This document shows, piece by piece, positions 1-64,000 of a stretch of DNA of 64,000 bases. How positions within the stretch are numbered: the first letter of the stretch is position 1; every line of letters starts with the position of its first letter. The notes under the pieces are model-generated. The model ran no database searches, had not been told where the DNA came from, and saw nothing but the letters and a program-made list of their open reading frames with translations. A program made the position numbers and the translations under genes. Origin of the DNA: an uncultured Erysipelotrichaceae bacterium (GTDB lineage Bacteria; Bacillota_I; Bacilli_A; RF39; UBA660); NCBI GenBank assembly GCA_902798815.1, contig CADBYH010000001.1, positions 69,554 through 133,553 of the forward strand, in the 5' to 3' direction.

Positions 1-1276
1 CAAGTAGAGTAATTAAATGATTTCCATTATGTTTTCCTGTACCCATAGCACCATCATCAATAGTAATTAGTACTGACTTTTTAGGAAGATCTATCTTTCC
101 ATATATCCAATTAACAAATTCCTTCATAGTAAGAGTTTTATATCCATTATCTTTTAAATACTGTAAATGTTCTCTAAATTTGTTAACTTCTAGACATATT
201 GCTTCATCACATCTCTGACTATTAGGATCATAAAAGAAATGATAATTCAAAACTGCAATGCCAAAATCATTACTATTAATTTCTTCTTCAGATACATCTT
301 CACCATTTGCCATTTTTAAAATGTCATCAATAGAAGAATATGTTTTAATAACATATCTATTTAATTTATCTTTTTTATCCTTTGATGTAGACTTTTTATT
401 TGTATTTTGAAATTTAATATTATCTTTATCATTAATAATAGAAATATTTGCTTTATACTTATCATTTAGTAATTTAACTTCATCAGTCTCACTACCAGTA
501 GTTAAAAATACTGACTTTTCTTTTAATCTTATATAATCATTAATAAATGCAATATATTCATCTTTAGTGATTAAATTATATCCATTATTCTTTAATTCTA
601 TTATTTGTGTCTTAACATTTTCTATATCTAAGCAACCATTACCCTCACAATTGTTACCAATACCTTCATAATATAAAACACTAATATAATCTGTTGCTTT
701 ATCACTTGTATTATTTTTCTTAATAGTCTTTATTTTTTTATCTTTCTTAATACTAAATGTTTTATTCAAATATTTAACGTAATAGCTATCTTTATCCATA
801 TAAAGAATTTCTTTATTAATTCCATTAGTTAGGGTAATTACTTTCTTACCATTTCTATATAGATTTATCTTGTTATTTGACTTTATATTTTTATTAAAAA
901 CAATATAATTGTCATTAGAATCAATATCCGTTATTTTCTTAATCTTTTTTATATTTTTATATCCAATATAATTATCAGAATTTTTTACTTTTAAATACTT
1001 ATTCTTAATAGTAATATTTTTAATATCTTCTAATTCTATTTGAAGATCTTTATCAATATAACCAATTAGTTTTTTATTTTTATCATATAATTTAGTATTT
1101 CCTTTAGTAATAACGTATTTATTATAATTGTTCTTAATATTTTTAAGAATAATTTTATTGGAATTCTTAATTATTAAGAAAGATAAAACTCCACATATAA
1201 TCAATAAAATAACAATAATTAAAATAATAGATTTTTTATGTTTTACTTTAATTTTCTTTTTTCTTTTCTTTGTCAT
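1..1276 (-). CDS. membrane-anchored polysaccharide deacetylase (NodB fold), C-terminal part cut by window edge
   Basis: Absent from the ORF track because it runs off the window. Reverse-strand ATG at 1276-1274 follows a GAGGG SD. The N-terminus MTKKRKKKIKVKHKKSIILIIVILLIICGVLSFLII is a membrane anchor. Near the window edge the same frame reads ...IAVLNYHFFYDPNSQRCDEAICLEVNKFREHLQYLKDNGYKTLTMKEF...KKSVLITIDDGAMGT, which is the NodB TFDDG-type motif context. Confidence 0.6.
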   Translation of the reverse strand, partial: MTKKRKKKIKVKHKKSIILIIVILLIICGVLSFLIIKNSNKIILKNIKNNYNKYVITKGNTKLYDKNKKLIGYIDKDLQIELEDIKNITIKNKYLKVKNSDNYIGYKNIKKIKKITDIDSNDNYIVFNKNIKSNNKINLYRNGKKVITLTNGINKEILYMDKDSYYVKYLNKTFSIKKDKKIKTIKKNNTSDKATDYISVLYYEGIGNNCEGNGCLDIENVKTQIIELKNNGYNLITKDEYIAFINDYIRLKEKSVFLTTGSETDEVKLLNDKYKANISIINDKDNIKFQNTNKKSTSKDKKDKLNRYVIKTYSSIDDILKMANGEDVSEEEINSNDFGIAVLNYHFFYDPNSQRCDEAICLEVNKFREHLQYLKDNGYKTLTMKEFVNWIYGKIDLPKKSVLITIDDGAMGTGKHNGNHLITLL

Positions 1277-1386
1277 ATTAACCCTCACTAATATATATTT
1301 ATTCTCTCAAAGTAATTATAATATGTATTTTAAAAATTTAAAAGTAATTTTTTATGATATAATATGAGAGATTAGGAGTTGATTTT

Positions 1387-2604
1387 ATGACAACTATTGT
1401 AGTTGGTGGTGGAGCAAGCGGAGTAGTAGCAGCAATAAACGCTAAAACTAAGGATAATAAGGTTATTATTTTAGAAAGAAATAATACGCTTTTAAAGAAA
1501 TTATTATTAACTGGTAATGGTAGATGTAATTACTTTAATGAAAAATATAGTATTGATGATTACCATAGTGAAGATAAAAATATAGTAAACGAATTTATAA
1601 GTACAGAAAATATTGCCATAGCAAAAGATTTTTTTGATAAAATAGGAATCGTTCCAAAGATAAAGAATGGCTATTATTATCCATATTCAAATCAAGCATC
1701 TTCTATTAAAGATATTCTAGTTAATGAAGTAAATAGATTAAAAATAGAAGTAGTATATGATACTTATGTAACTGATATTAAAAAGAAAGATAAATTTATA
1801 ATCACAACTAATAAAAAAGAATATATATCAGATAATGTAATTATATCTACAGGGAGTTATGCATATCCAAAAACAGGTAGTGATGGAATAGGATATGAAA
1901 TATTAAAAAAACTAAGACATACAATAATTAAACCAGTACCAGCATTAGTTCAATTAGAATCAAATTCTAAATATCTTAAACAATGGGATGGAGTAAGAAG
2001 TGATGTTTATCTAGAATTATTTGAAGATGGAAAATATTTATCAAGTGAAGAAGGAGAAATTCAATTTACAAATTATGGATTAAGTGGAATATGTATTTTC
2101 AATCTAAGTCATTTTATAAGTAGAGGATTACTTGATAATAAAAAATATCTCATTAAAATTAACTTTGTTCCATTCATAAAAACACTAATCACTCCTTGGA
2201 TGGATAACTATTCTAAATTAAATCCTAATAAAGATATCTATGAATTATTAGAAGGGTTTCTAAATAAAAAATTGATTCCTATAATATTAAAGGAGTCAAA
2301 AATAAATAGTAATAGTAAATATAATGAATTAGCTAATGAAGAAAAAGTTAAATTATTTAATACTCTAAGACATTTTAAAGTAGAAATAACTTCTACTAAA
2401 GGATTTGATAATTCACAAGTTTGTAATGGTGGAGTAAAACTAGATGAAATAGATATTAAAACAATGGAATCAAGAAAAATAAAAGGTTTATATATAGTTG
2501 GAGAATTATTAGATATTACAGGTAATTGTGGAGGATATAATTTAACAGAGTGTTGGATTAGTTCTATTCTAGCAGGACAATCTATAAGGAGAAAAAATGA
2601 TTAG
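1387..2604 (+). CDS. HI0933/BaiN-family FAD flavoprotein
   Basis: N-terminal dinucleotide-binding VVGGGASGVVAA, an NGRCN motif, and C-terminal GELLDITGNCGGYNL typical of the HI0933-like family. SD TAGGAG lies upstream. Confidence 0.75.
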   Translation: MTTIVVGGGASGVVAAINAKTKDNKVIILERNNTLLKKLLLTGNGRCNYFNEKYSIDDYHSEDKNIVNEFISTENIAIAKDFFDKIGIVPKIKNGYYYPYSNQASSIKDILVNEVNRLKIEVVYDTYVTDIKKKDKFIITTNKKEYISDNVIISTGSYAYPKTGSDGIGYEILKKLRHTIIKPVPALVQLESNSKYLKQWDGVRSDVYLELFEDGKYLSSEEGEIQFTNYGLSGICIFNLSHFISRGLLDNKKYLIKINFVPFIKTLITPWMDNYSKLNPNKDIYELLEGFLNKKLIPIILKESKINSNSKYNELANEEKVKLFNTLRHFKVEITSTKGFDNSQVCNGGVKLDEIDIKTMESRKIKGLYIVGELLDITGNCGGYNLTECWISSILAGQSIRRKND

Positions 2605-4153
2605 AATAAGACAAGTAAAAATTCCGGTTAAAAAGGATTCTGAAGAATATATTAAAACTAAATTAAAAAAAATATTGAATATATCTAGTATAGTTAATTA
2701 TAAAATAATCAAAAAAAGCATTGATGCTAGAGATAAGAATAATATCTTATATGTTTATGAATTTGATATAGAAACTAAGGACGAAAACAAAATATTAAAA
2801 AATAAAGATGTATTTATATCTCCAAATACAAATTATGAATTTATAATTAATAAATCTAAAAAGTTTGATTCTAAACCAATTATAGTTGGTAGTGGTCCAG
2901 CAGGACTATTCTGTGCTTATATGTTAGCAACAGCAGGACTTAATCCAATCATTATTGAACGAGGAGAAAAAATCGAAGATCGAGTAAAAACAGTAGAAAA
3001 ATTCTTTGAAAAGAATATATTAAATCCTAATTCGAATATTCAATTTGGTGAAGGTGGAGCTGGAACATTCAGTGACGGTAAGTTAAATACTTTAACTAAA
3101 GATAAATTTAATCGTCATCAAAAAGTATTTGAAATATTTGTTGAAAATGGTGCTCCAGAAGAAATAATGTATTTAAATAAACCTCATATTGGGACAGATA
3201 TATTGAGAAATGTAATAATAAATATGAGAAATAAAATTATCTCATTAGGAGGAGAATTTAGATATAAATCTCAGGTAACAGACCTAATAATAGATAATAA
3301 TAAAATAAAAGGAGTAATTATAAACGATAATATTGAATTATTATCAGATATTGTTGTATTAGCAATAGGACATTCAGCAAGAGATACACTTTATATGTTA
3401 AATAATCACAATCTAAATATGAAACCTAAAAACTTTGCTATAGGAGTACGTATAGAACATCCAAGAGAAATGATTGATAAATCCCAATATAAAGATTTCT
3501 ATAAATTATTACCACCAGCAAGTTATAAACTAACATATCAAACAACAAAAGGAAGAAGTGTATATTCATTCTGTATGTGTCCAGGAGGATTTGTAGTAAA
3601 TGCATCATCTGAAGAGAATAAATTATGTATAAATGGAATGAGTAATTATAAAAGAAATGAAAATAATTCTAATAGTGCTTTAGTTGTAAATGTAAAAACA
3701 ACAGATTTTAATAATGAATTATTTGGAGGATTAGAATTACAAAGAGAATTAGAAGAAAAGGCATATAAACTAGGAAATGGATTTATTCCAATTCAAATAT
3801 ATAAAGACTTTAAAAATAATATAAAAACAACTAAATTGGGAGAAATCATTCCTAATACTAAAGGAAAATATACATTATCTAATTTAAATGATATTCTTCC
3901 AAATTATATTTCTGATTCTCTAAAAGAAGCTATACCAGAATTTGGTAAAAGAATAAAAGGTTTTGATCGAGAAGATGCAATTTTATTAGGAATAGAAACA
4001 CGCACAAGTTCACCAATAATAATTGAAAGAAATGAATATTTATGTTCATCTATAGAAGGATTATATCCATGTGGTGAAGGAGCAGGTTATGCTGGAGGAA
4101 TAACAACTTCAGCAATAGATGGAATAAAAGTAGCAGAGCAAATTGTAAAATAA
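2597..4153 (+). CDS. FAD-dependent dehydrogenase (COG2509-like)
   Basis: IIVGSGPAGLFCA Rossmann motif, GEGGAGTFSDGKL, and C-terminal PCGEGAGYAGGI. Start overlaps the upstream stop, with SD AAGGAG. Confidence 0.65.
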   Translation: MIRIRQVKIPVKKDSEEYIKTKLKKILNISSIVNYKIIKKSIDARDKNNILYVYEFDIETKDENKILKNKDVFISPNTNYEFIINKSKKFDSKPIIVGSGPAGLFCAYMLATAGLNPIIIERGEKIEDRVKTVEKFFEKNILNPNSNIQFGEGGAGTFSDGKLNTLTKDKFNRHQKVFEIFVENGAPEEIMYLNKPHIGTDILRNVIINMRNKIISLGGEFRYKSQVTDLIIDNNKIKGVIINDNIELLSDIVVLAIGHSARDTLYMLNNHNLNMKPKNFAIGVRIEHPREMIDKSQYKDFYKLLPPASYKLTYQTTKGRSVYSFCMCPGGFVVNASSEENKLCINGMSNYKRNENNSNSALVVNVKTTDFNNELFGGLELQRELEEKAYKLGNGFIPIQIYKDFKNNIKTTKLGEIIPNTKGKYTLSNLNDILPNYISDSLKEAIPEFGKRIKGFDREDAILLGIETRTSSPIIIERNEYLCSSIEGLYPCGEGAGYAGGITTSAIDGIKVAEQIVK

Positions 4154-4210
4154 GATTTGTCATATAAATACAAATGTGATACAATATACCACGCGTAAGG
4201 GGGAAAGTAT

Positions 4211-4738
4211 ATGGGAAAATATGTAGTAAAAAGAAAAGATGTATGTGCAGGTAAATTACAATTAACTGATAATTTATGTTTTGCTGTATATGATGAATTA
4301 GGATACGAATTAACAAGAGAAGAGTTACAAAAACAAGGATTTGACTTTGAATTAACAGGAACAATAGATTGTCGTGCTATGTTATTTAGATTAAATGAAG
4401 AAAAAATGTCTCAAGATTTAATATATGATACAAAAACACCATATCCAGTAGATGGAGTATCAAAAGAAAGTGATTCAAAATACAGTATAGAACAATATGT
4501 AGAATTAGATGAACTTTTAAAACTAATGAATTACAAAGAAGAATTAACTCAAGAAGATTTAAATGATATTTATAATAAATTAATAGCACATAGATTTTGG
4601 TTAAGAAGACACAAAAACTTATTTGGAGATAAACTTCCAATAGAAATGTATGAAAAATTAAGAGAAATTAATAAAAATGTAAGAGGAAGAGTATCAAAAA
4701 ATGAAGAAAATCATCAATTTATAAAAAGAATCAAATAG
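4211..4738 (+). CDS. hypothetical protein
   Basis: 175-aa ORF with a strong SD (AAGGGGGAA) and an upstream TTGTCA-17-TACAAT promoter-like sequence. A hairpin plus T-run follows. No motif recognised. Confidence 0.55.
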   Translation: MGKYVVKRKDVCAGKLQLTDNLCFAVYDELGYELTREELQKQGFDFELTGTIDCRAMLFRLNEEKMSQDLIYDTKTPYPVDGVSKESDSKYSIEQYVELDELLKLMNYKEELTQEDLNDIYNKLIAHRFWLRRHKNLFGDKLPIEMYEKLREINKNVRGRVSKNEENHQFIKRIK

Positions 4739-4859
4739 ATTCTTTTTTTTGTTCATGAAAACAATGATATCATTAACTATTAAGAAAAAATAAAACTATT
4801 CTTTAATTAGAATAATTTTTATGTTATAATTTATTTGCTATTTATAAGGAGATGATTTA

Positions 4860-5561
4860 ATGTACGATAATTATTTTTATTACAGTTACAGTTTCAATTA
4901 TTTATTAATTGCTTTAACGTTTGTTATAACTTTGGGAGCACAGTTTTATATAAATAGCAAATATAAAAGAACGAAAAAGATTGAAAATAAAAGAAATATA
5001 ACAGGATATGATGTTGCTAGGAAAATACTTGATAATAATGATTTAAAAAATGTCAAAATAGAAAAAACAGGCGGGTTATTAAGTGATCACTATGATCCAA
5101 GTAAGAAAGTAGTTAGATTATCAAGTGATATATATGATTCAACTTCAATAGCATCAATATCAGTAGCAGCACATGAATGTGGTCATGCAATTCAAGATAA
5201 AAACAACTATTTCTTTTTAAGATTTAGAAGTTTTATTCTTCCATTAGTAAATATAGCTTCATCTGCAGGATATATAGCAATATTGATTGGTTTATTTGCT
5301 GGGGCACTTGGTTTTATTAAAATAGGTATCGCAGCAGAATTAATAATTTTGCTATTTCAATTAATTACATTACCAGTAGAATTTAATGCATCAAGTAGAG
5401 GACTAAAACAAATAGAATTATTAAATATTGCAGATAAAGAAGAAAAAAGCAAATGTCGTGGTATGCTGACAGCAGCAGCTCTAACATATGTAGCAGCAGT
5501 GGCAACATCATTATTAGAAATTTTAAGATTAGTATTAATTCTTAATAGAAATAAGAGGTAA
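4860..5561 (+). CDS. YugP-like membrane zinc metallopeptidase
   Basis: HExxH motif (AAHECGHAIQD) flanked by hydrophobic segments, and the length is typical of the family. SD AAGGAG. Confidence 0.7.
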   Translation: MYDNYFYYSYSFNYLLIALTFVITLGAQFYINSKYKRTKKIENKRNITGYDVARKILDNNDLKNVKIEKTGGLLSDHYDPSKKVVRLSSDIYDSTSIASISVAAHECGHAIQDKNNYFFLRFRSFILPLVNIASSAGYIAILIGLFAGALGFIKIGIAAELIILLFQLITLPVEFNASSRGLKQIELLNIADKEEKSKCRGMLTAAALTYVAAVATSLLEILRLVLILNRNKR

Positions 5562-5563
5562 TT

Positions 5564-6469
5564 ATGTTAAAAGTAGTAGATAATATAGAATTAGCCAATT
5601 GCATTACTCATAATGGTTCAATGCATGCGGATGAAGTGTTTTCAAGTGCATTTTTAGAAATGTATTTAGGAGATGTAAAAGTCTTTAGAACAAGTAATAT
5701 TGATAATCTAAATATAGATGATAATATCTTAGTATATGATATTGGAAGAGGTAAATTTGATCATCATCAGCAAGATGCCTTAAAAAGAGATAATGATATT
5801 ATTTATTGTTCATTTGGATTATTATGGAAAGAATTTGGTAAAGATTTTTTAAAAAAATATGGAATAGAAGATATAGAACAAGTTTGGAAAGGCATTGATA
5901 AAGATCTTGTTGAGGGAATAGATGCCGATGATAATGGTCAATTTCCAAAAATAGAATCTAATTACAAAGTAAAAACTCTTCCTAATATAATTAAAATATT
6001 TAATCCAAGTTTAGAATCAGGAGAAGATGAATCAACTCAATTTGAAAAAGCATGTAAACTTGCAAAGTCAATATTAGAAGAAGAAATCTTATATATCAAT
6101 GGCAAAATAATTGCTGAGAATAAATTAAAAGAATATTTAGAAGATATCTCATTAGAAGATAAATTTGTTATATTGGATAAATATTTACCATATGAAGATA
6201 CTATTCTAAATGATGAAAAATATAATAATATTTTATTTGTTGCATATCCTTCAAATAGAGGAGGATACGCCATAAAAGTAGTTCCCAAAAGTGCAGAAGA
6301 AAAAACGGCTAGAATGTATTTTCCTGACCATTGGGCAGGTTTAGAAAAAGAAGAACTAGAAAAAGTGTCAGGAATAAAAGGATTAAAATTCTGTCATACT
6401 CAAAAATTTATAGTAAGTTGTGAAGATTTAGACACAGTATATAAAGTATTTGATACAATTTTAAAATAA
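5564..6469 (+). CDS. MYG1/UPF0160 family metal-dependent hydrolase
   Basis: N-terminal THNGSMHADEVFS and GRGKFDHHQ motifs are characteristic of MYG1-type proteins. Confidence 0.65.
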   Translation: MLKVVDNIELANCITHNGSMHADEVFSSAFLEMYLGDVKVFRTSNIDNLNIDDNILVYDIGRGKFDHHQQDALKRDNDIIYCSFGLLWKEFGKDFLKKYGIEDIEQVWKGIDKDLVEGIDADDNGQFPKIESNYKVKTLPNIIKIFNPSLESGEDESTQFEKACKLAKSILEEEILYINGKIIAENKLKEYLEDISLEDKFVILDKYLPYEDTILNDEKYNNILFVAYPSNRGGYAIKVVPKSAEEKTARMYFPDHWAGLEKEELEKVSGIKGLKFCHTQKFIVSCEDLDTVYKVFDTILK

Positions 6470-6498
6470 ATATTGTATAATTAATAAAGAGGTGCAGT

Positions 6499-7044
6499 AT
6501 GTATAAAAATAAATTAAGAAAAGAAATAATAAAAAATGTTATATATGTAGGAATAATACTATTAGTTGCATGTTTCTTTACATATAAAATATATAATAAA
6601 TTCCAAACTAATAGAGATGTTGATTATAATTCAGAATCATTAGATATTGTATATCATGATCAGGGAGATAAAATATCAATCACAAAACCAATACCAATGA
6701 CAGATTCTGTAGGTCTTTCAACTAATGGATATAGTATTAGTATTAAAAACAATTTAACTATAAACGCATATTATAAAATAATTATTGAAGATGACCCAGA
6801 ATATAGTGAATTAAATACTATTCCAAAAGAAGATATAAGAATTTCTATAAAAATCAATAAAAAAAATAACAAAATATATAACTATAATGAAATAGAAGAT
6901 GGATTAATATTAGAATCAGAATTAGAAGCATTAAAAAAAGATGATATTACTATTCGTATGTGGATTAATAAAGATAGTACATTACCAACAAATACTAATC
7001 TACAATATCATGGAATAATTAAGGTTTCAGAAGAAAAGGAATAG
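6499..7044 (+). CDS. hypothetical membrane-anchored protein
   Basis: 181-aa ORF with SD AAAGAGG. One N-terminal TM helix (VIYVGIILLVACFFTY) is followed by a beta-rich soluble part. Confidence 0.5.
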   Translation: MYKNKLRKEIIKNVIYVGIILLVACFFTYKIYNKFQTNRDVDYNSESLDIVYHDQGDKISITKPIPMTDSVGLSTNGYSISIKNNLTINAYYKIIIEDDPEYSELNTIPKEDIRISIKINKKNNKIYNYNEIEDGLILESELEALKKDDITIRMWINKDSTLPTNTNLQYHGIIKVSEEKE

Positions 7045-7048
7045 ATAT

Positions 7049-7516
7049 ATGGAAATTGATTTAAGTCTATTACATAGTAATAATTTAGACAATATTGATA
7101 TAACAGGAGAGTATGAATTACCTAAATTATATTATGAAAATAGTAATATTATTAAATTAGAAAAAGTAAAAGTAAATGGTACTATTGAAAGAAATGATGA
7201 TTTAACAGATAAAATAATATGTACTATAGAAGGTACAATGATTATACCTGATTCTATATCATTAGAGGAAATAAAATATGATTATAATATAGAATTTGAT
7301 GATATTATTGCAGATTCTATGAAAAAAAGTGAAAATATACTTGATATTTTTGAGTTTTTATGGGAAAATATTGTACTAGAGGTCCCCTTACAATTTACTA
7401 AGGTTGATGATCTCGGTAAATTTCATGGGGATGGATGGAAATTAATTAGCGAGGATGAACTAAAAGTCGCAAATAATCCATTTAGTGATTTATTAAAAGA
7501 TTTTGATAAGGAGTGA
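7049..7516 (+). CDS. yceD: YceD/DUF177 family protein
   Basis: Small acidic protein immediately upstream of rpmF, which is the conserved yceD-rpmF pairing. C-terminal ...CKEDC-like region is replaced by HGDGWKLISEDE. Confidence 0.6.
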   Translation: MEIDLSLLHSNNLDNIDITGEYELPKLYYENSNIIKLEKVKVNGTIERNDDLTDKIICTIEGTMIIPDSISLEEIKYDYNIEFDDIIADSMKKSENILDIFEFLWENIVLEVPLQFTKVDDLGKFHGDGWKLISEDELKVANNPFSDLLKDFDKE

Positions 7517-7522
7517 GATACT

Positions 7523-7732
7523 ATGATGAAATTAGATATTCAATTATTTGCTGTACCTTTCCGTAAAGTATCAAAGACAAGAAAAAGATTAAGAAGAAGT
7601 CATAATGCTTTAGAGGTTCCAGGAATGACTAAATGTCCTACTTGTGGGGAAATGATTAAACCTCATAGAGTTTGTCCTAAATGTGGAAGTTATAAAGGTA
7701 AAACAGAAGTTAGTAAGAAAGAAGCAGAATAA
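7523..7732 (+). CDS. rpmF: 50S ribosomal protein L32 with a 9-residue N-terminal extension
   Basis: [51 protein letters not shown] matches the canonical L32, including its CxxC...CxxC zinc ribbon. The ATG at 7523 lies 9 nt after SD AAGGAG, so the MMKLDIQLF extension is translated. Confidence 0.9.
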
Positions 7733-7744
7733 TCTGCTTTTTTT
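7722..7744 (+). terminator. intrinsic terminator after rpmF
   Basis: AAGCAGA / TCTGCTT hairpin followed by a T-run. Confidence 0.6.
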
Positions 7745-7754
7745 ATTTGATTTA

Positions 7755-7783
7755 TTGATTTAATTATGAATATACTTTATAAT
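7755..7783 (+). promoter_or_regulatory. sigma-A type promoter for the first giant pilin gene
   Basis: TTGATT - 17 nt - TATAAT. Confidence 0.4.
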
Positions 7784-7814
7784 TACTATTATAAAATAGA
7801 AAGATAGTGATAAA

Positions 7815-10307
7815 ATGAAGAGAATAAAAAAAGGATTTACACTAGTGGAACTACTTGCCGTAATAGTAATTATAGGTATCCTAGCAGTATCATCAGTAGT
7901 TGCATATACAAAATATATTGATAAGGCTAGAAATGAAAAAGAATTTCAAAACGAGAATACTATTATTTCCGCAACAAAACTATTTCTTCAAGCAAATAAA
8001 GATTATATGCCAAAAATAATTGGAGAATCAAGAATAATTAAAGTATCACTATTAAAAAATAATAATTATTTAAAAGAAGATATTGTAAATAAAAAGGGCG
8101 AATCTTGTATGGAATATTCTTACGTTTATGTATATAAGAATGACTATAACTCATATACATATAAACCATATATTTATTGTGGTTCAGAAACTCCAAATAA
8201 CACTACAACACTAGATTCTCCAGTAATTACAGATTTTAACTTTTCAAATTCAAGTAAAGTAAAAAAAGCGTCATTCTCAATGAAAATAAAAGGATCTAAC
8301 TCTGATTCAACTATAAAAATAGATAGTTATAATTACACTATTTATGTTAAAAAAACAGGAGAAACAAAATATACAGAATACTATTCATCAGGATCAATAT
8401 CTGGTAAAAAACAAACAACAATTAACGTTGGTCCAATATATCTAAAAGATTATATTGATATTACTGGATATACTTCTGTAAAAGTAAAAATATTTGTTAG
8501 AAATAACTTAGGAAAAACTGCTGAAGTAACAAAATCAACAGGAGATAATGGATTTATTGATACAACTGCTCCAAATAGTGAATGTAATGATATTACGGGA
8601 CAAGCAACATCAGAAAGTGATTGGATTAATAAAGGATCAGGAAGATCAAGAGTAATTACAATAAAGTGTAATGACGGAGATGGATCAGGATGTATTAGAG
8701 ATGAATTTATTAAGAGTTGGCCATCAGAAAATGAAAAAAGTGTAAAAACATCATCTATAGAAATAGAAGATAATACAGGTAATAAAACAACTTGTCCTGT
8801 ATTGGTAAATGTAGATACTATAGCTCCAACAATAAAAATAACTGCTATAAGTAAAAAATCAAAGTCATCATTACTTACAGAAAGAACAGCAACAGATGGA
8901 GAAGCAATTACAATAAATCCAACAGATTTTAAAGGTACAAATAATACAAATGGTTGGATTAATAAATCAATGGCAGAAGAAGGTATCCAATTCACAGTTA
9001 CTACAGAAGATGATATGTATTTATATAATTATACTTGGGAGACAAGTGATACAGATTCTTCATCTAAACAATTTAATAAAGTAGATTCTAAAAATGAACA
9101 ATTCACTATCTTCTTAAATAAAGAAGGAAGAAGATATGGAAGATTAACGGTATATGATAGAGCAGGAAACGCAACAGTAATTAATGTATATGCAAATATT
9201 GATTATGGACCTAAAAATTTAAAATTAACGATGACACATAGCTATGATTCATCAAAACCACAAGGAAGTAAAGCAACAGTATATTCAAATAATACATGGA
9301 TAGCAACAAATGTTTATATGACAGATGCTAGAACTGTTCCATATGTAGGTCCAACAGCAGATTCAATAAGCGGAATAGCAAAATATCAAATATCATCAGA
9401 TAATAAAAAATGGGAAGATTATAATTATGATTCTGATCAGGAATTATATAGAATTAGAACTAATGGTACAAGTACAAGATATATAAAAGCAATAGATAAT
9501 GCAGGAAATACTGCATCAATAACAAAAACAATTAAAATAGATAAAGAAGGACCAAAAAACTTAACATTAACAATGACCCATAGTTATGATTCATCAAAAC
9601 CGCAAGGAAGCAAAGCAACAGTATATTCAAATGGAACAAAAACATCAAATAATGTTTATATGACAGATGCAAGATATTATCCTTTTGTAGGTCCTTCAGC
9701 AGAATCATTATGCGGAATTAAAAGTTATGAAATATCAGATGATAACAAAATATGGACAATTTACAAATATGATTCCAGTAAAGAATTATATAGACTAACA
9801 ACAAACGGAACACACTATAGATATATAAAGGCAACAGATAATCTTAATAGAGAGATTACTATTACAAAGAAAATTGTCATAAGTAAGTGTAGTGCTTCAA
9901 ATCCATTTGGTTGTGATAAATATGGTGCATGTAGAAAAAATGGTAAAGAAACAGGTTCAACAACTACCTTTGATTGTCCACCATATACAAGTATATGTAC
10001 AAATACACATGGAAGTACTGATCCATGGTGGACAGGAACAATCAAACATTATAAAGGTGATTCATATGATGTAGTATATCCAGTAAAAGATAGTAATGGT
10101 AACAATATTACAAATGGAAACTGGATTCAAGTATGTGCAACAGGAGGAGATTTATATAACGATCCTGTAGATCATAGTTATCTAACAAATTATTGGAATA
10201 ATAATAAAGTAACTGTAGATGGAAAAACATGCTATAAACTATGGGTACATAAAAAATGTATAGAAAAAAATGGCGCAACATGTAGTACATCGGAATGTCC
10301 AGGATAG
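7815..10307 (+). CDS. giant modular type IV pilin-like protein (prepilin leader + Ig-like modules + Cys-rich C-terminal domain)
   Basis: N-terminus MKRIKKGFTLVELLAVIVIIGILA is a class III signal (G-1, F+1, E+5). Downstream modules are bounded by VNVDTIAPT and end in YDRAGN / IDNAGN motifs. There is a 114-aa tandem duplication and a Cys-rich tail. The first ~460 aa are paralogous to 11059..14337. Confidence 0.8.
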   Translation: MKRIKKGFTLVELLAVIVIIGILAVSSVVAYTKYIDKARNEKEFQNENTIISATKLFLQANKDYMPKIIGESRIIKVSLLKNNNYLKEDIVNKKGESCMEYSYVYVYKNDYNSYTYKPYIYCGSETPNNTTTLDSPVITDFNFSNSSKVKKASFSMKIKGSNSDSTIKIDSYNYTIYVKKTGETKYTEYYSSGSISGKKQTTINVGPIYLKDYIDITGYTSVKVKIFVRNNLGKTAEVTKSTGDNGFIDTTAPNSECNDITGQATSESDWINKGSGRSRVITIKCNDGDGSGCIRDEFIKSWPSENEKSVKTSSIEIEDNTGNKTTCPVLVNVDTIAPTIKITAISKKSKSSLLTERTATDGEAITINPTDFKGTNNTNGWINKSMAEEGIQFTVTTEDDMYLYNYTWETSDTDSSSKQFNKVDSKNEQFTIFLNKEGRRYGRLTVYDRAGNATVINVYANIDYGPKNLKLTMTHSYDSSKPQGSKATVYSNNTWIATNVYMTDARTVPYVGPTADSISGIAKYQISSDNKKWEDYNYDSDQELYRIRTNGTSTRYIKAIDNAGNTASITKTIKIDKEGPKNLTLTMTHSYDSSKPQGSKATVYSNGTKTSNNVYMTDARYYPFVGPSAESLCGIKSYEISDDNKIWTIYKYDSSKELYRLTTNGTHYRYIKATDNLNREITITKKIVISKCSASNPFGCDKYGACRKNGKETGSTTTFDCPPYTSICTNTHGSTDPWWTGTIKHYKGDSYDVVYPVKDSNGNNITNGNWIQVCATGGDLYNDPVDHSYLTNYWNNNKVTVDGKTCYKLWVHKKCIEKNGATCSTSECPG
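9207..9890 (+). repeat. tandem 342-bp (114-aa) in-frame duplication inside the pilin gene
   Basis: GPKNLKLTMTHSYDSSKPQGSKATVYSN... (from 9207) repeats as GPKNLTLTMTHSYDSSKPQGSKATVYSN... (from 9549). The first ~90 nt of each unit are nearly identical at the DNA level. Confidence 0.85.
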
Positions 10308-10315
10308 GAGTTAGT

Positions 10316-10966
10316 ATGACAAAGATAAAGAAAAGAAAAACAAATAATAATAAATATCTAATACCTATACTTATAGTAATAATTGTTATAGGAATTATCT
10401 TATTTTTTATCCTAAAACCAAAGAATTCATACAGTATTAAAACTAGATATACTATAAATAGTTGTAAAAAGGATTGTAATATTAAAGAAACAAACTATAA
10501 TCAACTAAAATCAAATATCCCAAAAAATGCATTTAAAAAAATAATAGATAAAGTTAATAAACAAGTAACAAAAAGTTATGAAGAGGATATTAATTCACCA
10601 TTAGATGGAAATGATTGTAAAAAAGTAAAAGATAATTTAAATAACAGATATATTACTAATATATATTATGATAATTATGAAAATGATAAATACATTTCAA
10701 TCCATATGGATATGGTAAGAATAGATTTATGTACTAAAAAGACAAGTAAATCAGATAATTATACATACATATATAGTAAAAAAGACAACAAAGAATTATC
10801 AACAAAAGATTTTATGAACAAAGAATCTATTCTAGAAGATATGATTAACACATCAATAGAAGATAAAACAAATAAATATAGTATATTTTATAATAGTAAA
10901 GGAAAGTTATTTATATCTTATAGTATTAATAATTCACATATAATAAAACCATTAAATAATAAATAA
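10316..10966 (+). CDS. hypothetical membrane-anchored protein
   Basis: ATG at 10316 follows SD GGATAGGAG, so the track start at 10295 is probably too early. N-terminal TM helix YLIPILIVIIVIGIILFFIL. Located between the two pilin paralogs. Confidence 0.6.
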   Translation: MTKIKKRKTNNNKYLIPILIVIIVIGIILFFILKPKNSYSIKTRYTINSCKKDCNIKETNYNQLKSNIPKNAFKKIIDKVNKQVTKSYEEDINSPLDGNDCKKVKDNLNNRYITNIYYDNYENDKYISIHMDMVRIDLCTKKTSKSDNYTYIYSKKDNKELSTKDFMNKESILEDMINTSIEDKTNKYSIFYNSKGKLFISYSINNSHIIKPLNNK

Positions 10967-10993
10967 TCTATATAAAAATATAGATTATTTTTT
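10962..10993 (+). terminator. intrinsic terminator
   Basis: Perfect 12-bp hairpin AATAATCTATAT / ATATAGATTATT followed by a T-run. Confidence 0.65.
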
Positions 10994-10994
10994 G

Positions 10995-11023
10995 TTGAAT
11001 AATAATAAAAAATACATTATAAT
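10995..11023 (+). promoter_or_regulatory. sigma-A type promoter for the second giant pilin gene
   Basis: TTGAAT - 17 nt - TATAAT. Confidence 0.45.
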
Positions 11024-11058
11024 TAATATGTAATAATAGGGCATAAGGTAGTGGTTAT

Positions 11059-14000
11059 ATGAAAAAAAATAAAGGTTTTACATTAATTGAATTATTAGCT
11101 GTAATAACAATAGTAGGGATCTTATCAGTAGGAGCAGTTACTGCATACTCAAGATATATAAAAAAGGCACATGATCAACAGGATGTTGAGAACGTAAATA
11201 CAGTAAAATCAGCTGCAAAACTCTTTTTGCAAGCAAACAAAGATTATATGCCAAAAACAATAGGTGAAACAAGAAAAATACCACTAAGTTTATTAAGAAC
11301 TAACAACTACCTAAAAGAAGATGTTATAGGCAGTAATGGAGAATCTTGTATGGAGTATTCATATGTAAAAGTTACTAAGAAAGACACTAGAAAGTATACA
11401 TATGAACCATTTCTTCATTGTAGTAGTGAAGCACCAACAGGAACCGAAGAAAGTACAATAAAACCATATATAGCAGTAAATTTCTCATCATTATCAAACG
11501 TAAAAACAGCATCATTCTCTTTAGAGATATATGGATCAAGTGCACGTAGATCAGATATAACAATTGAAAGTTATTCATATACAATATATGCTAAAAAGGC
11601 AAATGATACTAAATATACAGAATACTATACATCAGGAAATATTTCCGGAAAAAAACAACCTTCAATAACTGTAAATAATATAAAATTAAGAAACTATTTA
11701 GATATAACAAAAAGTACAAAAGTAAGAGTAAAAGTAATAGCAAGAAATAATTTAGGAAATACTGAAACAGTAACAAAAACAACATCAGCCGAAGGATTTA
11801 AAGATGATGTAGCACCAAGTTCTGAGGAATGTAAAAATATAATTCATGGTCAATCAACTGGAAATAGTGATTGGGTAAATAAAGCAGACGTTAATGCCGG
11901 AAGAAAAAGAACAATTGAAATGGATTGTAATGATAGAGAAGGATCAGGATGTGTCAGAGATAAATTTATCAAGAGTTGGCCAACTAAGAATGAAAAAAGT
12001 ATTAGAACATCAACAATAGAAGCAGAAGATAATTCTGGAAATAAAACAACATGTCAAGTATTAGTAAATGTAGATACAATTGCTCCAACAGTAAAAGTAA
12101 CTGCAAAAGATATCAAAAACAATAAAGTATTATTTACACAAAGAGCAGCAGTTGATGGAGCGAATATAACAATAGATGCTAATTCATATATTGGAGTAGT
12201 AGGAGGCTGGTTAAATAAATCAGTAGCCCCTGAGGGAGTAAAATATATATTTGAAATAAGTGATGATTTAGAATTAAAGAATTATAAATGGCAATATAAT
12301 AATTCAAGTCTTCCAGCAAATTCAACACAAGCATCTATCACTACAATAAAAGGAGAATCAACACAGAATTTAGCTAATAAAAAAACTCATAATGCAGAAT
12401 TAACTTTAACTGGAAACGGAATGAGATATGCCAAACTTACTGCAGTAGATATAGCAGGAAATACAACATCAGTAAATATCTATTTGAATTTAGATAACCA
12501 ATCTCCAATTTGTACACCTCAAATAAAAGATTTAAAAGGAAACGCATATACTCCAGGAAGATGGTTAAAAAAAGGTGAAGGAGTTAACATTTATGGAATA
12601 TGTTCAGATACAGGTGGATCATTATGTAAAGGAAATCTAACCCCAAAAACATATAATACAGATATGGAAGCATCAGTTGGATGGGATGCAACAGATTTAG
12701 TTTATGATAATGCTGGAAATAGTGCATCATGCGAAAAAAAATATCAAGTAAATATTGATACAATTCCACCAACACTTTCATTAGTTGCAAAACCAACAGG
12801 AAAAACAACTCAAGTTTTAAGTAAAACAGCTGAAGCTGGATCAACAACTCAAATTTTAGCAAATGAGTACTCAATAAAAGCAACAAATGATAACTGGTTG
12901 AATTCAGTAAGTTATCCATCTGGAATTAAATATTATTTGACTATAACAGATAACAAGTATTTATATAAAGAAATTTGGGAAGAAAATAAAAAAGATTTAC
13001 CAATAGGATCTGCACCCGCAACAATTACAAGTATACCATCTGGTAATAGTAAAACAACCATATATAGTCAACCATCATCAGGACACCTAACAAGTAAAAG
13101 TGTTGAACATGAATTAAGTGATGATGGAGTTAGATATGCTAATTTTATGGTATATGATAAAGCGGGTAATTCAACAACATTCCAGATTTATGCAAATGTA
13201 GATCATACTCCACCAAAATTAACAATTCATCCATATATAATTAAGACTTTAAATGGAACAACATACACCGATACAAATGGTGATGCTTATAGTAATAAAA
13301 ACAATTTGAGTAAAAAAGAGGTATCTGGAACAGGTTCAGTAGTAATTAATGCTAACCAATATGCAAATGTAAGAGACAACAATAATTGGATGAATTTAGA
13401 TTATTATCCAAAAGGAGTAGCATATAATATTGTTATGGAAGATACACTTTCAAAATTAAGTAAGTATCATTGGTTAACATCATCAAATGTAACATCAAAC
13501 AACACAACAGAACCAACAACTGGTTTTAATACATTAAGTTCACATCCAACAACATATGGAAGTAGTAATAAAGGATTTACATTGACAGGTAATGGAAAAA
13601 GATATGCTAGGATTACCGCATATGATCAAGCAGGAAACCATAGTTTTGGGCATATGTATGCAAACATTGATAATGTTGCTCCAGATTGTAGTTATAGTGA
13701 AGCAAGTTGCTCTAGAGGATCTGCTACAGGATGGACAAAAGGAAATAGAACAGTTAGTTTATATTGTTCTGATCCAACACCAAGTAGTGGTTGTGAAACT
13801 GCAAGATACTATCAAACATTTAGTAGTTCTAATTTTATTGATCATTTGAGTCCCGGTTCAGGAACTCGTGCAATATATGATAATGCTCAAAATGAAAGAC
13901 TATGTTCAACAGCGGTGTATACATGTATTGATAAAACTAAACCACATACTCCATACGTCAATTCCTCAAGTATTGTCATAAGAAGTGGTACAGGTTCTAT

Positions 14001-14337
14001 CACAAGCAATAATTGTTATACCTCAAGAAAAACAAGAAGTTATGATGAAGAAGAATGTGATGTATATTTCAATTTAAAAAGAGGACAAACAGTAACATGG
14101 ACCGTTCATTATTCAGGATATGATGAAGATTCAGGAATAAATAAATATCTAGTATCATTTAACTGTAATAATGGTGGTTCACCAAAAATATTCTACGATT
14201 CGGTAGATGCCAGTACAGTCGATTATTTAGATGCAAGCGGATATAAAAGTTGTACCGTTGTATACGAAGCAGTAGATTATTTAGGAAATGTCAGTGAACA
14301 ATTATTTATAAAAGAACATTTCACATATTATGATTAA
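11059..14337 (+). CDS. giant modular type IV pilin-like protein (prepilin leader + at least 6 Ig-like modules)
   Basis: MKKNKGFTLIELLAVITIVGILS prepilin signal with E+5. Module boundaries repeat as VNVDTIAPTVKV, LNLDNQSPICTP, VNIDTIPPTLSL, ANVDHTPPKLTI, ANIDNVAPDCSY and CIDKTKPHTPYV. Each follows a xYDxAGN strand (AVDIAGNTT, VYDKAGNST, AYDQAGNHS). Confidence 0.8.
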   Translation: MKKNKGFTLIELLAVITIVGILSVGAVTAYSRYIKKAHDQQDVENVNTVKSAAKLFLQANKDYMPKTIGETRKIPLSLLRTNNYLKEDVIGSNGESCMEYSYVKVTKKDTRKYTYEPFLHCSSEAPTGTEESTIKPYIAVNFSSLSNVKTASFSLEIYGSSARRSDITIESYSYTIYAKKANDTKYTEYYTSGNISGKKQPSITVNNIKLRNYLDITKSTKVRVKVIARNNLGNTETVTKTTSAEGFKDDVAPSSEECKNIIHGQSTGNSDWVNKADVNAGRKRTIEMDCNDREGSGCVRDKFIKSWPTKNEKSIRTSTIEAEDNSGNKTTCQVLVNVDTIAPTVKVTAKDIKNNKVLFTQRAAVDGANITIDANSYIGVVGGWLNKSVAPEGVKYIFEISDDLELKNYKWQYNNSSLPANSTQASITTIKGESTQNLANKKTHNAELTLTGNGMRYAKLTAVDIAGNTTSVNIYLNLDNQSPICTPQIKDLKGNAYTPGRWLKKGEGVNIYGICSDTGGSLCKGNLTPKTYNTDMEASVGWDATDLVYDNAGNSASCEKKYQVNIDTIPPTLSLVAKPTGKTTQVLSKTAEAGSTTQILANEYSIKATNDNWLNSVSYPSGIKYYLTITDNKYLYKEIWEENKKDLPIGSAPATITSIPSGNSKTTIYSQPSSGHLTSKSVEHELSDDGVRYANFMVYDKAGNSTTFQIYANVDHTPPKLTIHPYIIKTLNGTTYTDTNGDAYSNKNNLSKKEVSGTGSVVINANQYANVRDNNNWMNLDYYPKGVAYNIVMEDTLSKLSKYHWLTSSNVTSNNTTEPTTGFNTLSSHPTTYGSSNKGFTLTGNGKRYARITAYDQAGNHSFGHMYANIDNVAPDCSYSEASCSRGSATGWTKGNRTVSLYCSDPTPSSGCETARYYQTFSSSNFIDHLSPGSGTRAIYDNAQNERLCSTAVYTCIDKTKPHTPYVNSSSIVIRSGTGSITSNNCYTSRKTRSYDEEECDVYFNLKRGQTVTWTVHYSGYDEDSGINKYLVSFNCNNGGSPKIFYDSVDASTVDYLDASGYKSCTVVYEAVDYLGNVSEQLFIKEHFTYYD

Positions 14338-14348
14338 AGGAGAAACCT

Positions 14349-14675
14349 ATGAAGAAAAAAAAATTAATAATAATAACCATAGTATTTCTTATAATAATCC
14401 TAGGAATAATATTAATAACCTTTGGTGTAAATATAAATAATAAAGATTCAAAAAAAACATATATAACAAAAGAACAAGCAGAAAAAATTCTAAAAAAAGA
14501 TTTAGGACAAGAAGCCAAAGATATTAAATTTATAGAAGAAGCAGATGAATATTATAAATTTGATGTAGATAGTGATAATGAAGAAATAAAAGGAAATTAT
14601 TTGGTAGATAAAAGTAAAAAAAAGGTAATGAAAGAATACACTGGAACTACAACTTCTTCCTATAACGTTGAATAA
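14349..14675 (+). CDS. small membrane-anchored PepSY-like protein
   Basis: SD AAAGGAG. N-terminal TM helix, then ITKEQAEKILKKDLGQEAKDIKFIEEADEYYKFDV...YLVDKSKKKV, which resembles a PepSY domain. Confidence 0.5.
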   Translation: MKKKKLIIITIVFLIIILGIILITFGVNINNKDSKKTYITKEQAEKILKKDLGQEAKDIKFIEEADEYYKFDVDSDNEEIKGNYLVDKSKKKVMKEYTGTTTSSYNVE

Positions 14676-14707
14676 AACTAATTGAATAATTTTCAATTAG
14701 TTTTTTA
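14674..14707 (+). terminator. intrinsic terminator
   Basis: AAAACTAATTGAA / TTCAATTAGTTTT hairpin plus a T-run. Confidence 0.65.
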
Positions 14708-14734
14708 TTTGCTATAATATAAGAAGGTGATATT

Positions 14735-17026
14735 ATGAATAAAATAATAATTTGTCCAAATGAAGAGAAACTAAATATATTAAATAATTTAAGTACTACT
14801 AATACACTTCATAACTATAAATTTATGACTATAAATGAATTTATAGATAATTATTATTTTACTTATAATAATGATACATTGTATTATTTGATGAACAAAT
14901 ATAACTATGATATAGATGTATCTAAAGTATATTTAAAAAATCTATACTTTATTGACTTAAATAAAACATATAAAAATAAAAAACTTTCCCTTCTACAACA
15001 ATTAAAACAAGAATTAATAAATAATAATTTATTAGTCTTTAATAATGCATTTAAAGCCTATATAAAAGGAAAAGAAATAGAAGTAATAAATTACTATGAT
15101 TTAGATAAATATCAAGAAAAAATATTAGGTAATATTGAAATACCTAATACTAAATTGAATACTAAAGTATATGAATTTAAATCTATCGAAGAAGAATTAA
15201 ATTTTGTATGCATAGAAATAATTAAATTATTAAATAAAGGAATAGATATCAATAAAATATATTTATCTAATGTAACAGAAGAATATAATTATATTTTATC
15301 TAAAATATTTTCATATTATAAGATACCAATTAATATTAATTTTAAAGATTCGATTTTTTCAACCCCAACAGTAAAAGAATATTTAAATACAAATAAATTA
15401 GATTTAGAAAATGAATCAAAAATAACTATCAATAAAAAAATAATAAATATTATAAAAGATATACCATTAGATGATGATATATCTAAAAAAATATTGATAG
15501 ATAAATTAAAAAATACATATATACCTAATACTAAATTAATGAATGCAGTTAATGTAAAAGATTTAGATAAATATACATTTAATGAAGATGAATATGTCTT
15601 TGTATTAGGATTTAATTTAGATAGTTTACCTAAAACATATAAAGATATAAATTATTTAACTGATAAAGACAAAGAAGAAGTAGAATTATATGACACTTTA
15701 TATCTAAATAGAAGAGAAAAAGAAAAAATAAGATATTTATTAAGTAGAATAAAGAATCTAACTATCTCTTATAAATTATCATCTCCATTCCAAAAATATT
15801 ATCCATCAAACCTAATAAATGATTTAAATTTAGAAGTAATAAAAAACTATAATTCTAATTTAAATTACTCAAATACATATAATAAAATATTATTAGGAGA
15901 ATACCTAGATAATTACAATTTGTATGGAGAAATAAATGATAATTTAAAAATATTAAATAGTAATTATGATATAAACTATAATTCTTATTCCAATCAATAT
16001 ACAGGTATTAATGTAGATAAATATCATGAAAATTTAGCATATCCTTTAAGAATATCTTATACATCTTTAAATAATTATAATGAATGTAAATTTAAATATT
16101 ATATTAATAATGTTCTAAAACTAAATGAATATACTGATACATTTCAAGCATTTATAGGTTCTATGTATCATTATATTTTAACATTATATAAAAAAAATAA
16201 TTTTAATTTAGATATAGAGTTTAATAATTATCTAGAAAAAAGAGATTTATCTTTAAAGGAAAAACTATTATTAGTAAAAATAAAAAAGGATTTAATTGAA
16301 TTAATTAATATTTTAAATAAACAACAATCGTTAACAAAATATGATAATGAATTATATGAAAAAAAAGTACTTATACCATTAAGAACAGATATCTCAGTTG
16401 AATTCATTGGTTTCATAGATAAGATTATGTATTACAAGAATATGGATGATACATACTTTTCTATAATAGATTATAAAACAGGTTCTATAGATACAAATAT
16501 AGAATTAATGAAATATGGTCTACATATGCAATTACCAGTATATTTATATTTAATTAATTATTCTGATATTATATCAAATCCAATATTTACAGGTATTTAT
16601 TATCAAAATATCTTATTTAATTATCCAACATGGTCTAAAAATTTAGATAAAGATCTTAAAGAAAGATATTTATTAAAAGGATATTCAACAGATAAAACAG
16701 ATATCTTAGAAAGATTTGATATAACATATAAGGATAGTGAACTTATAAAAAGTATGAAATATAATCCAGATAAAGGATTTGGACCATATACTAAGTTAAT
16801 AGACGATAATACTATGTTTAATATGATTAAATTTGTAGATAAACACATAAAAGATAAAACAGAAGAAATATTAAATGCAGACTTTAAAATAGATCCTAAA
16901 GTCTATGATGGAAAAAACATTTCTTGTAGATTTTGTACATTTAAAGATTTATGCTTTATGAAAAGCGATGACATCAAATATTTAGATAAAGTAGAAGACT
17001 TAGATTTCCTAGGAGGTGATATGTAA
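14735..17026 (+). CDS. addB: helicase-nuclease AddAB subunit B
   Basis: Immediately upstream of and overlapping addA. C-terminal RecB-type nuclease region (IDYKTG...) and terminal cysteines (CRFCTFKDLC) match the AddB Fe-S cluster. Confidence 0.8.
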   Translation: MNKIIICPNEEKLNILNNLSTTNTLHNYKFMTINEFIDNYYFTYNNDTLYYLMNKYNYDIDVSKVYLKNLYFIDLNKTYKNKKLSLLQQLKQELINNNLLVFNNAFKAYIKGKEIEVINYYDLDKYQEKILGNIEIPNTKLNTKVYEFKSIEEELNFVCIEIIKLLNKGIDINKIYLSNVTEEYNYILSKIFSYYKIPININFKDSIFSTPTVKEYLNTNKLDLENESKITINKKIINIIKDIPLDDDISKKILIDKLKNTYIPNTKLMNAVNVKDLDKYTFNEDEYVFVLGFNLDSLPKTYKDINYLTDKDKEEVELYDTLYLNRREKEKIRYLLSRIKNLTISYKLSSPFQKYYPSNLINDLNLEVIKNYNSNLNYSNTYNKILLGEYLDNYNLYGEINDNLKILNSNYDINYNSYSNQYTGINVDKYHENLAYPLRISYTSLNNYNECKFKYYINNVLKLNEYTDTFQAFIGSMYHYILTLYKKNNFNLDIEFNNYLEKRDLSLKEKLLLVKIKKDLIELINILNKQQSLTKYDNELYEKKVLIPLRTDISVEFIGFIDKIMYYKNMDDTYFSIIDYKTGSIDTNIELMKYGLHMQLPVYLYLINYSDIISNPIFTGIYYQNILFNYPTWSKNLDKDLKERYLLKGYSTDKTDILERFDITYKDSELIKSMKYNPDKGFGPYTKLIDDNTMFNMIKFVDKHIKDKTEEILNADFKIDPKVYDGKNISCRFCTFKDLCFMKSDDIKYLDKVEDLDFLGGDM

Positions 17027-20000
17027 TGCCTTGGACAAAAGAACAACAATCTGCAATTAATGAAGAAGGAAAAAATATCATTGTCTCTGCAGGAGCAGGA
17101 TCAGGAAAAACAGCAGTCTTAACAGAAAGAGTAAAAAGAAAAATCCTAGAAGGAACACATATAAATGAACTATTAGTTCTCACCTTCACAAATGCCGCAT
17201 CAAAAGAAATGCAAGACAGAATACGGCAAACAATTAAACAGGTAAAAGGATTAGAAAACGAACTAGATTTGATTGATAGTGCCTATATAACTACATTTGA
17301 TGCTTTCTCACTTGCAATAGTAAAAAAATACCATACTAGACTTAATATAACTAATAATATTAAAGTATCAGATGAAGTACTAATTGATTTAAAGAAAAAA
17401 GAAATAATAAATAATATTTTTGATGAAAAATATCTATCACCAAAAAAATCATTTATAAAACTGATAGAAGATTTTTCTTTAAAAGATGATAAAGAATTAA
17501 AAGATTATATTTTATCAATCTATAAAAAAATAGAATTAAAATATGATAAAACATACTTTATAAATAATTATTTTAATATTTTTAATGAAGAAAAAACAAA
17601 CAATTTTATAGAAAATTATCTAAATATTATTAAAGAAAAACAACAAATAGTAATAAACTTAACCTCTGAATTATCTAATTATTTTGAATCAGACTTTGTA
17701 GCAAGCATCCAATCTAGTCTAAAGAAATTTTTAGAAGCATCTACATACGAAGAATTTGTAAATTCAATGGATTATAAAACAGTAAGAACCCCAAATAAAT
17801 CAGATGAACAAGGAAAGCAAATAAAAAATGAAATTTTTAATATTCTTAAAGAGTTAAAAGATACATATTTGATTTATGATTCACTTAATGAAATAAAAGA
17901 AGGGATTGAAAGTACAAAATCATCTACGGAAGAAATAATAGATATACTTAAAAAATTAGATAAAACACTTGATAACTATAAACTTGAAAATAATATTTAC
18001 AACTTTAATGATATTGCGAGATTTGCTATTAAAGTAGTAGAAGAAAACGAAGATATTAGAAAAGAATTAACAAATTCATTTAAAGAAATAATGATTGATG
18101 AATATCAGGATACATCAGATACTCAAGAAAAATTCATATCCCTTATTTCTAATAATAATGTTTATATGGTAGGAGATATTAAACAATCAATATATCGTTT
18201 TAGAAATGCTAATCCATATATATTTAAAGAAAAATATGATACATATAGAGATACAGATAAAGGAGAAAAAATTGATCTATTAAAAAATTTTAGGTCAAGA
18301 GATGAAGTGTTAAATAATATCAATATTATGTTTGATAATATTATGGATGATACTATTGGAGGAGCTAATTATCAAGAATCACATAGAATGATTTTTGGAA
18401 ATACATCATATATTGAAGATGGTAAAACGAATCAAAATTATGATTTAGATGTTATAACATATGATAAAGATAAGTTAGATAAGTTATCTTGTAGCGAACA
18501 AGAAGCGTTTATTATAGGAAATGATATAAAAGAAAAAATAAGAAACAAATTTCAAGTTTTTGATAAAGACAAGAAGATCTTAAGGGATTGTGAATACAAA
18601 GATTTTGTAATCTTACTGGATAGAGGAAAAGAATTCGATAATTATAAAAAGATCTTTGAGTATCTACATCTACCACTAACTATCTTAAAAGAGGAATCTC
18701 TAAGAAAAGATAATGATATTTTAATAATTAGAAATCTATTAAAATTAATATTATCAATAAAAAACAAAACCTTTGATATATCTTTTAAATATAGTTTTAT
18801 AAGTATAAGTAGAAGTTTTATCTTTAGAATCTCAGATGAAGAAATCTATAATTATTTTGTTAATAATAATTATGAGGAATCAAAAATATATAAATTGTGT
18901 TTAGAATTATCAGAATATATAGATATATATAATCCATCTAGATTTCTAAGACTTTTATTAAATAAAATAGATTATGATGTTAAATTACTAAATATTAATA
19001 ATATTAAATCTAATAGAGTAAGAATAGAATATATTTATAATTTAATTAAAGACTATGAAGATAAAGGTTATACTATTGAAGACTTTATTAACTACTTAGA
19101 AGAGATACTTGAAGAAGACTATGATTTGAAATTTAATGTTAATAGTGATACTAATAATAGTTCTATGATCATGACTATTCATAAATCAAAAGGATTAGAA
19201 TATCCTATCTGTTATTTTGCTGGTTTCACTTCTAAATTTAATTTAAATGAATTAAAAGAAAAAATAATTTTTGATAATGAATTAGGTATAATATTACCTG
19301 AAGTAAACAATTATTATAAAGATACAATACTAAAAATATTATTAAAAAGAAGAGTAAGGCAAGAAGAAATATCAGAAAGAATAAGACTTTTATATGTAGC
19401 AGTTACAAGAGCAAAAGAAAAAATAATTATAGTTATACCTAAAACAGATGAGGATAATGAAGTAGATAATATAATACCAGTATATAGAAGGGAAAAGTAT
19501 AATTCATTTTATAGTATTATAAAGAGTATATATAGTAATTTAATTCCATATATAAAAGAAACAAATATAGTTGGATCAAAAGAGTATCTAAATAATACTA
19601 AAAAATCTGGTTTAGAAAAAACAGATGAGAAGTTATTTGTAAAAGAAATTAATATAGATTCTAAAGAAATAATAGAGAGTCATTATTCAAAAGAAAGTTT
19701 AAGATTAATTTCTAAAGAAGAAAATGAATTGATGAAATTCGGTACTAAAGTACACGAGTTATTGGAAGAAATTGATTTTAAAGATATAAATTTAATCAAT
19801 ACAATTGAAGATAAATTCATTAAAGAGAAAATAGTCAAATTCATAAATAGTGATTTAATGAAAAATAAGTTAGATAAAAAAATGTATAAAGAATATGAGT
19901 TTATTTATGAGGAGGATAATAATATATCTCACGGAATAATAGATTTACTAATAGAAGATGAAAAAAATTATATTATAATTGATTATAAGTTAAAAAATAT

Positions 20001-20130
20001 CAATGATCCTTTATATGATAAACAACTTAATGGATATAAAAAATATATTGAAAATATAACTAAAAAGAAATGCATTTGTTACTTATATTCAATAATAAAT
20101 GAAGACTATAGGGAGATAATTTATGATTAA
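17026..20130 (+). CDS. addA: ATP-dependent helicase/nuclease AddAB subunit A
   Basis: UvrD/PcrA motifs: Walker A AGAGSGKT, IMIDEYQDTS, VGDIKQSIYRFRNA, TIHKSKGLEYP, LYVAVTRAK. C-terminal nuclease motif GIIDLL...IIDYKL. Confidence 0.85.
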   Translation: MPWTKEQQSAINEEGKNIIVSAGAGSGKTAVLTERVKRKILEGTHINELLVLTFTNAASKEMQDRIRQTIKQVKGLENELDLIDSAYITTFDAFSLAIVKKYHTRLNITNNIKVSDEVLIDLKKKEIINNIFDEKYLSPKKSFIKLIEDFSLKDDKELKDYILSIYKKIELKYDKTYFINNYFNIFNEEKTNNFIENYLNIIKEKQQIVINLTSELSNYFESDFVASIQSSLKKFLEASTYEEFVNSMDYKTVRTPNKSDEQGKQIKNEIFNILKELKDTYLIYDSLNEIKEGIESTKSSTEEIIDILKKLDKTLDNYKLENNIYNFNDIARFAIKVVEENEDIRKELTNSFKEIMIDEYQDTSDTQEKFISLISNNNVYMVGDIKQSIYRFRNANPYIFKEKYDTYRDTDKGEKIDLLKNFRSRDEVLNNINIMFDNIMDDTIGGANYQESHRMIFGNTSYIEDGKTNQNYDLDVITYDKDKLDKLSCSEQEAFIIGNDIKEKIRNKFQVFDKDKKILRDCEYKDFVILLDRGKEFDNYKKIFEYLHLPLTILKEESLRKDNDILIIRNLLKLILSIKNKTFDISFKYSFISISRSFIFRISDEEIYNYFVNNNYEESKIYKLCLELSEYIDIYNPSRFLRLLLNKIDYDVKLLNINNIKSNRVRIEYIYNLIKDYEDKGYTIEDFINYLEEILEEDYDLKFNVNSDTNNSSMIMTIHKSKGLEYPICYFAGFTSKFNLNELKEKIIFDNELGIILPEVNNYYKDTILKILLKRRVRQEEISERIRLLYVAVTRAKEKIIIVIPKTDEDNEVDNIIPVYRREKYNSFYSIIKSIYSNLIPYIKETNIVGSKEYLNNTKKSGLEKTDEKLFVKEINIDSKEIIESHYSKESLRLISKEENELMKFGTKVHELLEEIDFKDINLINTIEDKFIKEKIVKFINSDLMKNKLDKKMYKEYEFIYEEDNNISHGIIDLLIEDEKNYIIIDYKLKNINDPLYDKQLNGYKKYIENITKKKCICYLYSIINEDYREIIYD

Positions 20131-20629
20131 AATTGATTTAAGTCAAATAGAAAGAAAAAGACTAACAATTTATGAGATTGACAAATATTGCGAATTATTT
20201 AATAGTATAAAAGCAAACATAGAAAACCCTAATTTTTTAATAGAATTCACTAAAAAATCTATTTTAAATTTATTAATGACAGGTACTCAAATATATATTT
20301 ATAAGTATAATGATCAAATAGTATCAAGCGCTATGATGATACCTTGTAGCAAAGAATCAATAGAATATTATGGATTAGATATAGATTATAATGAAGCAGT
20401 TGATTTTGGTCCAGAATTTGTTTTACCTGAATATAGAGGGAATAAACTTCAAAGTTACATGATTAATGATTTAATAAATCTTACAAGAGAACAAGGATAT
20501 AAATATTATTTAGGTGCAGTCCATAAAGATAATGTATATTCTAAAAATAATGCAATTAAATATAGTGAATTGGTAAATACAATAAATCATAATGGTAATG
20601 AAATAAATATATATTTAGCCAAGGTATAA
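20123..20629 (+). CDS. GNAT family N-acetyltransferase
   Basis: Motif A-like FVLPEYRGNKLQSYMI. Size and layout are typical of GNAT proteins. Confidence 0.6.
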   Translation: MIKIDLSQIERKRLTIYEIDKYCELFNSIKANIENPNFLIEFTKKSILNLLMTGTQIYIYKYNDQIVSSAMMIPCSKESIEYYGLDIDYNEAVDFGPEFVLPEYRGNKLQSYMINDLINLTREQGYKYYLGAVHKDNVYSKNNAIKYSELVNTINHNGNEINIYLAKV

Positions 20630-20689
20630 AAAATATTGTTAAAAGCGAACAAATATTTGACAAATAAAAATATATATGTTAAAATGTAC

Positions 20690-20803
20690 TTGTCAGTGAG
20701 AGGATATAAGCATTTATGTGAGCTATCCTGGAAATTAATCTTACACGAGTTATCAAACACGGAGTCACTAGATAGAATAGTGGACTTCCGTGTTTTTGTT
20801 TTT
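20690..20803 (+). ncRNA. candidate small structured RNA or leader (unclassified)
   Basis: TTGACA(20657-62)-17 nt-TAAAAT(20680-85) promoter. Bulged hairpin AGGATA(TAA)GC / GCTATCCT (20701-20729). Flanking pairing GTGAG / CTTAC. Long terminator hairpin ACACGGAGTCACT / AGTGGACTTCCGTGT (20757-20793) followed by TTTTTGTTTT. Confidence 0.3.
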
Positions 20804-20891
20804 ATACGGAAATCCCAAAAAGGAGGGAGGGAAAACTTTTAAAAACAAAAAAGTTGACATTTAAAAAGATATGTAAAAAAGAATAATACTA

Positions 20892-21158
20892 ATTAATCTA
20901 TAAATTACTAAATAATTAAAGAATAAATCGGTTGAAAAAAGAATATAAGGGGGAATTTAGTATGTATAGATTAAATAGATATGATCGTAATAGACTAGCA
21001 AGAGAAAAATTATTAGAATTAAGACATGCTCTTGAAAATCGAAGATATAAACGTGAAGAAAAAGCATATAAAAGATTAGAAAAAGAATATGCAAGACGTG
21101 AAGAAAAGAATCAAAAAAATTACTAAAAAGAAAATAAAATAATAATTTATAGATTAAT
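20892..21158. repeat. 16-nt perfect inverted repeat pair flanking a mini-ORF
   Basis: ATTAATCTATAAATTA at 20892-20907 and its exact reverse complement TAATTTATAGATTAAT at 21143-21158. Confidence 0.6.
20962..21126 (+). CDS. small Arg/Lys/Glu-rich helical protein (54 aa)
   Basis: ATG at 20962 follows a strong SD AAGGGGGAA, so the track start at 20932 (TTG) is less likely. Sequence: MYRLNRYDRNRLAREKLLELRHALENRRYKREEKAYKRLEKEYARREEKNQKNY. Confidence 0.4.
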   Translation: MYRLNRYDRNRLAREKLLELRHALENRRYKREEKAYKRLEKEYARREEKNQKNY

Positions 21159-21210
21159 GTATATATTACTATTCAATAATTTACATATCTAAATATAATA
21201 TTTAAAATCA

Positions 21211-21246
21211 GATTCATATGAATTAAGTTCATATGAATCTTTTTTG
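21211..21246 (+). terminator. intrinsic terminator
   Basis: Perfect 12-bp hairpin GATTCATATGAA / TTCATATGAATC followed by TTTTTTG. Confidence 0.65.
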
Positions 21247-21337
21247 TTTTCACAGTAGAAAAGTTGAATAAATATCAAATAATTGATATTATAATATTAG
21301 TGTTATTAATTGTAATTAATAAATTGGAGGGTAAGGT

Positions 21338-22066
21338 ATGAAAGCATTAATATTAAACTCAGGTGTCGGTAGTCGTATGGGTGATATTACACATTCTCAT
21401 CCTAAATGTATGACTGAAATTGCTAATGATGAAACAATAATAAGTAGACAGTTAGAATTATTGAAAAAATGTGGTATTAATTCAGTAGTTATGACTACAG
21501 GTTATTTAGATAAAGTTTTAGAAGATTATTGTAATAATTTAGGACTAGACTTGGATATTGAATATGTTAAAAATCCAAGATTTAGAGAAACTAATGCAAT
21601 TTATTCTATATATTGTGCAAGAGATTATCTTCATGATGATATTGTTATGATGCATGGAGATTTAGTGTTTACCTTAGAAGTACTAAAAAAAGTTATTGGT
21701 GATAAGAGAAGTGTAATGACTGTTAGTTCAACAATACCCTTACCAGAAAAAGATTTTAAAATCGTCATCACAGGAGATACTATAGAAAAAATAGGTGTAG
21801 AGTATTTTGACAACGCTTTATCTGCCCAACCTTTATATAAAATAAAAAGAAAAGATTGGGAGATATGGTTAAACAGCATTATTAGTTATTGTGAGAATCA
21901 TAAAGTTAATTGTTATGCAGAAGAAGCATTTAATACGGTTTCTAATCAATGTCGTATATATCCATTAGATGTTAAAAATGAATTATGTTCAGAAATAGAT
22001 AATCCAGAAGATTTAGATAATATCAAACGAAAATTAAAACAATATAAGAGAGGAGACAATAAGTAA
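21338..22066 (+). CDS. sugar-phosphate/phosphobase nucleotidyltransferase (LicC-like NTP transferase)
   Basis: N-terminal KALILNSGVGSRMG (GxGxR nucleotidyltransferase signature). First gene of the phosphonate cluster. Confidence 0.65.
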   Translation: MKALILNSGVGSRMGDITHSHPKCMTEIANDETIISRQLELLKKCGINSVVMTTGYLDKVLEDYCNNLGLDLDIEYVKNPRFRETNAIYSIYCARDYLHDDIVMMHGDLVFTLEVLKKVIGDKRSVMTVSSTIPLPEKDFKIVITGDTIEKIGVEYFDNALSAQPLYKIKRKDWEIWLNSIISYCENHKVNCYAEEAFNTVSNQCRIYPLDVKNELCSEIDNPEDLDNIKRKLKQYKRGDNK

Positions 22067-23367
22067 TGGAAAAGACTGTATATATGGTTATGTCTACTGA
22101 CGTTATTCATGGTGGGCATATTGCTATTATTAATAAAGCAAAAAAACTTGGCAATTTAATTATAGGCGTTTTATCAGATGAAGCAGTTGCCGGTTATAAA
22201 AGATTTCCATTAATTCCTTATGAAGAAAGAAAAATATTATATAAAAATATTGATGGAGTATCTAAAGTAGTTAAACAAAATACTCTTAGTTATAAAAAAA
22301 ACATTTTAAAACTAAAACCAGATTATGTTGTTCATGGAGATAATTGGATTAATGGAAAACAAAAATTAATAAGACAAGAAGTAATTGAAACATTAGAAAC
22401 ATATGGAGGTAAATTAGTAGAATTTCCTTATTCTGATGATCCAAAGTATAAGGCAATTGATGATAGAACAAGATTTGAATTATCCCTTCCTGATTTTAGA
22501 AGAGCTAGATTAAAAAGATCTCTAGAATGTAAAGGTCTAATTACTGCTATGGAAGCACATAGTGGTATAACTGGTCTAATAGTAGAAAAAACAATGGTAG
22601 AAGAAAATGGTGGAATGAAACAATTTGATGCAATGTGGATTAGTTCTCTTTGTGATTCAACATCAAAAGGAAAACCTGATATTGAATTAGTAGATATGAC
22701 ATCTCGCTTTAGAACAATAGATGATATTATGGAGGTAACTACTAAGCCAATCATTTTTGATGGAGATACAGGTGGATTAAAAGAACACTTTGTATATACT
22801 GTAAGAACTTTAGAAAGAATGGGAGTTTCCATGATTATCATTGAAGATAAAATAGGATTAAAGAAAAACTCATTATTTGGAACAGAAGTGAAACAGATAC
22901 AAGATGATATAGATAGTTTCTGTGAAAAAATAAAAGCAGGAAAGGAAGCTCAAAAAAGTCAAGATTTTATGATTTGTGCTAGAATTGAGAGTTTGATTTT
23001 AGAAGCAGGAATGTCAGATGCATTAAAAAGAGCAAAAGCATTTGTGAAAGCAGGAGCAGATGCAATTATGATTCATAGCAGAAGAAAAGAACCAGACGAA
23101 ATATTTGAATTTGTTGAAAAATTTAGAAGCAAAGATAAAACAACTCCTATTGTAGTTGTTCCAACTTCATTTAATACAGTAACAGAAGAAGAATTCAAAA
23201 AACGTGGGGTAAATATAGTAATATATGCCAATCAATTAACAAGAGCTGGATTTCCAGCTATGCAGAATGCTGCAAAAAAAATCTTAGAAAATCATCGTGC
23301 TAAAGAAGTAGACGATATGTGTATATCAATTAAAGAAATAATCACATTAATTCCAGAAGATTATTAG
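22066..23367 (+). CDS. pepM: bifunctional cytidylyltransferase / phosphoenolpyruvate mutase (Fom1/PntC-PepM type fusion)
   Basis: The N-terminal ~130 aa carry the cytidylyltransferase HxGH motif (TDVIHGGHIAIINKAKKLG). The C-terminal domain carries the PEP mutase signature EDKxxxxxNS (IIEDKIGLKKNSLFG). Confidence 0.85.
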   Translation: MEKTVYMVMSTDVIHGGHIAIINKAKKLGNLIIGVLSDEAVAGYKRFPLIPYEERKILYKNIDGVSKVVKQNTLSYKKNILKLKPDYVVHGDNWINGKQKLIRQEVIETLETYGGKLVEFPYSDDPKYKAIDDRTRFELSLPDFRRARLKRSLECKGLITAMEAHSGITGLIVEKTMVEENGGMKQFDAMWISSLCDSTSKGKPDIELVDMTSRFRTIDDIMEVTTKPIIFDGDTGGLKEHFVYTVRTLERMGVSMIIIEDKIGLKKNSLFGTEVKQIQDDIDSFCEKIKAGKEAQKSQDFMICARIESLILEAGMSDALKRAKAFVKAGADAIMIHSRRKEPDEIFEFVEKFRSKDKTTPIVVVPTSFNTVTEEEFKKRGVNIVIYANQLTRAGFPAMQNAAKKILENHRAKEVDDMCISIKEIITLIPEDY

Positions 23368-23376
23368 GAGAATAAT

Positions 23377-24504
23377 ATGCAAAAAATACTAAGTTCAAAA
23401 AAAAATTATATTGATTTGAAAAAATATCTGCAAAATAATAAATATCAAAATATTTTATTAGTATGTGGTAACCATTTTTTAAAAAGTGATTTATATAAAA
23501 AAATTATTGAATATACAAATAATTTAAATATTAATATTCATATTTTTAAAGATTTTGAACCAAACCCAAGTTATGAATCAGTATGCTTAGGAGTAAAAAA
23601 GTTTATAGATAATAATTGTGATTTCATTATTGCTGTAGGTGGAGGAAGTAGTATTGATGTAGCAAAATGTATTAAACTATATTCTAATATGGATCATAGC
23701 AAAAATTATTTAAACCAAGAATTTATCCCAAATAATACAAAAATTTTAGCTATTCCTACAACCGCGGGAACAGGAAGTGAAGCAACTAAGTATTCTGTTA
23801 TTTACTATAAAGGAGAAAAACAATCTATAACTAGTGATAGTTGTATTCCTGAAATAGTATTATTTGATAATAATTCTTTAGAAACTCTTTCCATATATCA
23901 AAAGAAAGCAACTTTATTAGATGCTTTTAGTCATTCAATAGAATCATTATGGTCAATTAATTCAACAGAAGAAAGTATTAATTATGCGATAGAATCAATT
24001 AAATTAATTATTAAAAACATTAATAAATATTTAGAAAACGATTCAAGTATTTTTAAAGATATGTTTGAAGCATCTAATCTAGCAGGAAAAGCAATAAACA
24101 TTTCTAGAACAACAGCTGGACACGCTATGTGCTATAAATTAACAACTAAATATAATATTTCTCATGGGCATGCAGCAATGTTAATAAATTCAGAACTTCT
24201 TCCTTATATGATGGAAAACACTAATAAGTGTTCAGATCCAAGAGGAGAAAAACATTTAAAAGAAATATTTAGTATTATAAAAAAAACACTCAAATGTAAA
24301 AATAATAATGAATTAAAAAATTATTTTAGAAATCTATTAGATAAACTAGATTTATATAATGTTGAAGTAAATAAAAAAGATATTGATTTACTAGTTAAAT
24401 CAGTAAATGTAACTAGGTTATCAAATAATCCAATAAAATTAGAAAATAATGATATCAAAATAATCTATGAAAGATTATTTGATAGAATAGGTGATAAGCA
24501 ATGA
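23377..24504 (+). CDS. iron-containing alcohol dehydrogenase (phosphonoacetaldehyde reductase-like)
   Basis: Fe-ADH motifs AVGGGSSIDVAKC and HGHAAM. Sits between pepM and the phosphonopyruvate decarboxylase gene. Confidence 0.7.
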   Translation: MQKILSSKKNYIDLKKYLQNNKYQNILLVCGNHFLKSDLYKKIIEYTNNLNINIHIFKDFEPNPSYESVCLGVKKFIDNNCDFIIAVGGGSSIDVAKCIKLYSNMDHSKNYLNQEFIPNNTKILAIPTTAGTGSEATKYSVIYYKGEKQSITSDSCIPEIVLFDNNSLETLSIYQKKATLLDAFSHSIESLWSINSTEESINYAIESIKLIIKNINKYLENDSSIFKDMFEASNLAGKAINISRTTAGHAMCYKLTTKYNISHGHAAMLINSELLPYMMENTNKCSDPRGEKHLKEIFSIIKKTLKCKNNNELKNYFRNLLDKLDLYNVEVNKKDIDLLVKSVNVTRLSNNPIKLENNDIKIIYERLFDRIGDKQ

Positions 24505-25625
24505 AGGTATTAGACTTTATAAAAACATTAGGTTCAGACTTTTATACAGGAGTGCCTGACTCTCAATTAAAACCATTATGCAACTATTTAATGAATACAT
24601 ATGGTATTGATAATAAACATCACATAATTGCAGCGAATGAAGGTAATTGTGTTGGACTAGCAGCAGGATACTATTTAGCAACATCAAAAATACCAGTAGT
24701 ATATATGCAAAATAGTGGAGAGGGTAATATTATTAATCCCGTAGCCTCTTTATTAAATGAAAAAGTATACAGCATTCCAATGATATTTGTAATAGGTTGG
24801 AGAGGACAACCAGGAGTTCACGATGAACCTCAACATATCTATCAAGGGGAAATAACGATTAAATTGTTAGATGATATGAATATCTCATCATTTATAATAA
24901 AAAAAGATACAACAAAAGAAGAGATAAAAAACAAAATGAAGAATTTTAAAAAAAATCTAAAAGAGGGCAAACAAGTTGCATTTGTGATAGAAAAGAACGC
25001 TTTAGAATATGATCAAAAAATAGAATATAAAAATGATAATAAAATGAATAGAGAAGAAATAATTGAGCATATTGTAAAAGTAAGCAAAAATGATCCTATC
25101 ATATCAACAACAGGTAAAGCCTCTCGCGAATTATTTGAAATAAGAGAAAAGAATAATGAATCCCACGAATATGATTTTTTAACAGTAGGTTCCATGGGTC
25201 ATTCATCTTCAATTGCCTTGGGAATAGCAATAGAAAAACCAGAATCAAAAATATGGTGTATTGACGGTGATGGAGCATTATTAATGCATATGGGTTCAGC
25301 AGCAGTTATTGCATCAGTAAAACCTAATAACTTTATTCATATCTTAATTAATAATGGAGCTCATGAAACAGTAGGAGGTATGCCAACTGTTGCAAATAAT
25401 ATTAATTTACCTAAATTAGCTGAAGCATGTGGTTATAAAAAAATATATAGTGTAGATAATTTTAAAGACTTAGATAAAGTTTTAAAAGAAGCAAAGAAAA
25501 ATAATAAGTTGACATTTATCGAGGTGTTATCATCAATAGGAGCAAGATCTGATTTAGGAAGACCCACAACAACAGCAAAAGAAAACAAAGAAAACTTTAT
25601 GAAATACTTAAATAAAAATAATTAA
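24501..25625 (+). CDS. phosphonopyruvate decarboxylase (ThDP-dependent)
   Basis: ThDP-binding motif IDGDGALLMHMGSAAV...LINNGAHETVGG. Length (~375 aa) and adjacency to pepM fit this assignment. Confidence 0.8.
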   Translation: MKVLDFIKTLGSDFYTGVPDSQLKPLCNYLMNTYGIDNKHHIIAANEGNCVGLAAGYYLATSKIPVVYMQNSGEGNIINPVASLLNEKVYSIPMIFVIGWRGQPGVHDEPQHIYQGEITIKLLDDMNISSFIIKKDTTKEEIKNKMKNFKKNLKEGKQVAFVIEKNALEYDQKIEYKNDNKMNREEIIEHIVKVSKNDPIISTTGKASRELFEIREKNNESHEYDFLTVGSMGHSSSIALGIAIEKPESKIWCIDGDGALLMHMGSAAVIASVKPNNFIHILINNGAHETVGGMPTVANNINLPKLAEACGYKKIYSVDNFKDLDKVLKEAKKNNKLTFIEVLSSIGARSDLGRPTTTAKENKENFMKYLNKNN

Positions 25626-25650
25626 TAATAGGCTTCTTATGAAGTTAAAC

Positions 25651-25679
25651 TTGAAAAAAATCGAAAAATATGGTATAAT
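25651..25679 (+). promoter_or_regulatory. extended -10 promoter of riboswitch leader 1
   Basis: TTGAAA - 17 nt (containing TGG) - TATAAT. Confidence 0.55.
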
Positions 25680-25687
25680 ATACATTC

Positions 25688-25799
25688 GTAAGAGGGAGTA
25701 GTTCCATCTAAAGGTGTAGTAACTCAACACTATGATATTTATTATCTGGGTTACTTATAAAGAACAAGACTTTTATAGAAATATAAGAGTCTTTTTTTT
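25688..25799 (+). promoter_or_regulatory. yybP-ykoY (Mn2+)-type riboswitch-like leader with intrinsic terminator, copy 1
   Basis: P1 GTAAGAG (25688-94) abuts GGAGTAG (25695-701). P2 is CATC/GGTG. P3.1 is AGTAACTC/GGGTTACT, with internal loop AACACTAT, and P3.2 is GATA/TATC. CAAGA (25765-69) abuts P1' CTTTTAT. P1' overlaps the 5' arm of the terminator GACTTTTAT/ATAAGAGTC, which is followed by T8. Confidence 0.7.
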
Positions 25800-25828
25800 A
25801 TGACTCTTACAAAAGGGGTGATTTATTT

Positions 25829-26446
25829 ATGCATACAAAAAACTTAAGGAGAGTAGCTGAAGAATTAGAAAAAACACATAAAATAAGAAATCTAAAAATA
25901 TCTAGAGAAATGATAGATTATCATTGTGATAAATGTTGGTATTCCTGGGCAGAAACATCAACAGAAATAGAATTCAATGATAGATTATATAAAATTCTTC
26001 TTAAAATGTTACCAAAAGAAATTAGATTAACATTAAAAAAACTTGATAAAGAAATCTTTAAATTAAGAGTAGAAATTAAAAAATCAACCGGATGGGAATT
26101 ATTTGATAGAACAAGTATGTATCATGGATATAAACCAGAAAGACCATTCTTTAAAGAACCAGAAGTTAAACGTAATGAAAATGGTTTCTACGTAGAAATG
26201 CAAGAATCATATCTTTATCAAGAACATAAAGCAATAGATGAGAGAGCAAAACAGTTCTACGAAGAAAATAAAGAGACATTAAAAAAACTACATGATTTAA
26301 TGTCAACGAAAGAATTAATTTTAAATAAAACTATATCATTAGTTTCAGAAGAAAACAAAGATCTTACTAGAGAGATATTATTATTTCTAGGATATAATCC
26401 TAATGAAGAAAATGAAACAACATATAATAACAGATTTTTTATATAA
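25829..26446 (+). CDS. hypothetical cytosolic protein (paralog A), riboswitch-controlled
   Basis: SD AAAGGGGTGA. 205 aa with no TM segment. Shares ...LLKMLPKEIR...KKSTGW... and a C-terminal ...EILLFLGYNPNEENETTYN with the next gene. Confidence 0.7.
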   Translation: MHTKNLRRVAEELEKTHKIRNLKISREMIDYHCDKCWYSWAETSTEIEFNDRLYKILLKMLPKEIRLTLKKLDKEIFKLRVEIKKSTGWELFDRTSMYHGYKPERPFFKEPEVKRNENGFYVEMQESYLYQEHKAIDERAKQFYEENKETLKKLHDLMSTKELILNKTISLVSEENKDLTREILLFLGYNPNEENETTYNNRFFI

Positions 26447-26481
26447 AGTAGCTAATAGCTTAAAGAAGGGGTGTGATGTAT

Positions 26482-27051
26482 ATGAGTAATTACGAAAAAT
26501 TAGTTATAGAATTATGCAATATTAATAAAAAAGATTTAGCAGAAAGAATAATCAAAGTAGAGGAAAATCATGAATATCAAGAAAAAAGAAGAATAGATTA
26601 TGAATTATATTTATTATTATTAGATCTTGTTCCAGAAAGAATTAAAGATCAAATTGAAACATTAAGATTAGAAATAATTAATATGAAAAAGTCTATTATG
26701 GATCAATCTGGATGGTATGTAGATAACGATATATTTGAATTTAGTAATGGAGTATTCATGCATGACTTTAGTTATGACATGGGATATGATGTTGCTTATA
26801 TTGTTAGAAACAACAAAGAGTATAAGGTATTAGATGATTTCAAAACACCAAGTAGAGAACGTTTAGAAACTGATTTCTTTGAAACATACAAAGAACAATT
26901 AATAGGACTTAATGATATGATATGCTTATATGAATTATTATTAAGAACTTGTTCAAAATCAGTTAAAAACAACAAATCATTAGTAAATGAAATTGTTACT
27001 TACTTGGGATATAATGATTCTAAGAAAAAAAATAAAACCTATAATTATTAA
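26482..27051 (+). CDS. hypothetical cytosolic protein (paralog B)
   Basis: SD GAAGGGG at 26465-71. The ATG at 26482 has better spacing than the track GTG at 26473. Shares LLLDLVPERIK...KKSIMDQSGW...EIVTYLGYNDSKKKNKTYN with the previous gene. Confidence 0.7.
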   Translation: MSNYEKLVIELCNINKKDLAERIIKVEENHEYQEKRRIDYELYLLLLDLVPERIKDQIETLRLEIINMKKSIMDQSGWYVDNDIFEFSNGVFMHDFSYDMGYDVAYIVRNNKEYKVLDDFKTPSRERLETDFFETYKEQLIGLNDMICLYELLLRTCSKSVKNNKSLVNEIVTYLGYNDSKKKNKTYNY

Positions 27052-27056
27052 ATATA

Positions 27057-27085
27057 ATAGCAATGATTTCATTGCTATTTTTTTA
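27057..27085 (+). terminator. intrinsic terminator
   Basis: ATAGCAATGA / TCATTGCTAT hairpin plus T7. Confidence 0.7.
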
Positions 27086-27159
27086 TTAAAAAGAATGTAT
27101 TTTTATAGGAAATATGTTACAATTAAAATGGTATAGTATAGAAAAGGATGGTGATATAA

Positions 27160-28521
27160 ATGATAAATAATATTAATCAAAATATATCAAAACCATCCTT
27201 TTTATATACAGATAAAAATAACTATGAAGAATTTTTAAATGAAGCTAGAAATAACAATACATCTATTATTGGATTTACATCATTGCTACCAGAACCTGAT
27301 CTAGTCCTTCCAGATATTGATAAACCATCATTTAAAGATATTGATAAATTTATAGAATCAATTTCTAATTTAAAATACCAAGAAAAATTCATTCCAATTT
27401 TAACTGGTTTTGAAACAGAATATCATCCAATGAAAGAAGCATATCTTGCAGAAGCAAGAGAAAAAGTTGATTTCTTAATCTTATTTCAAAGACATGTTAA
27501 TAAAGGACTAATAAATACTAATCCAACAAACAATCCAAACTATCCAATTGAATACGCAAATACAGTTATTAAAGCACTTGAAAGTGGCTTGTTTGATATA
27601 GTTAAATTCCCTGATTATTTTACAAAATATGAGAGTACTATAACAGAAGAAAATCAAGAATTATATAAAGAAAATGTAGAAATTGCCAGTCAAGTAATAT
27701 GTGAAAAAGCAAGAGATTTAAATATTCCAATAGAATTAGACTTATCAAATGCAAACACTAGCCAAGTATTTGTAGAAATTGCCAGTGAGATAGATAATCT
27801 ACAAGTACTTATAAATTCATCACATAATGATAATAATCTATATAAATTAATTGAATCAAAAATTGTAAATAAATATTATAGCCCTGTAAGTAATAGACAA
27901 AATAATAAGAAACTTCAAAAACTATGTAGTAAGACATCAAATAATTCATTAACATATGAAACACATATGATTAATCAAATAATGAAAAATGCCTTTAAAA
28001 ACATAAAAGTATGGGACAATCCAGAAAATTTAGAAATAACAATAAGTTATATATTAGATCAAACCTTTAAAAATTGCGTAAAGGATGCAAATGAACAATA
28101 TAACTCAATTATAAATGATCCTGTATTAAAAAAATCTGAAAAACAACAGATTGCTAAAGAAATACTAGAAGTATTAGATAAACAAAAAATAGTTTTAGAA
28201 AACGCTAAAGAATATTTCTCTATAGCAGTTAATCTAGGGTGTAATTCAAAAAAAGAATATTTAAATATAATTACTCAAATTTCTCAATATAATTCAACTA
28301 CATCAGAACTACAAAAGTTAGATATAGAAGAACATCTTAATAGATATGCTGCTTCAAAAGGATTAATAAATATAGATAGACATGTATATACATTACGAAA
28401 AGAAAAAAACTTTTTAACAGAAAACGAAGGCTCAATAAGTATATTTGGAATTGTATTAATTTCAATAATATTATGTATTTTAGTTATTTGTTTAATTGTC
28501 TATAAAGTAATAATAATGTAA
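27160..28521 (+). CDS. degenerate PHP-fold (HisJ-like) protein with C-terminal membrane anchor
   Basis: The layout follows HisJ-type PHP phosphatases (GFETEY for GlEvDY, FQRHV for gSvH, KFPDYF for gHxD, IELDLSN for lElN). However, the N-terminal HxH and most other metal ligands are replaced. C-terminal TM helix IFGIVLISIILCILVICLIVY. Confidence 0.6.
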   Translation: MINNINQNISKPSFLYTDKNNYEEFLNEARNNNTSIIGFTSLLPEPDLVLPDIDKPSFKDIDKFIESISNLKYQEKFIPILTGFETEYHPMKEAYLAEAREKVDFLILFQRHVNKGLINTNPTNNPNYPIEYANTVIKALESGLFDIVKFPDYFTKYESTITEENQELYKENVEIASQVICEKARDLNIPIELDLSNANTSQVFVEIASEIDNLQVLINSSHNDNNLYKLIESKIVNKYYSPVSNRQNNKKLQKLCSKTSNNSLTYETHMINQIMKNAFKNIKVWDNPENLEITISYILDQTFKNCVKDANEQYNSIINDPVLKKSEKQQIAKEILEVLDKQKIVLENAKEYFSIAVNLGCNSKKEYLNIITQISQYNSTTSELQKLDIEEHLNRYAASKGLINIDRHVYTLRKEKNFLTENEGSISIFGIVLISIILCILVICLIVYKVIIM

Positions 28522-28534
28522 GAATGGAGAATAT

Positions 28535-28669
28535 ATGGAAGAAAATAAAGAAAAAACAAATAAAGAAGAATATGAAGTTCTTAAAGAATTAAATCAAAAG
28601 ATTATACTTTTTAAAAAAGATAGTGAGGAAAAAGATAAAAAAGATAATAATCAAACTATAAGGAGGTAA
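28535..28669 (+). CDS. possible 44-aa charged micro-ORF
   Basis: Below the track cut-off. ATG lies 5 nt after GGAG. It fills the gap between two operon genes and its stop is 4 nt before the next ATG. Sequence: MEENKEKTNKEEYEVLKELNQKIILFKKDSEEKDKKDNNQTIRR. Confidence 0.3.
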   Translation: MEENKEKTNKEEYEVLKELNQKIILFKKDSEEKDKKDNNQTIRR

Positions 28670-28673
28670 AAAT

Positions 28674-31600
28674 ATGAATTCATCTGATAATACATTTTTT
28701 ATAAGTAATATAGAAGATATAATGGATAGTTTAGAAGATGTGATTACAGAAATAGATGATCAATATAATGAAGATGCAGGAGAATTATTTGATAATTGTA
28801 ATTTCTCAGAATTAATAAATGTTTTAAACAAATATCGATCAGACTTTGTTACGAATAATCACATATCCGTTGAATCATTAAAAATGACATATGCTATTAT
28901 GAATCCTGAAGATAAAAATAAAGTATATTCAGATGAAGAATATAATAATCTCCTAAAGAAAATCGCTGATGTTCACGGTGATAGATTATATGAAATAATG
29001 GGAGTATCATACTATAGTTTTGATATGAGTAATCTAGATGGTTTATTGAATTATGATGATCCAAAGTATGCTAGTACATATAGAAATGTTCTTGGAAGAA
29101 AATTGATAGAAATACCAATTGATGATTCTATTAATATTTTGAAAAATATTAATAAAAATGCCATTGATCAAGATTTTATTATAAAGTTTATTGAACAAAA
29201 AAATGAATTAAAATTTGGGGATAAATTAATTGCTTTAGCAAGCGTTTTACCAAAAGAAATGTTGGAAGATGGAAAAATAGGTAAAGAAATGATTAAAAAA
29301 ATAGACTCCATTTATTTTGGATCTGAAAAACTACTTGATTATATCCCTGAAACTGCATATGATAGCGAATTAGTTGAAATGATACTTAATAAAACAACAG
29401 ATAATGGTTTTTATGCAATATTTCAGAAAATACCTAAACAACTAAAGACTAGAGAAATATATGAAAGAGTATGTAGTAATAATTCATATTTTATTCATGA
29501 ACTTCCAAAAGAAAGTATTGATCCTAATATATCTGAAGAAGAATATAACCTATGGGTAAATAAACTGATTGTTGATGCTATTAATACAGATCCTGAATCA
29601 TCATATTCATTTTTTAGAGAATTAGATGATTCAAGAAAAACTAAAGAGATATGCACAATGGTTGCTAAAAACTTATCATTTAGTAGTGAATATGAATATG
29701 GTTATTTTCTCGAAAAAGTTCCTAATAATTGTAGAAGTAAAGAATTATATGAAATTATATTAGAAAAAACTACTGAAATAATAAGAAATATTCCGCAAGA
29801 ATCATTTGATCCAAATATCTCACAAGAAGAGTATGATAAATGGTATAAATCTTTAGTAATGAATAGTATCGATAAATCAAATTCTATGATGAATATCAGA
29901 AAACAAATTCCACCATCAAAAATGGATGAAAAGCTTTGGAATAGAATGCTAGATAAATGTATTGAGACTAAGGAAGATAAAAGATGTGCATCACTTGAAT
30001 ATATAGATTATGAAAATCTAACTCCTCAGATGATAGAAAGAGCAATAAATGAAATTGATGAAACACAAATATATTATATTCCGTGTATTGATAGAAAATT
30101 AGATGGATTACCAGAACAAGAAAAAGAAAAATATGCTAGATGGCAATCATCACTATCAGAAGAAGAAAAAAAATCTTACAGAGATTTATACGAAAGACTA
30201 TGGATTGATTTTGTGAATAAAAATTCACCAGCATCATTATATGAAAGAGTTCCACGTGAAGGAATAACTCACAATATGCATATGACATGTATTGATAAAG
30301 ATAACTTTTTAGCAATCAAATGTATGCCATTACCTGAAACAGAACAAGAAAAAGAAGAATATCAAAAATTACTTATATATGCTATAAGTAAAATAGAACC
30401 AATTAATTATAATAAAGAACACTCAGATCTTATAGAAGAAAGAGATATTCTTGAAAATATACCTCAAGAATTAATAAATGAAGATGTTCTAAGAGCAGCA
30501 ATAGAAAAAAGCAGTATATATTTATCATATGCTAATGTTGATTCGGAAAATTTTGAAGAATTATTAAATATCGGATATAAAGGAAAATTAGAATCATTAG
30601 GAAGAGATAAACTAACAAAAGAGGAAATAGAATTAATTCAGAGATTTGCACACAGTAATAGTGATTTATTTAAAACATTGAAATTAGAAATATTAGACCC
30701 AAGAATTGTAAGTACAATTGGAGAAGATAGTTTAGAAATAATTACAAGATATAAAGATGTACAAAATTCAGTATTGAAATTAGCAAATAATGAAGATGCA
30801 CTAGCAACATTTGGCTTTGTTTTAGAAAACTTAAAAGAAGATAGTCAATTCATTGAACCAACAATTGAAAAATTATCTCGATCAATATCATATCAAGGAG
30901 AAACAGGATATGGAAATACAGGTTCACAATTTTTAAAATCTGTAAATAAGAGATTAAAAAGAAAAGATGTCCCTGTTACAGACTACGAAAAAGTAATTAT
31001 ATCTCATTTAGCTTTAAATACAAGAGAAGGTAAAAAAATAAATAATTACGAAGATGTTTTAACATATGTAGATAGAAAAAATAGTGAATTAGAAACTATA
31101 GTTTCCAATCCAAATGCATCATTAATAGATGTAAAAAATGCATATTTAGAAAGAGTCATCGGAATGGATTATGAAACTGCAAAAAATCTTGTTAGTACTT
31201 ATGGTAATGATCCAGAAGAGCTTTTAAGAAAATATGATAATTTAGATCCTAATGCTTATCAAGAACTTGCTGAAAAAGAAGCACTTGAAATCATTATAAA
31301 ATTAAAATCTATAATAGAAACAAATGATATTAATGCTTTAAGAAGTGAATTTCAAAAATATGTTAGTGAAGAAAAAAGAGAAGATTCATACAAAAGATAT
31401 AAAACAGCTCCAAAAATCGATTCTACATTAAGAAGAGCTTATGGAAGAGATATTACAGAATCATTATCAAAAACAGAAGGCCAGTTAGAAGAAAAAGAAC
31501 TTGAATCAGGTGAAAAATATTATGTAAGACGTGTCTCAGGTGATTTTAATAGAATGGTAAGTTTATTAGGAGCTTACAGAAAATCAGGTGCTACAGAAGG

Positions 31601-32567
31601 AGACATGTATGACAGATGGAATACCAGTGAAATGTCAGGTAATCATGCTTTATGTTACAGTTTAATTAATCAATCAAATCCTGGAACAGCTATGATTGAT
31701 GGTAAAAAAGGTGTAATTATATCTGTAAATGGTTTCAGCCCTGAAGCAGTATCTGCTGCGGCACCTTACGATTTATGCTCAGATAATAGATTTAATACGG
31801 TTCATACCTGGAGAGACCAAAGGTTTTTTAGTGCCAGAAATATGCCTAATCAAACAAGAGGAATGTATTCTGAATATGATATAGAAATTAAAGATGTAAA
31901 CGCTCCTAAAGGTACTTATAGAAAGATACAACCAGCATCAATTATCTGTTTTGAAGAAATTGATGAGGATAGTATAAATGCATCAATTGAATTATCAAAG
32001 AAATTAGTATATCCAGTGCCAATAGAATTAATTGATAGAAGAGAACTTGCAAGAAATGAAATGATCCAAATACTTGCTGCATACAATGAATTTAAAAAAG
32101 GTGATAATTTAGATCCAGCATTACTTGAACAAATTATCACAAGATTTAATAATGTCAGAAATGCCCATAGATATTCAAATTTATCTGACGAATTATTAGG
32201 TGAAAAAGAAGAAGAAAATAAACAAGCACCATTTAATAAAGAACATTTAAATCAAATAATCAAAGAATGTCTTAAAGTAATAGAGCAAAAGATAAAATCC
32301 GGAAAAGTAGAAGAAGGACTTCAAGTTTTAGAACAATTAAAAACTATAATTGCAAAAGAAAGAGAAAAAGCATACCTTATGCCAACTATGCACGATAAAC
32401 AAAGATGGACATCGATTGATATGGAAATTGATTATGCAATAGACTCTATGATAAGAACATACTCGCAACCAGTAATAACAGAGCAAAAGGAATCTCAATC
32501 GATTGATGTAGTAAGAAATTTACAAGGTCAAAGTCTTAACTCAGTCGTATATGATATTAGTTATTAA
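28674..32567 (+). CDS. giant cytosolic repeat protein (DUF4116-like helical repeats + unassigned C-terminal globular domain)
   Basis: Strong SD AAGGAGG. 1297 aa with no signal peptide or TM. Repeats include LPKESIDPNISEEEYNLWVNKLIVDAI / IPQESFDPNISQEEYDKWYKSLVMNSI and ...IPKQLKTREIYERV... / ...VPNNCRSKELYEII.... The C-terminal ~300 aa are non-repetitive. Confidence 0.8.
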   Translation: MNSSDNTFFISNIEDIMDSLEDVITEIDDQYNEDAGELFDNCNFSELINVLNKYRSDFVTNNHISVESLKMTYAIMNPEDKNKVYSDEEYNNLLKKIADVHGDRLYEIMGVSYYSFDMSNLDGLLNYDDPKYASTYRNVLGRKLIEIPIDDSINILKNINKNAIDQDFIIKFIEQKNELKFGDKLIALASVLPKEMLEDGKIGKEMIKKIDSIYFGSEKLLDYIPETAYDSELVEMILNKTTDNGFYAIFQKIPKQLKTREIYERVCSNNSYFIHELPKESIDPNISEEEYNLWVNKLIVDAINTDPESSYSFFRELDDSRKTKEICTMVAKNLSFSSEYEYGYFLEKVPNNCRSKELYEIILEKTTEIIRNIPQESFDPNISQEEYDKWYKSLVMNSIDKSNSMMNIRKQIPPSKMDEKLWNRMLDKCIETKEDKRCASLEYIDYENLTPQMIERAINEIDETQIYYIPCIDRKLDGLPEQEKEKYARWQSSLSEEEKKSYRDLYERLWIDFVNKNSPASLYERVPREGITHNMHMTCIDKDNFLAIKCMPLPETEQEKEEYQKLLIYAISKIEPINYNKEHSDLIEERDILENIPQELINEDVLRAAIEKSSIYLSYANVDSENFEELLNIGYKGKLESLGRDKLTKEEIELIQRFAHSNSDLFKTLKLEILDPRIVSTIGEDSLEIITRYKDVQNSVLKLANNEDALATFGFVLENLKEDSQFIEPTIEKLSRSISYQGETGYGNTGSQFLKSVNKRLKRKDVPVTDYEKVIISHLALNTREGKKINNYEDVLTYVDRKNSELETIVSNPNASLIDVKNAYLERVIGMDYETAKNLVSTYGNDPEELLRKYDNLDPNAYQELAEKEALEIIIKLKSIIETNDINALRSEFQKYVSEEKREDSYKRYKTAPKIDSTLRRAYGRDITESLSKTEGQLEEKELESGEKYYVRRVSGDFNRMVSLLGAYRKSGATEGDMYDRWNTSEMSGNHALCYSLINQSNPGTAMIDGKKGVIISVNGFSPEAVSAAAPYDLCSDNRFNTVHTWRDQRFFSARNMPNQTRGMYSEYDIEIKDVNAPKGTYRKIQPASIICFEEIDEDSINASIELSKKLVYPVPIELIDRRELARNEMIQILAAYNEFKKGDNLDPALLEQIITRFNNVRNAHRYSNLSDELLGEKEEENKQAPFNKEHLNQIIKECLKVIEQKIKSGKVEEGLQVLEQLKTIIAKEREKAYLMPTMHDKQRWTSIDMEIDYAIDSMIRTYSQPVITEQKESQSIDVVRNLQGQSLNSVVYDISY

Positions 32568-32630
32568 GAATCACAAGTAATTCCAAAACAACTATCACCT
32601 GATGAGATTTTAGAAATTAGTGATTTATCA

Positions 32631-33617
32631 ATGGTAGAATCAGAAATAAGAGAAGTTCATGATGCAGGATTTTATCAAAATAAAACAGCATATGGAGAAG
32701 AACATATCGCAAGAGTAATATTATATAGTTCTAATATTGCTAAAATGGAAGGACTAGATGAAAGAACTCAACAATTACTAACAGAAGCAGCTAAATACTC
32801 ATCATGTGGTAGACAAACTGATTCAGTAGAAAGACATGAAAAATACAGTTCAACCTTGGCAGCCAAACAACTAAAAGAAAAATACTCAGATGGCGATATA
32901 AGACTAATCCAAGCAGCGATAGAACTACAAAATATTGGAATGTCAATGGGAAGACAAGAAGATAAAGATAGAATAATATCTGAAATATGTACAAAATATC
33001 AAATTCCTGAAAATCAAAGAGATACAGTTCTAAAAATGTCTAATTGTTTAAATGATGCAATAGAATTAGATAGATTAAGATTTGTAGATAAGGCGCAGGC
33101 AAATAAAGAAGAGAAATTTTCTTTATTCAGATTACAAACAGATTCATCAAAAAAGTTGATTCAAAGTAGTTGTTACATTCAAGAACAATTAGCAGAACAA
33201 GAACTTGAAGAAAGAAAAAATCAAGCAAACATTACTTATGATTCATCAACTAAAAGAGATATTATGGATAAATTTTTTACTGAAAAAATTATGGGAATGC
33301 CACATCGTACTCAAGAAGAAAGAATTACAGAATCTCCATTAGTTAGACTTGAGTATTTTAAAACTAAATACCCAGAACTAGTAGATGTTGAGACAAATTC
33401 TATACCGGTAAAACAAGAAACTTCGTCTAAAGAAAAAGAAATATCAGAAAAACAAGAAAAAAGAAGGCAACAATATGAACAAAGAAAAAAACAGTTAGGT
33501 TTGAATGATGAACCTGTTATAGCGCTTGATACACTATTTCATGAACAAGAAATCTTAGAGCAGCTTGGAATTACAGAAGAAATGATAGAAGAAGCATCTA
33601 TTGGATATAGAAGATAG
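32631..33617 (+). CDS. degenerate HD-domain-like protein, in frame with the upstream giant ORF
   Basis: EEHIARVILYSSNIAKMEGLDERTQQLLTEAAKYSSCGRQ follows the HD-domain pattern H...(gld)...LHDIGR, but with HD replaced by SS. No SD precedes the ATG. It is in the same reading frame as 28674..32567, separated only by the TAA at 32565-32567. Confidence 0.6.
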   Translation: MVESEIREVHDAGFYQNKTAYGEEHIARVILYSSNIAKMEGLDERTQQLLTEAAKYSSCGRQTDSVERHEKYSSTLAAKQLKEKYSDGDIRLIQAAIELQNIGMSMGRQEDKDRIISEICTKYQIPENQRDTVLKMSNCLNDAIELDRLRFVDKAQANKEEKFSLFRLQTDSSKKLIQSSCYIQEQLAEQELEERKNQANITYDSSTKRDIMDKFFTEKIMGMPHRTQEERITESPLVRLEYFKTKYPELVDVETNSIPVKQETSSKEKEISEKQEKRRQQYEQRKKQLGLNDEPVIALDTLFHEQEILEQLGITEEMIEEASIGYRR

Positions 33618-33626
33618 GAGGTAATT

Positions 33627-35159
33627 ATGGATAATACGACAAACGACAAAAAAGAAGAAATATCTCAAAGTCAGAATAATACAATAAAAGAAGAATTAAA
33701 AGAACCAGAAGAAAAAGTTATAGAAGTAGGTTCGAAAATAAAAGATGGACAGTATAAATGTCCAAATTGTGGGTCAAGTCAAATTGAACCAAATCCCAAA
33801 ACAGGTAAATTAAAATGTGCTTATTGTGCCTGTGAATTTGATGGAAAAAATATAGAAAATACAGTTGCAGATTTAACTAAATTAAAAGGTCGTGTCAGAG
33901 GAAGTGGAACATCAAATATTAAAGCAGATGCCAATGATGTTGTAACATTAAAATGTGGAGGTTGTGGTGCTGAAGTAGTAATTGATACCGCAAATGCTCC
34001 TCACGCAAGATGTCACTGGTGCAGAAGTATTCTTTCCATAAATTCTCAAATAGAAAATGGTGCTATTCCAGATGTAATTCTGCCTTTTAAAGAAAAAAAA
34101 GAAGAAGCTAGAGAAAAAATAAATGATTTTGTAAAAAAAAGAACATTCTTTGCTAATCCTAGATTTAAAAAAGAATTTACAACAGAAAATATAATGGGAG
34201 TATATTTTCCTTATTTACTTGTAGATGCAAATTGTCATGCTAATTTTAAAGGACAAGGAGAACATAAAACAAGAGAATATCGAGTTCCTGCTGGAGATGA
34301 TGATTGGGTTACTGTTTATGATGCTGATTTATATAACGTTGAAAGAGAATATGATATGGTTGTAAAAGGATTGTCCATAGAATCTAATTCAACTAGATTA
34401 GATAAAACATCTAATAGTCAAACAAATAATATTATTAATAGTATAATGCCTTTTGATACAGAAAACTGTATTCAATATCAATCTAACTATCTTGTAGGAT
34501 ATACCTCTGAAAGACGTGATGTAAATATAGACGATATTGAACCACAAGTTGCTAAACAACTAAAAGATATTGCAAGATTTTCATCTAAAAAAGAAACAGA
34601 ATTGTTTTATGATCGCGGTATAAGATGGGACTATCAAGATTTAAAAATAATAGGTACACAATGGTTAGCAGCATACTTACCAGTATGGTTATATAGTTAT
34701 CAAGAAGTAAAAGGAAATAAAAAAGTACTTCATTACGTTGCCGTAAATGCAAGAACTGGTGAAACTATGGGAAGTGTTCCAATTAATAAACCATTACTAT
34801 TTGGAATATCTGCCATAATAGAATTTTTCTGTACTATTTTAGCATTCATCTTGTTCTTTGTAACATCAACTGGTAGTGATGATGATGATAGTGTAGGTTT
34901 CTTCTTATTATTACTAGGAGGATTTATTTTCTATGGAGTAATGTATTTAAGATATCGTAATAGTGATGCAAGACATGCCTATGAAGATGAAACAGAAAAA
35001 GAAATTTATAATATAAAAAGAAAAGATGAATTTGTTAAAAAAGAAAAAGAATTGCGTAATAGTCAAATAAAAGGGATTAATGATACCGTAATCGAAGGAG
35101 ATGTAATTGATTCAACATCAAAATTAGGAAATATAATTAAGAAAAACATAAACAAATAA
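33627..35159 (+). CDS. double zinc-ribbon protein with C-terminal transmembrane hairpin
   Basis: SD TAGGAGG. Zinc-ribbon cysteine pairs CPNCGS...CAYCAC and CGGCGA...CHWCRS. Two C-terminal TM helices (LLFGISAIIEFFCTILAFILFFV and FFLLLLGGFIFYGVMYL). Confidence 0.7.
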   Translation: MDNTTNDKKEEISQSQNNTIKEELKEPEEKVIEVGSKIKDGQYKCPNCGSSQIEPNPKTGKLKCAYCACEFDGKNIENTVADLTKLKGRVRGSGTSNIKADANDVVTLKCGGCGAEVVIDTANAPHARCHWCRSILSINSQIENGAIPDVILPFKEKKEEAREKINDFVKKRTFFANPRFKKEFTTENIMGVYFPYLLVDANCHANFKGQGEHKTREYRVPAGDDDWVTVYDADLYNVEREYDMVVKGLSIESNSTRLDKTSNSQTNNIINSIMPFDTENCIQYQSNYLVGYTSERRDVNIDDIEPQVAKQLKDIARFSSKKETELFYDRGIRWDYQDLKIIGTQWLAAYLPVWLYSYQEVKGNKKVLHYVAVNARTGETMGSVPINKPLLFGISAIIEFFCTILAFILFFVTSTGSDDDDSVGFFLLLLGGFIFYGVMYLRYRNSDARHAYEDETEKEIYNIKRKDEFVKKEKELRNSQIKGINDTVIEGDVIDSTSKLGNIIKKNINK

Positions 35160-35180
35160 GTATAACTTATTTGTTTTTTT
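35151..35180 (+). terminator. intrinsic terminator ending the 27160-35159 operon
   Basis: AACAAATAAG / CTTATTTGTT hairpin plus a T-run. Confidence 0.7.
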
Positions 35181-35320
35181 ATTTGATGATTATCAAAAAA
35201 ACATACTTATATATGGTATATTATCAAATAAAGTGTTAAATAAGTGTAAAGTAAAGTGACTAACCAATTGAAAAACAAACGAATAAAGTGTATAATATGT
35301 CATTGATTAAGGGGGATATT

Positions 35321-36385
35321 ATGAAAATAAAAGAAAATAGCGCAGTGAAAAAAATAATAAAAATGCCAGTAGGTTATACTATACTAACTATCTCTGATAA
35401 TTATGATCTAAAAAGAATTGCTATAAAGGGAAGTATATCAAAAGGCAGAAGATACATATACATGTATGACAAAGATACTGATTTAGTTAATAGTATTGAT
35501 GCAGAAGTAAAAATATCAAATGAAAATGGATTAAAAATTGTTGCCTATGGTGATTATATAATTCATGATGCAGAATATGTACTATTAGATTGTAAAAAGA
35601 AAATTCTTAATGATAATAGAATGTTCAAATCAATTGAAGATAGAGTAAAAGTAGACGAACAATCAAAAAGCAATTTAGAAATAGAAAGAATTACAAAACA
35701 AAAAGACAAAGAAATTGCTGATCTACAGCAAAAATTAAAAGAAAGAGAAAATTACTACACAGTTGATAGATTAACTAGACTTAGTGATATTAAGAAAGAT
35801 TTAGTATTAGGAGAAGTAACTTGCTATTCATATAGTTCTGGTATGAGAGACAGGGGAAGATATTTTGGTGGATATCAAATGACATCAACATCTAATGTAA
35901 CTAAAAAAGTAAAAAATAATGGAATAAAATTTGTAATTGAAAAATTAGAAATTATTTCTGAATTATATAACTCTGATGCATTTTCTAATAATAGATTACA
36001 TACTTTATTAGAAAAAATAGAATCTTTAGAAACAAAAGCAAGAACAAAATATGATGAAGAGACTTTAAACAGTATTCAATCTATATATGGTTTAATAGCA
36101 GAAGAGTTAACAATAAGATTGATTAATTTGTGTAATCATATAAGAAATAATAATATTAAAACTGATGAATTAACTTATGAAGAAACAATATATAGATATG
36201 GAACAAAGTTCTATGATGATGAAAGTGAATATGAAGAAATAGAAAAAATAGATAATTATTTTGATAGCATCATAGAAGGAGCATGTACATTTATAGAAAG
36301 AATTACAAATCAAAACATAAAAGATGAATTACATTCAAGATTACATCAAGAAATAGAAAAACCAAAAGAAAAAAGAATTGGATAA
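35321..36385 (+). CDS. hypothetical coiled-coil protein
   Basis: ATG at 35321 follows SD AAGGGGGAT, so the track GTG at 35288 is likely too early. The central region is heptad-rich. No motif recognised. Confidence 0.65.
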   Translation: MKIKENSAVKKIIKMPVGYTILTISDNYDLKRIAIKGSISKGRRYIYMYDKDTDLVNSIDAEVKISNENGLKIVAYGDYIIHDAEYVLLDCKKKILNDNRMFKSIEDRVKVDEQSKSNLEIERITKQKDKEIADLQQKLKERENYYTVDRLTRLSDIKKDLVLGEVTCYSYSSGMRDRGRYFGGYQMTSTSNVTKKVKNNGIKFVIEKLEIISELYNSDAFSNNRLHTLLEKIESLETKARTKYDEETLNSIQSIYGLIAEELTIRLINLCNHIRNNNIKTDELTYEETIYRYGTKFYDDESEYEEIEKIDNYFDSIIEGACTFIERITNQNIKDELHSRLHQEIEKPKEKRIG

Positions 36386-36422
36386 TTTATGAACAAAAAC
36401 GTATATATATGTTATTAACATA

Positions 36423-36451
36423 TTAACAAAAACAGCATAATATGGTATAAT
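36423..36451 (+). promoter_or_regulatory. extended -10 promoter of riboswitch leader 2
   Basis: TTAACA - 17 nt (containing TGG) - TATAAT. The spacing from -10 to GGAGTAG is the same 16 nt as in copy 1. Confidence 0.55.
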
Positions 36452-36459
36452 TATATACG

Positions 36460-36579
36460 TTGAAATGGAGTAGTTCTCATTTATAAAATGATTTTTAATT
36501 CGTCAACACAAGAATCTTATTCTTCGGATTAAAAATAAATAACAAGACTTTCACATTAAATAATGTGGGAGTCTTTTTT
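36460..36579 (+). promoter_or_regulatory. yybP-ykoY (Mn2+)-type riboswitch-like leader with intrinsic terminator, copy 2
   Basis: P1 TTGAAAT abuts GGAGTAG (36467-73). P2 is CATT/AATG. P3.1 is ATTTTTAATTC/GGATTAAAAAT (11 bp), L3 is GTCAACAC opposite C, and P3.2 is AAGAAT/ATTCTT. CAAGA (36543-47) abuts P1' CTTTCA. The terminator GACTTTCACATT/AATGTGGGAGTC plus T6 overlaps P1'. Confidence 0.7.
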
Positions 36580-36610
36580 GTATACCACAAAAAAAGGGGG
36601 AATATATTTT

Positions 36611-36901
36611 ATGATAAGAGAAATTTGTACAATTGATTTTATTAAAGGAGTTAGATTTATATCTGCTATAGAGAATGGAACAATAAAATTATTTTCATTA
36701 GATGAAGGAATTTCACTTTATATTGAAGCTGATGAAAATACAAGAAACATTAAAAGTATAAGAATTAATGGAAAATACTTTGATGTGACTATGAAAAATA
36801 TTAATGCTTTAAATAATTTTTATAGTAAAAATGGATTAGGTACAGATATAACAATAACAGAACCTACAAATACATATATTGATAAACCATCAATTAAATA
36901 A
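36611..36901 (+). CDS. hypothetical small protein (96 aa), riboswitch-controlled
   Basis: ATG at 36611 follows SD AAGGGGGAA. The track start at 36563 lies inside the terminator hairpin and is rejected. Confidence 0.65.
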   Translation: MIREICTIDFIKGVRFISAIENGTIKLFSLDEGISLYIEADENTRNIKSIRINGKYFDVTMKNINALNNFYSKNGLGTDITITEPTNTYIDKPSIK

Positions 36902-36924
36902 CATATCAAAAATAAAATTAGAAG

Positions 36925-36950
36925 GAATAATCAATTGATTATTCTTTTTT
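36925..36950 (+). terminator. intrinsic terminator
   Basis: Palindrome GAATAATCAA/TTGATTATTC followed by T6. Confidence 0.6.
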
Positions 36951-37035
36951 ATTTGTAAAATCAAGTAAAGAATATTTGTAAAACTTAAATATTTTCGTTA
37001 TAATAATTAATAGTGATAAATAGGAGTGATAGAAA

Positions 37036-38940
37036 ATGTCAGATAAATATGATGCAAAGTCGATTAAAATACTTGAAGGTTTAGATGCAGTAAGAAAAAG
37101 ACCTGGTATGTATATTGGATCAACTGATAAGAGAGGATTACATCATTTAGTATGGGAAATTGTAGATAATTCTGTTGATGAAGCTATTAATGGTTACGGA
37201 GACTATATTAAGATAATACTTCATTCTGATGGTTCTATAAGTGTTGAAGATCATGGACGTGGTGTACCAACTGGAATGCATGAATCTGGTAAATCAACTC
37301 CTGAAGTAATATTTACAATCCTTCATGCTGGAGGAAAATTTGAAAGCGATGGTTATAAAGTATCTGGAGGACTACATGGTGTGGGTTCAAGTGTTGTTAA
37401 TGCTTTATCTAAATGGATGGAAGTAACAATTAAAAGAGATAAAGAAGAATCATATATTAGATTTGAAAATGGAGGACATGTTGCAGTACCTCTTAAAAAA
37501 ATTGGAACAACTAATAAAACAGGAACAACCATTAGATTTATGCCAGATGATGAAATTTTTTCGACTACAAAATTCTCATATACAACTATTTGTGAGAGAA
37601 TGCAAGAATCTGCATATTTATTAAAAGGAATTACTATTGAGGTAGTAGATGAAGAAGATGAAAGAGATGCAAAATTCCATTATGAAAGAGGTATTGAAGA
37701 ATATGTAGAAGATTTAAACAAAAATAAATCAACATTACATAAAGTTCTAAGTTTTAATGGAATCAAAGATAAAATTGAAGTAGAAATATCAATGCAATAT
37801 ACAGATACTTATGAAGAAAAAATAGTAAGTTTCGTAAATAATGTTAAAACAATAGACGGAGGATCTCACGAAGTTGGATTTAAAACAGCCCTTACAAGAG
37901 TATTTAATGATTATGCTAAAAGTAATGGCTTTGTTAAAGGAAATGCAAAAGCATTTGAAGGAAGCGATGTTCGTGAAGGACTAACTGCTATTATTAGTTT
38001 AAAAATCCCAGAAGGAATTCTACAATTTGAAGGACAAACAAAAGGAAAATTAGGAACTCCTCAAGCAAAAAGCGCTGTAGATAATATTGTTTCAGAACAA
38101 TTAAGAGTTTATTTAGAAGAAAATAAAGCAATCGCAACGGAAATTATAAATAAAAGTTTAAAAAGTAAAATTGCAAGGGAAGCCGCAAGAAAAGCAAGAG
38201 AAGATGCAAGAAAAGGTACAAGTAGAAAAAAAGAAGAAAGGTCGCTTTCTGGTAAACTTGCACCTGCTCAAAGTAAGGATAAAACGAAAAAAGAATTATT
38301 TTTAGTCGAGGGTGATTCTGCAGGAGGTTCTGCAAAAGGTGGAAGAGATAGAAAATATCAAGCAATATTACCTTTAAGAGGAAAAGTATTAAATACAGAA
38401 AAAACAAAAGAAGAAGATATCCTTCGAAATGAAGAAATTAATACAATGATTTATACAATAGGAGCAGGATATGGTTCCACATTTGACTTAAATGATTGTG
38501 AGTATAGTAAAGTTATAATCATGTCAGATGCTGATGAAGATGGAGGACATATTCAATGTCTATTACTAACATTTTTCTATCGTTATATGAAACCATTAAT
38601 AGAAGATGGTAGACTATTTGTTGCACTTCCACCATTATTTAAAATTCAAAGTGGAAAAGAAATTCAGTATGCTTATACTGTAGAAGAAATGAAAGAATTA
38701 TCAAAAGGGAAAAAATGTGATATTCAAAGATATAAAGGTCTTGGTGAAATGAATGCAGATCAACTATGTGAAACAACTATGAAACCAGGATCAAGAACAT
38801 TAATAAGAGTAAATATTGAAGATGCCCAACTTGCAGAAAAACGTGTGTCTATTCTTATGGGAGATGAAGTTCCTCCTCGTAAAGAATGGATAGAAGAAAA
38901 TGTAGAATTTTCACTTGAAGATGATTACAAAATTGCATAA
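37036..38940 (+). CDS. parE: DNA topoisomerase IV subunit B
   Basis: Type IIA ATPase/Toprim motifs: LEGLDAVRKRPGMYIGS, HHLVWEIVDNSVDEA, LVEGDSAGGS, PLRGKVLN, IMSDADEDGGHI. Called ParE because the partner gene has ParC-type features. Confidence 0.75.
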   Translation: MSDKYDAKSIKILEGLDAVRKRPGMYIGSTDKRGLHHLVWEIVDNSVDEAINGYGDYIKIILHSDGSISVEDHGRGVPTGMHESGKSTPEVIFTILHAGGKFESDGYKVSGGLHGVGSSVVNALSKWMEVTIKRDKEESYIRFENGGHVAVPLKKIGTTNKTGTTIRFMPDDEIFSTTKFSYTTICERMQESAYLLKGITIEVVDEEDERDAKFHYERGIEEYVEDLNKNKSTLHKVLSFNGIKDKIEVEISMQYTDTYEEKIVSFVNNVKTIDGGSHEVGFKTALTRVFNDYAKSNGFVKGNAKAFEGSDVREGLTAIISLKIPEGILQFEGQTKGKLGTPQAKSAVDNIVSEQLRVYLEENKAIATEIINKSLKSKIAREAARKAREDARKGTSRKKEERSLSGKLAPAQSKDKTKKELFLVEGDSAGGSAKGGRDRKYQAILPLRGKVLNTEKTKEEDILRNEEINTMIYTIGAGYGSTFDLNDCEYSKVIIMSDADEDGGHIQCLLLTFFYRYMKPLIEDGRLFVALPPLFKIQSGKEIQYAYTVEEMKELSKGKKCDIQRYKGLGEMNADQLCETTMKPGSRTLIRVNIEDAQLAEKRVSILMGDEVPPRKEWIEENVEFSLEDDYKIA

Positions 38941-38964
38941 TTATAAATAGAAAGAGATGGTAAA

Positions 38965-41529
38965 ATGCCAAGAAAGAAAACTGAAACAGAAGAAGTAATT
39001 GAGAAGATATTTGACTATACTTTAGAAGATCTTATGGGAGAAAGATTTGGAAGTTATTCTAAATATATTATTCAAGATCGTGCTATACCAGATGCCAGAG
39101 ATGGTCTAAAACCAGTTCAAAGACGTATTCTATATTCAATGCATAAAGAACATAATACCTATGATAAAGGATATAGAAAGTCTGCAAAAACTGTTGGAGA
39201 TGTTATAGGTAATTACCATCCACATGGTGATACATCAATTTATGATGCGATGGTTAGAATGTCTCAAAGTTGGAAGACAAGAATTCCATATATTGATATG
39301 CATGGTAATAACGGATCTATTGATGGAGATTCTCCAGCAGCTTATCGTTATACAGAAGCAAGACTATCTAAGATAGCAAACGAAATGCTTAGGGATATCG
39401 ATAAGGATACTGTAGAGTTTGCTCCAAACTTTGATGATACTACTATAGAACCAACTGTTTTACCAGCAAGATTTCCAGCACTTCTTGTATATGGAGCACA
39501 AGGAATATCTGCAGGTTATGCCACAAATATTCCACCACATAATTTAAATGAAATAGTAAATGCCACAATTCATAGAATTGATTATCCAAACTCTCAACTA
39601 GATACCCTAATGAAATATGTAAAAGGTCCAGATTTTCCGACAGGAGGAATAGTTGAAGGAATTGAAGGAATAAAAGATGCATATAAAACAGGTAGAGGAA
39701 GAATAATTGTAAAAAGTAGATATGAAATAGTAAAAGATAAATCTACAACCCAAATAGTAATAACAGAAATACCATTTGAAGTTAATAAAGCCCAGATGGT
39801 TAAAAAAATAGATGATATTAGAATAGATAAAAAAGTAGATGGGATATTAGAAGTAAGAGATGAATCTGCTCAAGATGTAAGAATTGTAATTGATCTAAAG
39901 AAAAACGCTAATACAGAACTAATTATAAATTACTTATTAAAAAATACAGATATGCAGATAAGTTATAACTTTAACATGGTCTCAATTGTAAATAGAAGAC
40001 CAAAACTACTAGGATTAGAACAAGCATTAGATGCCTTTATTGCCCATCAAAAAGAAGTAGTAATAAGAAGAACAACATTTGATTTAAATCACGCTAAAGC
40101 AAGATATCATATCCTTGAAGGTTTAATTAAATGTATTTCTATCTTAGATGAAGTAATTAGAGTAATAAGAGCATCTAAAAATAAAGCAGACGCTAAAGAT
40201 AACTTAGTAAAAGAATTTGCTTTTACTATAGAACAAGCAGAAGCAATAGTAACATTACAATTATATAGACTAACAAATACTGATGTAGTTGCCTTAGAAG
40301 AAGAAATGAAAGATTTAGAGAAAAAAATTAGTATTTGGGAACAAATTTTAAATAATGAAGAAGCTCTAAAACATGTAATGAAAAGAGAACTACAAAATAT
40401 TAATAAAGAATATGAAACTCCAAGATTAACTGATATAAAAGAAGAAATAACAGAGATAAAAATAGATGAAGCTGCTATGATTCCAAAAGAAGATGTTGTT
40501 GTTTTAGTAACAAAAGATGGATATATTAAAAGAACATCATATAGAAGTTATTCGGCATCAGCAGAATCAGACCTAACTTTAAAAGAAAACGATTATATAA
40601 TTGGTTTATATGAAATGAATACAACCGATACAATTCTTCTATTCACTAATGGAGGAAACTATCTTCATATTCCTGTACATATTATTCCTGATTTAAAATG
40701 GAAAGATATGCCTAAACATGTAAGCAATGTTATTGAAATACCAGGAGAAGAAAATATTATAAGCGCAATTCCTGCTTATGATTTCTCAAGTGATAAAGAT
40801 ATTATAATTGCATCTAAGAATAGTATGATAAAAAGAACAAAACTAAAAGAATTTAAATTACAAAGATATACAAAAGCAAGTAGTTGTATGAAATTAAAAG
40901 AAGATGATGAAGTAATCTCTGTAATAAGAGAAGATTATGATACTATCTTTATGACAACAAATTCAGGATATGGATTAAGTTTCAAAACATCTGATATTCC
41001 AGAAGTAGGTGTAAAAGCATCAGGAGTAAAAGGAATGAAATTAAAAGATGATTATATAGTTTCAGTAAATAACTTCTCATATACAACTCATGAGTATATT
41101 TCAATAATCACAACAAAAGGTACTGGAAAAAGAGTTAGATTATCAGAATTTGATTTATCTACAAGAACAAGAAGAGGAGTTCAAGTAATAAGAGAAGTAA
41201 AATCAAATCCATATGTAATTTTAAAAACATTTATAAGTGACTCTAGAAATTATATTGGTTTAAAAAACGGTGATATAACTACTATAAAGTCAACAGAATT
41301 ATCAATTAATGATAGATATAGTACAGGAACATCAATATCTAAAAAAGAATTAAATGATGCCTTTATAGTCGCAACACTAACAAAACCAACAGAAAAACAA
41401 GAAGAACTAATAGAAGAATTAACTAAAGAAGAACCAAAAGAAGAAATAAAAAAAATTCCAAAGAAAGAACAAATTTCTTTAGAAGAAATAGACGATAGAT
41501 TAATGACAATAGATGACTTCTTAAATTAG
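38965..41529 (+). CDS. parC: DNA topoisomerase IV subunit A
   Basis: The N-terminus LEDLMGERFGSYSKYIIQDRAIPDARDGLKPVQRRILYSM is the ParC-type pattern; GyrA has ...[27 protein letters not shown]. Catalytic AAYRYTEARL is present. I saw no GyrA-box (QRRGGKG) in the C-terminal domain. Confidence 0.75.
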   Translation: MPRKKTETEEVIEKIFDYTLEDLMGERFGSYSKYIIQDRAIPDARDGLKPVQRRILYSMHKEHNTYDKGYRKSAKTVGDVIGNYHPHGDTSIYDAMVRMSQSWKTRIPYIDMHGNNGSIDGDSPAAYRYTEARLSKIANEMLRDIDKDTVEFAPNFDDTTIEPTVLPARFPALLVYGAQGISAGYATNIPPHNLNEIVNATIHRIDYPNSQLDTLMKYVKGPDFPTGGIVEGIEGIKDAYKTGRGRIIVKSRYEIVKDKSTTQIVITEIPFEVNKAQMVKKIDDIRIDKKVDGILEVRDESAQDVRIVIDLKKNANTELIINYLLKNTDMQISYNFNMVSIVNRRPKLLGLEQALDAFIAHQKEVVIRRTTFDLNHAKARYHILEGLIKCISILDEVIRVIRASKNKADAKDNLVKEFAFTIEQAEAIVTLQLYRLTNTDVVALEEEMKDLEKKISIWEQILNNEEALKHVMKRELQNINKEYETPRLTDIKEEITEIKIDEAAMIPKEDVVVLVTKDGYIKRTSYRSYSASAESDLTLKENDYIIGLYEMNTTDTILLFTNGGNYLHIPVHIIPDLKWKDMPKHVSNVIEIPGEENIISAIPAYDFSSDKDIIIASKNSMIKRTKLKEFKLQRYTKASSCMKLKEDDEVISVIREDYDTIFMTTNSGYGLSFKTSDIPEVGVKASGVKGMKLKDDYIVSVNNFSYTTHEYISIITTKGTGKRVRLSEFDLSTRTRRGVQVIREVKSNPYVILKTFISDSRNYIGLKNGDITTIKSTELSINDRYSTGTSISKKELNDAFIVATLTKPTEKQEELIEELTKEEPKEEIKKIPKKEQISLEEIDDRLMTIDDFLN

Positions 41530-41552
41530 ACTATTATACATAGTCTTTTTTT
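41528..41552 (+). terminator. intrinsic terminator after parC
   Basis: AGACTAT / ATAGTCT hairpin plus T6. Confidence 0.55.
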
Positions 41553-41587
41553 CTTTATATTAAGCATATAATATATAAGGTGATACT

Positions 41588-41869
41588 ATGAGTAAACAAA
41601 ATTTTATTTCTTATGCAAGAAATCATCCAGAACTAGCAAATTATGTTTTGAATGGTAAAGTTACTTGGCAGCAATTATATGAGATATATGAAATATATGG
41701 AGAAAACAACAATATATTAGAAAATTATACTAAAAATAATATTGATTTAAACTCTTTTAAAGAAGTTTTTAATGTCATAAAGAAAGTAGATTTAGAAAAT
41801 GTTCAAAATAGTATTAATAATATCCAAAAAACAATAGGTTTAATTCAAACTATAGGTACTAAAAAATGA
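41588..41869 (+). CDS. YlbD-like small protein
   Basis: The ...HPELANYVLNGKVTWQQLYEIYEIYGE... pattern resembles B. subtilis YlbD (recalled from memory). The position upstream of ylbE/ylbF/rsmD-like genes fits ylb synteny. Confidence 0.45.
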   Translation: MSKQNFISYARNHPELANYVLNGKVTWQQLYEIYEIYGENNNILENYTKNNIDLNSFKEVFNVIKKVDLENVQNSINNIQKTIGLIQTIGTKK

Positions 41870-42087
41870 CAAAAGAAATATTAAAGTATATAAGAACTCA
41901 TGAATATATTTATAATTTTTTAAGAGATGATTCTTCTCATTATATATATTTATATAAAGATAATAATTATATTAAGGTAATAAAAAGACTTGCCAAAGAA
42001 AAATATAAATTAAGATATATTGATAAACTTCAATCAATAGAAAATAAAATAAATCAAATAAATACAATTATTGAAGTATTTAAATAA
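41866..42087 (+). CDS. YlbE-like small protein
   Basis: The start overlaps the previous stop (ATGA). The N-terminal EILKYIRTHEYIYNFLRDDSSHY pattern is YlbE-like (recalled from memory). Confidence 0.4.
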   Translation: MTKEILKYIRTHEYIYNFLRDDSSHYIYLYKDNNYIKVIKRLAKEKYKLRYIDKLQSIENKINQINTIIEVFK

Positions 42088-42106
42088 AATGTGATAGAAT
42101 TAACTC

Positions 42107-42391
42107 ATGGAAGAGTTAATTTTATTAGTAGACAATTTAATTAAAAGTATAGATGACACAACTCTTGTATCTGAAATCAAAGAGTTAAATAAAGAATTAT
42201 TAAAAGATCAAGAATTAATGAAGTTATTAGAAGAGTATAAATATAACAAAAGTGATAGTTTAAAAGAAAAAATAATTTCAAATGACTTATTCTATAAATA
42301 CAAAGAAAAAGAAACAGATTTAAATATCTTAATAATGAGTATTAATCAAAGACTTAAAAGTATAAGTAGTAAGGATGGATGTCTAAAATGA
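42107..42391 (+). CDS. YlbF/YmcA-family helical protein
   Basis: A 94-aa helical protein of the form ...LIKSIDDTTLVSEIKELNKELLKDQELMKLLEEY.... Sits directly upstream of rsmD, as ylbF does in Bacillus. Confidence 0.45.
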   Translation: MEELILLVDNLIKSIDDTTLVSEIKELNKELLKDQELMKLLEEYKYNKSDSLKEKIISNDLFYKYKEKETDLNILIMSINQRLKSISSKDGCLK

Positions 42392-42933
42392 AAGTAATAA
42401 GTGGTATATATAAAGGAAGAAAAATAGATGGCTTTTCTATAGACGGAACACGTCCAACTATGGATAGAGTAAAAGAAAGTTTATTTGGTACAATTCAAAA
42501 TTATTTAGATAATTCGGTATGTCTAGATTTATTTTCAGGTAGTGGTAATCTTGCTATTGAAGCATTATCTGAAGGAGCAAAATATGCTTACCTAGTTGAT
42601 TATAATAAAAAAGCATATCAAACAATTACTAATAATATTAACAACATTGGTATTAATAACTGTAAAGTATTATTAATGGATTATAAAAAGGCACTAAGTT
42701 ATTTTAAAGACAATAATATAGAATTTGATATTATTTTTTTAGATCCGCCATATAAAACTAATTATATTGAAGAATCAATTAAATTAATAAGTAAGTACAA
42801 GTTACTTAAAGATAATGGAATAATTGTATGTGAAAGTGATAATATTGATAAAATAATCTATAATGAAGAATATAAATCAATTAAAGATAAAAAATATGGA
42901 GATAAATATATAGTTTTACTAAAAAAAATATGA
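42379..42933 (+). CDS. rsmD: 16S rRNA (guanine966-N2)-methyltransferase RsmD
   Basis: (M)KVISGIYKGRKI start, SAM-binding motif LDLFSGSGNLAIEALSEGA, and the catalytic DPPY motif (FLDPPYK). The alternative start at 42388 (ATGA overlap) is equally plausible. Confidence 0.75.
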   Translation: MSKMKVISGIYKGRKIDGFSIDGTRPTMDRVKESLFGTIQNYLDNSVCLDLFSGSGNLAIEALSEGAKYAYLVDYNKKAYQTITNNINNIGINNCKVLLMDYKKALSYFKDNNIEFDIIFLDPPYKTNYIEESIKLISKYKLLKDNGIIVCESDNIDKIIYNEEYKSIKDKKYGDKYIVLLKKI

Positions 42934-42960
42934 TAATATATATAGTAGGAGAAATATATT

Positions 42961-44439
42961 ATGAATAATAAGGGATTTGCAGTAACAACTTTAATATATG
43001 GTTTGGCAGTAATTGGAATATTACTTGTAAATATTGTTATGGCAACATTATCTACATCTAGAAAAAGTGTTAAAGACATGGCAAAAGTAGTAGAAGAAGA
43101 ATTAATTAATGCTAATCGTGCAAGTGTTGTTTTTGATGGTAATACAGGTGGTGTGGTAAATTATACAGTTCCAGAAGGACAAGGTGGTTTATATAGAATA
43201 GAAGCATGGCAACCACAAGCATCATCTGGATCAAATGCATGTAATAGAGAAAGAGGAGCCTATGAGGTAGGGTTTATTCTTTTAAAAGAAAACGAAAACC
43301 TTTATGTTAGTTCTGGAAAATGTGGAGAAGATACAATAGTATCATTACAGAATCCTATTGTTGATAATAAAATAATAATGAAACCTAAAAATACTGGTTA
43401 CGTATTAAAAGGATATACAGCAGCTGAAAATTTAGGTAGTGATGATAGAATTTGGGATTATATAACATTTAATAGTAAAAGATACTATTTTGTTAATGCA
43501 AGACATCAACCAGAAGTTAAAAGTGGAGAAGGGAAAGTTATTATAGAAAAAATCTATTCAACAACAAGCGATTCTCCATTTCAAGATTTAAGGTCACCAA
43601 AATGGAAAAATATTTCCGGCAAAACAGTAATACCATCAATGACTAATTCTGCTGCTTCATGTTCCTTTTATTATTCAAGAGATGGAGTAGTATTCAAAAA
43701 AAATATTTATACACATAGAAGTACAATTCAAGTAATGAATTATGATGCAATTGACGATGTATCTATAATTTGTAACCCTACAGATGATGGAAAAGGTAGA
43801 TTGCAGGCTACAATTGGAGTAGCATCAAATAATATTGTTTATAGTGATGTCACATTTAAGAAAGATCAAAAGATAAAAATACAATTATCAGCATATCAAC
43901 AAGATACAATGCAGCAACCTCCATCACATGGAAACTACTATATAATTCCATATAGTAATCAAGCAACAGCTATAACAGCAAATGATGCAAACAATACAGG
44001 AACTGCAATTTCAAATAATTTTATAAATGGTTCGGCTAGACAAAAATGGGCAATTGATTTAATTAATACACCAACAGATACAACTTATCCAAATATTACA
44101 AATAGTTCAGGAAAAAATGAATATCGTATTGTTGAACTAAATAGTTATAGAGCATTAGATATATTACATGATGAAAATAGAAATGGTAATGAAATATCAG
44201 CAAAATCAGCGTTTAATACATATGCTAAAAATACTCCACAAATATGGAATATAATTCCTAATGGAGATGGAACATATAAAATCGTTGCTATAGGAACACC
44301 AACAGATGTAAATGGTGCAGAACATTCTGGTTGCTTAAAAACGACAGGAACAACAACAACAATAGGAATGTGTAAAGAAGAATATGATGAAAATACAAGG
44401 TATATTTTATATCCTGTAGACTTCAGTACAACAAGATAA
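42961..44439 (+). CDS. pilin-leader protein with glycine-rich-domain-like module and C-terminal ricin-type beta-trefoil lectin
   Basis: The N-terminus MNNKGFAVTTLIYGLAVIGILLV is prepilin-like (G-F, but Thr instead of Glu at +5). The middle region YTVPEGQGGLYRIEAWQP...LYVSSGKCGED resembles Gly_rich domains. The C-terminus has QxW repeats (RQKWAI, PQIWNI) in a three-lobed trefoil pattern. Confidence 0.7.
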   Translation: MNNKGFAVTTLIYGLAVIGILLVNIVMATLSTSRKSVKDMAKVVEEELINANRASVVFDGNTGGVVNYTVPEGQGGLYRIEAWQPQASSGSNACNRERGAYEVGFILLKENENLYVSSGKCGEDTIVSLQNPIVDNKIIMKPKNTGYVLKGYTAAENLGSDDRIWDYITFNSKRYYFVNARHQPEVKSGEGKVIIEKIYSTTSDSPFQDLRSPKWKNISGKTVIPSMTNSAASCSFYYSRDGVVFKKNIYTHRSTIQVMNYDAIDDVSIICNPTDDGKGRLQATIGVASNNIVYSDVTFKKDQKIKIQLSAYQQDTMQQPPSHGNYYIIPYSNQATAITANDANNTGTAISNNFINGSARQKWAIDLINTPTDTTYPNITNSSGKNEYRIVELNSYRALDILHDENRNGNEISAKSAFNTYAKNTPQIWNIIPNGDGTYKIVAIGTPTDVNGAEHSGCLKTTGTTTTIGMCKEEYDENTRYILYPVDFSTTR

Positions 44440-44480
44440 AATAATAAGAGTAGTAAATAATTTTACTACTTTTTATTTTT

Positions 44481-44507
44481 TTAGCACTTTTTGTTGACAA
44501 GTGCTAA
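44481..44507 (+). promoter_or_regulatory. CIRCE operator 1 (HrcA binding site)
   Basis: TTAGCACTT-N9-AAGTGCTAA, compared with the consensus TTAGCACTC-N9-GAGTGCTAA. Confidence 0.85.
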
Positions 44508-44522
44508 GAGTAGGAGTATATT
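44494..44522 (+). promoter_or_regulatory. hrcA operon promoter
   Basis: TTGACA (inside the CIRCE-1 spacer) - 17 nt - TATATT. Confidence 0.6.
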
Positions 44523-44526
44523 ATTA

Positions 44527-44553
44527 TTAGCACTAAGATTTTATAAGTGCTAG
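44527..44553 (+). promoter_or_regulatory. CIRCE operator 2
   Basis: TTAGCACTA-N9-AAGTGCTAG, located between the -10 element and the SD. Confidence 0.85.
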
Positions 44554-44565
44554 GAGGTTGATGTT

Positions 44566-45555
44566 ATGTTGACTGATAGACAAAACAAAATCTTAAAACT
44601 AATAGTAGAAAGATATATTAAGGACCCAACTCCCGTTGGTTCTAAGGCAATTTCAAAAATACTTAATTGCTCTAGTGCTACGGTGAGAAATGAAATGGGA
44701 GAACTAGAACGTCTAAATCTATTAGAAAAAACGCATACATCTTCAGGAAGAGTTCCATCAGAAACAGGATATAGATACTATGTAGATAATCTAATGGAAA
44801 TGAAAAAGATGAATGCAGAAGATATGTTAAAGTTACAAATAGTCTTTAAAAATCAGCAACTTGCGTTATCTGATGTAATAACAAAGTCGTTGCAAGTTAT
44901 ATCAGATATAACTAATTATACAACAGTAGTACTAGGTAGTACCTCTCATGAGAATCTTCTTAAACAAATAGAAGTAGTTCCGATTGATGATGTTAGTATG
45001 ATAGTAATAATAGTTACTGATAAAGGTCATGTAGAACATAAAAATATAAAATTAGAAGATGTTTCACTTGAAGAAATAAAAAAGACTGTTGGTCTAATCA
45101 ATAACTTAATCTCAGGTACTCCAATTGATGAAGTAAGTCATAAATTGGAATTTGAAATTAAACCTATTATAGGAAAATATGTAAAACAACATGAACAATT
45201 ATACAACGCTTTCTATCATGTATTTACAGACTTCACTAATAAAGAAGTAAATGTAATGGGAAGAAGTAAAATGCTTGAACAACCTGAATTTTCAACCAAT
45301 ATTGATAAGATTAAAAATGTCTTCAATAAATTAGATAGTCCGGAATTGTTAAATAATATTACTGAAGATGATGATAATAATATCAAGGTATATATAGGTA
45401 ATGAAAATAATATTGATAGCGATGTAACAGTAATTAAAACAAAATTCAAAAAAAATGGAGAAGAAGGAACAATCGCTATAATTGGTCCAAAGAGAATGGA
45501 ATACGATAGAGTTGTTTCAATGCTAGAGTATATGAAAGAGAATATTGAAAGGTAG
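44566..45555 (+). CDS. hrcA: heat-inducible transcription repressor HrcA
   Basis: LTDRQNKILKLIVERYIKDPTPVGSKAISK... winged-helix N-terminus. The CIRCE sites and the grpE-dnaK context support the call. Confidence 0.9.
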   Translation: MLTDRQNKILKLIVERYIKDPTPVGSKAISKILNCSSATVRNEMGELERLNLLEKTHTSSGRVPSETGYRYYVDNLMEMKKMNAEDMLKLQIVFKNQQLALSDVITKSLQVISDITNYTTVVLGSTSHENLLKQIEVVPIDDVSMIVIIVTDKGHVEHKNIKLEDVSLEEIKKTVGLINNLISGTPIDEVSHKLEFEIKPIIGKYVKQHEQLYNAFYHVFTDFTNKEVNVMGRSKMLEQPEFSTNIDKIKNVFNKLDSPELLNNITEDDDNNIKVYIGNENNIDSDVTVIKTKFKKNGEEGTIAIIGPKRMEYDRVVSMLEYMKENIER

Positions 45556-45561
45556 GTTTGT

Positions 45562-46143
45562 ATGGCAAAAAAACATAAAACAAAAAAAGAAATAAAAGAA
45601 GAAATACAAGAAGAACCAGAATTGCTTGAAGAAACAAAAGAGTTAGAGCAAGATACAAAATTAAATAATGAAATGTTAAAACTAGAAGATGAAATCCAAA
45701 CTCTAACAGAAGATAATAAAAACTTATTAGCTCAAGTAAAACTTGCACAAGCTGAACTTGTAAACTATCGTAAAAGAAAAGATGAAGAAACAGCTAATAT
45801 GATGAAATATGCTAATCAAGATTTAGTTACAGAATTAATTTCAGTAGTAGATAATTTTGAAAGAGCATTAAAACAAGCAAGTACAAGTACTAATTCTGAA
45901 GTAAGTAAATATTTAACTGGATTTCAAATGATGTATACAAATATGTTAAGTATTTTAGAAAAATTTGGAGTTAGTGAAATAAATAGAGTTGGGGAAATAT
46001 TTGATGCAAACCAAGAACAAGCAATGGTAGCAGAAAATAATCCAGAACTTGAAGATGAAGTAGTAATAGAAGTACTACAAAAAGGATATAAATTAAAAGA
46101 CAGGGTTATAAGACCTGCATCAGTAAAAATTAATCAATTATAA
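45562..46143 (+). CDS. grpE: nucleotide exchange factor GrpE
   Basis: Acidic coiled-coil N-terminus, YRKRKDEE motif, ...FDANQEQAM...VLQKGYKL.DRVIRPA C-terminus, and position between hrcA and dnaK. Confidence 0.9.
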   Translation: MAKKHKTKKEIKEEIQEEPELLEETKELEQDTKLNNEMLKLEDEIQTLTEDNKNLLAQVKLAQAELVNYRKRKDEETANMMKYANQDLVTELISVVDNFERALKQASTSTNSEVSKYLTGFQMMYTNMLSILEKFGVSEINRVGEIFDANQEQAMVAENNPELEDEVVIEVLQKGYKLKDRVIRPASVKINQL

Positions 46144-46159
46144 AAAGGAGAGATAAATT

Positions 46160-48013
46160 ATGGGAAAAGTAATAGGAATAGATTTAGGAACAACAAATTC
46201 ATGTGCTGCAGTATTAGAAGCTGGAGCACCAAAAGTAATACCAAATCCAGAAGGAGGAAGAACAACTCCATCTGTAGTAGCTTTTAAAAAAGGAGAAAGA
46301 ATAGTAGGTGAAGCTGCTAAAAGACAAGCACTTACTAATCCAAATACAGTAAGTTCTATTAAAAGAAAAATGGGAACTTCTGAAAAAGTAGAATTAGAAG
46401 GAAAGAAATATACACCAGAAGAAATTTCAGCAATGATTCTTTCATATATTAAAGATTATGCAGAAAGTTATTTAGGAGAAACAGTAGATAAAGCAGTTAT
46501 CACAGTACCTGCATATTTCTCAGATTCACAAAGACAAGCAACTAAGAACGCTGGTAAAATTGCAGGACTTGAAGTAGAAAGAATTATCAACGAACCAACA
46601 GCAGCTGCATTATCATATGGTCTTGAAAAAGATGAAGGACAAACAATCCTTGTATATGACCTAGGTGGAGGAACATTCGATGTATCTATCCTAGAATTAG
46701 GAGATGGAGTATTTGAGGTTAAATCAACAAGTGGTAATAACCATTTAGGTGGAGATGATTTCGATCAAAGAATTATTGATTATTTAGTTAAGGAATTCAA
46801 GAAAGAAAATGATATAGACTTAACAGATGATAAAATGGCAATGCAAAGACTTAAAGAAGTTGCAGAAAAAGCTAAAAAAGATTTATCAGGAATGGTTTCA
46901 ACTCAAGTATCTGCACCATTTATTGCTAAAGGTGAAGATGGAGAACCAGTTCACTTAGATATGACATTAACTCGTGCAAAATTTGAAGATTTAATTTCTG
47001 ATTTAGTTGAATCAACTATAGATCCAGTTAAGAAAGCATTAAAAGATGCTAAATTAACTAAGAAAGATATTGATAAAGTTATCCTAGTTGGAGGATCAAC
47101 TCGTGTACCATTAGTATATGATACAGTAACTAAAGAATTAGGAAAAGAACCATCAAGAGAAGTTAACCCTGATGAAGTAGTTGCAATGGGAGCTGCAATT
47201 CAAGGTGGAGTACTTGCAGGAGATGTTAACGGAATCGTTTTATTAGACGTTACACCATTATCATTAGGACTAGAAACATTAGGTGGGGTAATGACAACAT
47301 TAATTCCAAGAAATACAACAATTCCAACACAAAAAACAGAAGTATTCTCAACAGCTGCAGATAATCAACCAGCAGTAGATATTCATATTCTACAAGGTGA
47401 AAGAAGTATGGCTGCTGATAATAAGACACTTGGAAGATTCCAATTAGGAAATATTCCACCAGCACCTAGAGGAGTACCACAAATTGAAGTTACATTTGAT
47501 ATTGATGCAAATGGTATTGTTAATGTAAAAGCAAAAGATTTAGGAACAAATAAAGAACAATCAATTACTATTACATCATCAACTAACCTTTCAGATGATG
47601 AAGTAGAAAGAATGAGAAAAGAAGCAGAAGAAAATAAAGAAGCAGATGATAAACGTAAGGAAGAAGCAGAAACAAGAAATGAAGCAGAACAAATGGTATT
47701 CCAAACTGAAAAAGCAATTAAAGATCTTGGAGATAAAGCAGATAAAAAAGAAGTAGAAAAAGCAGAAGATTTAATCAAAGACTTAAAGAAAGCACTTGAA
47801 GGAGACGACATAGAAAAGATTAAAGAAGAAAAAGAAAAACTTCAAGAAAAAGCTATGGCTTTAGCAGCTAAAGTATATGAAGAAGAAGCAAAAAAACACC
47901 AAGCAGAAGAATCATCAGATGAAAAAGATGATGACGAAAAAACAGAAAAAAAATCAAAGAAAAGTAAAAAGAAAGACGACGACGTAGAAGAAGCAGATAT
48001 TGAAGAAGATTAA
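46160..48013 (+). CDS. dnaK: molecular chaperone DnaK (Hsp70)
   Basis: [25 protein letters not shown] and [11 protein letters not shown] signatures, full length. Confidence 0.97.
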
Positions 48014-48017
48014 AAAA

Positions 48018-48049
48018 TTAGAAGTTCTATTTTAGAACTTCTAACTTTT
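48018..48049 (+). terminator. hairpin/terminator between dnaK and pepF
   Basis: TTAGAAGTTCT / AGAACTTCTAA 11-bp hairpin followed by CTTTTG. Confidence 0.55.
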
Positions 48050-48071
48050 GTATCATAAGAAGGAGAAACCT

Positions 48072-49889
48072 ATGCAAAAAGAAAAAACAAGAAATGAAAT
48101 AAAAGAAGAATATAAATGGGATCTTACTAAAATTTTTAAATCAGATGAAGAATGTTATAAAGAACTAAAAGATTGTGAAGAATTACTATCGAAATATACA
48201 AGTTTTAAAGGAAAAATAACTAAAAGTAGTAAAAACTTATTAGATTATTTAGAATTTAATGATACATATGAAAGAAAACTATATAAAGTATATTATTATG
48301 CACATCTTCACTTTGATGAAGATACAACAAACACAAAATATCAAGAATTAAAAGGAAAAGTAGATCAACTTCTTCAAAAAGTAGGGGATATCACTTCTTA
48401 TATACCAGAAGAATTAATGTCAACAGATTATGAGGTAATAAAAAAATATATAGATGAAGAACCTAAATTAGAGACATATAGACATTCATTAGATGATAAT
48501 TACCGTTTTCAAAAACATATATTATCAGAAGAACAAGAAAAAATTGTATCTGCATTCAGTCAAGTATTAAGTGCAAGTGAAGATATCTACGAAGCATTAA
48601 CAGATTCAGATTTAACTTTTGGAACCATTACCGATGAAGAAGGAAAAGAGATTGAACTAACTGAAAGTAATTATAATTTGTATATTAGAAGTAAAAATAG
48701 AGATGTAAGAAAACAAGCATTTGATAAATTATATGAAGCTTATAATAATCATAAAAATTCAATTGCTAAATCATTTGAAACATATGTTGAATATAAAACA
48801 AAGTCAGCTAAATTACATAATTTTACTTCCTCTATAGAAGCATCCTTATTTAAGGATAATATATCTACTGAAGTATACGATAATATTATAAATACTATTC
48901 ATGATAATCTTGAAGTAGCTTATAAATACTTTAGATTAAAAAGAGAATTATTAGGATTAGATGAATTACATAACTATGATTTATATTGTGAATTAATAGA
49001 AGATTATAATAAAAAATATACTTTCACCGAGGCAAAAGAACTAGTTCTAAAAGCAATGGAACCTCTAGGCAATGATTATATATCTAAGCTTAAACATGCA
49101 TTTTCCGATAACTGGGTTGATGTTTATCATAATAAAGGCAAACGAGGAGGAGCGTATTCCTCAGGATTTTATGATACAGTTCCATATGTATTATTAAATT
49201 TTGAAGGAACTTTAAATGACGTTTCTACACTTGCCCATGAGTTTGGACATTCAATGCATACACTATATTCTTGTGAAAACAATGATTATCCAAATAGTTC
49301 ATATCAGATTTTTGTTGCTGAAGTAGCATCAACAGTAAATGAATTATTATTAAGCAAATATCTTTTAAAAACATCGACATCTCCTGAAGAAAAATTAACA
49401 ATTTTAAATAATTTAATGGAGTTGTTTAAGGCAACAATAATTAGACAAACTATGTTTGCTGAGTTTGAAAGAGATGTTCATGCCGCAAGAGAAAATGGTG
49501 AAGTATTAACTCACGAATTTCTTGAAGATAAATATTTTGAATTAAATAAGTTGTATTTTGGAGATACAGTTAAACTTGATGATGAGATAAAATATGAATG
49601 GTCAAGAATTCCACATTTCTATTATGATTTTTATGTATATAAATATGTAATAGGACTATCATGTGCGTGCTATATAGTAGAAAATATCCTAGAAGGAAAA
49701 GAAAATGCCAGAGAAAATTATATTAAATTCTTATCATCAGGAGGATCAATGTATCCAAAAGATGAACTTTTAATTGCTGGAATAGATATAACAAAAAAAG
49801 ATGTAATCGAATCAGCAATCAATATGTTTGATGATGTAATTGAAGAATTTAAAACAATAAATGAAACTCAAAAAGTAAAGAAAAGATAA
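48072..49889 (+). CDS. pepF: oligoendopeptidase F (M3B)
   Basis: HEFGHSMH zinc motif and typical M3B length. The ATG at 48072 follows SD AAGGAG, so the track TTG at 48048 is rejected. Confidence 0.85.
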   Translation: MQKEKTRNEIKEEYKWDLTKIFKSDEECYKELKDCEELLSKYTSFKGKITKSSKNLLDYLEFNDTYERKLYKVYYYAHLHFDEDTTNTKYQELKGKVDQLLQKVGDITSYIPEELMSTDYEVIKKYIDEEPKLETYRHSLDDNYRFQKHILSEEQEKIVSAFSQVLSASEDIYEALTDSDLTFGTITDEEGKEIELTESNYNLYIRSKNRDVRKQAFDKLYEAYNNHKNSIAKSFETYVEYKTKSAKLHNFTSSIEASLFKDNISTEVYDNIINTIHDNLEVAYKYFRLKRELLGLDELHNYDLYCELIEDYNKKYTFTEAKELVLKAMEPLGNDYISKLKHAFSDNWVDVYHNKGKRGGAYSSGFYDTVPYVLLNFEGTLNDVSTLAHEFGHSMHTLYSCENNDYPNSSYQIFVAEVASTVNELLLSKYLLKTSTSPEEKLTILNNLMELFKATIIRQTMFAEFERDVHAARENGEVLTHEFLEDKYFELNKLYFGDTVKLDDEIKYEWSRIPHFYYDFYVYKYVIGLSCACYIVENILEGKENARENYIKFLSSGGSMYPKDELLIAGIDITKKDVIESAINMFDDVIEEFKTINETQKVKKR

Positions 49890-49900
49890 GGAGGTGTCAT

Positions 49901-51055
49901 ATGGCAGAAAAACGTGATTATTATGATGTCTTAGGAGTATCAAAATCTGCAACAGAGGCAGAGATAAAAAGTGCTTTTAGAAAAAAAGCAAAAGAATTCC
50001 ATCCAGACTTAAATAAAGATAATCCATCTGCTGCAGAAAAGTTTAAAGAAGCTCAAGAAGCATATTCTGTTTTATCAGATGAAAATAAAAGAAAAATGTA
50101 TGATCAATATGGACATGCTGGTGTAGGTGCTGGAGGTCCAGGAGGAGCAGGAGGTTTTGGAGGTTTCTCAGACTTTGGTGGATCAGGATTTGATTTTGGA
50201 GATATATTTGATTCTATCTTTGGTGGTGCCGGAGGTTTTGGAGGTTTCTCAGACTTTGGTGGAGGAAGAAGTTCAGGACCTAGACCATCAAGAGGTAGTG
50301 ACATTCTAATGAGAATGAATTTAACATTTGAAGAAGCAATTTACGGAACGGAAAAGAAATTTAATATTGATGTTGTTGAAGAATGTGATGAATGTCATGG
50401 GCACGGTGGTTTTGATAGGGAAGAATGTGATACTTGTCATGGAAAAGGAACAATAACTCAGCAACAACAAACTATTCTTGGATCTTTTATGTCCACAACA
50501 ACATGCCCAACCTGTCACGGACAAGGACATACATATAAAAGAAAATGTAGTGAATGTTCTGGAAAGGGTAAAGTAAAAATAAATAAAAAACTTACTATAA
50601 ATATCCCTGAAGGAATAAATTCTGGTGATAGACAAAGAGTATCAGGAAAAGGAAATCCTGGAACAAATGGTGGAGAAAACGGAGATTTATATATTGAATT
50701 TATAGTAGATGAACATGATTATTATATAAGAGATAATGATGATATTTACTTAGAAGTTCCACTAACACTAACAGAAGCAATATTAGGATGCAAAAAAGAA
50801 ATTCCAACACTATATGGAAATGTTAAATTAAATGTAAGTGCAGGAACAAATAGTGGAGATAAAGAAAGAATTAAGGGCAAAGGTGTAAATAATAAATATA
50901 GAAGACATAAAGGAGATATGTATGTAATATTTAAAGTATATACGCCTAATAAATTAACAAGAGAACAAAAATCTTTAATTGAAAAATTAAATAAAACTCC
51001 ACTAGAAACCGATGAAATTAAACGCTTTGATAAATTTACAAAAAAGAATGGATAA
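49901..51055 (+). CDS. dnaJ: molecular chaperone DnaJ
   Basis: J-domain with HPD (KEFHPDLNK), a G/F-rich region, and four CxxCxGxG zinc motifs. Confidence 0.95.
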   Translation: MAEKRDYYDVLGVSKSATEAEIKSAFRKKAKEFHPDLNKDNPSAAEKFKEAQEAYSVLSDENKRKMYDQYGHAGVGAGGPGGAGGFGGFSDFGGSGFDFGDIFDSIFGGAGGFGGFSDFGGGRSSGPRPSRGSDILMRMNLTFEEAIYGTEKKFNIDVVEECDECHGHGGFDREECDTCHGKGTITQQQQTILGSFMSTTTCPTCHGQGHTYKRKCSECSGKGKVKINKKLTINIPEGINSGDRQRVSGKGNPGTNGGENGDLYIEFIVDEHDYYIRDNDDIYLEVPLTLTEAILGCKKEIPTLYGNVKLNVSAGTNSGDKERIKGKGVNNKYRRHKGDMYVIFKVYTPNKLTREQKSLIEKLNKTPLETDEIKRFDKFTKKNG

Positions 51056-51122
51056 TAATTCATTCTTTTTTCTTGTAGCAAAAATAAAACTATTATATAA
51101 TCAATTATAGGAGGTAGAGTTG

Positions 51123-52301
51123 ATGAAGAATTTTAATTTAGATAGAATTAATTTAGAGAAAATTAGATTAAATGAACAACCATTAGTTTTAAAAACAAAA
51201 TCATATCAAGAACCAATTATAAGAGATGGATATTTACATGACTATACAGGTCGTAGAGTAGGAACAAAAGGCGATATGTACCAAAAACTAATAGTTGATA
51301 AAATATTACAAGGAGGATGTTTAGATCACAATCCTAGACCACTATATATTGATCATTATCCAAACGCAAAATATGATCATATAAAAGATGTAGTCACAAA
51401 AGAAGATGGAACAAAAGTTAAATTAAGTAAAAATTCAGGAGTAATAGTAAGAGATAACGAAGTAGAAGTAAAAACTCCTGCTCATACAATAAGTCTTAAT
51501 AACGGTATAGAATGTAATTATGATTTATCAAAGGGAGAAAGTCCAATAATTACCCTTAGACCTATCGCAATAAGAGCAAGTATTGCTGAAATATTATGGA
51601 TCTATCAAAAAGAAAGCAATGATTTAGTTGTGTTTGATGAATTATTAAATAGAAATACATGGGATAAAGATGGTAAAATTAATAACTGGTGGAAGGATTG
51701 GGCAATCACAAATACTGATAAGGAATATGTTTTAAATGCAGAAGGACATCCAACAATAGGAACATGTTATGGTGAAACTGTTAGAAGACGTCATATGCTT
51801 AAAGAAGAAGTAATCGAAGCAATTAGGAAAAATCCAGATGGAAGAAGAAATATCTCATGTATGTGGCAACAAGCTGATTTCTTAGAACCACATGGATTAA
51901 AACCATGTGCATTCTTAACAATTTGGAATGTAAGACATGACTGGGATGGAAAAGACTATTTAGATATGACATTAGTACAAAGATCAAGTGACTTCGCAAC
52001 AGCAGGATGTATAAATCAAGTTCAGTATTCTGCATTGTTATTAATGGTCGCAAGAGAATTGGGATTAGAACCAGGAGTATTTACTTGGAAACCAGTAAAT
52101 ATTCAATTATATGATAGACATATTGACCAAGCAATTGAATTATTAAACAGAAACCCCGTAGATTGTGCCGCCGAATTATTACTAGATAAAAAAGTAAAAT
52201 CATTTGAAGAAGTAACACCAGATGATATAAAAATAAAAGGATATCCAAAGGAATTAATTAAAAAAAGAAATCCCCAATTAAAGTTTGAGTTAGGAATATA
52301 A
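51123..52301 (+). CDS. thyA: thymidylate synthase (ThyA family), unusually long and divergent form
   Basis: Core motifs are present: DGRRNISCMW, LKPCAF (catalytic Cys), VQRSSDFATAGCINQVQYSALL, NIQLYDRH. The N-terminal third is expanded and lacks the usual RTGTGT segment. ATG at 51123 lies 8 nt after AGGAGG. Confidence 0.7.
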   Translation: MKNFNLDRINLEKIRLNEQPLVLKTKSYQEPIIRDGYLHDYTGRRVGTKGDMYQKLIVDKILQGGCLDHNPRPLYIDHYPNAKYDHIKDVVTKEDGTKVKLSKNSGVIVRDNEVEVKTPAHTISLNNGIECNYDLSKGESPIITLRPIAIRASIAEILWIYQKESNDLVVFDELLNRNTWDKDGKINNWWKDWAITNTDKEYVLNAEGHPTIGTCYGETVRRRHMLKEEVIEAIRKNPDGRRNISCMWQQADFLEPHGLKPCAFLTIWNVRHDWDGKDYLDMTLVQRSSDFATAGCINQVQYSALLLMVARELGLEPGVFTWKPVNIQLYDRHIDQAIELLNRNPVDCAAELLLDKKVKSFEEVTPDDIKIKGYPKELIKKRNPQLKFELGI

Positions 52302-52306
52302 ATATT

Positions 52307-52795
52307 ATGGAAAATATAACAATGATTGCCGCAGTAGGCAAAAACTTAGAACTAGGAAAAAATAATGATTTAATATGGCGCTTTAAAGAAGATTTACAAT
52401 TTTTTAAAGAACAAACAATGGGAAAACCAATGGTCATGGGATATAATACATTTTTATCATTACCAGGACTTCTTCCTGGAAGAAAACATATAGTGTTATC
52501 ATTTGAAAAATTAGATTTAGGAAAAGATGTAAAAGTAGTTACATCAATGGATGAATTATTAGATACAATTATTGATTATCCTGAAGTAATGATTATAGGT
52601 GGAGCGTCAATTTATAAACAAATGCTTGAACACTCAGGTAAATTAATATTAACTGAAGTAGAAGCAGAAGCAAAAGACGCTGATGTATATTTTCCAAAAT
52701 TTGATAAGAATGATTGGAATCGAGAATTATTATCAGAACAAGAAGAAAATAACATTAAATATAAACATTTGGTATATACAAGAAAGAGTAAATAA
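52307..52795 (+). CDS. folA: dihydrofolate reductase
   Basis: IAAVGKN..LGKNNDLIW....DLQFFKEQTMGKPMVMGYNTF and IIGGASIYKQ motifs. Adjacent to thyA. Confidence 0.85.
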   Translation: MENITMIAAVGKNLELGKNNDLIWRFKEDLQFFKEQTMGKPMVMGYNTFLSLPGLLPGRKHIVLSFEKLDLGKDVKVVTSMDELLDTIIDYPEVMIIGGASIYKQMLEHSGKLILTEVEAEAKDADVYFPKFDKNDWNRELLSEQEENNIKYKHLVYTRKSK

Positions 52796-52863
52796 TTACT
52801 CTTTTTTATTGACAATAATTAATAAAACTACTAGAATAATACTTCATAAATGGGGAGAGGTAT

Positions 52864-53754
52864 ATGAAAAAAATAGTATTAATAATTATTTTATTTGTAA
52901 TAAGTATTTCTAATGCTTCAGCATTAGGGTTAGATTGTACAACAACAGTATCAATGGGAGATCGTAATATTGATGTAAAAAGAGTTCAAAAAGCACTTAA
53001 TACAAGAATGAATTGCAACTTGGAAGAAGATGGAATATTTGGTTCAAAAACATACGCATGTGTTAAAGAATATCAACAAAAAAACAACTTAGAAGTTGAT
53101 GGGGTAGTAGGACCAATAACCTGTAATTATTTGCTTGGAAATACACCAGTAACTACATACAATGATTATGGTATTACATATGGTGTAGTTACAGGAGATA
53201 GAGTTAATATAAGAAAAGAAACAAATACATCTTCAAGAATTCTTTCTCAAACAACAGAAGGTAAATTATATAAAATAGAATCAAAAAATGGAAATTGGTA
53301 TAAAATAACTTATTCAGATAATAATCAAGGATATATTAATAGTAACTATGTATCAACAAATTTCGTTTTAGTAGATTTAAGTCTACAAAGATTATATTAT
53401 TATTCTAATGGAAAAAGACTATGGTCAACAAGTGTAGTAACAGGTATGAAAAATTCACATGACACACCTATAGGAGTATATAAATTAAGTAAAAATAATT
53501 TTAGTTATAAAACAGTTTTATCTGGTTATAATGATGATGGATCTACATATAATGCTCCAGTTGATTATTGGATGCCATTTATCTTATCATCAGGAATTGG
53601 ATTCCATGATGCAACATGGAGAAGTTATAGTGAATTTAATAAAACAGAATACTTAAATAATGGAAGTCATGGTTGTGTAAATATGCATCATGAGGCAGCA
53701 GAAAAATTATATAATGGAAATTTTAATACAATAGATGTAATTGTAAGAAATTAA
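52864..53754 (+). CDS. L,D-transpeptidase with PG-binding and SH3 domains
   Basis: Signal peptide, a PG_binding_1 repeat (VKRVQKALN...DGIFGSKT...YQQKNNLEVDGVVGP), an SH3b-like segment (RVNIRKETNTSSRIL...GNWYKI), and a YkuD catalytic motif SHGCVNM. Confidence 0.8.
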   Translation: MKKIVLIIILFVISISNASALGLDCTTTVSMGDRNIDVKRVQKALNTRMNCNLEEDGIFGSKTYACVKEYQQKNNLEVDGVVGPITCNYLLGNTPVTTYNDYGITYGVVTGDRVNIRKETNTSSRILSQTTEGKLYKIESKNGNWYKITYSDNNQGYINSNYVSTNFVLVDLSLQRLYYYSNGKRLWSTSVVTGMKNSHDTPIGVYKLSKNNFSYKTVLSGYNDDGSTYNAPVDYWMPFILSSGIGFHDATWRSYSEFNKTEYLNNGSHGCVNMHHEAAEKLYNGNFNTIDVIVRN

Positions 53755-53769
53755 ACTAAGGAGGATAAA

Positions 53770-54003
53770 ATGGTATTTGCACACGAGTATAAGGTAAAGC
53801 CTAGCGATGAAAAAGAAAAGAGAAGAAAAAGAAAATGGTACCCACAAGCACCACCAGCACCTGACAGAGTGGTATTTTATAACAAACAATTAAGTCAATC
53901 GTTTGGAAATAGATTTTCGTATGAAAAATTTATCAAAGATCCGCCAAAAAACAATACACCAGAAAAAGAAGGACCGGTATTAATCAAAAAAAGAGATAAT
54001 TAA
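53770..54003 (+). CDS. hypothetical small basic protein
   Basis: Strong SD TAAGGAGG 5 nt upstream. 77 aa. No motif recognised. Confidence 0.5.
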   Translation: MVFAHEYKVKPSDEKEKRRKRKWYPQAPPAPDRVVFYNKQLSQSFGNRFSYEKFIKDPPKNNTPEKEGPVLIKKRDN

Positions 54004-54015
54004 TTATCTCTTTTT
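53992..54015. terminator. bidirectional hairpin between convergent genes
   Basis: AGAGATAA / TTATCTCT hairpin flanked by an A-run and a T-run. Confidence 0.5.
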
Positions 54016-54925
54016 AATATATCATTGTATGAAGAATTCTATCTGTATTTTTAAAGTTAAGTTTACTTACTTTTTTTAATTTACCTTCACCATACTTTTC
54101 AACTATTTCTTCACCAATTTTATCAACATCACTTCCAGCTCCTTTAGGTAAAGGAATATGTAATGAATCACTCAATTTATCAAACTCTTTTAAGAATAAG
54201 TATCTACTTATAATTGATGCACAAGCTACCGCATTATTTTTATCTTCTGCCTTAGTTAAAAAGGTAATATCTTTTTGAATAAAACTTTGATCTCTCAAGT
54301 ATTCATAATATCTTGCTTCTCTAGCAAATTCATCAACAATAATATAATCATATTTAGGTTTTTCTTCGCTAACTAATTGATATAATACTTTATTATGTAA
54401 AATTGCCTTAATCTTATTCATATTAATATCTTTGCTATACTTTTCATTATATTCTTCATTAGTTAAAATAACACTTTTATATTTTATTTTTTTAGCAATT
54501 ATTGGAGCAATCTTAAGAATTTTTTCATCATCAATTTTCTTTGAATCACCAACACCTAATTCTTCTAAATCTTTAATATCATCTTTAGAAACAAAACAAG
54601 CAGTAACAACAATAGGACCATAGTAATCACCAGTACCAACTTCATCAGAACCAACTGCACTGCAATTATAATATTTTAAATCTTGTTTCTTCTTTTCTTC
54701 TTTCTTTTCTTTTGTATTTTCTAACACTGTTCCCCACATAGCAGCATCAACATCAGCACTAGTACCTTGAAACATTACTTTACCAGATTCATACATAGTA
54801 ATTACAGTATCTTCTTCCTCAGCTTGAAAAACAACATAAGGAATTACTTTATCACGTCTTTTATCTTTGTAGTACTCAATCATCTTCTCTTTAACTTCAT
54901 CATTAACTTTAATAACAACATTCAT
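54014..54925 (-). CDS. rnhC: ribonuclease HIII
   Basis: N-terminal TBP-like domain followed by the RNase HII/HIII catalytic motif GSDEVGTGDYYGPIVV. About 300 aa. SD AAAGGAG. Confidence 0.85.
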   Translation of the reverse strand: MNVVIKVNDEVKEKMIEYYKDKRRDKVIPYVVFQAEEEDTVITMYESGKVMFQGTSADVDAAMWGTVLENTKEKKEEKKKQDLKYYNCSAVGSDEVGTGDYYGPIVVTACFVSKDDIKDLEELGVGDSKKIDDEKILKIAPIIAKKIKYKSVILTNEEYNEKYSKDINMNKIKAILHNKVLYQLVSEEKPKYDYIIVDEFAREARYYEYLRDQSFIQKDITFLTKAEDKNNAVACASIISRYLFLKEFDKLSDSLHIPLPKGAGSDVDKIGEEIVEKYGEGKLKKVSKLNFKNTDRILHTMIY

Positions 54926-54938
54926 AATTTCACTCCTT

Positions 54939-55301
54939 TCATATTATATTACTTGAATTATAATAAAATAGTTTATTATCTAATTTATTGAGAATTCTTT
55001 TAATATCTTTACTGCTAATATTAAGAATAAAAGGATTAGAATCAAACAATAAATCTAAATCATTAACATTATTTTTCTTTAAAGTATCAATTAATCTTAA
55101 TACATCATCTATATTATTATTTAAATAAAATGGATTAGTTAATAATATATTTTTAATAATACTTAAATTACAATTATTATCTTTTAATATATTAATTAAT
55201 TCTTCTATATCATTATCTTCAATATTACCTATATCTTGATTGCAATCCATCATACATTTAATCTCTTCAATACTAAAACCATATCTTATCAAAATATCCA
55301 T
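54939..55301 (-). CDS. short mTERF-like repeat protein
   Basis: A 120-aa protein with the same ~30-aa repeat logic as the upstream gene (YGFSIEEIKCMM..., ...NPFYLNNNIDDVLRLIDTL..., ...NPFILNISSKDIKRIL). Confidence 0.5.
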   Translation of the reverse strand: MDILIRYGFSIEEIKCMMDCNQDIGNIEDNDIEELINILKDNNCNLSIIKNILLTNPFYLNNNIDDVLRLIDTLKKNNVNDLDLLFDSNPFILNISSKDIKRILNKLDNKLFYYNSSNII

Positions 55302-55305
55302 ATCA

Positions 55306-56445
55306 TCAATCCTTTATTATTCTAACATTATATTTTTTATAAAAATCACTATCATTCATAAATAAATCATCATATGATTCACTATTAATAATATTAAATC
55401 TTTCTTTAACTAAATCAAAATTAAATAATAAATACTCTGGATTATTAAAAATAATACCTAATATACCCTTACTTTTATAAAAAGATAATTTTTCTTTAAC
55501 AGAAATGTAATTATATCCTAAAAGTAAAGGAGTATCAATAATTATTTGTTTAATCTTTATACTATCAAAACCAAACTTTTTAAAATTATCAAAACAATTA
55601 TTAATATATTCAATAGAATACAATAATATATAAGGATTACTAATAGTGATTTCAACTATATCCTTATTAGTAAAAGACAACTTATTTAAATTGTCAATCT
55701 TTTTAGGTAATTCATTCCAATAATAATCTTTTAAAATAATAGGTATTTTTTTAATAATTCCCACAATATTCTTTTTAGAATATCCATAATCTAATAAGTA
55801 AACAATAATATTATTAATTCTATCATTATCAACAATAAATAAATTAGGAGAATATGTAGTAATTTTAATTACTTCATTTTTAGTAAAACCTAAATTACTA
55901 ATATCATTTAATCTTTTTTCAATATTCTTTAAAGATATATCTAATAGACTAGGGCACATTTCAAATAAATATGATAAATCGCTATAACCATATTCTTTAA
56001 AAAACTTTAGTCTTTTATCAATTAAAGAAATATCTACATTTAATAATTCTGGATAATTAATAAAAATATTATTAATTGCTTTATTAGTAAAACCAAAACT
56101 ATAAAAGAATTTATATTTATTATCAATCTTATTTATAGACATATCAATAATATAAGGATATTTATTAATTAATTCAAATATGTCAATTTTATTAAGACTA
56201 TAATTACTTAATTCAAATACTCTTACTTTAATATTTTCTAAACTTGTACAAATAATATTTGGAATAGTAATTGTAATATTAATAATATCTTCATTACTAA
56301 GTCCGTTTCTAGAAAAGTATGAATTAATACTTTTAAAATTATATAGTATGTCAGAATCAGATCTGTTTTTTAAAAAATATGAAGATTTAATTAATTTAAT
56401 TTGTTCACTGGAATATCCAAACGCTAACATATAATCATCCAACAT
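55306..56445 (-). CDS. mTERF-like helical repeat protein
   Basis: Ten or more ~30-35 aa repeats of the form [FL]G[FY][ST]xxx[IV]xxxIxxxPx[IL]Lxx[SD]xxx[IL]xx[KR]xxF. Examples: FGYSSEQIKLI, NGLSNEDIINITITIPNIICTSLENIKVRV, FGFTNKAINNIFINYPELLNVDISLIDKRLKFF, YGYSDLSYLFEMCPSLLDISLKNIEKRL, LGFTKNEVIKITTYSPNLF, FGFDSIKIKQIIIDTPLLL. Confidence 0.65.
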   Translation of the reverse strand: MLDDYMLAFGYSSEQIKLIKSSYFLKNRSDSDILYNFKSINSYFSRNGLSNEDIINITITIPNIICTSLENIKVRVFELSNYSLNKIDIFELINKYPYIIDMSINKIDNKYKFFYSFGFTNKAINNIFINYPELLNVDISLIDKRLKFFKEYGYSDLSYLFEMCPSLLDISLKNIEKRLNDISNLGFTKNEVIKITTYSPNLFIVDNDRINNIIVYLLDYGYSKKNIVGIIKKIPIILKDYYWNELPKKIDNLNKLSFTNKDIVEITISNPYILLYSIEYINNCFDNFKKFGFDSIKIKQIIIDTPLLLGYNYISVKEKLSFYKSKGILGIIFNNPEYLLFNFDLVKERFNIINSESYDDLFMNDSDFYKKYNVRIIKD

Positions 56446-56528
56446 ACATAAACACCTCGAAATTATTATAGCATAATTTTCATAAATAGTTTATAATGAA
56501 TATATAATATGAATAAGGAAGTGATTAA

Positions 56529-57236
56529 ATGCTTAATATATTTGATGTTGGTATTATTCTATTATTAATATTATTTATTATATTAGGAATAAAAAAAGGC
56601 GTTATTAAAGAATTAGTATCACTTGTAGGTATAATAATAGTATTTATATTATCTTGGAGTTTAAAAGGAATTATAGGTAATTTTTTATGCATAATATTAC
56701 CATTCTTTAAATTTACTGGAATAATTGAAGGGATGAGTTCGTTAAATATTCTCTTATATCAAGCAATTGCCTTTATAATAGTATTTAGTTTATTAATGGG
56801 ATTATATGGATTATCATTAAAATTATCAAGAGTTATTCAAAAAATAGTTAATATGACAATTATTTTATGGTTACCATCTAAACTATTAGGAGGAGTAGTA
56901 TCCTTTATAAAAGGATATTTAGTATTATTTATAGTATTTGTATTTTTAATGATTCCATTAGGAAAATTTTCAGTATTTAATGAAAGTAAAATAATAAATT
57001 ATATGTTATACGAAACACCTGTATTATCAAAATATACTAATTCATTTACAGAACCAATAGTAAATATATTTGATTTAGCAGAAGATGTCTCAAAAAATAA
57101 AACTAGTATTAATGATGCTAATGTAAAAGCAATTGGAATTATTTTAAAATATAATATTTGTGATGAAAAAACTATAAATAAATTAATAGAATTAAATAAA
57201 TTAGATAATATTAATGGTATTGAGAAAATATTATAG
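56529..57236 (+). CDS. cvpA: CvpA family membrane protein
   Basis: N-terminal MLNIFDVGIILLLILFIILGIKKGVIKEL and four TM segments. Neighbouring rnhC matches Bacillus synteny. Confidence 0.7.
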   Translation: MLNIFDVGIILLLILFIILGIKKGVIKELVSLVGIIIVFILSWSLKGIIGNFLCIILPFFKFTGIIEGMSSLNILLYQAIAFIIVFSLLMGLYGLSLKLSRVIQKIVNMTIILWLPSKLLGGVVSFIKGYLVLFIVFVFLMIPLGKFSVFNESKIINYMLYETPVLSKYTNSFTEPIVNIFDLAEDVSKNKTSINDANVKAIGIILKYNICDEKTINKLIELNKLDNINGIEKIL

Positions 57237-57244
57237 GAGGTATT

Positions 57245-57535
57245 ATGAATCATATAAAAACAGAAAATGAATTTAATGAAGTAATAAAAAAAGATAGAGT
57301 ATTAATAGATTTTTATGCAGATTGGTGTAATCCATGTAAAATGATGGAAATGATATTAGAAGATGTAGAAGATATAGAAATATATAAAGTAGATGTAGAT
57401 AGATTTAGAAAAATAGCAAAAGATTATAAAGTACTATCAATTCCAGCAATTAAAATATTTAGTAATGGAAAAGTAGAAAAAGAATCAGTAGGATTTATGT
57501 CTAGAGAAGAATTAAATAATTTTATAAAGGAGTAA
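57245..57535 (+). CDS. trxA: thioredoxin
   Basis: WCNPCK active site (WCxPC), ~96 aa, and IPAIKIF (cis-Pro loop). Confidence 0.8.
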   Translation: MNHIKTENEFNEVIKKDRVLIDFYADWCNPCKMMEMILEDVEDIEIYKVDVDRFRKIAKDYKVLSIPAIKIFSNGKVEKESVGFMSREELNNFIKE

Positions 57536-57541
57536 TGTATA

Positions 57542-57850
57542 ATGTTTTGTGTTAAGTGTGGTACTAAATTAGAAGAAAATGCTAAGTTTTGTGTTAAATG
57601 CGGAAAAGAAGTAGTTAAAGATATTAAAGTAAAGAAAACAACTTCAGATCAACCTATAAAAAAACAACCAGAACCAAAAATAGTATATATAAAAGATGAA
57701 CCAATAGAACCATTAATGGATACAAAAACAATAGTTGCAATAATGTTATCAATAGTAACAATTTCTATTATTTTAATAATATGCATATCACTTACATTAG
57801 GAGCAACAAGAGGAGCGTTACTTGGATTAACTAAAGGACTAGGAATATAA
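57542..57850 (+). CDS. zinc-ribbon membrane protein
   Basis: MFCVKCGTKL...KFCVKCGKEV zinc ribbon plus a C-terminal TM helix. Confidence 0.55.
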   Translation: MFCVKCGTKLEENAKFCVKCGKEVVKDIKVKKTTSDQPIKKQPEPKIVYIKDEPIEPLMDTKTIVAIMLSIVTISIILIICISLTLGATRGALLGLTKGLGI

Positions 57851-57859
57851 GGAGAGAAT

Positions 57860-58048
57860 ATGTATTGTAAAAAGTGTGGATGCAAGATAGATAAAGACTC
57901 AGTTTATTGTGATAGTTGTGGGGCATCTCTTATGAATAATAAATCAGAATTAAAAGAAAAAAAAGCAAGTAAAAGTATACTATTAATTATAGGATTAATA
58001 CTTTTAGGATTAATATTATTCTTTGTTTTTGGGGCATTAAAAAAATAA
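57860..58048 (+). CDS. zinc-ribbon membrane protein
   Basis: MYCKKCGCKI...VYCDSCGASL zinc ribbon plus a C-terminal TM helix. A terminator follows at ~58057-58078. Confidence 0.55.
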   Translation: MYCKKCGCKIDKDSVYCDSCGASLMNNKSELKEKKASKSILLIIGLILLGLILFFVFGALKK

Positions 58049-58161
58049 AAAATATTAAAGACCATGAAGGTCTTTTTTATTGACTATAGAACATATATAT
58101 GGTATAATATGCGATAGATTTAAATCACATTACATATATATGAGAGGGGGAAGTGATTTAA

Positions 58162-58938
58162 ATGAGAAGAAGATATTTAAATAGTTTAATAGATGATAAT
58201 AATGAAGAAATTTCAAGAATAGGAAAGACATCAGGTAAAAAAGAATCAAAACTAGGAGTTGCAGCATTATTATTAACAATTCTTGGTGGTATTGTATTAT
58301 GCGGTTCAGCAGCAGTAGGTATTCCAATTCTAGGTGCAGGTATTTCAATATTCAGTGCTAGAAATAAATCAATAAAAAGAAAAGAAGCAGAAATTGCTAG
58401 ATTAAATGCAGAAAATGATCATTTAAGATCAGTTGAAAGTAACGGAATAGATGCAAGAACTGAAACAAACCAAAGAAGACAAGAAAGATTAAGTGCATTA
58501 GAAACAGAAGCAAGAGAAGAGAAAGAAACATTAGATGCATGTAGAAAAAGAAATAGAAGAATAGCAATAGGAATTGGTGTTGCAGCGGCAGCAGGATTAA
58601 TATTTGGAGGATTAGCAATATGGGCAGCTCCAGTATTAGCATTTGTTAAATTTAGAAGAGATAAAGAAACTGCATTAAGACAAAAACATTATGAAGGTAC
58701 ATTAACTAAAATTAATAATATTAAAAACGATGTAAATATTATTAACTATTCAACAAATAATGGAGGAAATCAACCACAACAACAAACTAATAATAATCAA
58801 CAACAACCAGGAAGAAGATTTAGATTAAGAAGACGTTATACTCCTCAACAAGTAAGAACAGTAAATAACTATGTTAATAGTCAAGCAAATCCACAACCTG
58901 CCCCACAACAAGGAGGACCAAGGTTGGTAAGAAGATAA
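58162..58938 (+). CDS. hypothetical TM/coiled-coil/TM protein with Q/N/R-rich tail
   Basis: TTGACT...TGGTATAAT promoter and SD GAGGGGGAAG. Two Gly/Ala-rich TM regions flank a charged coiled coil. Tail sequence: NGGNQPQQQTNNNQQQPGRRFRLRRRY. Confidence 0.6.
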   Translation: MRRRYLNSLIDDNNEEISRIGKTSGKKESKLGVAALLLTILGGIVLCGSAAVGIPILGAGISIFSARNKSIKRKEAEIARLNAENDHLRSVESNGIDARTETNQRRQERLSALETEAREEKETLDACRKRNRRIAIGIGVAAAAGLIFGGLAIWAAPVLAFVKFRRDKETALRQKHYEGTLTKINNIKNDVNIINYSTNNGGNQPQQQTNNNQQQPGRRFRLRRRYTPQQVRTVNNYVNSQANPQPAPQQGGPRLVRR

Positions 58939-58939
58939 A

Positions 58940-59764
58940 ATGGGAAACTTAGATATAGAGTTTAATGTAGAAGATCCTAAAAACATCTCTAAAGATGAAA
59001 TGTTAAAAGGAATGGAAGCAGAAACTTTTGAAGAACTAGAAGAAAGAAAAGCATATAGAAAAAAACAAAAAACAAGAGATAATGTTATTCTTGGGTTATC
59101 TATAGCATTATCATCACTAAGTGCTTTAATAGGAAATATTCCATTAGCTATATCATTCTTAGGATATATTATTATTCATGCAACAGAAAAATTCAAACAT
59201 GAAGAAATATATAATAGTAATATTGATAGAATAAATAAAGAAATTCAGAATTATAAAAAGTTGAAAAAGCAAAATAATTCAACTGAATCAAAAGATGATA
59301 TAGAAGAACACTTAAAAAGAATAACAAATAGTACTTTGAGTACTATGTACCAAGAAAGTATAGCAAATGCAACAAATAAAGTAGATTCAATTGTTACTTT
59401 AATTGCAACACTTTCAATTCTTTTAGGAATATTACTAGGAGGAATGGTTACTCCAGCATTAGCACTTATTGGACCAGTAGTATCATGCGTTAAACTATTA
59501 ACAGATAAAATATCAGTAAAAAATTACAAATGCTTAGACGAATCACTATTAGATTTAAAAACAAAATTTGCAGAGTTGAATGTCGCAAGTATCAATTACT
59601 ATAATTCTTTAGAAAAAGAAAAAGCAAAAGAACAATCAGAATTAGATAAATCAGAAACTAAAGAAAAAACATATAGTGAAGAAGATATTAAGGTTGTAGA
59701 TGAATACGTTGAATCTTTAGCAAAAGATGAAACAGACATTAATAAATCAAGAGTAAAGAAATAA
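58940..59764 (+). CDS. hypothetical TM/coiled-coil/TM protein
   Basis: The start is 1 nt after the previous stop. It has the same TM-coil-TM topology as the upstream gene. A terminator follows at 59751-59780. Confidence 0.6.
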   Translation: MGNLDIEFNVEDPKNISKDEMLKGMEAETFEELEERKAYRKKQKTRDNVILGLSIALSSLSALIGNIPLAISFLGYIIIHATEKFKHEEIYNSNIDRINKEIQNYKKLKKQNNSTESKDDIEEHLKRITNSTLSTMYQESIANATNKVDSIVTLIATLSILLGILLGGMVTPALALIGPVVSCVKLLTDKISVKNYKCLDESLLDLKTKFAELNVASINYYNSLEKEKAKEQSELDKSETKEKTYSEEDIKVVDEYVESLAKDETDINKSRVKK

Positions 59765-59877
59765 CTTTACTCTTTTTTTTGTATATAAATAATTTTAATA
59801 CTAAAAAAGCATTGTTTTTCTTGTAACTACAACGTCTATTTGGTATACTATGTATTGTGATAAGGAGGAATCATATA

Positions 59878-62508
59878 ATGCACAAATATGTATATTTATT
59901 TAAAGAAGGAAATGCTGATATGCGTGAATTACTTGGTGGTAAGGGTGCAAACTTAGCAGAAATGACTAATATTGGTCTACCAGTTCCACAAGGATTTACA
60001 ATTACAACAGAAGCATGTACTCAATATTATGAAGATGGAAGAGAAATTAATAAGGATATCCAAAAACAAATTAATGAGTACATTGTAAAAATGGAAGAAA
60101 TCACTGGTAAAAAATTTGGTGATAAAGAAAACCCATTATTAGTATCAGTAAGATCAGGAGCAAGAGCTTCAATGCCTGGTATGATGGATACAATTCTTAA
60201 CTTAGGATTAAACGAAGAAGTTGTTGAAGTATTAGCAGAAAAATCTAAAAATCCTCGTTGGGCATGGGATTGTTATAGAAGATTTATTCAAATGTATTCC
60301 GACGTTGTTATGGAAGTTGGAAAGAAATATTTTGAAGAATTAATCGATAAGATGAAAGCTAAAAAAGGAGTTACTCAAGACGTTGAATTAGATGCTGATG
60401 ACTTAAAAGAATTAGCAACACAATTCAAGAAAGAGTATAAAAAGAAAATTGGTAGTGAATTCCCAACTGATCCAAAAGAACAATTAATGGGAGCTATCAA
60501 AGCAGTATTCCGTTCATGGGATAACCCAAGAGCAAATGTTTATAGAAGAGATAATGATATTCCATATTCATGGGGAACAGCTGTAAATGTTCAATCAATG
60601 GCATTTGGTAACATGGGAGACGACTGTGGTACAGGTGTTGCATTTACAAGAGACCCAGCAACTGGAGAAAAAGGATTATTTGGAGAATTTTTAACAAATG
60701 CACAAGGAGAAGATGTTGTTGCAGGAGTTAGAACACCAATGCATATATCTGAAATGGAAGATAAATTCCCTGAAGCATTTAAACAATTTACAGAAGTTTG
60801 TAAAACTCTAGAAAATCATTATAGAGATATGCAAGATATGGAATTTACAGTAGAACATGGAAAATTATTCATGTTACAAACAAGAAATGGTAAGAGAACT
60901 GCTCAAGCTGCTTTAAAAATTGCTTGTGACTTAGTAGATGAAGGAATGAGAACAGAAGAAGAAGCAGTAGCAATGATCGATCCAAGAAACTTAGATACAT
61001 TACTACACCCACAATTTGATGCAGATGCATTAAAGAAAGCTACACCTGCAGGAAAAGGTTTAGGAGCATCTCCTGGAGCTGCTTGTGGTAAAGTAGTATT
61101 TACTGCTGATGATGCAGTAGAATGGGCTGCAAAGAAAGAAAAAGTTGTATTAGTAAGACTTGAAACTTCACCAGAAGATATTACTGGTATGAAAGCTAGC
61201 CAAGGTATCTTAACAGTTCGTGGAGGAATGACTTCACACGCTGCAGTAGTTGCTCGTGGTATGGGAACTTGCTGCGTATCTGGATGTGGAGATATCCAAA
61301 TGAATGAAGATAAGAAAGAATTTAAACTAAATGGTAAAACTTACCATGAAGGAGATTATATTTCAATTGATGGATCTACTGGAAATATCTATGATGGAAT
61401 TATTAAAACAGTAGATGCTAAGATAGCTGGAGAATTTGGACGTGTAATGGAATGGGCTGACAAGATCAGAACATTAAAAGTTAGAACAAACGCAGATACT
61501 CCAAGAGATACAAAGAAAGCAATTGAATTAGGTGCAGAAGGTATTGGACTTTGCCGTACAGAGCATATGTTCTTCGATGAAGAAAGAATCTTCAACTTAA
61601 GAAGAATGATTTTATCTGAAACAGAAGAAGATAGAGAAAAATATCTTAACTTATTAATTCCATATCAAAAGAGCGATTTCAAAGCAATGTATAAGGAATT
61701 AAAAGGTCTACCAATGACAGTTAGATATATTGATCCACCTCTACATGAATTCATTCCAAAAACTAAAGAAGAAATTAAAGAATTAGCTGATGCTATGGGA
61801 ATGACTGCTGCTCATATTAAAGCAGTATGTGATGAATTACACGAATTCAACCCAATGATGGGACACAGAGGATGTCGTTTAGCTGTAACTTATCCAGAAA
61901 TAGCTAGAATGCAAACAAGAGCTTTAATTGAAGCTGCAATCGAAGTTAAGAAAGAAAAAGGATATGATATCGTACCTGAGATTATGATCCCACTTGTAGG
62001 AGAAGTTAAAGAGTTAAAATATGTTAAAAATATAGTAGTAGAAACTGCAGAATTAGTTAAGAAAGAAAAGAAATCAGACATTGAATATCATATTGGTACA
62101 ATGATTGAAATTCCAAGAGCAGCATTAACTGCTGATGAAATAGCAAAAGAAGCTGAATTCTTCTCATTCGGAACAAATGACTTAACTCAAATGACATTTG
62201 GATTCTCAAGAGATGATGCAGGTAAGTTCTTAGATGCTTACTATGACAAGAAGATCTTCGAAAATGATCCATTTGCAAAACTAGATCAAGTAGGAGTTGG
62301 AAAACTTGTTAAAATGGCTGTAGAAGCAGGAAAAGCAACTCGTCCTGATATCAAATTAGGAATCTGTGGAGAACACGGTGGAGATCCATCAAGTGTTGAA
62401 TTCTGTCATAATGCAGGATTAACATATGTATCTTGCTCACCATTTAGAGTACCAATTGCAAGACTTGCTGCTGCACAAGCTGCAATCAAAGCAAAAAACA
62501 ATAAGTAA
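59878..62508 (+). CDS. ppdK: pyruvate, phosphate dikinase
   Basis: MHKYVYLFKEG....LLGGKGANLAEM start, phospho-His motif GGMTSHAAVVARGMG, and C-terminal PEP-utilising motif GICGEHGGDP. ATG at 59878 follows AAGGAGG, so the track GTG at 59857 is rejected. Confidence 0.95.
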   Translation: MHKYVYLFKEGNADMRELLGGKGANLAEMTNIGLPVPQGFTITTEACTQYYEDGREINKDIQKQINEYIVKMEEITGKKFGDKENPLLVSVRSGARASMPGMMDTILNLGLNEEVVEVLAEKSKNPRWAWDCYRRFIQMYSDVVMEVGKKYFEELIDKMKAKKGVTQDVELDADDLKELATQFKKEYKKKIGSEFPTDPKEQLMGAIKAVFRSWDNPRANVYRRDNDIPYSWGTAVNVQSMAFGNMGDDCGTGVAFTRDPATGEKGLFGEFLTNAQGEDVVAGVRTPMHISEMEDKFPEAFKQFTEVCKTLENHYRDMQDMEFTVEHGKLFMLQTRNGKRTAQAALKIACDLVDEGMRTEEEAVAMIDPRNLDTLLHPQFDADALKKATPAGKGLGASPGAACGKVVFTADDAVEWAAKKEKVVLVRLETSPEDITGMKASQGILTVRGGMTSHAAVVARGMGTCCVSGCGDIQMNEDKKEFKLNGKTYHEGDYISIDGSTGNIYDGIIKTVDAKIAGEFGRVMEWADKIRTLKVRTNADTPRDTKKAIELGAEGIGLCRTEHMFFDEERIFNLRRMILSETEEDREKYLNLLIPYQKSDFKAMYKELKGLPMTVRYIDPPLHEFIPKTKEEIKELADAMGMTAAHIKAVCDELHEFNPMMGHRGCRLAVTYPEIARMQTRALIEAAIEVKKEKGYDIVPEIMIPLVGEVKELKYVKNIVVETAELVKKEKKSDIEYHIGTMIEIPRAALTADEIAKEAEFFSFGTNDLTQMTFGFSRDDAGKFLDAYYDKKIFENDPFAKLDQVGVGKLVKMAVEAGKATRPDIKLGICGEHGGDPSSVEFCHNAGLTYVSCSPFRVPIARLAAAQAAIKAKNNK

Positions 62509-62518
62509 TTAAATAAAT

Positions 62519-62544
62519 AAGACTAGAGAAATCTAGTCTTTTTT
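62519..62544 (+). terminator. intrinsic terminator after ppdK
   Basis: AAGACTAGA / TCTAGTCTT hairpin plus a T-run. Confidence 0.7.
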
Positions 62545-62599
62545 GTTATAATGAAAATGAATGTTATTAATATTCTGTTAAAATGAATGGAGGATTATC

Positions 62600-64000
62600 A
62601 TGAATAAAGAATTAGGTTATGTAAGAGTTGGTGCGTTAATACCAGAATTAAAAGTTGGTAATACAGTTTATAACACTAAAACAATTATTGAAAATATTAA
62701 AAAGATGGAAAAGGAAGGAGTAAATATTGTTGTTACACCAGAATTATCCATTACTGGATATACATGTGCAGATTTATTTTTTCAAGATGTGCTTCTAAAT
62801 GATGCACTTAAAGGATTAAAAAAAATAATAGAAGAAACAAAGGATTCTAAAATAATTAGTATAATAGGAATACCATTAAAGTGCGATAACCAACTATTTA
62901 ATGTAGCAGTTGTAATTAATAAAGGAAAAATTCTTGGAATTGTTCCTAAAACATATATTCCAAATTATAATGAATTTTATGAAAAAAGATGGTTTAAAAC
63001 AAGTCATTCTTTAATAAGTAAAACTATTAAATTGTTTGGGCATGAAGTTCCTATTGGAGTTGATTTATTGTTTAGAGATAGTAGCAATAACGATATGACA
63101 TTTGGAATAGAAATATGTGAAGACTTATGGAGTCCTAAGACACCAAGTACGGATGCAGCTCTAGCTGGTGCAACAATGATATTTAACTTATCTGCATCAA
63201 ATGAAATAATTGGTAAAAAAGAATATCGAAAAAGTTTAATAAGTAATCAATCTGCAAAATCAGTGTGTGCATATATCTATGCGTCGTCTGGAGTAAATGA
63301 ATCAAGTACTGATCTAGTATTTGGGGGATATGCAGGAATTTATGAAAATGGTAGTCTTCTAAAAGAAAATGAAAGATTCAATTTTGAAAGTAGTTATATA
63401 TATGAAGATGTAGATATTCAAAGAATTAGTAATAATAGAATAAAAGACATTAGTTATATGGGAGTTAAGCCAGATATTGATTATAGGATTATTGATATTG
63501 ATATAGAAGGAAACGATAAGGAATTAACTAGAAATTATGATATTTATCCATTCGTTCCAAAAGATAACAATAAGAGAGAAGAAAGATGTAAGGAAATAAT
63601 AACTATTCAAGCGTGTGGATTAGCAAAAAGGCTAAAACATACTAATATAAAAAAATGTGTAATTGGGGTAAGTGGTGGTCTAGATTCAACACTAGCATTT
63701 CTAGTAATTATAGATGCATATAAGAGACTTGGAATAAGTAATGATAATTTAATAGCAATTACAATGCCGGGTTTTGGTACAACAGGAAGAACATATCAAA
63801 ATGCAATTAATTTAATGAAGAGCTACAATGTTACTTGGAAAGAAATAAGTATCAAAGAAGCTTCATTACAGCACTTTAAAGACATTGGTATTAGTGAAAG
63901 CGATAGAAGTGTTACTTATGAAAATACGCAAGCAAGAGAAAGAACTCAAATATTAATGGACATTGCTAACAAAGAAGGAGCGTTAGTAATCGGAACAGGT
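62600..64000 (+). CDS. nadE: glutamine-dependent NAD+ synthetase (N-terminal CN-hydrolase + NAD synthase), 3' end beyond window
   Basis: Absent from the ORF track because it runs off the window. ATG follows GGAGGA. Nitrilase-type motifs are present (VVTPELSITGY, FGIEICEDLW). The ATP pyrophosphatase SGGxDS motif (GVSGGLDST) appears at ~63670. Confidence 0.85.
   Translation, partial: MNKELGYVRVGALIPELKVGNTVYNTKTIIENIKKMEKEGVNIVVTPELSITGYTCADLFFQDVLLNDALKGLKKIIEETKDSKIISIIGIPLKCDNQLFNVAVVINKGKILGIVPKTYIPNYNEFYEKRWFKTSHSLISKTIKLFGHEVPIGVDLLFRDSSNNDMTFGIEICEDLWSPKTPSTDAALAGATMIFNLSASNEIIGKKEYRKSLISNQSAKSVCAYIYASSGVNESSTDLVFGGYAGIYENGSLLKENERFNFESSYIYEDVDIQRISNNRIKDISYMGVKPDIDYRIIDIDIEGNDKELTRNYDIYPFVPKDNNKREERCKEIITIQACGLAKRLKHTNIKKCVIGVSGGLDSTLAFLVIIDAYKRLGISNDNLIAITMPGFGTTGRTYQNAINLMKSYNVTWKEISIKEASLQHFKDIGISESDRSVTYENTQARERTQILMDIANKEGALVIGTG

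Follow-up and report, generated by a model that had tools for sequence, protein, structure and literature searches.

Two giant modular proteins with type IV pilin heads, probably displayed on filaments, in an uncultured low-GC Bacilli lineage

Introduction

Modular pilins, defined by Raynaud et al. (2021, PMC8179133) as proteins with an N-terminal pilin module and at least one C-terminal non-T4F module, are the current account of how simple type IV filaments gain many functions. That survey found 264 architectures among more than 1,200 modular pilins, multi-domain ones included, its extreme being an 860-residue protein with 12 repeats. A role of modular pilins as adhesins displayed on filaments has been demonstrated (PMC8179133). 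An earlier note on the DNA studied here had credited the known modular pilins with just one extra domain each, which is wrong in view of these architectures. Here we describe two giant proteins, A and B, that have the build of the 2021 definition. Since multi-domain modular pilins have already been reported (PMC8179133), A and B extend a described concept in size and family and do not introduce a new principle.

Results

The window analyzed was a 64 kb stretch of DNA from an uncultured, very AT-rich Bacillota bacterium of the rumen or gut. Reading frames A and B were present and intact, as the earlier note had described (Table 1). On its 5' side the first pilin unit is delimited by the terminator of the upstream yceD-rpmF unit, for which folding gave a 12-bp stem of -13.2 kcal/mol with a U-tract. 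Each pilin gene is indeed followed by a gene for a small protein with an N-terminal membrane anchor; the 216-aa protein had no detectable homologue beyond its own species. A separate promoter and terminator had been claimed for each gene. Folding backed two AT-rich terminator hairpins that the terminator scan did not pick up, the second lying immediately 5' of addB, but each of them closes a bicistronic unit, in which the pilin gene is followed by that for the small anchored protein, and not a single-gene unit. Promoter-like hexamers were found upstream of both units, and the position of the first fits a promoter of unit A; however, such matches were not above chance (64 found vs 67.9 expected in shuffled sequence). 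In the public annotation, A is called from GTG 7845 onwards (P0003, 820 aa), whereby the class III signal is lost, and this 5' truncation should be corrected.

Table 1. Features of the two pilin units, by nucleotide position in the window or residue (aa) in the protein
Feature	Position	Strand	Evidence or details
Intrinsic terminator of the upstream yceD-rpmF unit	7717..7744	+	terminator scan and fold
Candidate sigma-70-type promoter, unit A	7755..7783	+	TTGATT-17-TATAAT, 10/12 match
A, giant modular type IV pilin, 830 aa	7815..10307	+	ORF, HMM scores, AF2
216-aa protein, N-terminal membrane anchor, co-transcribed with A	10316..10966	+	9-nt gap to A
Unit A terminator, AT-rich hairpin and U-tract	10962..10993	+	fold -9.1 kcal/mol, z -4.6
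Candidate promoter, unit B	10995..11023	+	TTGAAT-17-TATAAT, 10/12 match
B, giant modular type IV pilin, 1092 aa	11059..14337	+	ORF, HMM scores, AF2
108-aa protein, N-terminal membrane anchor, co-transcribed with B	14349..14675	+	11-nt gap to B
Unit B terminator, hairpin and U-tract	14674..14706	+	fold -11.7 kcal/mol, z -6.1
A leader	aa 1-7		MKRIKKG/FTLVE
A pilin module	aa 8 to about 125		alpha-1 helix 10-60, Cys98/Cys122
A D1, beta-sandwich	aa 126-247
A D2, four-Cys domain	aa 248-333
A D3	aa 334-462
A repeats, two, ~113 aa each	aa 463-575, 576-690
A Cys-rich C-terminus	aa 691-830
B leader	aa 1-6		MKKNKG/FTLIE
B pilin module	to about aa 125		Cys97/Cys121
B D1	aa 126-248
B D2	aa 249-338
B D3	aa 339-478
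B second D2-like domain	aa 479-566
B D3-like domains	aa 567-714, 715-870
B Cys-rich D2-like domain	aa 871-957
B beta-rich C-terminus	aa 958-1092

Profile searches bore out the class III signal (G-1, F+1, E+5) noted earlier in both proteins. Pfam N_methyl (PF07963) scored 28.6 bits for A and 32.8 bits for B against a cut-off of 21.2, and TIGR02532 scored 28.9 and 29.5 against 16.3. Across 39 family members, E+5 was invariant, and G-1, F+1 and the Cys98/Cys122 pair, which sits where a pilin D-region would, were invariant or kept in at least 90%. This near-invariance indicates that the pilin module is under selection. In the AF2 predictions for A and B, a 50-residue N-terminal helix (10-60) and a small beta head (strands 72-119) form the lollipop fold of a helix on a small, disulfide-bonded beta sheet, which is followed by consecutive beta-sandwiches. 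The pLDDT was 70.5 and 75.2, with high confidence for residues 40-470 of A and 40-720 of B and low confidence for the distal regions, among them the last ~140 residues of each protein. The head profile matched S. sanguinis PilE1 (8pfb, E 7e-11), Geobacter PilA, another PilA, MshA and GspG in the PDB, in alignments that cover mainly alpha-1. The heads of A and B are genuine type IV pilin modules.

Assignment to more specific pilin classes was rejected. GspG (24.6 vs 88.9) and GspH (21-23 vs 80) stayed under the NCBIfam equivalog cut-offs for T2SS pseudopilins, and ComGC (18-19 vs 75), ComGE (14-21 vs 49) and ComGD were likewise far under those for Com pilins; alignments to all of these models were limited to the N-terminal helix. 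The NCBI name "type II secretion system protein" is generic, and this label on family members is a second annotation to be corrected. Flp/Tad pilins have 50-80 aa and a G/xxxxEY signature, whereas A and B have G/FTL[VI]E and many hundreds of residues; a true Flp gene of the lineage, which differs from both, encodes GQALVEY (L097, 5369-5623).

The pilin module of ~125 aa is followed in A and B by 5-8 beta-sandwich modules spanning 700-950 residues. The predicted strings of beta-sandwiches, together with Foldseek matches to the tandem Ig/FN3-type arrays of the giant adhesins SiiE, MpIBP and GhpA, agree with the earlier description of pilin heads fused to long Ig-like arrays. The search for Big/HYR-type families proposed at the time was negative: no described bacterial Ig-like family exceeded its curated Pfam/NCBIfam cut-off, and no A or B module reached a Pfam threshold (Big_3_2 15.9 vs 23.3, OmpL47-type barrel 25.3 vs 40, Bact_surface_Ig-like 11.9 vs 27). 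As modelled, the modules resemble Ig-like domains at the fold level only. No ligand-binding domain was recognised in A or B. DxxGN motifs occur four times in A and five times in B, and [VI]D..P boundary motifs four and six times. The Cys-rich end ascribed to A was found at residues 690-830, with 10 Cys, and the last 220 residues of B likewise contain 10.

A and B share 53% identity across residues 1-480 and diverge in module content beyond, with extra internal copies of the 248-463 module of A found inside B. Their codon-aligned DNA identity is 66% overall. The value of ~80% reported previously holds as a maximum (79% at A aa 282-321), and the windows then given as examples show 72%.

The family, found in uncultured low-GC Bacilli, comprised 383 cluster representatives at E<=1e-30, with lengths of 125-2450 aa (median 892). 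The rpmF-pilin-addB synteny recurs in loci of relatives (L005-L007). Over the entire length, P0002 matches B at 53% identity and P0004 matches A at 36%; both are likely orthologues. A protein identical to B (P0001) is encoded on five contigs from independent assemblies, and P0003, likewise found in independent assemblies, matches A at 99.9% identity over 820 aa. Stand-alone pilins of 128-234 aa that align to the head profile over its whole length also occur in this lineage and are possible filament partners of the giants. In MAG loci of low-GC Bacilli, many GFTLxELLAV reading frames of 100-1,860 aa are scattered genome-wide, often in tandem (six in L051, five in L018). Because hundreds of clusters share the same head, the longest proteins reaching 2,450 aa, and gene order at the locus is kept in relatives, the A/B pair is not exceptional in its own lineage.

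The earlier note had seen no assembly genes in the window. In agreement, Pfam scans of all ORFs of at least 100 aa found no T4P, T2SS, Com or Tad genes in the 64 kb, and phmmer/HMM searches of the window with GspE, HofB, GspF, HofC, GspO and Tad seeds were also negative. Machinery and peptidase were absent from the window and ~16 kb of flanks (about 90 kb of genome covered). We further searched 1.42 Mb of low-GC lineage loci, about 70 of them pilin-centred and about 27 CpaF-centred. CpaF was the sole T2SSE-family ATPase in these loci; PilB, ComGA, PilT, PilC, ComGB and PilD homologues were absent, as was any A24 prepilin peptidase. As a positive control, the same seeds detected PilB/Com-type homologues in Paenibacillus and Bacillaceae loci. 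No machinery adjoined any giant pilin locus examined. In the Tad system of B. breve, the peptidase is encoded at a separate locus (PMC6916266).

A minimal, monoderm-like Tad cassette (Flp, two TadE, TadZ, CpaF, TadB and TadC) was present in L080, L083, L089, L090, L097 and L171 and is widespread in this lineage. In L080, GFTLIELLAV pilins lie between cpaF and tadB, separated by gaps of 10-19 nt, and in L094, L097 and L112, GFTLxELLAV-type pilins lie 1-4 kb from the cassette. Among the lineage loci, no case showed a giant pilin and a Tad cassette in one genome. L171, a co-sampled contig, has a yceD-rpmF copy of its own, like L006, and for this reason most likely comes from a different organism. 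Since the Tad cassette comes with an Flp-type pilin of its own, seen in L097, the GFTLxE pilins may need a different machine.

Discussion

These results suggest that A and B are probably old paralogues in a family of filament-displayed giant modular type IV pilins that extends across the lineage. In our analysis, a filament-displayed adhesin is the most economical reading of both proteins. A prepilin peptidase encoded elsewhere would cut the short basic leader after Gly-1, and the alpha-1 helix with Glu+5 and the disulfide-stapled head of ~125 aa would anchor the protein in a type IV filament. It is difficult to see how a 100-kDa subunit would fit in a filament shaft; A and B may be low-abundance (minor) subunits, most likely located at the tip or sparsely along the shaft. 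Domains D1-D3, a conserved proximal stalk that ends near residue 470, would hold the variable distal modules off the filament, and these modules, including the Cys-rich ends, may bind ligands or act as adhesins in the rumen or gut. Each giant pilin gene appears to be transcribed with its small, fast-evolving, membrane-anchored partner. The best candidate for the assembly machine might be the minimal monoderm Tad-like cassette at another locus. It is conceivable, though rather doubtful, that this reduced-genome Bacilli lineage has the minimal Tad (type IVc) cassette as its only T4F machine and that the cassette or its peptidase handles an expanded set of N_methyl pilins of ~130 to 2,450 aa.

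Display on the surface independently of any filament is unlikely but deserves consideration. The class III signal and head would then only tether the protein to the membrane, with or without cleavage, or form a very short pseudopilus stub, and the lineage would hold large surface proteins at the membrane generally by a pilin-type anchor, much as class III signals occur in archaea on proteins outside pili, for example the Sulfolobus sugar-binding proteins. The lack of machinery beside every giant pilin locus, the scatter of many, often tandem GFTLxELLAV reading frames, the failure to find a peptidase in the lineage loci and the awkwardness of packing subunits of up to 2,450 aa into a helix are consistent with this explanation. 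A mere anchor, however, would not need Glu+5, Gly-1 and the head disulfide, which are kept family-wide, and the sortase encoded in the same genome serves ordinary wall anchoring. Short pilins with the same head could build the filament body, and the L080 pilins of the same type sit inside a filament-assembly operon.

A little less likely again is a reading in which the genome encodes, at another locus, a conventional T4aP (PilB/PilC/PilD/PilMNO) or Com-type (ComGA/GB/ComC) system that takes up A and B as minor pilins; the Tad cassette would then have no relation to the two proteins. Their N-termini are of the N_methyl (T4a/Com/T2SS) type and not Flp, the nearest solved relative of the head is a T4aP pilin (PilE1), and Tad cassettes bring their own Flp pilin. 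Against this stand the 1.42 Mb of lineage loci, which yielded no such ATPase, platform or peptidase homologue where the controls were positive, and the low scores against the ComGC, ComGD, ComGE and GspG/H models. The 5'-truncated public call of A might suggest annotation or assembly artefacts or decaying pseudogenes, but the two frames are intact over 830 and 1092 codons, recur in independent assemblies and have likely orthologues at full length (36-53% identity), with conserved key residues and confidently modelled domains. The conservation data effectively refute an artefact.

The family takes the "grafting" strategy far past the reported 860-aa extreme, combining conserved stalks of ~470 aa with interchangeable distal modules. 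Its members occur in abundant uncultured gut and rumen Bacilli and are probably major attachment determinants there. Two questions follow: where a subunit of 100-250 kDa is positioned in a filament, and whether N_methyl pilins can be polymerised by a minimal Tad machine. Handling by the Tad cassette or its peptidase would mean either cross-class use of N_methyl (type IVa-like) pilins by a Tad machine or a general, prepilin-peptidase-dependent surface-display pathway in a bacterium, resembling archaeal class III signal use.

The lineage cassette resembles the B. breve Tad (type IVc) system in its minimal gene set of Flp, two TadE/F-like minor pilins, TadZ, CpaF/TadA, TadB and TadC. A and B are neither Flp-type nor TadE-type, and their tie to the cassette is one of neighbourhood in other genomes only (L080, L094, L097 and L112). 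SiiE, MpIBP/RTX adhesins and GhpA share with A and B a stalk of tandem Ig/BIg-like beta-sandwiches at the fold level, with sequence identity of only 8-14%; they use T1SS or other export and different anchoring and have no pilin head. In CofB (the ETEC type IVb minor pilin) and GspK-type proteins, as in A and B, a pilin module precedes extra beta-rich domains. These proteins have about 300-520 aa and are encoded inside their own machinery operons, whereas A and B are larger, lack adjacent machinery, show no sequence similarity to them and keep Glu+5. A further parallel is provided by S. sanguinis PilB (vWA) and PilC (lectin), which combine a canonical class III signal and small pilin module with C-terminal grafts in a monoderm host and have a predicted adhesive, tip-exposed role. 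Unlike the modular pilins compared (Raynaud et al. 2021, PMC8179133), A and B lie outside any pil operon and have modules below Pfam thresholds. PilB and PilC carry a single vWA or lectin module, whereas A and B carry 5-8 tandem beta-sandwiches over 700-950 aa, and the payload of their relatives reaches about 2,300 aa, compared with 860 aa for the largest protein in the 2021 survey.

Results

The two ORFs that an earlier note had claimed from the sequence alone were both present as described: ORF A and ORF B, the paralogous giant modular type IV pilins. The class III signal (prepilin leader) that it had read in both proteins was borne out by a Pfam check, as both passed N_methyl (28.6 bits for A and 32.8 bits for B; cut-off, 21.2) and TIGR02532. 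When 39 family members were aligned, Glu+5 was invariant, Gly-1, Phe+1, and the Cys pair 98/122 were invariant or at least 90% conserved, and four more cysteines in the domain at residues 248-333 were invariant. A profile of the head (first ~134 residues) matched type IV pilins of known structure in the PDB, with S. sanguinis PilE1 as the best match (E 7e-11). Structure prediction, which the earlier note had proposed, yielded AlphaFold2 models from family alignments (pLDDT: A, 70.5; B, 75.2) in which a helix at residues 10-60 is followed by a small sheet and by beta-sandwiches in series; model quality was poor distally, the C-terminal ~140 residues of both proteins included. Foldseek searches with the whole models revealed tandem Ig/FN3 arrays, including those of the giant adhesins SiiE, MpIBP, and GhpA, which A and B resemble in this respect. 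All of these matches were generic and gave no clue to the function of the distal domains. No module of A or B scored above the Pfam or NCBIfam threshold, and the C-terminal domains, scanned separately against Pfam, gave no significant match.

BLASTP showed 53% identity between A and B over residues 1-480 and further internal copies of the 248-463 module of A within B. Module-end motifs (DxxGN ... [VI]D..P) occurred in 4-6 copies in each protein, and the final 140 residues of A contained 10 cysteines, in agreement with the Cys-rich domain noted there. Codon-aligned DNA identity was 66% overall with a maximum of 79%, so that the ~80% reported in places holds as a ceiling but not as the norm; there was no sign of recent gene conversion between A and B. 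Each pilin gene was followed, as described, by a gene for a small membrane-anchored protein, and N-terminal anchors were found in both. Hairpins with U-tracts were located 3' of 10966 and of 14675; a G+C-dependent terminator scan overlooked them, and folding supports both (z of -4.6 and -6.1). Because these terminators fall after the small partners, each pilin is co-transcribed with its partner. Promoter-like hexamers lie 5' of A and of B, but matches of this kind occur in this DNA at the density expected by chance. In the public annotation, ORF A (P0003, 820 aa) begins at a GTG at 7845, 10 codons late. The class III signal and the Pfam match are therefore lost, and databases do not record A as a pilin.

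Features of the window and of related loci
Feature	Location	Description
Anchored protein	6499-7044 (+)	181 aa, N-terminal anchor; between MYG1-like gene and yceD
ORF A	7815-10307	830 aa
ORF B	11059-14337	1092 aa
Phosphonate-type cluster	21338-25625 (+)	nucleotidyltransferase, PEP mutase fused to cytidylyltransferase, Fe-ADH, TPP decarboxylase
Seven-ORF block	25829-36901 (+)	two paralogous ~200-aa proteins (25829-27051); acidic, helical 1297-aa protein (28674-32567); 510-aa zinc-ribbon/TM protein
Lectin-domain protein	42961-44439 (+)	492 aa; immediately 3' of rsmD; N-terminus MNNKG/FAVTTLIYGLAVIGILLV
mTERF-domain proteins (PF02536)	54939-56445 (-)	adjoining; 379 aa (E 1e-44) and 120 aa
Conserved minimal Tad-like cassette, uncultured low-GC Bacilli	L080 1-7164; L083 14187-18759; L097 5369-10670; L089, L090, L171	Flp, TadE-like x2, TadZ, CpaF, TadB, TadC
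Tandem GFTLIELLAV pilin genes, related MAGs	L051 4668-10339; L018 3345-15462; L068 9381-11928	4-6 genes

A word-indexed search recovered 85 relatives from uncultured 'Bacilli bacterium' MAGs, nearly all of 600-1,900 aa with PF07963 and carrying the generic NCBI name 'type II secretion system protein'. When the head by itself served as the profile, an exhaustive search gave 383 cluster representatives (50% identity) at E<=1e-30; the best 144 new representatives had a median length of 892 aa and a maximum of 2,450 aa, and 54 of them reached 1,000 aa or more. In relatives, the same site (the yceD-rpmF / addB interval of loci L005-L007) harbored one or two giant pilin genes. The 181-aa protein encoded before yceD was also conserved in these syntenic loci (51-60%), and in L019 (34%). 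A 1140-aa protein upstream of the window, at the giant-pilin position of L005, was an unrelated repeat protein. Two family proteins, P0002 and P0004, aligned end to end with B (53%) and A (36%), respectively, and are likely their orthologues, which would make the A/B duplication old. Conservation across the family covered residues 1 to ~470, comprising the head and the proximal domains D1-D3, and the distal part varied. A conserved base with a variable distal part is the usual pattern of a stalk with variable binding ends. A small membrane-anchored neighbor stood beside every giant pilin gene examined; sequence similarity between species was not detected among these partners.

No T4P, T2SS, Com, or Tad genes were found in the 64-kb window or in ~16 kb beyond its ends. 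The earlier observation of prepilin heads with Ig-like arrays and no machinery in the window was confirmed. We further searched 97 low-GC loci of the lineage (1.42 Mb; ~70 centered on GFTLxELLA pilins and ~27 on CpaF) with E. coli GspE, HofB, GspF, HofC, and GspO and Bacillaceae PilB, PilT, PilC, and PilD as seeds, which readily recovered machinery in control loci. CpaF was the sole T2SSE ATPase in the lineage loci, and neither a PilC- or ComGB-type platform nor an A24 peptidase was found in them. The peptidase search combined an HMM with the motif G[GAMS]GD[VIALFM][KR][LFMYVI] in every locus, and matches were confined to Paenibacillus, Bacillaceae, and soil control loci. CpaF lay in a compact Tad-like cassette, and no prepilin peptidase adjoined the tabulated cassettes. 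TadB of L080 and L097 had, at its N-terminus, an extracellular Ig-like module in which the D-x-AGN motif of the giant pilins recurs.

Class III signal ORFs of all sizes (100-1,860 aa) were abundant in the lineage loci. Tandem arrays in three of them had no assembly genes within 10 kb, suggesting that orphan pilins have expanded throughout the lineage. The 492-aa protein of the window has a prepilin-leader-like N-terminus without Glu+5 and, at aa 382-451, a RicinB lectin domain. It also weakly matches the ALK/LTK glycine-rich domain, which is present on the lineage N_methyl proteins P0048 and P0051 as well. In L083 and L171, the genes 3' of rsmD encode short N_methyl pilins. The 492-aa protein may be a third modular pilin, lacking Glu+5 and perhaps of tip type.

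The window has a G+C content of ~25% and housekeeping genes of walled Bacillota (yceD-rpmF, addBA, gyrBA, hrcA-grpE-dnaK-dnaJ, thyA-folA, ppdK, and a YkuD L,D-transpeptidase). Identical sequence was present in rumen-type metagenome assemblies, in contigs of up to 148.5 kb. Downstream, just past the window end, a sortase gene lies with genes for NAD synthase and a CBM26 protein, after which the contig ends. The phosphonate-type cluster suggests decoration of surface polymers with phosphonate (e.g. 2-AEP or phosphocholine-like). In the seven-ORF block, significant Pfam families are all but absent (the 510-aa protein matched only Zn_Ribbon_TF, below cut-off); the block may be a mobile or defense island. 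The mTERF family is known chiefly from organelles and eukaryotes.

Discussion

Glu+5 and the head are strictly conserved in the aligned sequences, which argues for assembly of A and B into a filament. The short pilins of the lineage (128-234 aa) that have the same head could make up its body. It is possible that the giant pilins are instead displayed on the surface independently of filaments, since class III signal ORFs in the lineage are frequently in tandem and nearly always far from machinery; the strictly conserved Glu+5 and head speak against such display.

For filament assembly, a link to the Tad cassette is suggestive. In L080, cpaF and tadB are separated by two GFTLIELLAV pilin genes, and pilins of this type are found 1-4 kb from the cassette in L094, L097, and L112. 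CpaF proteins numbered 7,793 at E<=1e-100, many labelled as Bacilli or Mollicutes MAGs. Among the matches listed, none of 120 CpaF homologues had a longest contig equal in length to a giant-pilin contig, and the contig Ga0318466_10001269 was absent from the 600 matches listed for the CpaF profile in JGI metagenomes. L171, a CpaF contig of the same JGI sample, has a yceD-rpmF copy of its own, like L006, and therefore most likely belongs to another organism. No giant pilin and Tad cassette were found in the same genome in these searches, and the cassette has a Flp pilin of its own, so that the link is no more than suggestive. In B. breve, the monoderm Tad pilus has the same minimal gene set as the lineage cassette, and its peptidase gene is at a separate locus (PMC6916266).

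We found no literature specific to pili in RF39-like Bacilli. Modular pilins were defined by Raynaud et al. 2021, who showed PilB to be a filament-borne adhesin, reported >1,200 modular pilins in 264 architectures, the largest having 12 repeats in 860 aa, and predicted that many others exist whose modules go unrecognized (PMC8179133). The interpretation in the earlier note is partly supported: it holds for pilin heads with Ig-like arrays, but multi-domain modular pilins had already been described (PMC8179133). The A/B family fits that prediction; it adds a new family to a kind of protein already known and is noteworthy for its extreme size, its breadth, and the question of its assembly route. 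Compared with the modular pilins of Raynaud et al., its members are larger and multi-modular, Pfam recognizes their signal alone, and their genes are orphans in the genome.

What the first reader, a model, noticed from the sequence alone, without database searches (positions are those of the whole stretch)
25651..25828. Leader RNA with yybP-ykoY (Mn2+) riboswitch architecture upstream of a non-transporter gene pair
Seen in sequence: an extended -10 promoter is followed by a 112-nt leader. In it, GTAAGAG (P1 5' strand) directly abuts GGAGTAG. A 4-bp P2 hairpin (CATC/GGTG) comes next. Then an 8-bp P3.1 (AGTAACTC/GGGTTACT) encloses an asymmetric loop (AACACTAT opposite T) and a P3.2 hairpin. CAAGA directly abuts CTTTTAT (P1 3' strand).

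From memory, the Lactococcus lactis Mn2+ aptamer has the same order: AAAGG-GGAGUAG-NNN-P2-N-P3.1-GUCAAUUC-P3.2-C-P3.1'-...-CAAGA-CCUUU.

The P1 3' strand is also the 5' arm of the terminator GACTTTTAT/ATAAGAGTC plus T8, and the terminator 3' arm mimics the P1 5' strand. Ligand-stabilised P1 would therefore block termination, giving an ON switch like known Mn2+ riboswitches.

The controlled genes (25829 and 26482) are paralogous soluble proteins of unknown function. They are not MntP/TerC/P-type ATPase exporters.
Basis: partly seen in the sequence, partly recalled or inferred. Interest (0 to 1): 0.75.

Follow-up and report, generated by a model that had tools for sequence, protein, structure and literature searches.

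The report
Manganese-type riboswitch controlling unknown genes
The leader is a compact three-helix version of the known manganese-sensing (yybP-ykoY) riboswitch that the standard database model misses, and it belongs to a large subgroup in uncultured gut/rumen Bacilli that switches on membrane-associated and unknown proteins instead of metal exporters.

Summary

**Class.** Rfam's RF00080 gives no hit on the leader. That test is weak here. The same model scores the validated E. coli mntP riboswitch below its own cut-off, and it missed 16 of 16 related leaders.

Other evidence places the element in the yybP-ykoY class, three-way-junction subtype, as in the Streptococcus mgtA riboswitch:
- A pattern taken from the leader retrieved at least 120 genomic loci. 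Pfam and clustering assign 86 of them to P-type ATPase or MntP genes.
- A covariance model built only from exporter-linked leaders hits the window at 25687-25778 (60 bits) and at a second copy, 36459-36556 (35 bits). It also finds E. coli mntP (38 bits).

**Subgroup.** The window's copies belong to a subgroup of 78 hits from rumen/gut Bacilli.
- L1 is invariant and the L3 core is conserved.
- P2, P3.1 and P3.2 covary.
- Nearly all have their own promoter, and each I read has a terminator.
- None of the downstream genes I scanned is a transporter. They include SPFH/Band_7, TelA, lipoproteins and unknown families, among them the 205-aa family found here.

**Mechanism.** The terminator overlaps the L1 and P1 3' strands, so ligand binding should allow read-through (an ON switch). 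The ligand is untested.

**Verdict.** A new member of a known class with an unusual regulon.

The parts
25651..25679 (+). Sigma-70 promoter: -35 TTGAAA (25651-56), 17-nt spacer, extended -10 TGgTATAAT (25671-79). The inferred transcription start is about 25686-88.
   Evidence: 11 of 12 consensus matches, with TG; 70 of 71 related leaders have a -10-like hexamer, for most 13-16 nt before GGAGUAG, and 58 of 71 have the TGn extension.
25688..25694 (+). P1 5' strand, GUAAGAG. It pairs with 25770-76.
   Evidence: 7 bp, three of them G-U. In the subgroup alignment this helix is 99% paired, but changes are mostly on one side only.
25695..25701 (+). L1 5' strand, GGAGUAG. This is the conserved metal-site loop of the yybP-ykoY class.
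   Evidence: Invariant in 67 of 67 distinct subgroup leaders. The same heptamer appears in the RF00080 consensus and in E. coli mntP.
25702..25704 (+). P1.2 5' strand, UUC. It pairs with GAA 25762-64.
   Evidence: In exporter-linked leaders the third pair covaries: UG 14, GU 9, AU 3, GC 1.
25705..25716 (+). P2 hairpin: CAUC, loop UAAA, GGUG.
   Evidence: All 6 modelled P2 pairs show changes on both sides in the subgroup.
25718..25755 (+). P3 arm.
- P3.1: 25718-25 with 25748-55.
- L3 internal loop: 25726-33 opposite U 25747.
- P3.2 hairpin: 25734-46.

The L3 core UCAAC spans 25724-28. C25725 and A25726 correspond to the metal-contacting C40 and A41 of the L. lactis riboswitch.
   Evidence: All P3.1 and P3.2 pairs covary. 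The UCA core is conserved. The correspondence to C40/A41 is by alignment to the description in PMC6649816.
25756..25764 (+). Junction UAUAAAGAA, which takes the place of helix P4. Its last 3 nt form the P1.2 3' strand.
   Evidence: Exporter-linked 3WJ leaders have UUAAAGAA, UUAAAUAA or similar here. Streptococcus has UNAAA (PMC6649816).
25765..25776 (+). L1 3' strand CAAGA (25765-69) followed by the P1 3' strand CUUUUAU (25770-76).
   Evidence: ACAAGAC is invariant, apart from one G in one column, in 67 leaders. Pairing is shown.
25768..25799 (+). Intrinsic terminator: GACUUUUAU, loop AGAAAU, AUAAGAGUC, then U8. In the minimum-free-energy fold the stem extends to AAGACUUUUAUA/UAUAAGAGUCUU. It therefore sequesters part of L1 3' and the whole P1 3' strand.
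   Evidence: terminator state -29.1 kcal/mol against -16.1 kcal/mol for the aptamer-constrained state.
25803..25811 (+). Segment D, GACUCUUAC, just after the U-tract and just before the ribosome-binding site. It is complementary to the terminator 3' arm and to the P1 5' strand.
   Evidence: a complement of at least 5 nt is present in 53 of 69 related leaders (shuffled control mean 1.3 nt), and it covaries with the terminator arm; the full-length fold pairs it with 25688-94.
25829..27051 (+). Controlled operon: a 205-aa gene (25829-26446) and its 192-aa paralogue (26473-27051). The operon is closed by a terminator at 27056-27079.
   Evidence: A profile search found 81 representative relatives, all about 200 aa. 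The AlphaFold2 model is helical with pLDDT 77 and has no PDB fold match.
36423..36579 (+). Second copy of the riboswitch.
- Promoter: TTAACA 36423-28 and TGgTATAAT 36443-51.
- Aptamer: 36459-36556, with GGAGUAG at 36467-73 and CAAGAC at 36543-48.
- Terminator: 36546-73, then U6 36574-79.

P2 and P3.1 have entirely different sequences from copy 1 but still pair.
   Evidence: (35.5 bits, E = 5e-7).
36611..36901 (+). 96-aa ORF of unknown function downstream of copy 2, with no Pfam hit.

Best explanation
Window 25651-25828 is a self-contained transcriptional ON riboswitch of the yybP-ykoY (Mn2+) class, in its three-way-junction form.

**Proposed mechanism**
1. A strong extended -10 promoter starts the transcript at the foot of P1.
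2. The first ~90 nt fold into P1, P1.2, P2 and the P3.1/P3.2 arm. The conserved L1 loop (GGAGUAG with CAAGA) can then dock against the L3 loop (UCAAC).
3. In characterised members of the class, a divalent metal, Mn2+, bridges these two loops.
4. With metal bound, L1 3' and the P1 3' strand are held in the aptamer. The terminator (25768-25799) cannot form, and RNA polymerase reads through into the 205-aa and 192-aa gene pair.
5. Without metal, the much more stable terminator takes those nucleotides. Transcription stops, leaving a ~113-nt RNA.

**What is shown and what is inferred**
- Shown here: the anatomy, its conservation and covariation, the class assignment by comparison, and the mutually exclusive pairing.
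- Inferred: the transcription start, the ligand (Mn2+), and the direction and size of the response.

**Wider picture**
A second copy at 36423-36579 controls a 96-aa ORF. Both belong to a subgroup, often with several copies per contig, in AT-rich uncultured Bacilli from rumen and gut. The target genes I could assign are not transporters. They include SPFH/Band_7, TelA, lipoproteins and unknown families.
For: **Anatomy at the stated coordinates.**

**The signature marks the Mn2+ riboswitch class.**
- Downstream genes cluster as 51 P-type ATPase, 35 MntP, 3 Na/Ca exchanger, 2 TerC and 1 GDT1, among others.
- These include the four families the literature lists for the class (bioRxiv 10.1101/2024.09.30.615890).

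**A model trained on exporter-linked leaders finds the window's copies.**
- Model R1 was built only from 27 leaders of MntP or P-type ATPase genes. In that alignment 19 of 27 pairs show changes on both sides, and 0 of 500 shuffles reach the observed values.
- R1 scores 25687-25778 at 60.1 bits (E = 1e-13) and 36459-36556 at 35.5 bits. The next best hit in 64 kb scores 17.5 bits.
- R1 also finds the validated E. coli mntP aptamer at 37.9 bits, at the same place as RF00080.

**Conservation and covariation in the subgroup (78 hits, 67 distinct sequences).**
- 96.7% of cells are paired and 17 of 25 pairs show changes on both sides.
- All P2, P3.1 and P3.2 pairs covary.
- GGAGUAG is invariant and ACAAGAC is all but invariant.

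**Route independent of my DNA patterns.**
- Relatives of the 205-aa protein are preceded by the riboswitch in L211 (55 bits).
- In L212 the preceding riboswitch is a different form, without P2 and with P4.
- In L001 the riboswitch heads a Band_7 gene followed by a homologue of the 205-aa protein.

**Three-way junctions are accepted members of the class.**
- Rfam's SSRC10 family lies upstream of a S. pyogenes 'putative calcium transporter' gene (PMC3675131). Its consensus has the same layout, and it is the best Rfam match to the window (31.9 bits).

**Expression platform.** The terminator overlaps L1 3' and P1 3'. The energies are -29.1 kcal/mol for the terminator state and -16.1 kcal/mol for the aptamer state.
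Against: - Rfam RF00080 gives no hit at all, even at E<=10 on 97 nt. The SSRC10 match is below its gathering score (31.9 against 56).
- Helix P4 of the canonical four-way junction is absent.
- No Mn exporter or any transporter follows either window copy, and none was found among the subgroup families I scanned. Gene context therefore gives no support for Mn2+ as the ligand.
- R1's training sequences were retrieved with a 22-nt pattern copied from the window, so part of its score is circular.
- P1 and P1.2 in the subgroup show almost no changes on both sides.
- In nearest-neighbour energies the aptamer fold is no better than alternative folds of the same 93 nt (-16.1 against -16.2 kcal/mol).
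- Nothing about ligand binding was or could be tested here.
Confidence: 0.8

Rival explanations
1. The fold and the ON-switch logic are the same, but the physiological signal in this subgroup is not Mn2+. It could be another divalent cation such as Ca2+, Fe2+, Co2+ or Ni2+, or a combined metal and pH cue. The regulon would then be an envelope or environment response rather than Mn homeostasis.
For: - No transporter was found among the subgroup target families I scanned. The targets include SPFH/Band_7, TelA, lipoproteins and unknown families.
- Several contigs carry more than one copy: the window, L158, L206 and L149.
- The S. pneumoniae three-way-junction member binds Ca2+ more tightly than Mn2+ in vitro (PMC6649816 abstract).
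- Class members also respond to alkaline pH (PMC8632737).
- The positions after the UCA core of L3 vary within the subgroup: UCAAC, UCAAU, UCAGG, UCAGC.
Against: - The nucleotides described as metal-contacting, the L1 GGAGUAG/AGA and the L3 C-A, are conserved just as in exporter-linked leaders.
- In S. pneumoniae, Mn2+ is still the stronger activator of read-through (PMC6649816).
- B. subtilis yybP is a precedent for a target of this riboswitch class with unknown function (PMC8632737).
Confidence: 0.13
2. The ~113-nt promoter-to-terminator unit is mainly a stand-alone small RNA acting in trans. Rfam files the streptococcal counterpart, SSRC10, as an sRNA. On this view it is not a cis regulator of the downstream genes.
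For: - The unit has its own promoter and a strong terminator.
- SSRC10 was detected as a discrete RNA on Northern blots (PMC3675131).
- SSRC10 is the best Rfam match to the window.
Against: - In the leaders I read, a ribosome-binding site and a same-strand gene follow within about 45-60 nt.
- The terminator competes with conserved aptamer strands, which is the hallmark of a cis switch.
- A terminated leader is the expected OFF-state product of such a switch.
- The streptococcal mgtA leader, in the equivalent position before the ATPase gene, is shown to be a cis-acting riboswitch (PMC6649816).
Confidence: 0.04
3. The leader is a ligand-independent attenuator, or it binds a protein, and merely resembles the Mn2+ aptamer.
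For: - RF00080 gives no hit.
- The sequence is AU-rich, and short helices form easily in such sequence.
- The aptamer fold is not favoured thermodynamically over alternatives.
Against: - The loops are invariant while the helices covary across 67 distinct leaders.
- A model built from exporter-linked leaders gives specific hits in the window.
- The motif is expected 0 times by chance.
Confidence: 0.03

Closest known systems
Streptococcus pneumoniae mgtA Mn2+/Ca2+ riboswitch, the three-way-junction subtype of yybP-ykoY. Its S. pyogenes counterpart appears to be filed in Rfam as SSRC10, RF02617.
   Same: - P1, L1 (GGAGUAG), P2, P3.1, L3 (UCAA), P3.2, a short A-rich junction in place of P4, L1 3' (A/G)AGAC, then an intrinsic terminator that overlaps P1 3'.
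- An ON switch acting by antitermination.
- SSRC10 is the best Rfam match to the window (PMC6649816).
   Different: - The window scores below SSRC10's gathering score (31.9 against 56 bits).
- The junction is UAUAAAGAA, not UNAAA.
- L1 3' is CAAGAC, not CGAGAC.
- The 3' side of L3 is UGG in copy 1.
- The target is not a P-type ATPase.
Canonical four-way-junction yybP-ykoY Mn2+ riboswitches (Rfam RF00080): L. lactis yoaB, B. subtilis ykoY and yybP, E. coli mntP.
   Same: - The L1 and L3 consensus nucleotides, and the P1, P2, P3.1 and P3.2 helices.
- Termination control in Firmicutes.
- My exporter-trained model scores E. coli mntP at 37.9 bits and the window at 60.1 and 35.5 bits.
- B. subtilis yybP is likewise a target of unknown function (PMC8632737).
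   Different: - The window has no P4 helix.
- It is not detected by RF00080.
- It is AU-rich with minimal helices, for example a 4-bp P2.
- Its gene context lacks TerC, MntP, GDT1 and P-type ATPase genes.
Three-way-junction yybP-ykoY leaders of MntP and P-type ATPase genes in Clostridia and other gut Bacillota
   Same: - Identical architecture and junction style (UUAAAGAA-CAAGAC).
- The terminator overlaps P1 3'.
   Different: - These leaders control exporters.
- The window's subgroup has the signature GGAGUAGUUCCA...AGAACAAGACUUUUA. It has non-transporter targets and frequently carries the post-terminator segment D.

Membership tests
yybP-ykoY / Mn2+ riboswitch (RF00080) | Reaches the curated Rfam covariance-model gathering score. 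This is an operational criterion, not a structural one. | tested here: not met
   No RF00080 hit at the gathering score, nor at E<=10 on 301 nt or 97 nt.

Controls:
- The validated E. coli mntP aptamer scores 41.6 bits, below the gathering score of 45.
- None of 16 related loci reaches the gathering score, including leaders of MntP, TerC and P-ATPase genes.
- In the printed consensus, the release-15 model ends at P4 and does not show P1 3' or CAAGAC.

The criterion is therefore uninformative here.
yybP-ykoY / Mn2+ riboswitch (RF00080) | Conserved L1 loop: 5' GGAGUAG, and 3' AGA within (C)AAGAC. | tested here: met
   GGAGUAG 25695-701 and CAAGAC 25765-70. GGAGUAG is invariant and ACAAGAC all but invariant in 67 distinct relatives. 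The same heptamer appears in the RF00080 consensus and in mntP.
yybP-ykoY / Mn2+ riboswitch (RF00080) | L3 internal loop with invariant C-A, the metal-contacting C40/A41 of L. lactis, within UCAA. | tested here: met
   CUCAACAC 25723-30 in copy 1 and GUCAACAC in copy 2. The UCA core is kept in the subgroup with rare exceptions such as L209, which has UCGAC. The feature is as described in PMC6649816.
yybP-ykoY / Mn2+ riboswitch (RF00080) | Helices P1, P2, P3.1 and P3.2 in the canonical order, supported by covariation. | tested here: met
   One search shows the pairs in the window. P2, P3.1 and P3.2 all have changes on both sides, with 96.7% of cells paired against 40-50% when the 3' partners are slid. 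P1 changes on one side only.
yybP-ykoY / Mn2+ riboswitch (RF00080) | Helix P4, completing a four-way junction. | tested here: not met
   Only 9 nt (UAUAAAGAA) lie between P3.1 3' and L1 3'. The literature accepts three-way-junction members, where P4 is replaced by UNAAA in Streptococcus (PMC6649816). P4-less leaders also precede MntP and P-ATPase genes. P4 is therefore not required for membership.
yybP-ykoY / Mn2+ riboswitch (RF00080) | Recognised by a covariance model built from leaders of bona fide Mn-exporter genes. | tested here: met
   R1 scores the window's two copies at 60.1 and 35.5 bits, noise at 17.5 bits or less, and E. coli mntP at 37.9 bits. Caveat: the training set was retrieved with a 22-nt pattern taken from the window.
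yybP-ykoY / Mn2+ riboswitch (RF00080) | Typical gene context (TerC, MntP, GDT1/UPF0016, P-type ATPase). This is typical of the class, not defining for the RNA. | tested here: not met
   The targets are the 205/192-aa paralogues and a 96-aa ORF. In the subgroup they include Band_7, TelA, lipoproteins and unknown families.
yybP-ykoY / Mn2+ riboswitch (RF00080) | Selective Mn2+ binding and Mn2+-dependent gene activation. | not testable with these tools
   This needs in-line probing or ITC, transcription assays and reporters.
SSRC10 (RF02617, Streptococcus sRNA 10) | Reaches the gathering score of 56 bits. The family lies upstream of the streptococcal Ca/Mn P-type ATPase gene. | tested here: not met
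   31.9 bits for copy 1 with its terminator, and 12.1 bits for copy 2. The downstream gene is not an ATPase. The relation is one of similar architecture, not membership.

The most novel reading that the evidence does not exclude
In a lineage of uncultured, AT-rich rumen/gut Bacilli, the Mn2+-type aptamer has been copied many times per genome. It has been re-purposed as a general ON switch for a dozen or more families of envelope-associated and unknown proteins, including SPFH/Band_7, TelA, lipoproteins and the 205-aa family. It may respond to a cue other than Mn2+ excess.

The conserved post-terminator segment D may add a second layer of control, acting on mRNA conformation or translation. On this reading the 205-aa family and its neighbours would be previously unrecognised metal-stress proteins.
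Probability: 0.2. Interest if true: 0.65.

Novelty: new member of a known kind. Interest (0 to 1): 0.42.

Why it matters
**Annotation gap.** The current Rfam Mn2+ riboswitch model missed every compact three-way-junction leader I tested. These leaders are common in gut Bacillota: at least 120 species-level genomes matched one strict pattern. Mn regulons in such genomes are therefore likely under-annotated.

**Candidate genes.** The subgroup gives a ready-made list of candidate metal-stress genes with no known function: SPFH/Band_7, TelA, several lipoprotein families and the 205-aa helical family. All come from organisms that cannot be cultured.

**Aptamer for testing and engineering.** The ~85-nt AU-rich aptamer, with a 4-bp P2 and no P4, is close to a minimal natural version of the fold. 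That makes it useful for testing which parts are needed for metal selectivity, and for biosensor design.

Tried and rejected
- **Rfam scans.** Gathering-threshold scan of the whole window, and E-value scans of both copies. No riboswitch family was found, only weak SSRC10 matches. Controls then showed RF00080 to be uninformative here.
- **BLAST of the leader against plasmid and phage collections.** Only short matches of up to ~60 nt, mostly over the promoter region.
- **Viral-contig scan with GGAGTAGTTC..GAACAAGAC.** It returned 18 stretches, all with high-GC or coding-like flanks and no leader features, so I treated them as chance matches.
- **Word-indexed protein search for the 205-aa protein.** Only 2 relatives. 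The exhaustive profile search was needed to find 81.
- **Structure route to a function for the 205-aa protein.** The AlphaFold2 model is usable (pLDDT 77), but Foldseek against the PDB found nothing at E<=0.001.
- **Pfam on the subgroup's target families.** Only Band_7 and TelA were recognised.
- **Idea that segment D sequesters the Shine-Dalgarno sequence in the OFF state.** By eye, the possible pairing (CUCUU with AGGAG) is short and inconsistent between loci, so I do not claim it.
- **R1 on E. coli alx.** R1 does not detect the alx leader, so the model is not a general detector for the class.
- **Literature.** One full-text search for yybP-ykoY together with SPFH, Band 7, prohibitin, stomatin or flotillin. 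None of the listed papers contained yybP-ykoY. Dambach et al. 2015 (PMC4376352) is not held.
Full report
**1. The observation**

- Promoter: TTGAAA (25651-56), a 17-nt spacer, then TGgTATAAT (25671-79). It matches 11 of 12 consensus positions with an extended -10, and it is the best promoter-like site in 25000-27500.
- P1 5' strand GTAAGAG (25688-94), abutting GGAGTAG (25695-701).
- P2: CATC/GGTG (25705-16).
- P3.1: AGTAACTC/GGGTTACT (25718-25 with 25748-55).
- Asymmetric loop AACACTAT opposite a single T.
- P3.2: GATA/TATC (25734-46).
- CAAGA (25765-69), abutting CTTTTAT (25770-76).
- Terminator GACTTTTAT/ATAAGAGTC followed by T8 (25768-99).

I add a 3-bp P1.2 helix: UUC 25702-04 with GAA 25762-64.

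The arrangement is not a chance product of an AT-rich sequence. GGAGTAG-N50-80-CAAGAC is expected 0.00 times in dinucleotide-preserving shuffles of the window, yet it occurs twice. The fold has a z-score of -3.5.

**2.

Rfam 15 finds nothing at gathering thresholds anywhere in the window. RF00080 is absent even at E<=10 on 301 nt and on 97 nt. Taken alone, this would refute the interpretation, so I ran controls.

RF00080 is in the library, but it is insensitive.
- On the experimentally validated E. coli mntP leader it scores 41.6 bits, below its own gathering score of 45.
- The printed consensus ends at helix P4 and does not show the 3' CAAGAC or P1 strand.
- It reached the gathering score on none of 16 related leaders. 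These included leaders of MntP, TerC and P-type ATPase genes.

The only weak Rfam match is SSRC10 (RF02617): 31.9 bits for copy 1 and 12.1 bits for copy 2. Its consensus reads GGGAGUAG - hairpin - CGUCAAUAC - hairpin - UgAAA - CgaGaC - terminator.

SSRC10 lies just upstream of a S. pyogenes 'putative calcium transporter' gene (PMC3675131). This is the position of the S. pneumoniae mgtA riboswitch. That riboswitch is described as a yybP-ykoY member with a three-way junction, in which P4 is replaced by UNAAA (PMC6649816). I infer that SSRC10 and the mgtA riboswitch are counterparts.

**3. Comparative evidence for the class**

*Homologous leader.* The 205-aa protein has only two relatives in the word-indexed search. 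One is 52% identical. It sits in L001 behind a Band_7 gene, and the leader of that gene (L001 9007-9189) is clearly homologous to the window's. It conserves the promoter, GGAGUAGUUC, UCAAC and GAACAAGACUUUUAU, with different loops on P2 and P3.2.

*Second copy in the window.* It lies at 36459-36556. Its P2 and its 11-bp P3.1 have unrelated sequences that still pair, and it has its own promoter and terminator.

- About 5 of the hits look like chance matches in coding-like sequence.
- The rest are structured leaders followed by terminators.
- Their downstream genes cluster as 51 P-type ATPase, 35 MntP, 3 Na/Ca exchanger, 3 OAD-beta, 2 TerC, 2 CitMHS, 2 M48 peptidase and 1 GDT1.
- MntP, TerC, GDT1/UPF0016 and P-type ATPase are the four families the literature gives for yybP-ykoY targets (bioRxiv 10.1101/2024.09.30.615890).
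- Many of these exporter-linked leaders are three-way junctions, with the same UUAAAGAA-CAAGAC junction as the window.

*Covariance model.* From 27 exporter-linked three-way-junction leaders I built model R1. None of them belongs to the window's subgroup.
- In the training alignment 94.5% of cells are paired and 19 of 27 pairs show changes on both sides. None of 500 shuffles reaches the observed values.
- With filters off, R1 scores 25687-25778 at 60.1 bits (E = 1e-13) and 36459-36556 at 35.5 bits (E = 5e-7). The next best hit in the window scores 17.5 bits.
- R1 also finds the E. coli mntP aptamer at 37.9 bits, at the position RF00080 reports. It does not find alx.
- Caveat: the training set was retrieved with 22 nucleotides copied from the window, so part of the score is built in. 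The mntP hit and the protein-route hits in section 5 do not share this circularity.

**4. The subgroup**

A stricter pattern, GGAGTAGTTCCA-N-AGAACAAGACTTTTA, found 67 metagenome stretches, many on contigs that appear to be rumen or gut assemblies. The genome hits of this type come from MAGs labelled Bacilli, Bacillales or Candidatus Coprovivens. The window itself is 26% G+C.

R1 aligns 78 hits, 67 of them distinct.
- GGAGUAG is invariant and ACAAGAC is all but invariant.
- The L3 UCA core is conserved. There are two L3 styles: UCAAC...CUGG, and CG-UCA(G/A)(G/C)AC...CGG, which resembles L. lactis and Streptococcus.
- Every modelled pair of P2, P3.1 and P3.2 has changes on both sides. Overall 96.7% of cells are paired, against 40-50% when the 3' partners are slid.
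- P1 and P1.2 vary little.
- 70 of 71 distinct leaders have a -10-like hexamer, for most 13-16 nt before GGAGUAG. 58 have the TGn extension and 62 have a -35-like hexamer.

The first downstream genes form these clusters:

| Cluster | Members | Pfam |
|---|---|---|
| SPFH/Band_7 | 25 | Band_7, E = 4.5e-38 |
| Lipoprotein-like family | 13 | none |
| Three families, two of which look membrane-anchored | 6 each | none |
| 445-aa family heading a three-gene operon | 5 | none |
| TelA-like | 4 | TelA, E = 4e-12 |
| 517-aa family | 4 | none |
| The window's 205/192-aa family | 3 | none |

None of the families I scanned is a transporter.

Several contigs carry two copies: the window, L158, L206 and L149.

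In one full-text search, none of the listed papers connected yybP-ykoY with SPFH proteins. B. subtilis yybP is a precedent for a target of this riboswitch with unknown function (PMC8632737).

**5. The controlled genes**

The 205-aa and 192-aa proteins are paralogues: 27% identity, E = 1e-10. They have no significant Pfam match.

A profile search of 1.8 billion representatives finds 81 relatives, nearly all about 200 aa. The AlphaFold2 model is a helical bundle with pLDDT 77 and pTM 0.77. It has no significant fold match in the PDB.

I looked up the genomic context of five of these relatives.
- L211 has the riboswitch directly upstream (55 bits).
- L212 has a different yybP-ykoY architecture upstream. 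It has no P2 but has a P4 hairpin: GGGGAGUAG...UCAACAC...P4...GCAAGAC, followed by a terminator.
- L210, L214 and L215 have none.

The link between this protein family and the riboswitch class therefore recurs, with two aptamer architectures. This argues for a real functional connection.

In the window, L001 and L210 the family lies next to PHP-domain genes and polysaccharide-synthesis genes.

**6. Mechanism**

The minimum-free-energy terminator stem is AAGACUUUUAUA/UAUAAGAGUCUU. It consumes the P1 3' strand and four of the conserved L1 3' nucleotides, so the aptamer and the terminator are mutually exclusive.

The terminator state is favoured by 13 kcal/mol: -29.1 against -16.1 kcal/mol. The default state is therefore OFF. 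Read-through needs the aptamer to be stabilised while RNA polymerase transcribes 25777-25799. In characterised members, Mn2+ bridging L1 and L3 provides that stabilisation (PMC6649816; bioRxiv 10.1101/2024.09.30.615890).

The mutually exclusive pairing is shown here. The ligand and the size of the response are inferred.

There is one extra feature. A segment just after the U-tract (25803-11, GACUCUUAC) is complementary to the terminator 3' arm and to the P1 5' strand.
- Such a segment of at least 5 nt occurs in 53 of 69 related leaders. The shuffled control mean is 1.3 nt.
- It covaries with the terminator arm: GGAGUC/GACUCC, AAGGUC/GACCUU, GAAGUC/GACUUC.
- It lies beyond the U-tract, so it cannot influence the termination decision.
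- Its role in the full-length mRNA is unexplained.

**7. Verdict**

This is a yybP-ykoY (Mn2+-type) riboswitch of the three-way-junction subtype. It is a new member of a known class that the current Rfam model does not detect.

What is unusual is the regulon. A whole subgroup in uncultured Bacilli, often with several copies per contig, controls SPFH, TelA, lipoprotein and unknown genes rather than exporters. This leaves open, at roughly 15-20%, that the physiological signal or purpose differs from Mn2+ detoxification.

Noticed in passing
window 36423-36579 and ORF 36611-36901: A second, diverged copy of the same riboswitch. It has its own promoter and terminator and a longer, 11-bp P3.1. It lies upstream of a 96-aa ORF with no Pfam match, 10.8 kb downstream of the reported copy.
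   Followed up: yes
window 25803-25811; also L153, L158, L161, L172, L189, L192, L197 and others: A segment just after the terminator U-tract is complementary to the terminator 3' arm and to the P1 5' strand. It is present in 53 of 69 related leaders and covaries with the terminator arm. Its function is unknown, and it cannot act on the termination decision itself.
   Followed up: partly
L142 7462-7558 (E. coli mntP leader); 16 loci: Rfam 15's RF00080 model scores the validated E. coli mntP riboswitch below its own gathering score (41.6 against 45 bits). Its printed consensus does not show P1 3' or CAAGAC. It missed all 16 related leaders tested, including ones before MntP, TerC and P-ATPase genes. 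This looks like a sensitivity gap for compact and three-way-junction members.
   Followed up: partly
L128 1056-1290 (same arrangement in L208): A tandem arrangement. A complete riboswitch with its terminator is followed about 10 nt later by a second unit. The second unit keeps P2, P3, UCAAC, CAAGAC and a terminator, but lacks the GGAGUAGUUC L1 5' strand. It could be a degenerate aptamer or a constitutive second terminator.
   Followed up: no
L212 1110-1270: A differently built yybP-ykoY leader, with no P2 and with a P4 hairpin, precedes another member of the 205-aa protein family. The protein-riboswitch link is therefore not tied to one aptamer architecture.
   Followed up: partly
L149 6065-6154 (- strand): An extra riboswitch copy that my DNA pattern did not catch (31 bits with R1). 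It has CGAGAC in L1 3', as in the streptococcal consensus, rather than CAAGAC.
   Followed up: no
window 21338-25625: A phosphonate-type gene cluster lies directly upstream. It contains a nucleotidyltransferase-like ORF, a PEP mutase fused to a cytidylyltransferase domain (Pfam E = 2e-57), an ORF that looks like an iron-type alcohol dehydrogenase, and a TPP-dependent decarboxylase (likely phosphonopyruvate decarboxylase). This suggests phosphonate decoration of a surface polymer.
   Followed up: no
window 27160-28521; L210 2682-3560; L001 4354-5136: A PHP-domain gene lies next to, or within a few kb of, the 205-aa-family gene in three loci, alongside polysaccharide-synthesis genes. In the window the match is weak (E = 6e-4) and the protein appears to have a C-terminal membrane segment.
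   Followed up: no
window 28674-32567: A 1297-aa ORF with no significant Pfam match.
   Followed up: no
L148, L151, L166, L180 (downstream gene about 330-411 aa): The subgroup riboswitch precedes TelA-family ('toxic anion resistance') genes (Pfam E = 4e-12). These leaders also carry a ~25-nt insertion that enlarges P2. After the terminator, the stretch AAGACTCTAGTTAGGAGTCTTG-T6 looks like a second terminator-like hairpin.
   Followed up: no

Follow-up and report, generated by a model that had tools for sequence, protein, structure and literature searches.

Three-way-junction yybP-ykoY leaders upstream of soluble orphan genes in an uncultured Erysipelotrichaceae bacterium

Introduction

In a 64,000-nucleotide stretch of DNA from an uncultured, low-GC Erysipelotrichaceae bacterium of the gut (the window), two similar leaders resembling the yybP-ykoY riboswitch lie on either side of roughly 11 kb of uncharacterised genes. 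An earlier note, made from the letters alone, had described both as lacking the P4 hairpin and had offered two explanations: a Mn2+-responsive regulon of uncharacterised role or a structural variant with a changed ligand. The locus thus raises the questions of which riboswitch class the leaders belong to, which genes they control and which metal they would sense. All coordinates below are window positions, and all features lie on the + strand.

Results

Anatomy of the two leaders

The two leaders are homologous, each consisting of a promoter, a P4-less yybP-ykoY-type aptamer and a terminator overlapping P1.1. Leader 1 (25689-25799) is preceded by a promoter at 25651-25679 (TTGAAA, 17 nt, TG-extended TATAAT; 11/12 match), which is also conserved in copy 2 and from which transcription is predicted to start a few bases 5' of P1.1. 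Its aptamer (25689-25775), a three-way junction of yybP-ykoY type, comprises P1.1 (25689-25694 with 25770-25775), the L1 5' strand GGAGUA (25695-25700; as DNA, GGAGTAG at 25695-25701), P1.2 (pairs G25701-C25765 and U25702-A25764), a P2 hairpin (25705-25716), P3.1 (25718-25723 with 25750-25755), L3 with the sequence UCAACAC (DNA TCAACAC, 25724-25730), P3.2 (25734-25746) and, with L3, a 3' UGG bulge (25747-25749), so that P3.1, L3 and P3.2 span 25718-25755. In place of P4, the linker TTATAAAGAA (also given as UAUAAAGA) leads to CAAGA (25765-25769; CAAGAC, 25765-25770), of which AAGA (25766-25769) is the L1 3' strand. The intrinsic terminator of this leader (25766-25799) has a 12-bp stem (25766-25777 with 25782-25793) and a U-run, and its 5' arm includes the L1-3' and P1.1-3' strands. 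The two folds exclude each other: the minimum free energy (MFE) structure is the terminator state at -29.1 kcal/mol, against -17.0 kcal/mol with P1.1 enforced. Copy 1 carries the type B signature (GUAG-U...A-CRAGAC, UCAACAC and 3' CUGG) and is assigned to subtype B.

Leader 2 (36461-36579) repeats this layout. Its promoter (36423-36451; TTAACA, 17 nt, TG-extended TATAAT) precedes a second three-way-junction aptamer of yybP-ykoY type (36461-36553), with P1.1 at 36461-36465 and 36549-36553, the L1 5' strand at 36467-36472 (GGAGTAG, 36467-36473), P2 at 36477-36491, P3.1 at 36493-36502 and 36525-36534, L3 UCAACAC at 36503-36509 (DNA TCAACAC) and P3.2 at 36510-36524. The linker replacing P4 is AAATAAATAA (AUAAAUA), followed by CAAGA (36543-36547; CAAGAC, 36543-36548) with the L1 3' AAGA at 36544-36547. 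The terminator (36544-36579) has a 14-bp stem and a U-run, again overlaps the L1-3' and P1.1-3' strands and again forms the MFE state (-28.9 versus -12.7 kcal/mol for the P1.1 state). The subtype signature of this copy is mixed. Position 36466 is U, not the family-invariant G, which is present in 104/104 external leaders and in the sister strains; the resulting U-C mismatch at the closing pair weakens P1.1 of copy 2.

Both leaders belong to the P4-less yybP-ykoY family

An anchored pattern matched the window twice, compared with 0.00 matches expected in shuffles. We then scored both copies with a covariance model, R1, built solely from 104 external leaders. Copy 1 reached 51.8 bits (E 1.7e-11) and copy 2 reached 62.7 bits (E 1.8e-14), both aligned over the full model length and within the family range of 42-88 bits, and the search returned no other match in the window. 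Taken together, the pattern counts and the E-values of this independent model exclude chance for both leaders. The same model gave the Escherichia coli mntP leader 12.7 bits only.

Covariation was evaluated in an alignment of 103 sequences, with slid alignments and 500 shuffles as controls. Paired cells amounted to 86.3%, compared with 31-45% in the slid controls, and compensatory changes occurred at 22 of 25 pairs. The covariation score of 0.561 compares with 0.04-0.14 in controls and was reached by none of the 500 shuffles. Support extends over P1.1, P1.2, P2, P3.1 and P3.2 (copy 2 lacks the closing G-C pair of P1.1), with P1.2 alternating between C-G (70) and U-A (27).

The distance from L3 to CRAGAC is 33-34 nt in the window copies (family range 27-43 nt) and 47 nt in the four-way-junction mntP leader of E. 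coli, leaving no room for a P4 hairpin. The earlier description of the leaders as P4-less three-way junctions is upheld. Their shared AUAAA linker is a minority form that only 4 of 104 family members carry, whereas 89 of 104 have U[U/G]AAA.

Rfam RF00080 (gathering threshold 45 bits) matched neither copy even at E<=10 with inputs of 141-151 nt, whereas the E. coli mntP control scored 44.9 bits under the same settings. It also misses the experimentally validated streptococcal type (L007), so that the missing matches reflect a four-way-junction bias of the model. The best Rfam match of both copies was SSRC10 (RF02617), at 31.9 and 34.4 bits and thus below its gathering score of 56; this model is Streptococcus-specific, begins within P2 and describes a terminated transcript 5' of a Streptococcus pyogenes 'calcium transporter' gene. 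Neither the window nor any of 18 representative loci contained a match to the Rfam models Na+-I (DUF1646) or nhaA-I.

From the observed anatomy, family membership, covariation and mutually exclusive folds, together with the recurring gene association described below, we conclude that each leader is probably an independent, transcription-terminating ON riboswitch of the three-way-junction (mgtA-type) subclass of yybP-ykoY Mn2+ riboswitches.

The three-way-junction form is published and widespread

The P4-less structure itself is not new, and Rfam already lists it in part, under SSRC10. In Streptococcus pneumoniae, the yybP-ykoY riboswitch of mgtA is a three-way junction in which a UNAAA-type linker replaces P4 and a terminator follows; it acts as a Mn2+-specific ON switch in vivo, and mutation of L1 GG or L3 CA abolishes its function (Martin et al. 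2019, PMC6649816). A strict pattern for the P4-less form matched in at least 120 species-representative genomes. Most of these external loci lie 5' of P-type ATPases, MntP, Na/Ca exchangers or stand-alone OAD-beta proteins, and at least 101 of 120 precede membrane transporters or transporter-like membrane proteins, 98 of them from these four main classes and three of them singletons. The type B signature precedes MntP in 20 of 24 MntP loci, while type A relatives precede Ca-type P-ATPases, Na/Ca exchangers, stand-alone OAD-beta proteins and one Na/Pi cotransporter. The earlier note had treated the P4-less form as a variant and had named its common occurrence 5' of ordinary Mn2+ exporters as the outcome that would speak against its reading; the form is published for mgtA, is common and regulates ordinary Mn2+/Ca2+ exporters, and so it is no novel variant.

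Each leader controls only its own short unit

Leader 1 is followed by a gene for a 205-aa soluble protein (25829-26446), preceded by a strong RBS, AAGGGGTG, and by a gene for a 192-aa paralog (26473-27051; 24-28% identity, depending on the alignment). A terminator at 27056-27084, with a 10-bp stem (27056-27079) and a T-run, closes this operon. Leader 2 precedes a single gene, coding for a 96-aa soluble orphan protein (36611-36901; RBS GGGGG). Between this gene and the following parE/gyrB-like gene lies a terminator-like hairpin (36925-36950; GAATAATC AATT GATTATTC and a T-run), which was read from the sequence and falls below the G-C criterion of the terminator scanner. Control by leader 1 is hence confined to the 205/192-aa paralogs, and that by leader 2 to the 96-aa gene.

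The intervening ORFs (27160-36385; 453, 1297, 328, 510 and 365 aa) lie outside both riboswitch units as context. Among them, the 453-aa protein has a C-terminal transmembrane segment and a sub-threshold PHP/histidinol-phosphatase-like match, and the 510-aa protein has a Zn-ribbon and two transmembrane segments. Searches of the eight ORFs against Pfam, NCBIfam, PADLOC and PHROGs returned nothing significant, in line with the earlier description of these genes as unassigned. Its description of the block between the leaders had to be corrected to four large ORFs (453, 1297, 328 and 510 aa) and the 365-aa ORF. The controlled 205-, 192- and 96-aa proteins have no transmembrane segment and no family assignment, and the Mn2+/Ca2+ exporter that is typical, though not strictly defining, as the downstream gene was not found in the window, consistent with the earlier observation that no recognisable metal transporter follows the leaders.

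A single Mn-responsive island, in which both leaders together would enclose and control all 11 kb of the block, as the earlier notion of a bracketed unit would have it, appears highly improbable. All ORFs are co-oriented and unassigned, and the arrangement is repeated in another assembly of this organism. The canonical terminator 3' of the 192-aa gene, however, splits the block from the leader 1 operon, no leader was found by the R1 scan of the window 5' of any of the 453-aa to 365-aa genes, and the 205-family gene occurs with its leader but without the block in other organisms. As leader 2 lies downstream of the block and has its own promoter, it cannot regulate the block, and the bracketing is a positional coincidence.

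The gene association recurs in other lineages

The 205-aa family comprises 81 clusters at 50% identity, is soluble and has no Pfam family and no PDB or viral fold match; conserved residues of the 205/192-aa family are His155, Glu162, Glu104, Arg115 and Trp89. Several 205-family genes adjoin polysaccharide or PHP-phosphoesterase genes. In three other lineages, homologs with 52%, 42% and 28% identity stand behind such leaders (P0002, 45.9 bits; P0036, 53 bits; P0038, 24.9 bits, a P2-less/P4-containing form), and more distant members had no leader in five lineages. Homologs with protein identity as low as 42%, and seven other metagenomic loci, keep the order of promoter, leader, terminator, RBS and ORF. 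The unusual pairing of leader and gene is thus real and reproducible, contrary to the possibility, raised beforehand, that homologs are never riboswitch-associated elsewhere.

In low-GC Bacilli, SPFH (SPFH/Band_7), TelA-like and lipoprotein genes stand behind seven more leaders of the same subtype. Because this subtype also controls these genes in the lineage, the regulon appears to serve a response to Mn excess or envelope stress, and not efflux alone; we infer this physiological role for controlled proteins none of which has a known metal link. Of the two explanations offered at the outset, a Mn2+-responsive regulon of uncharacterised role is the best reading. More tentatively, and with considerable doubt, the 205/192-aa family could be a new cytosolic player in the handling of Mn, acting as Mn2+ buffer, as chaperone or as effector of Mn stress. 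Uncultured low-GC gut Bacilli would induce it through Mn2+ riboswitches of two or more architectures (P4-less and P2-less), within a lineage-specific regulon that the 96-aa orphan shares with SPFH, TelA-like and lipoprotein genes.

Conserved contact nucleotides point to Mn2+

The L1 GGA, L3 CA and L1-3' AGA nucleotides mutated by Martin et al. (PMC6649816) are kept in both copies. Each has L1 5' GGAGUAG, which holds the G-G-A for metal binding and the A-minor contact (PMC6649816); L3 UCAAYAC (here UCAACAC) with the invariant C-A, the A N7 of which is a Mn2+ ligand in the family; and, as CAAGAC, the invariant AGA of the L1 3' strand (CRAGAC). On the basis of these contact nucleotides and of the subtype, the ligand of the window leaders is predicted to be Mn2+.

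Metal specificity may vary across the three-way-junction subclass, because the S. pneumoniae relative had a higher affinity for Ca2+ than for Mn2+ in vitro (PMC6649816) and because of the gene contexts of type A relatives. Both observations, along with the mixed signature of copy 2 and the lack of a Mn exporter among the downstream genes, would fit leaders that have shifted to Ca2+, Na+ or another divalent cation and whose downstream genes serve that ion. We consider such a shift unlikely, as all nucleotides implicated in coordinating the metal are retained, including the L3 adenosine whose N7 confers Mn2+ selectivity; copy 1 and the leaders of 205-family homologs are of the MntP-linked subtype B; the streptococcal three-way junction is Mn2+-specific in vivo; and the Na+-I (DUF1646) and nhaA-I families gave no match. 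The changed ligand suggested earlier is therefore unsupported.

Proposed switching mechanism

Transcription would begin a few bases 5' of P1.1. With no ligand present, the L1-3' and P1.1-3' strands would be taken up into the 5' arm of the terminator, the more stable fold, and a transcript of ~110 nt would be released. Once cytoplasmic Mn2+ rises, the metal would be bound between loops L1 (GGA...AGA) and L3 (UCAA), the P1/P2 leg would dock with the P3 leg and P1.1 would be held closed, so that the terminator could not nucleate and RNA polymerase would enter the ORFs, switching on the 205-aa/192-aa operon behind leader 1 and the 96-aa gene behind leader 2.

The strong thermodynamic preference for the terminator, the loss of the invariant G-C closing pair of P1.1 in copy 2 and the first description of SSRC10 as a small RNA on Northern blots could alternatively indicate decaying or repurposed leaders, that is, constitutive attenuators or SSRC10-like trans-acting small RNAs exerting no metal-dependent control of the ORFs. 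This is very unlikely: both aptamers keep the conserved core nucleotides and all helices and score like bona fide members, the layout from promoter to ORF is conserved across the homologs and metagenomic loci, and sister strains have G at 36466.

Discussion

Structurally, the leader RNA adds nothing new; the modest new lead is the controlled genes. As the Rfam Mn2+ model misses a widespread three-way-junction class, its members are either left without annotation or given the name of a streptococcal small RNA. A riboswitch with a known ligand offers a functional handle on protein families that carry no other annotation, and it predicts induction by excess Mn2+ for the 205-aa family, the 96-aa orphan and the SPFH, TelA-like and lipoprotein targets of related contigs. 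Bacillus subtilis YybP, a small non-transporter protein and non-exporter target of a Mn2+ riboswitch, has recently been tied to exopolysaccharide production and metalation (PMC13598126). Given this link and the neighbours of 205-family genes, the orphans may reasonably be considered as possible new participants in Mn2+ stress or in envelope metalation among gut Bacilli that have received little study. YybP itself is a membrane-anchored lipoprotein (DUF6376), whereas the window proteins are cytosolic, without a Pfam family and unrelated in sequence.

Among known systems, the S. pneumoniae mgtA riboswitch (PMC6649816), also listed as SN44 and, in S. pyogenes, as SSRC10 (RF02617), shares with the window leaders the order P1.1-L1-P1.2, P2 hairpin and P3.1-L3-P3.2, the absence of P4 with a short xNAAA linker running straight into the L1 3' strand, the intrinsic terminator over P1.1, the ON logic and the retained L1 GGA, L3 CA and L1-3' AGA. 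The window leaders differ from this type in their linker (AUAAA, not U[U/G]AAA), P1.2 (U-A, not C-G), L3 (UCAACAC, not UCAAUAC) and shorter P2, in the 3' UGG bulge of copy 1 (subtype B), and in the soluble orphan genes downstream in place of a P-type ATPase. With the canonical four-way-junction riboswitches (Lactococcus lactis yoaB, E. coli mntP; RF00080) they share the L1/L3 metal-binding cores, the P1.1 switch helix and two-leg docking, but lack P4. The E. coli alx riboswitch (PMC12153347), a three-way junction that lacks P2, not P4, and exerts translational, pH-coupled control, shows that one peripheral helix can be lost within the family; the leader of the 28%-identity 205-family homolog (L135) resembles this P2-less/P4-containing layout. 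Finally, Na+-I (DUF1646) and Li+/Na+-II (nhaA-I) are cation-sensing leaders, some of which, like type A three-way-junction leaders, lie 5' of OAD-beta genes.

Two homologous leaders without space for P4

The forward strand of the window carries two homologous leaders, copy 1 at 25689-25799, preceding the genes of the paralogous 205-aa and 192-aa proteins, and copy 2 at 36461-36579, preceding the gene of a 96-aa protein. Both contain the same elements in the same order: a promoter with a TG-extended -10 element, a short 5' strand leading into GGAGTAG, the small P2 hairpin, a second and longer hairpin (P3.1/L3/P3.2) broken by TCAACAC, an A-rich linker (UUAUAAAGAA in copy 1, AAAUAAAUAA in copy 2) running straight into CAAGAC and, finally, a strong hairpin with a U-run. 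Compensatory changes in the stems distinguish the copies, and the loop motifs are identical. An anchored leader pattern matched the window at exactly these two leaders, compared to 0.00 matches expected from shuffled sequences. The spacing between L3 and CRAGAC is 33-34 nt in the window leaders versus 47 nt in the four-way-junction leader of Escherichia coli mntP, leaving no space for a P4 hairpin. Element order and spacing thus bear out the earlier note's description of both leaders as P4-less.

Membership in a published three-way-junction subclass

The P4-less form itself is already known. SSRC10 was described as a terminated transcript upstream of a 'putative calcium transporter' gene of Streptococcus pyogenes (PMC3675131), and the orthologous mgtA leader of S. 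pneumoniae forms a three-way-junction yybP-ykoY riboswitch, in which an invariant UNAAA takes the place of P4 and is followed by a terminator (Martin et al. 2019, PMC6649816). In vivo, this leader is an ON switch specific for Mn2+; it also binds Ca2+ and depends on functional nucleotides in L1 (G16/G17/A18), L3 (C49/A50) and L1-3' (AGA) (PMC6649816). Every nucleotide found necessary in that study is retained in both window copies.

We built a covariance model, R1, from 104 unique external leaders of this subclass. As RNAalifold recovered P1.1 alone from a MAFFT alignment, the three-way-junction structure was supplied by hand and the sequences were realigned with Infernal. In the resulting alignment of 103 sequences, 86.3% of paired cells were compatible with pairing, compared to 31-45% when partners were slid, and 22 of 25 pairs showed changes on both sides. 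The covariation score of 0.561 (0.04-0.14 when slid) was reached by none of 500 shuffles; P1.2, which comprises two pairs, covaries (C-G in 70 sequences, U-A in 27). Scanning the window with R1 returned exactly two matches, copy 2 with 62.7 bits (E 1.8e-14) and copy 1 with 51.8 bits (E 1.7e-11), both inside the family range of 42-88 bits. The linker pentamer AUAAA, present in both copies, is a minority form (4/104 leaders); U[U/G]AAA occurs in 89/104.

In Rfam, SSRC10 (RF02617) was the best match of both copies, with 31.9 and 34.4 bits, under its gathering score. This sub-threshold match aside, neither gathering nor permissive thresholds yielded a match in the window to RF00080 (the Mn2+ family), DUF1646 or nhaA-I, and RF00080 reported nothing for either copy (inputs of about 150 nt) even at E<=10. 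This negative is meaningful, since the permissive run with the same settings scored the E. coli mntP leader at 44.9 bits (E 2e-11). The same control leader (E. coli K-12, L139 2468-2558), an archetypal Mn2+ riboswitch, is missed by this Rfam copy when the gathering threshold is applied, because it falls just under the 45-bit cut-off; under R1, it scores only 12.7 bits. None of 18 representative three-way-junction loci, MntP-upstream and streptococcal types included, reached the RF00080 gathering score. The window negative therefore reflects the bias of RF00080 towards four-way junctions and is not a sign that the window RNAs are something else.

Distribution, subtypes and ligand

Scanned across GTDB with one genome for each species, the pattern GGAGTAG-N(18-48)-TCAAYAC-N(18-40)-AAANARCRAGAC matched at least 120 loci in Streptococcus, Lactococcus, many Clostridia families and uncultured Bacilli. 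Among the matches listed, the first downstream gene encoded a P-type cation ATPase at 36 loci, an OAD_beta protein (PF03977) at 27, MntP at 24 and a Na/Ca exchanger at 11, with CitMHS, DedA/VTT, Na/Pi cotransporter and AdoMet_dc-like genes as singletons. P4-less forms are therefore common and precede ordinary exporter genes, and the suggestion that the window holds a new structural variant is refuted, as the subclass is both published (PMC6649816) and widespread. In some genomes, two such leaders lie within about 1.2 kb and, as in the window, each of the adjacent genes has a riboswitch of its own (L088 4174-4276 and 5429-5529; L109 264-368 and 1466-1569; L105 58-175 and 1239-1339).

Among the matches listed (L001-L120), the external leaders split into two signatures that follow the downstream gene class. 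Type A (GUAG-C...G-CRAGAC, CG-UCAAUAC) precedes 32 of 36 ATPase, all 27 OAD_beta and 8 of 11 Na/Ca exchanger genes; type B (GUAG-U...A-CRAGAC, UCAACAC and a 3' CUGG bulge) precedes 20 of 24 MntP genes. Copy 1 is of type B, and copy 2 has a mixed signature, combining the U...A pair with CG-UCAACAC and lacking CUGG. The N7 of the L3 adenosine is the ligand that confers Mn2+ selectivity (PMC11672702). Judging from subtype and the conserved L3 adenosine, Mn2+ is most likely the ligand of the window leaders. The other possibility raised in the earlier note, a structural variant with a changed ligand, finds no positive evidence, the L3 adenosine being conserved and copy 1 being of type B. Mn2+ need not be the ligand throughout the subclass, given that Ca2+ is bound in vitro and Ca- or Na-related genes lie behind type A leaders; the link between subtype and gene class could stem from a tuning of metal specificity or affinity among three-way-junction leaders.

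At six OAD_beta loci checked (L003, L010, L014, L054, L064, L079), the gene apparently stands alone, without genes for alpha or gamma decarboxylase subunits downstream. This arrangement points to a role of the OAD-beta-like protein in cation transport that has gone unrecognised. A literature search for OAD-beta or unusual gene associations of yybP-ykoY found nothing relevant.

Predicted switching

In both leaders, the L1-3' and P1.1-3' strands are contained in the 5' arm of the terminator, and enforcing P1.1 during folding gave a clean three-way junction. On the forward strand, the terminator 5' arm of copy 1 spans 25766-25777 and the P1.1 3' strand 25770-25775, with a minimum free energy of -29.1 kcal/mol for the full leader (terminator state) and -17.0 kcal/mol with P1.1 enforced. 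The corresponding positions in copy 2 are 36544-36557 and 36549-36553, and the energies -28.9 and -12.7 kcal/mol. The leaders would hence follow the standard design, being OFF unless ligand-stabilised docking holds P1.1, a design demonstrated experimentally in the streptococcal relative. Position 36466 of copy 2 is a U; all 104 external leaders have a G here, in the G-C pair closing P1.1. The site is polymorphic, with U in two assemblies (L122, L123; 62.7 bits) and G in two sister contigs (L124, L125; 72-73 bits), and the U should weaken the antiterminated state of leader 2.

Predicted regulated units and their proteins

The two leaders had been seen as bracketing an 11-kb block of uncharacterised genes, but the unit boundaries do not support functional bracketing. 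Leader 1 is followed, after 30 nt and a strong ribosome binding site, by the 205-aa ORF, its 192-aa paralog (24-28% identity) and a terminator at 27056-27079. Leader 2 forms a separate forward-strand unit with its own promoter, the 96-aa ORF and a terminator-like hairpin, and the five intervening ORFs (27160-36385) showed no leader under R1 and no family assignment. One of them (28674-32567) encodes an acidic 1297-aa protein (233 D+E) without a TM segment, which matched nothing in Pfam, NCBIfam, PADLOC or PHROGs; the ORFs of 328, 510 (Zn-ribbon, 2 TM) and 365 aa that flank it are likewise unassigned.

The 205-, 192- and 96-aa proteins contain no TM-like segment and had no match in the same four databases. 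In a profile search, the 205/192-aa family comprised 81 clusters (50% identity), almost all with proteins of about 200 aa that matched over their full length; none of 46 members matched a Pfam family. The AlphaFold model of the 205-aa protein (pLDDT 78, pTM 0.77) consists of helices and a small beta-meander, and Foldseek found no match to it in the PDB or BFVD. Among the conserved positions are W89, R115, G119, F143, H155 (83%), E162 (76%) and E104 (74%), a hint, at most, of a putative polar or metal site. PHP-domain phosphoesterase genes lie near 205-family genes at three loci (window 27160-28521; L126 354-1136; L134 2682-3560), at the latter two accompanied by sugar-nucleotide or glycosyltransferase genes; this proximity may indicate a link to cell-surface polysaccharide loci or plain synteny.

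The 96-aa protein is an orphan, for which only near-identical copies were found, and its AlphaFold model (pLDDT 44) is unusable. An Asp23 annotation reached through its one apparent relative (P0004) was rejected. P0004 comes from a 660-nt contig with 1.2x coverage (L128) that is about 97% identical to window positions 36582-36727, as far as codon 39; beyond this point, the sequence changes abruptly to unrelated DNA, richer in GC, which encodes an Asp23-type C-terminal half. The contig probably represents a chimera of the assembly, and the annotation to which it gave rise is false.

A recurrent non-exporter association

The atypical gene association noted earlier stands and is reproducible, as the leader recurs with closer relatives of the 205-aa protein. 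It lies upstream of a Band_7 and homolog operon for P0002 (52% identity, L126/L127; 45.9 bits), immediately upstream of P0036 (42%, L129; 53 bits) and before P0038 (28%, L135; 24.9 bits, E 4e-5). Homologs of the 205-aa protein are thus riboswitch-associated elsewhere. No leader was found upstream of P0099, P0078, P0037, P0039 or P0043 (21-28% identity), and two further loci were uninformative. The L135 leader (1146-1265) combines both cores (L1 and L3) with a terminator, lacks P2 and contains a short P4 (AAUAC-UAAAAA-GUAUU). Its layout resembles that of E. coli alx, which is P2-less and P4-containing, but its contig is of low-GC, Gram-positive type; at E<=1, RF00080 gave no match to this leader.

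A metagenome scan for the copy-1 subtype added seven promoter-leader-terminator units on contigs of 23-29% G+C (L144-L150); the source MAG has about 24%. Behind these leaders lie genes for Band_7/SPFH proteins (L145, L148), a TelA-family protein (L150) and lipoprotein-like proteins without a Pfam family (L144 and, ahead of a DUF805 gene, L147). Together with L126, these units suggest a regulon of non-exporter genes particular to this lineage. A further non-transporter association occurs in another MAG of uncultured Bacilli (24% G+C), where a three-way-junction leader precedes the gene of a soluble protein of 242 aa, which has an S-adenosylmethionine decarboxylase-like domain (PF02675; L042 4424-5261).

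Overall, novelty is limited to the gene association, namely new uncharacterised protein families in what is predicted to be a Mn2+ regulon of uncultured low-GC Bacilli; the genes that the riboswitch evidently controls in this lineage are varied and for the most part do not encode exporters. Half of the yybP-ykoY family name comes from YybP, which offers a precedent for such a target. In Bacillus subtilis, YybP is a 148-aa lipoprotein of unknown function rather than a transporter, and both exopolysaccharide production and metalation of the matrix require it (PMC13598126).
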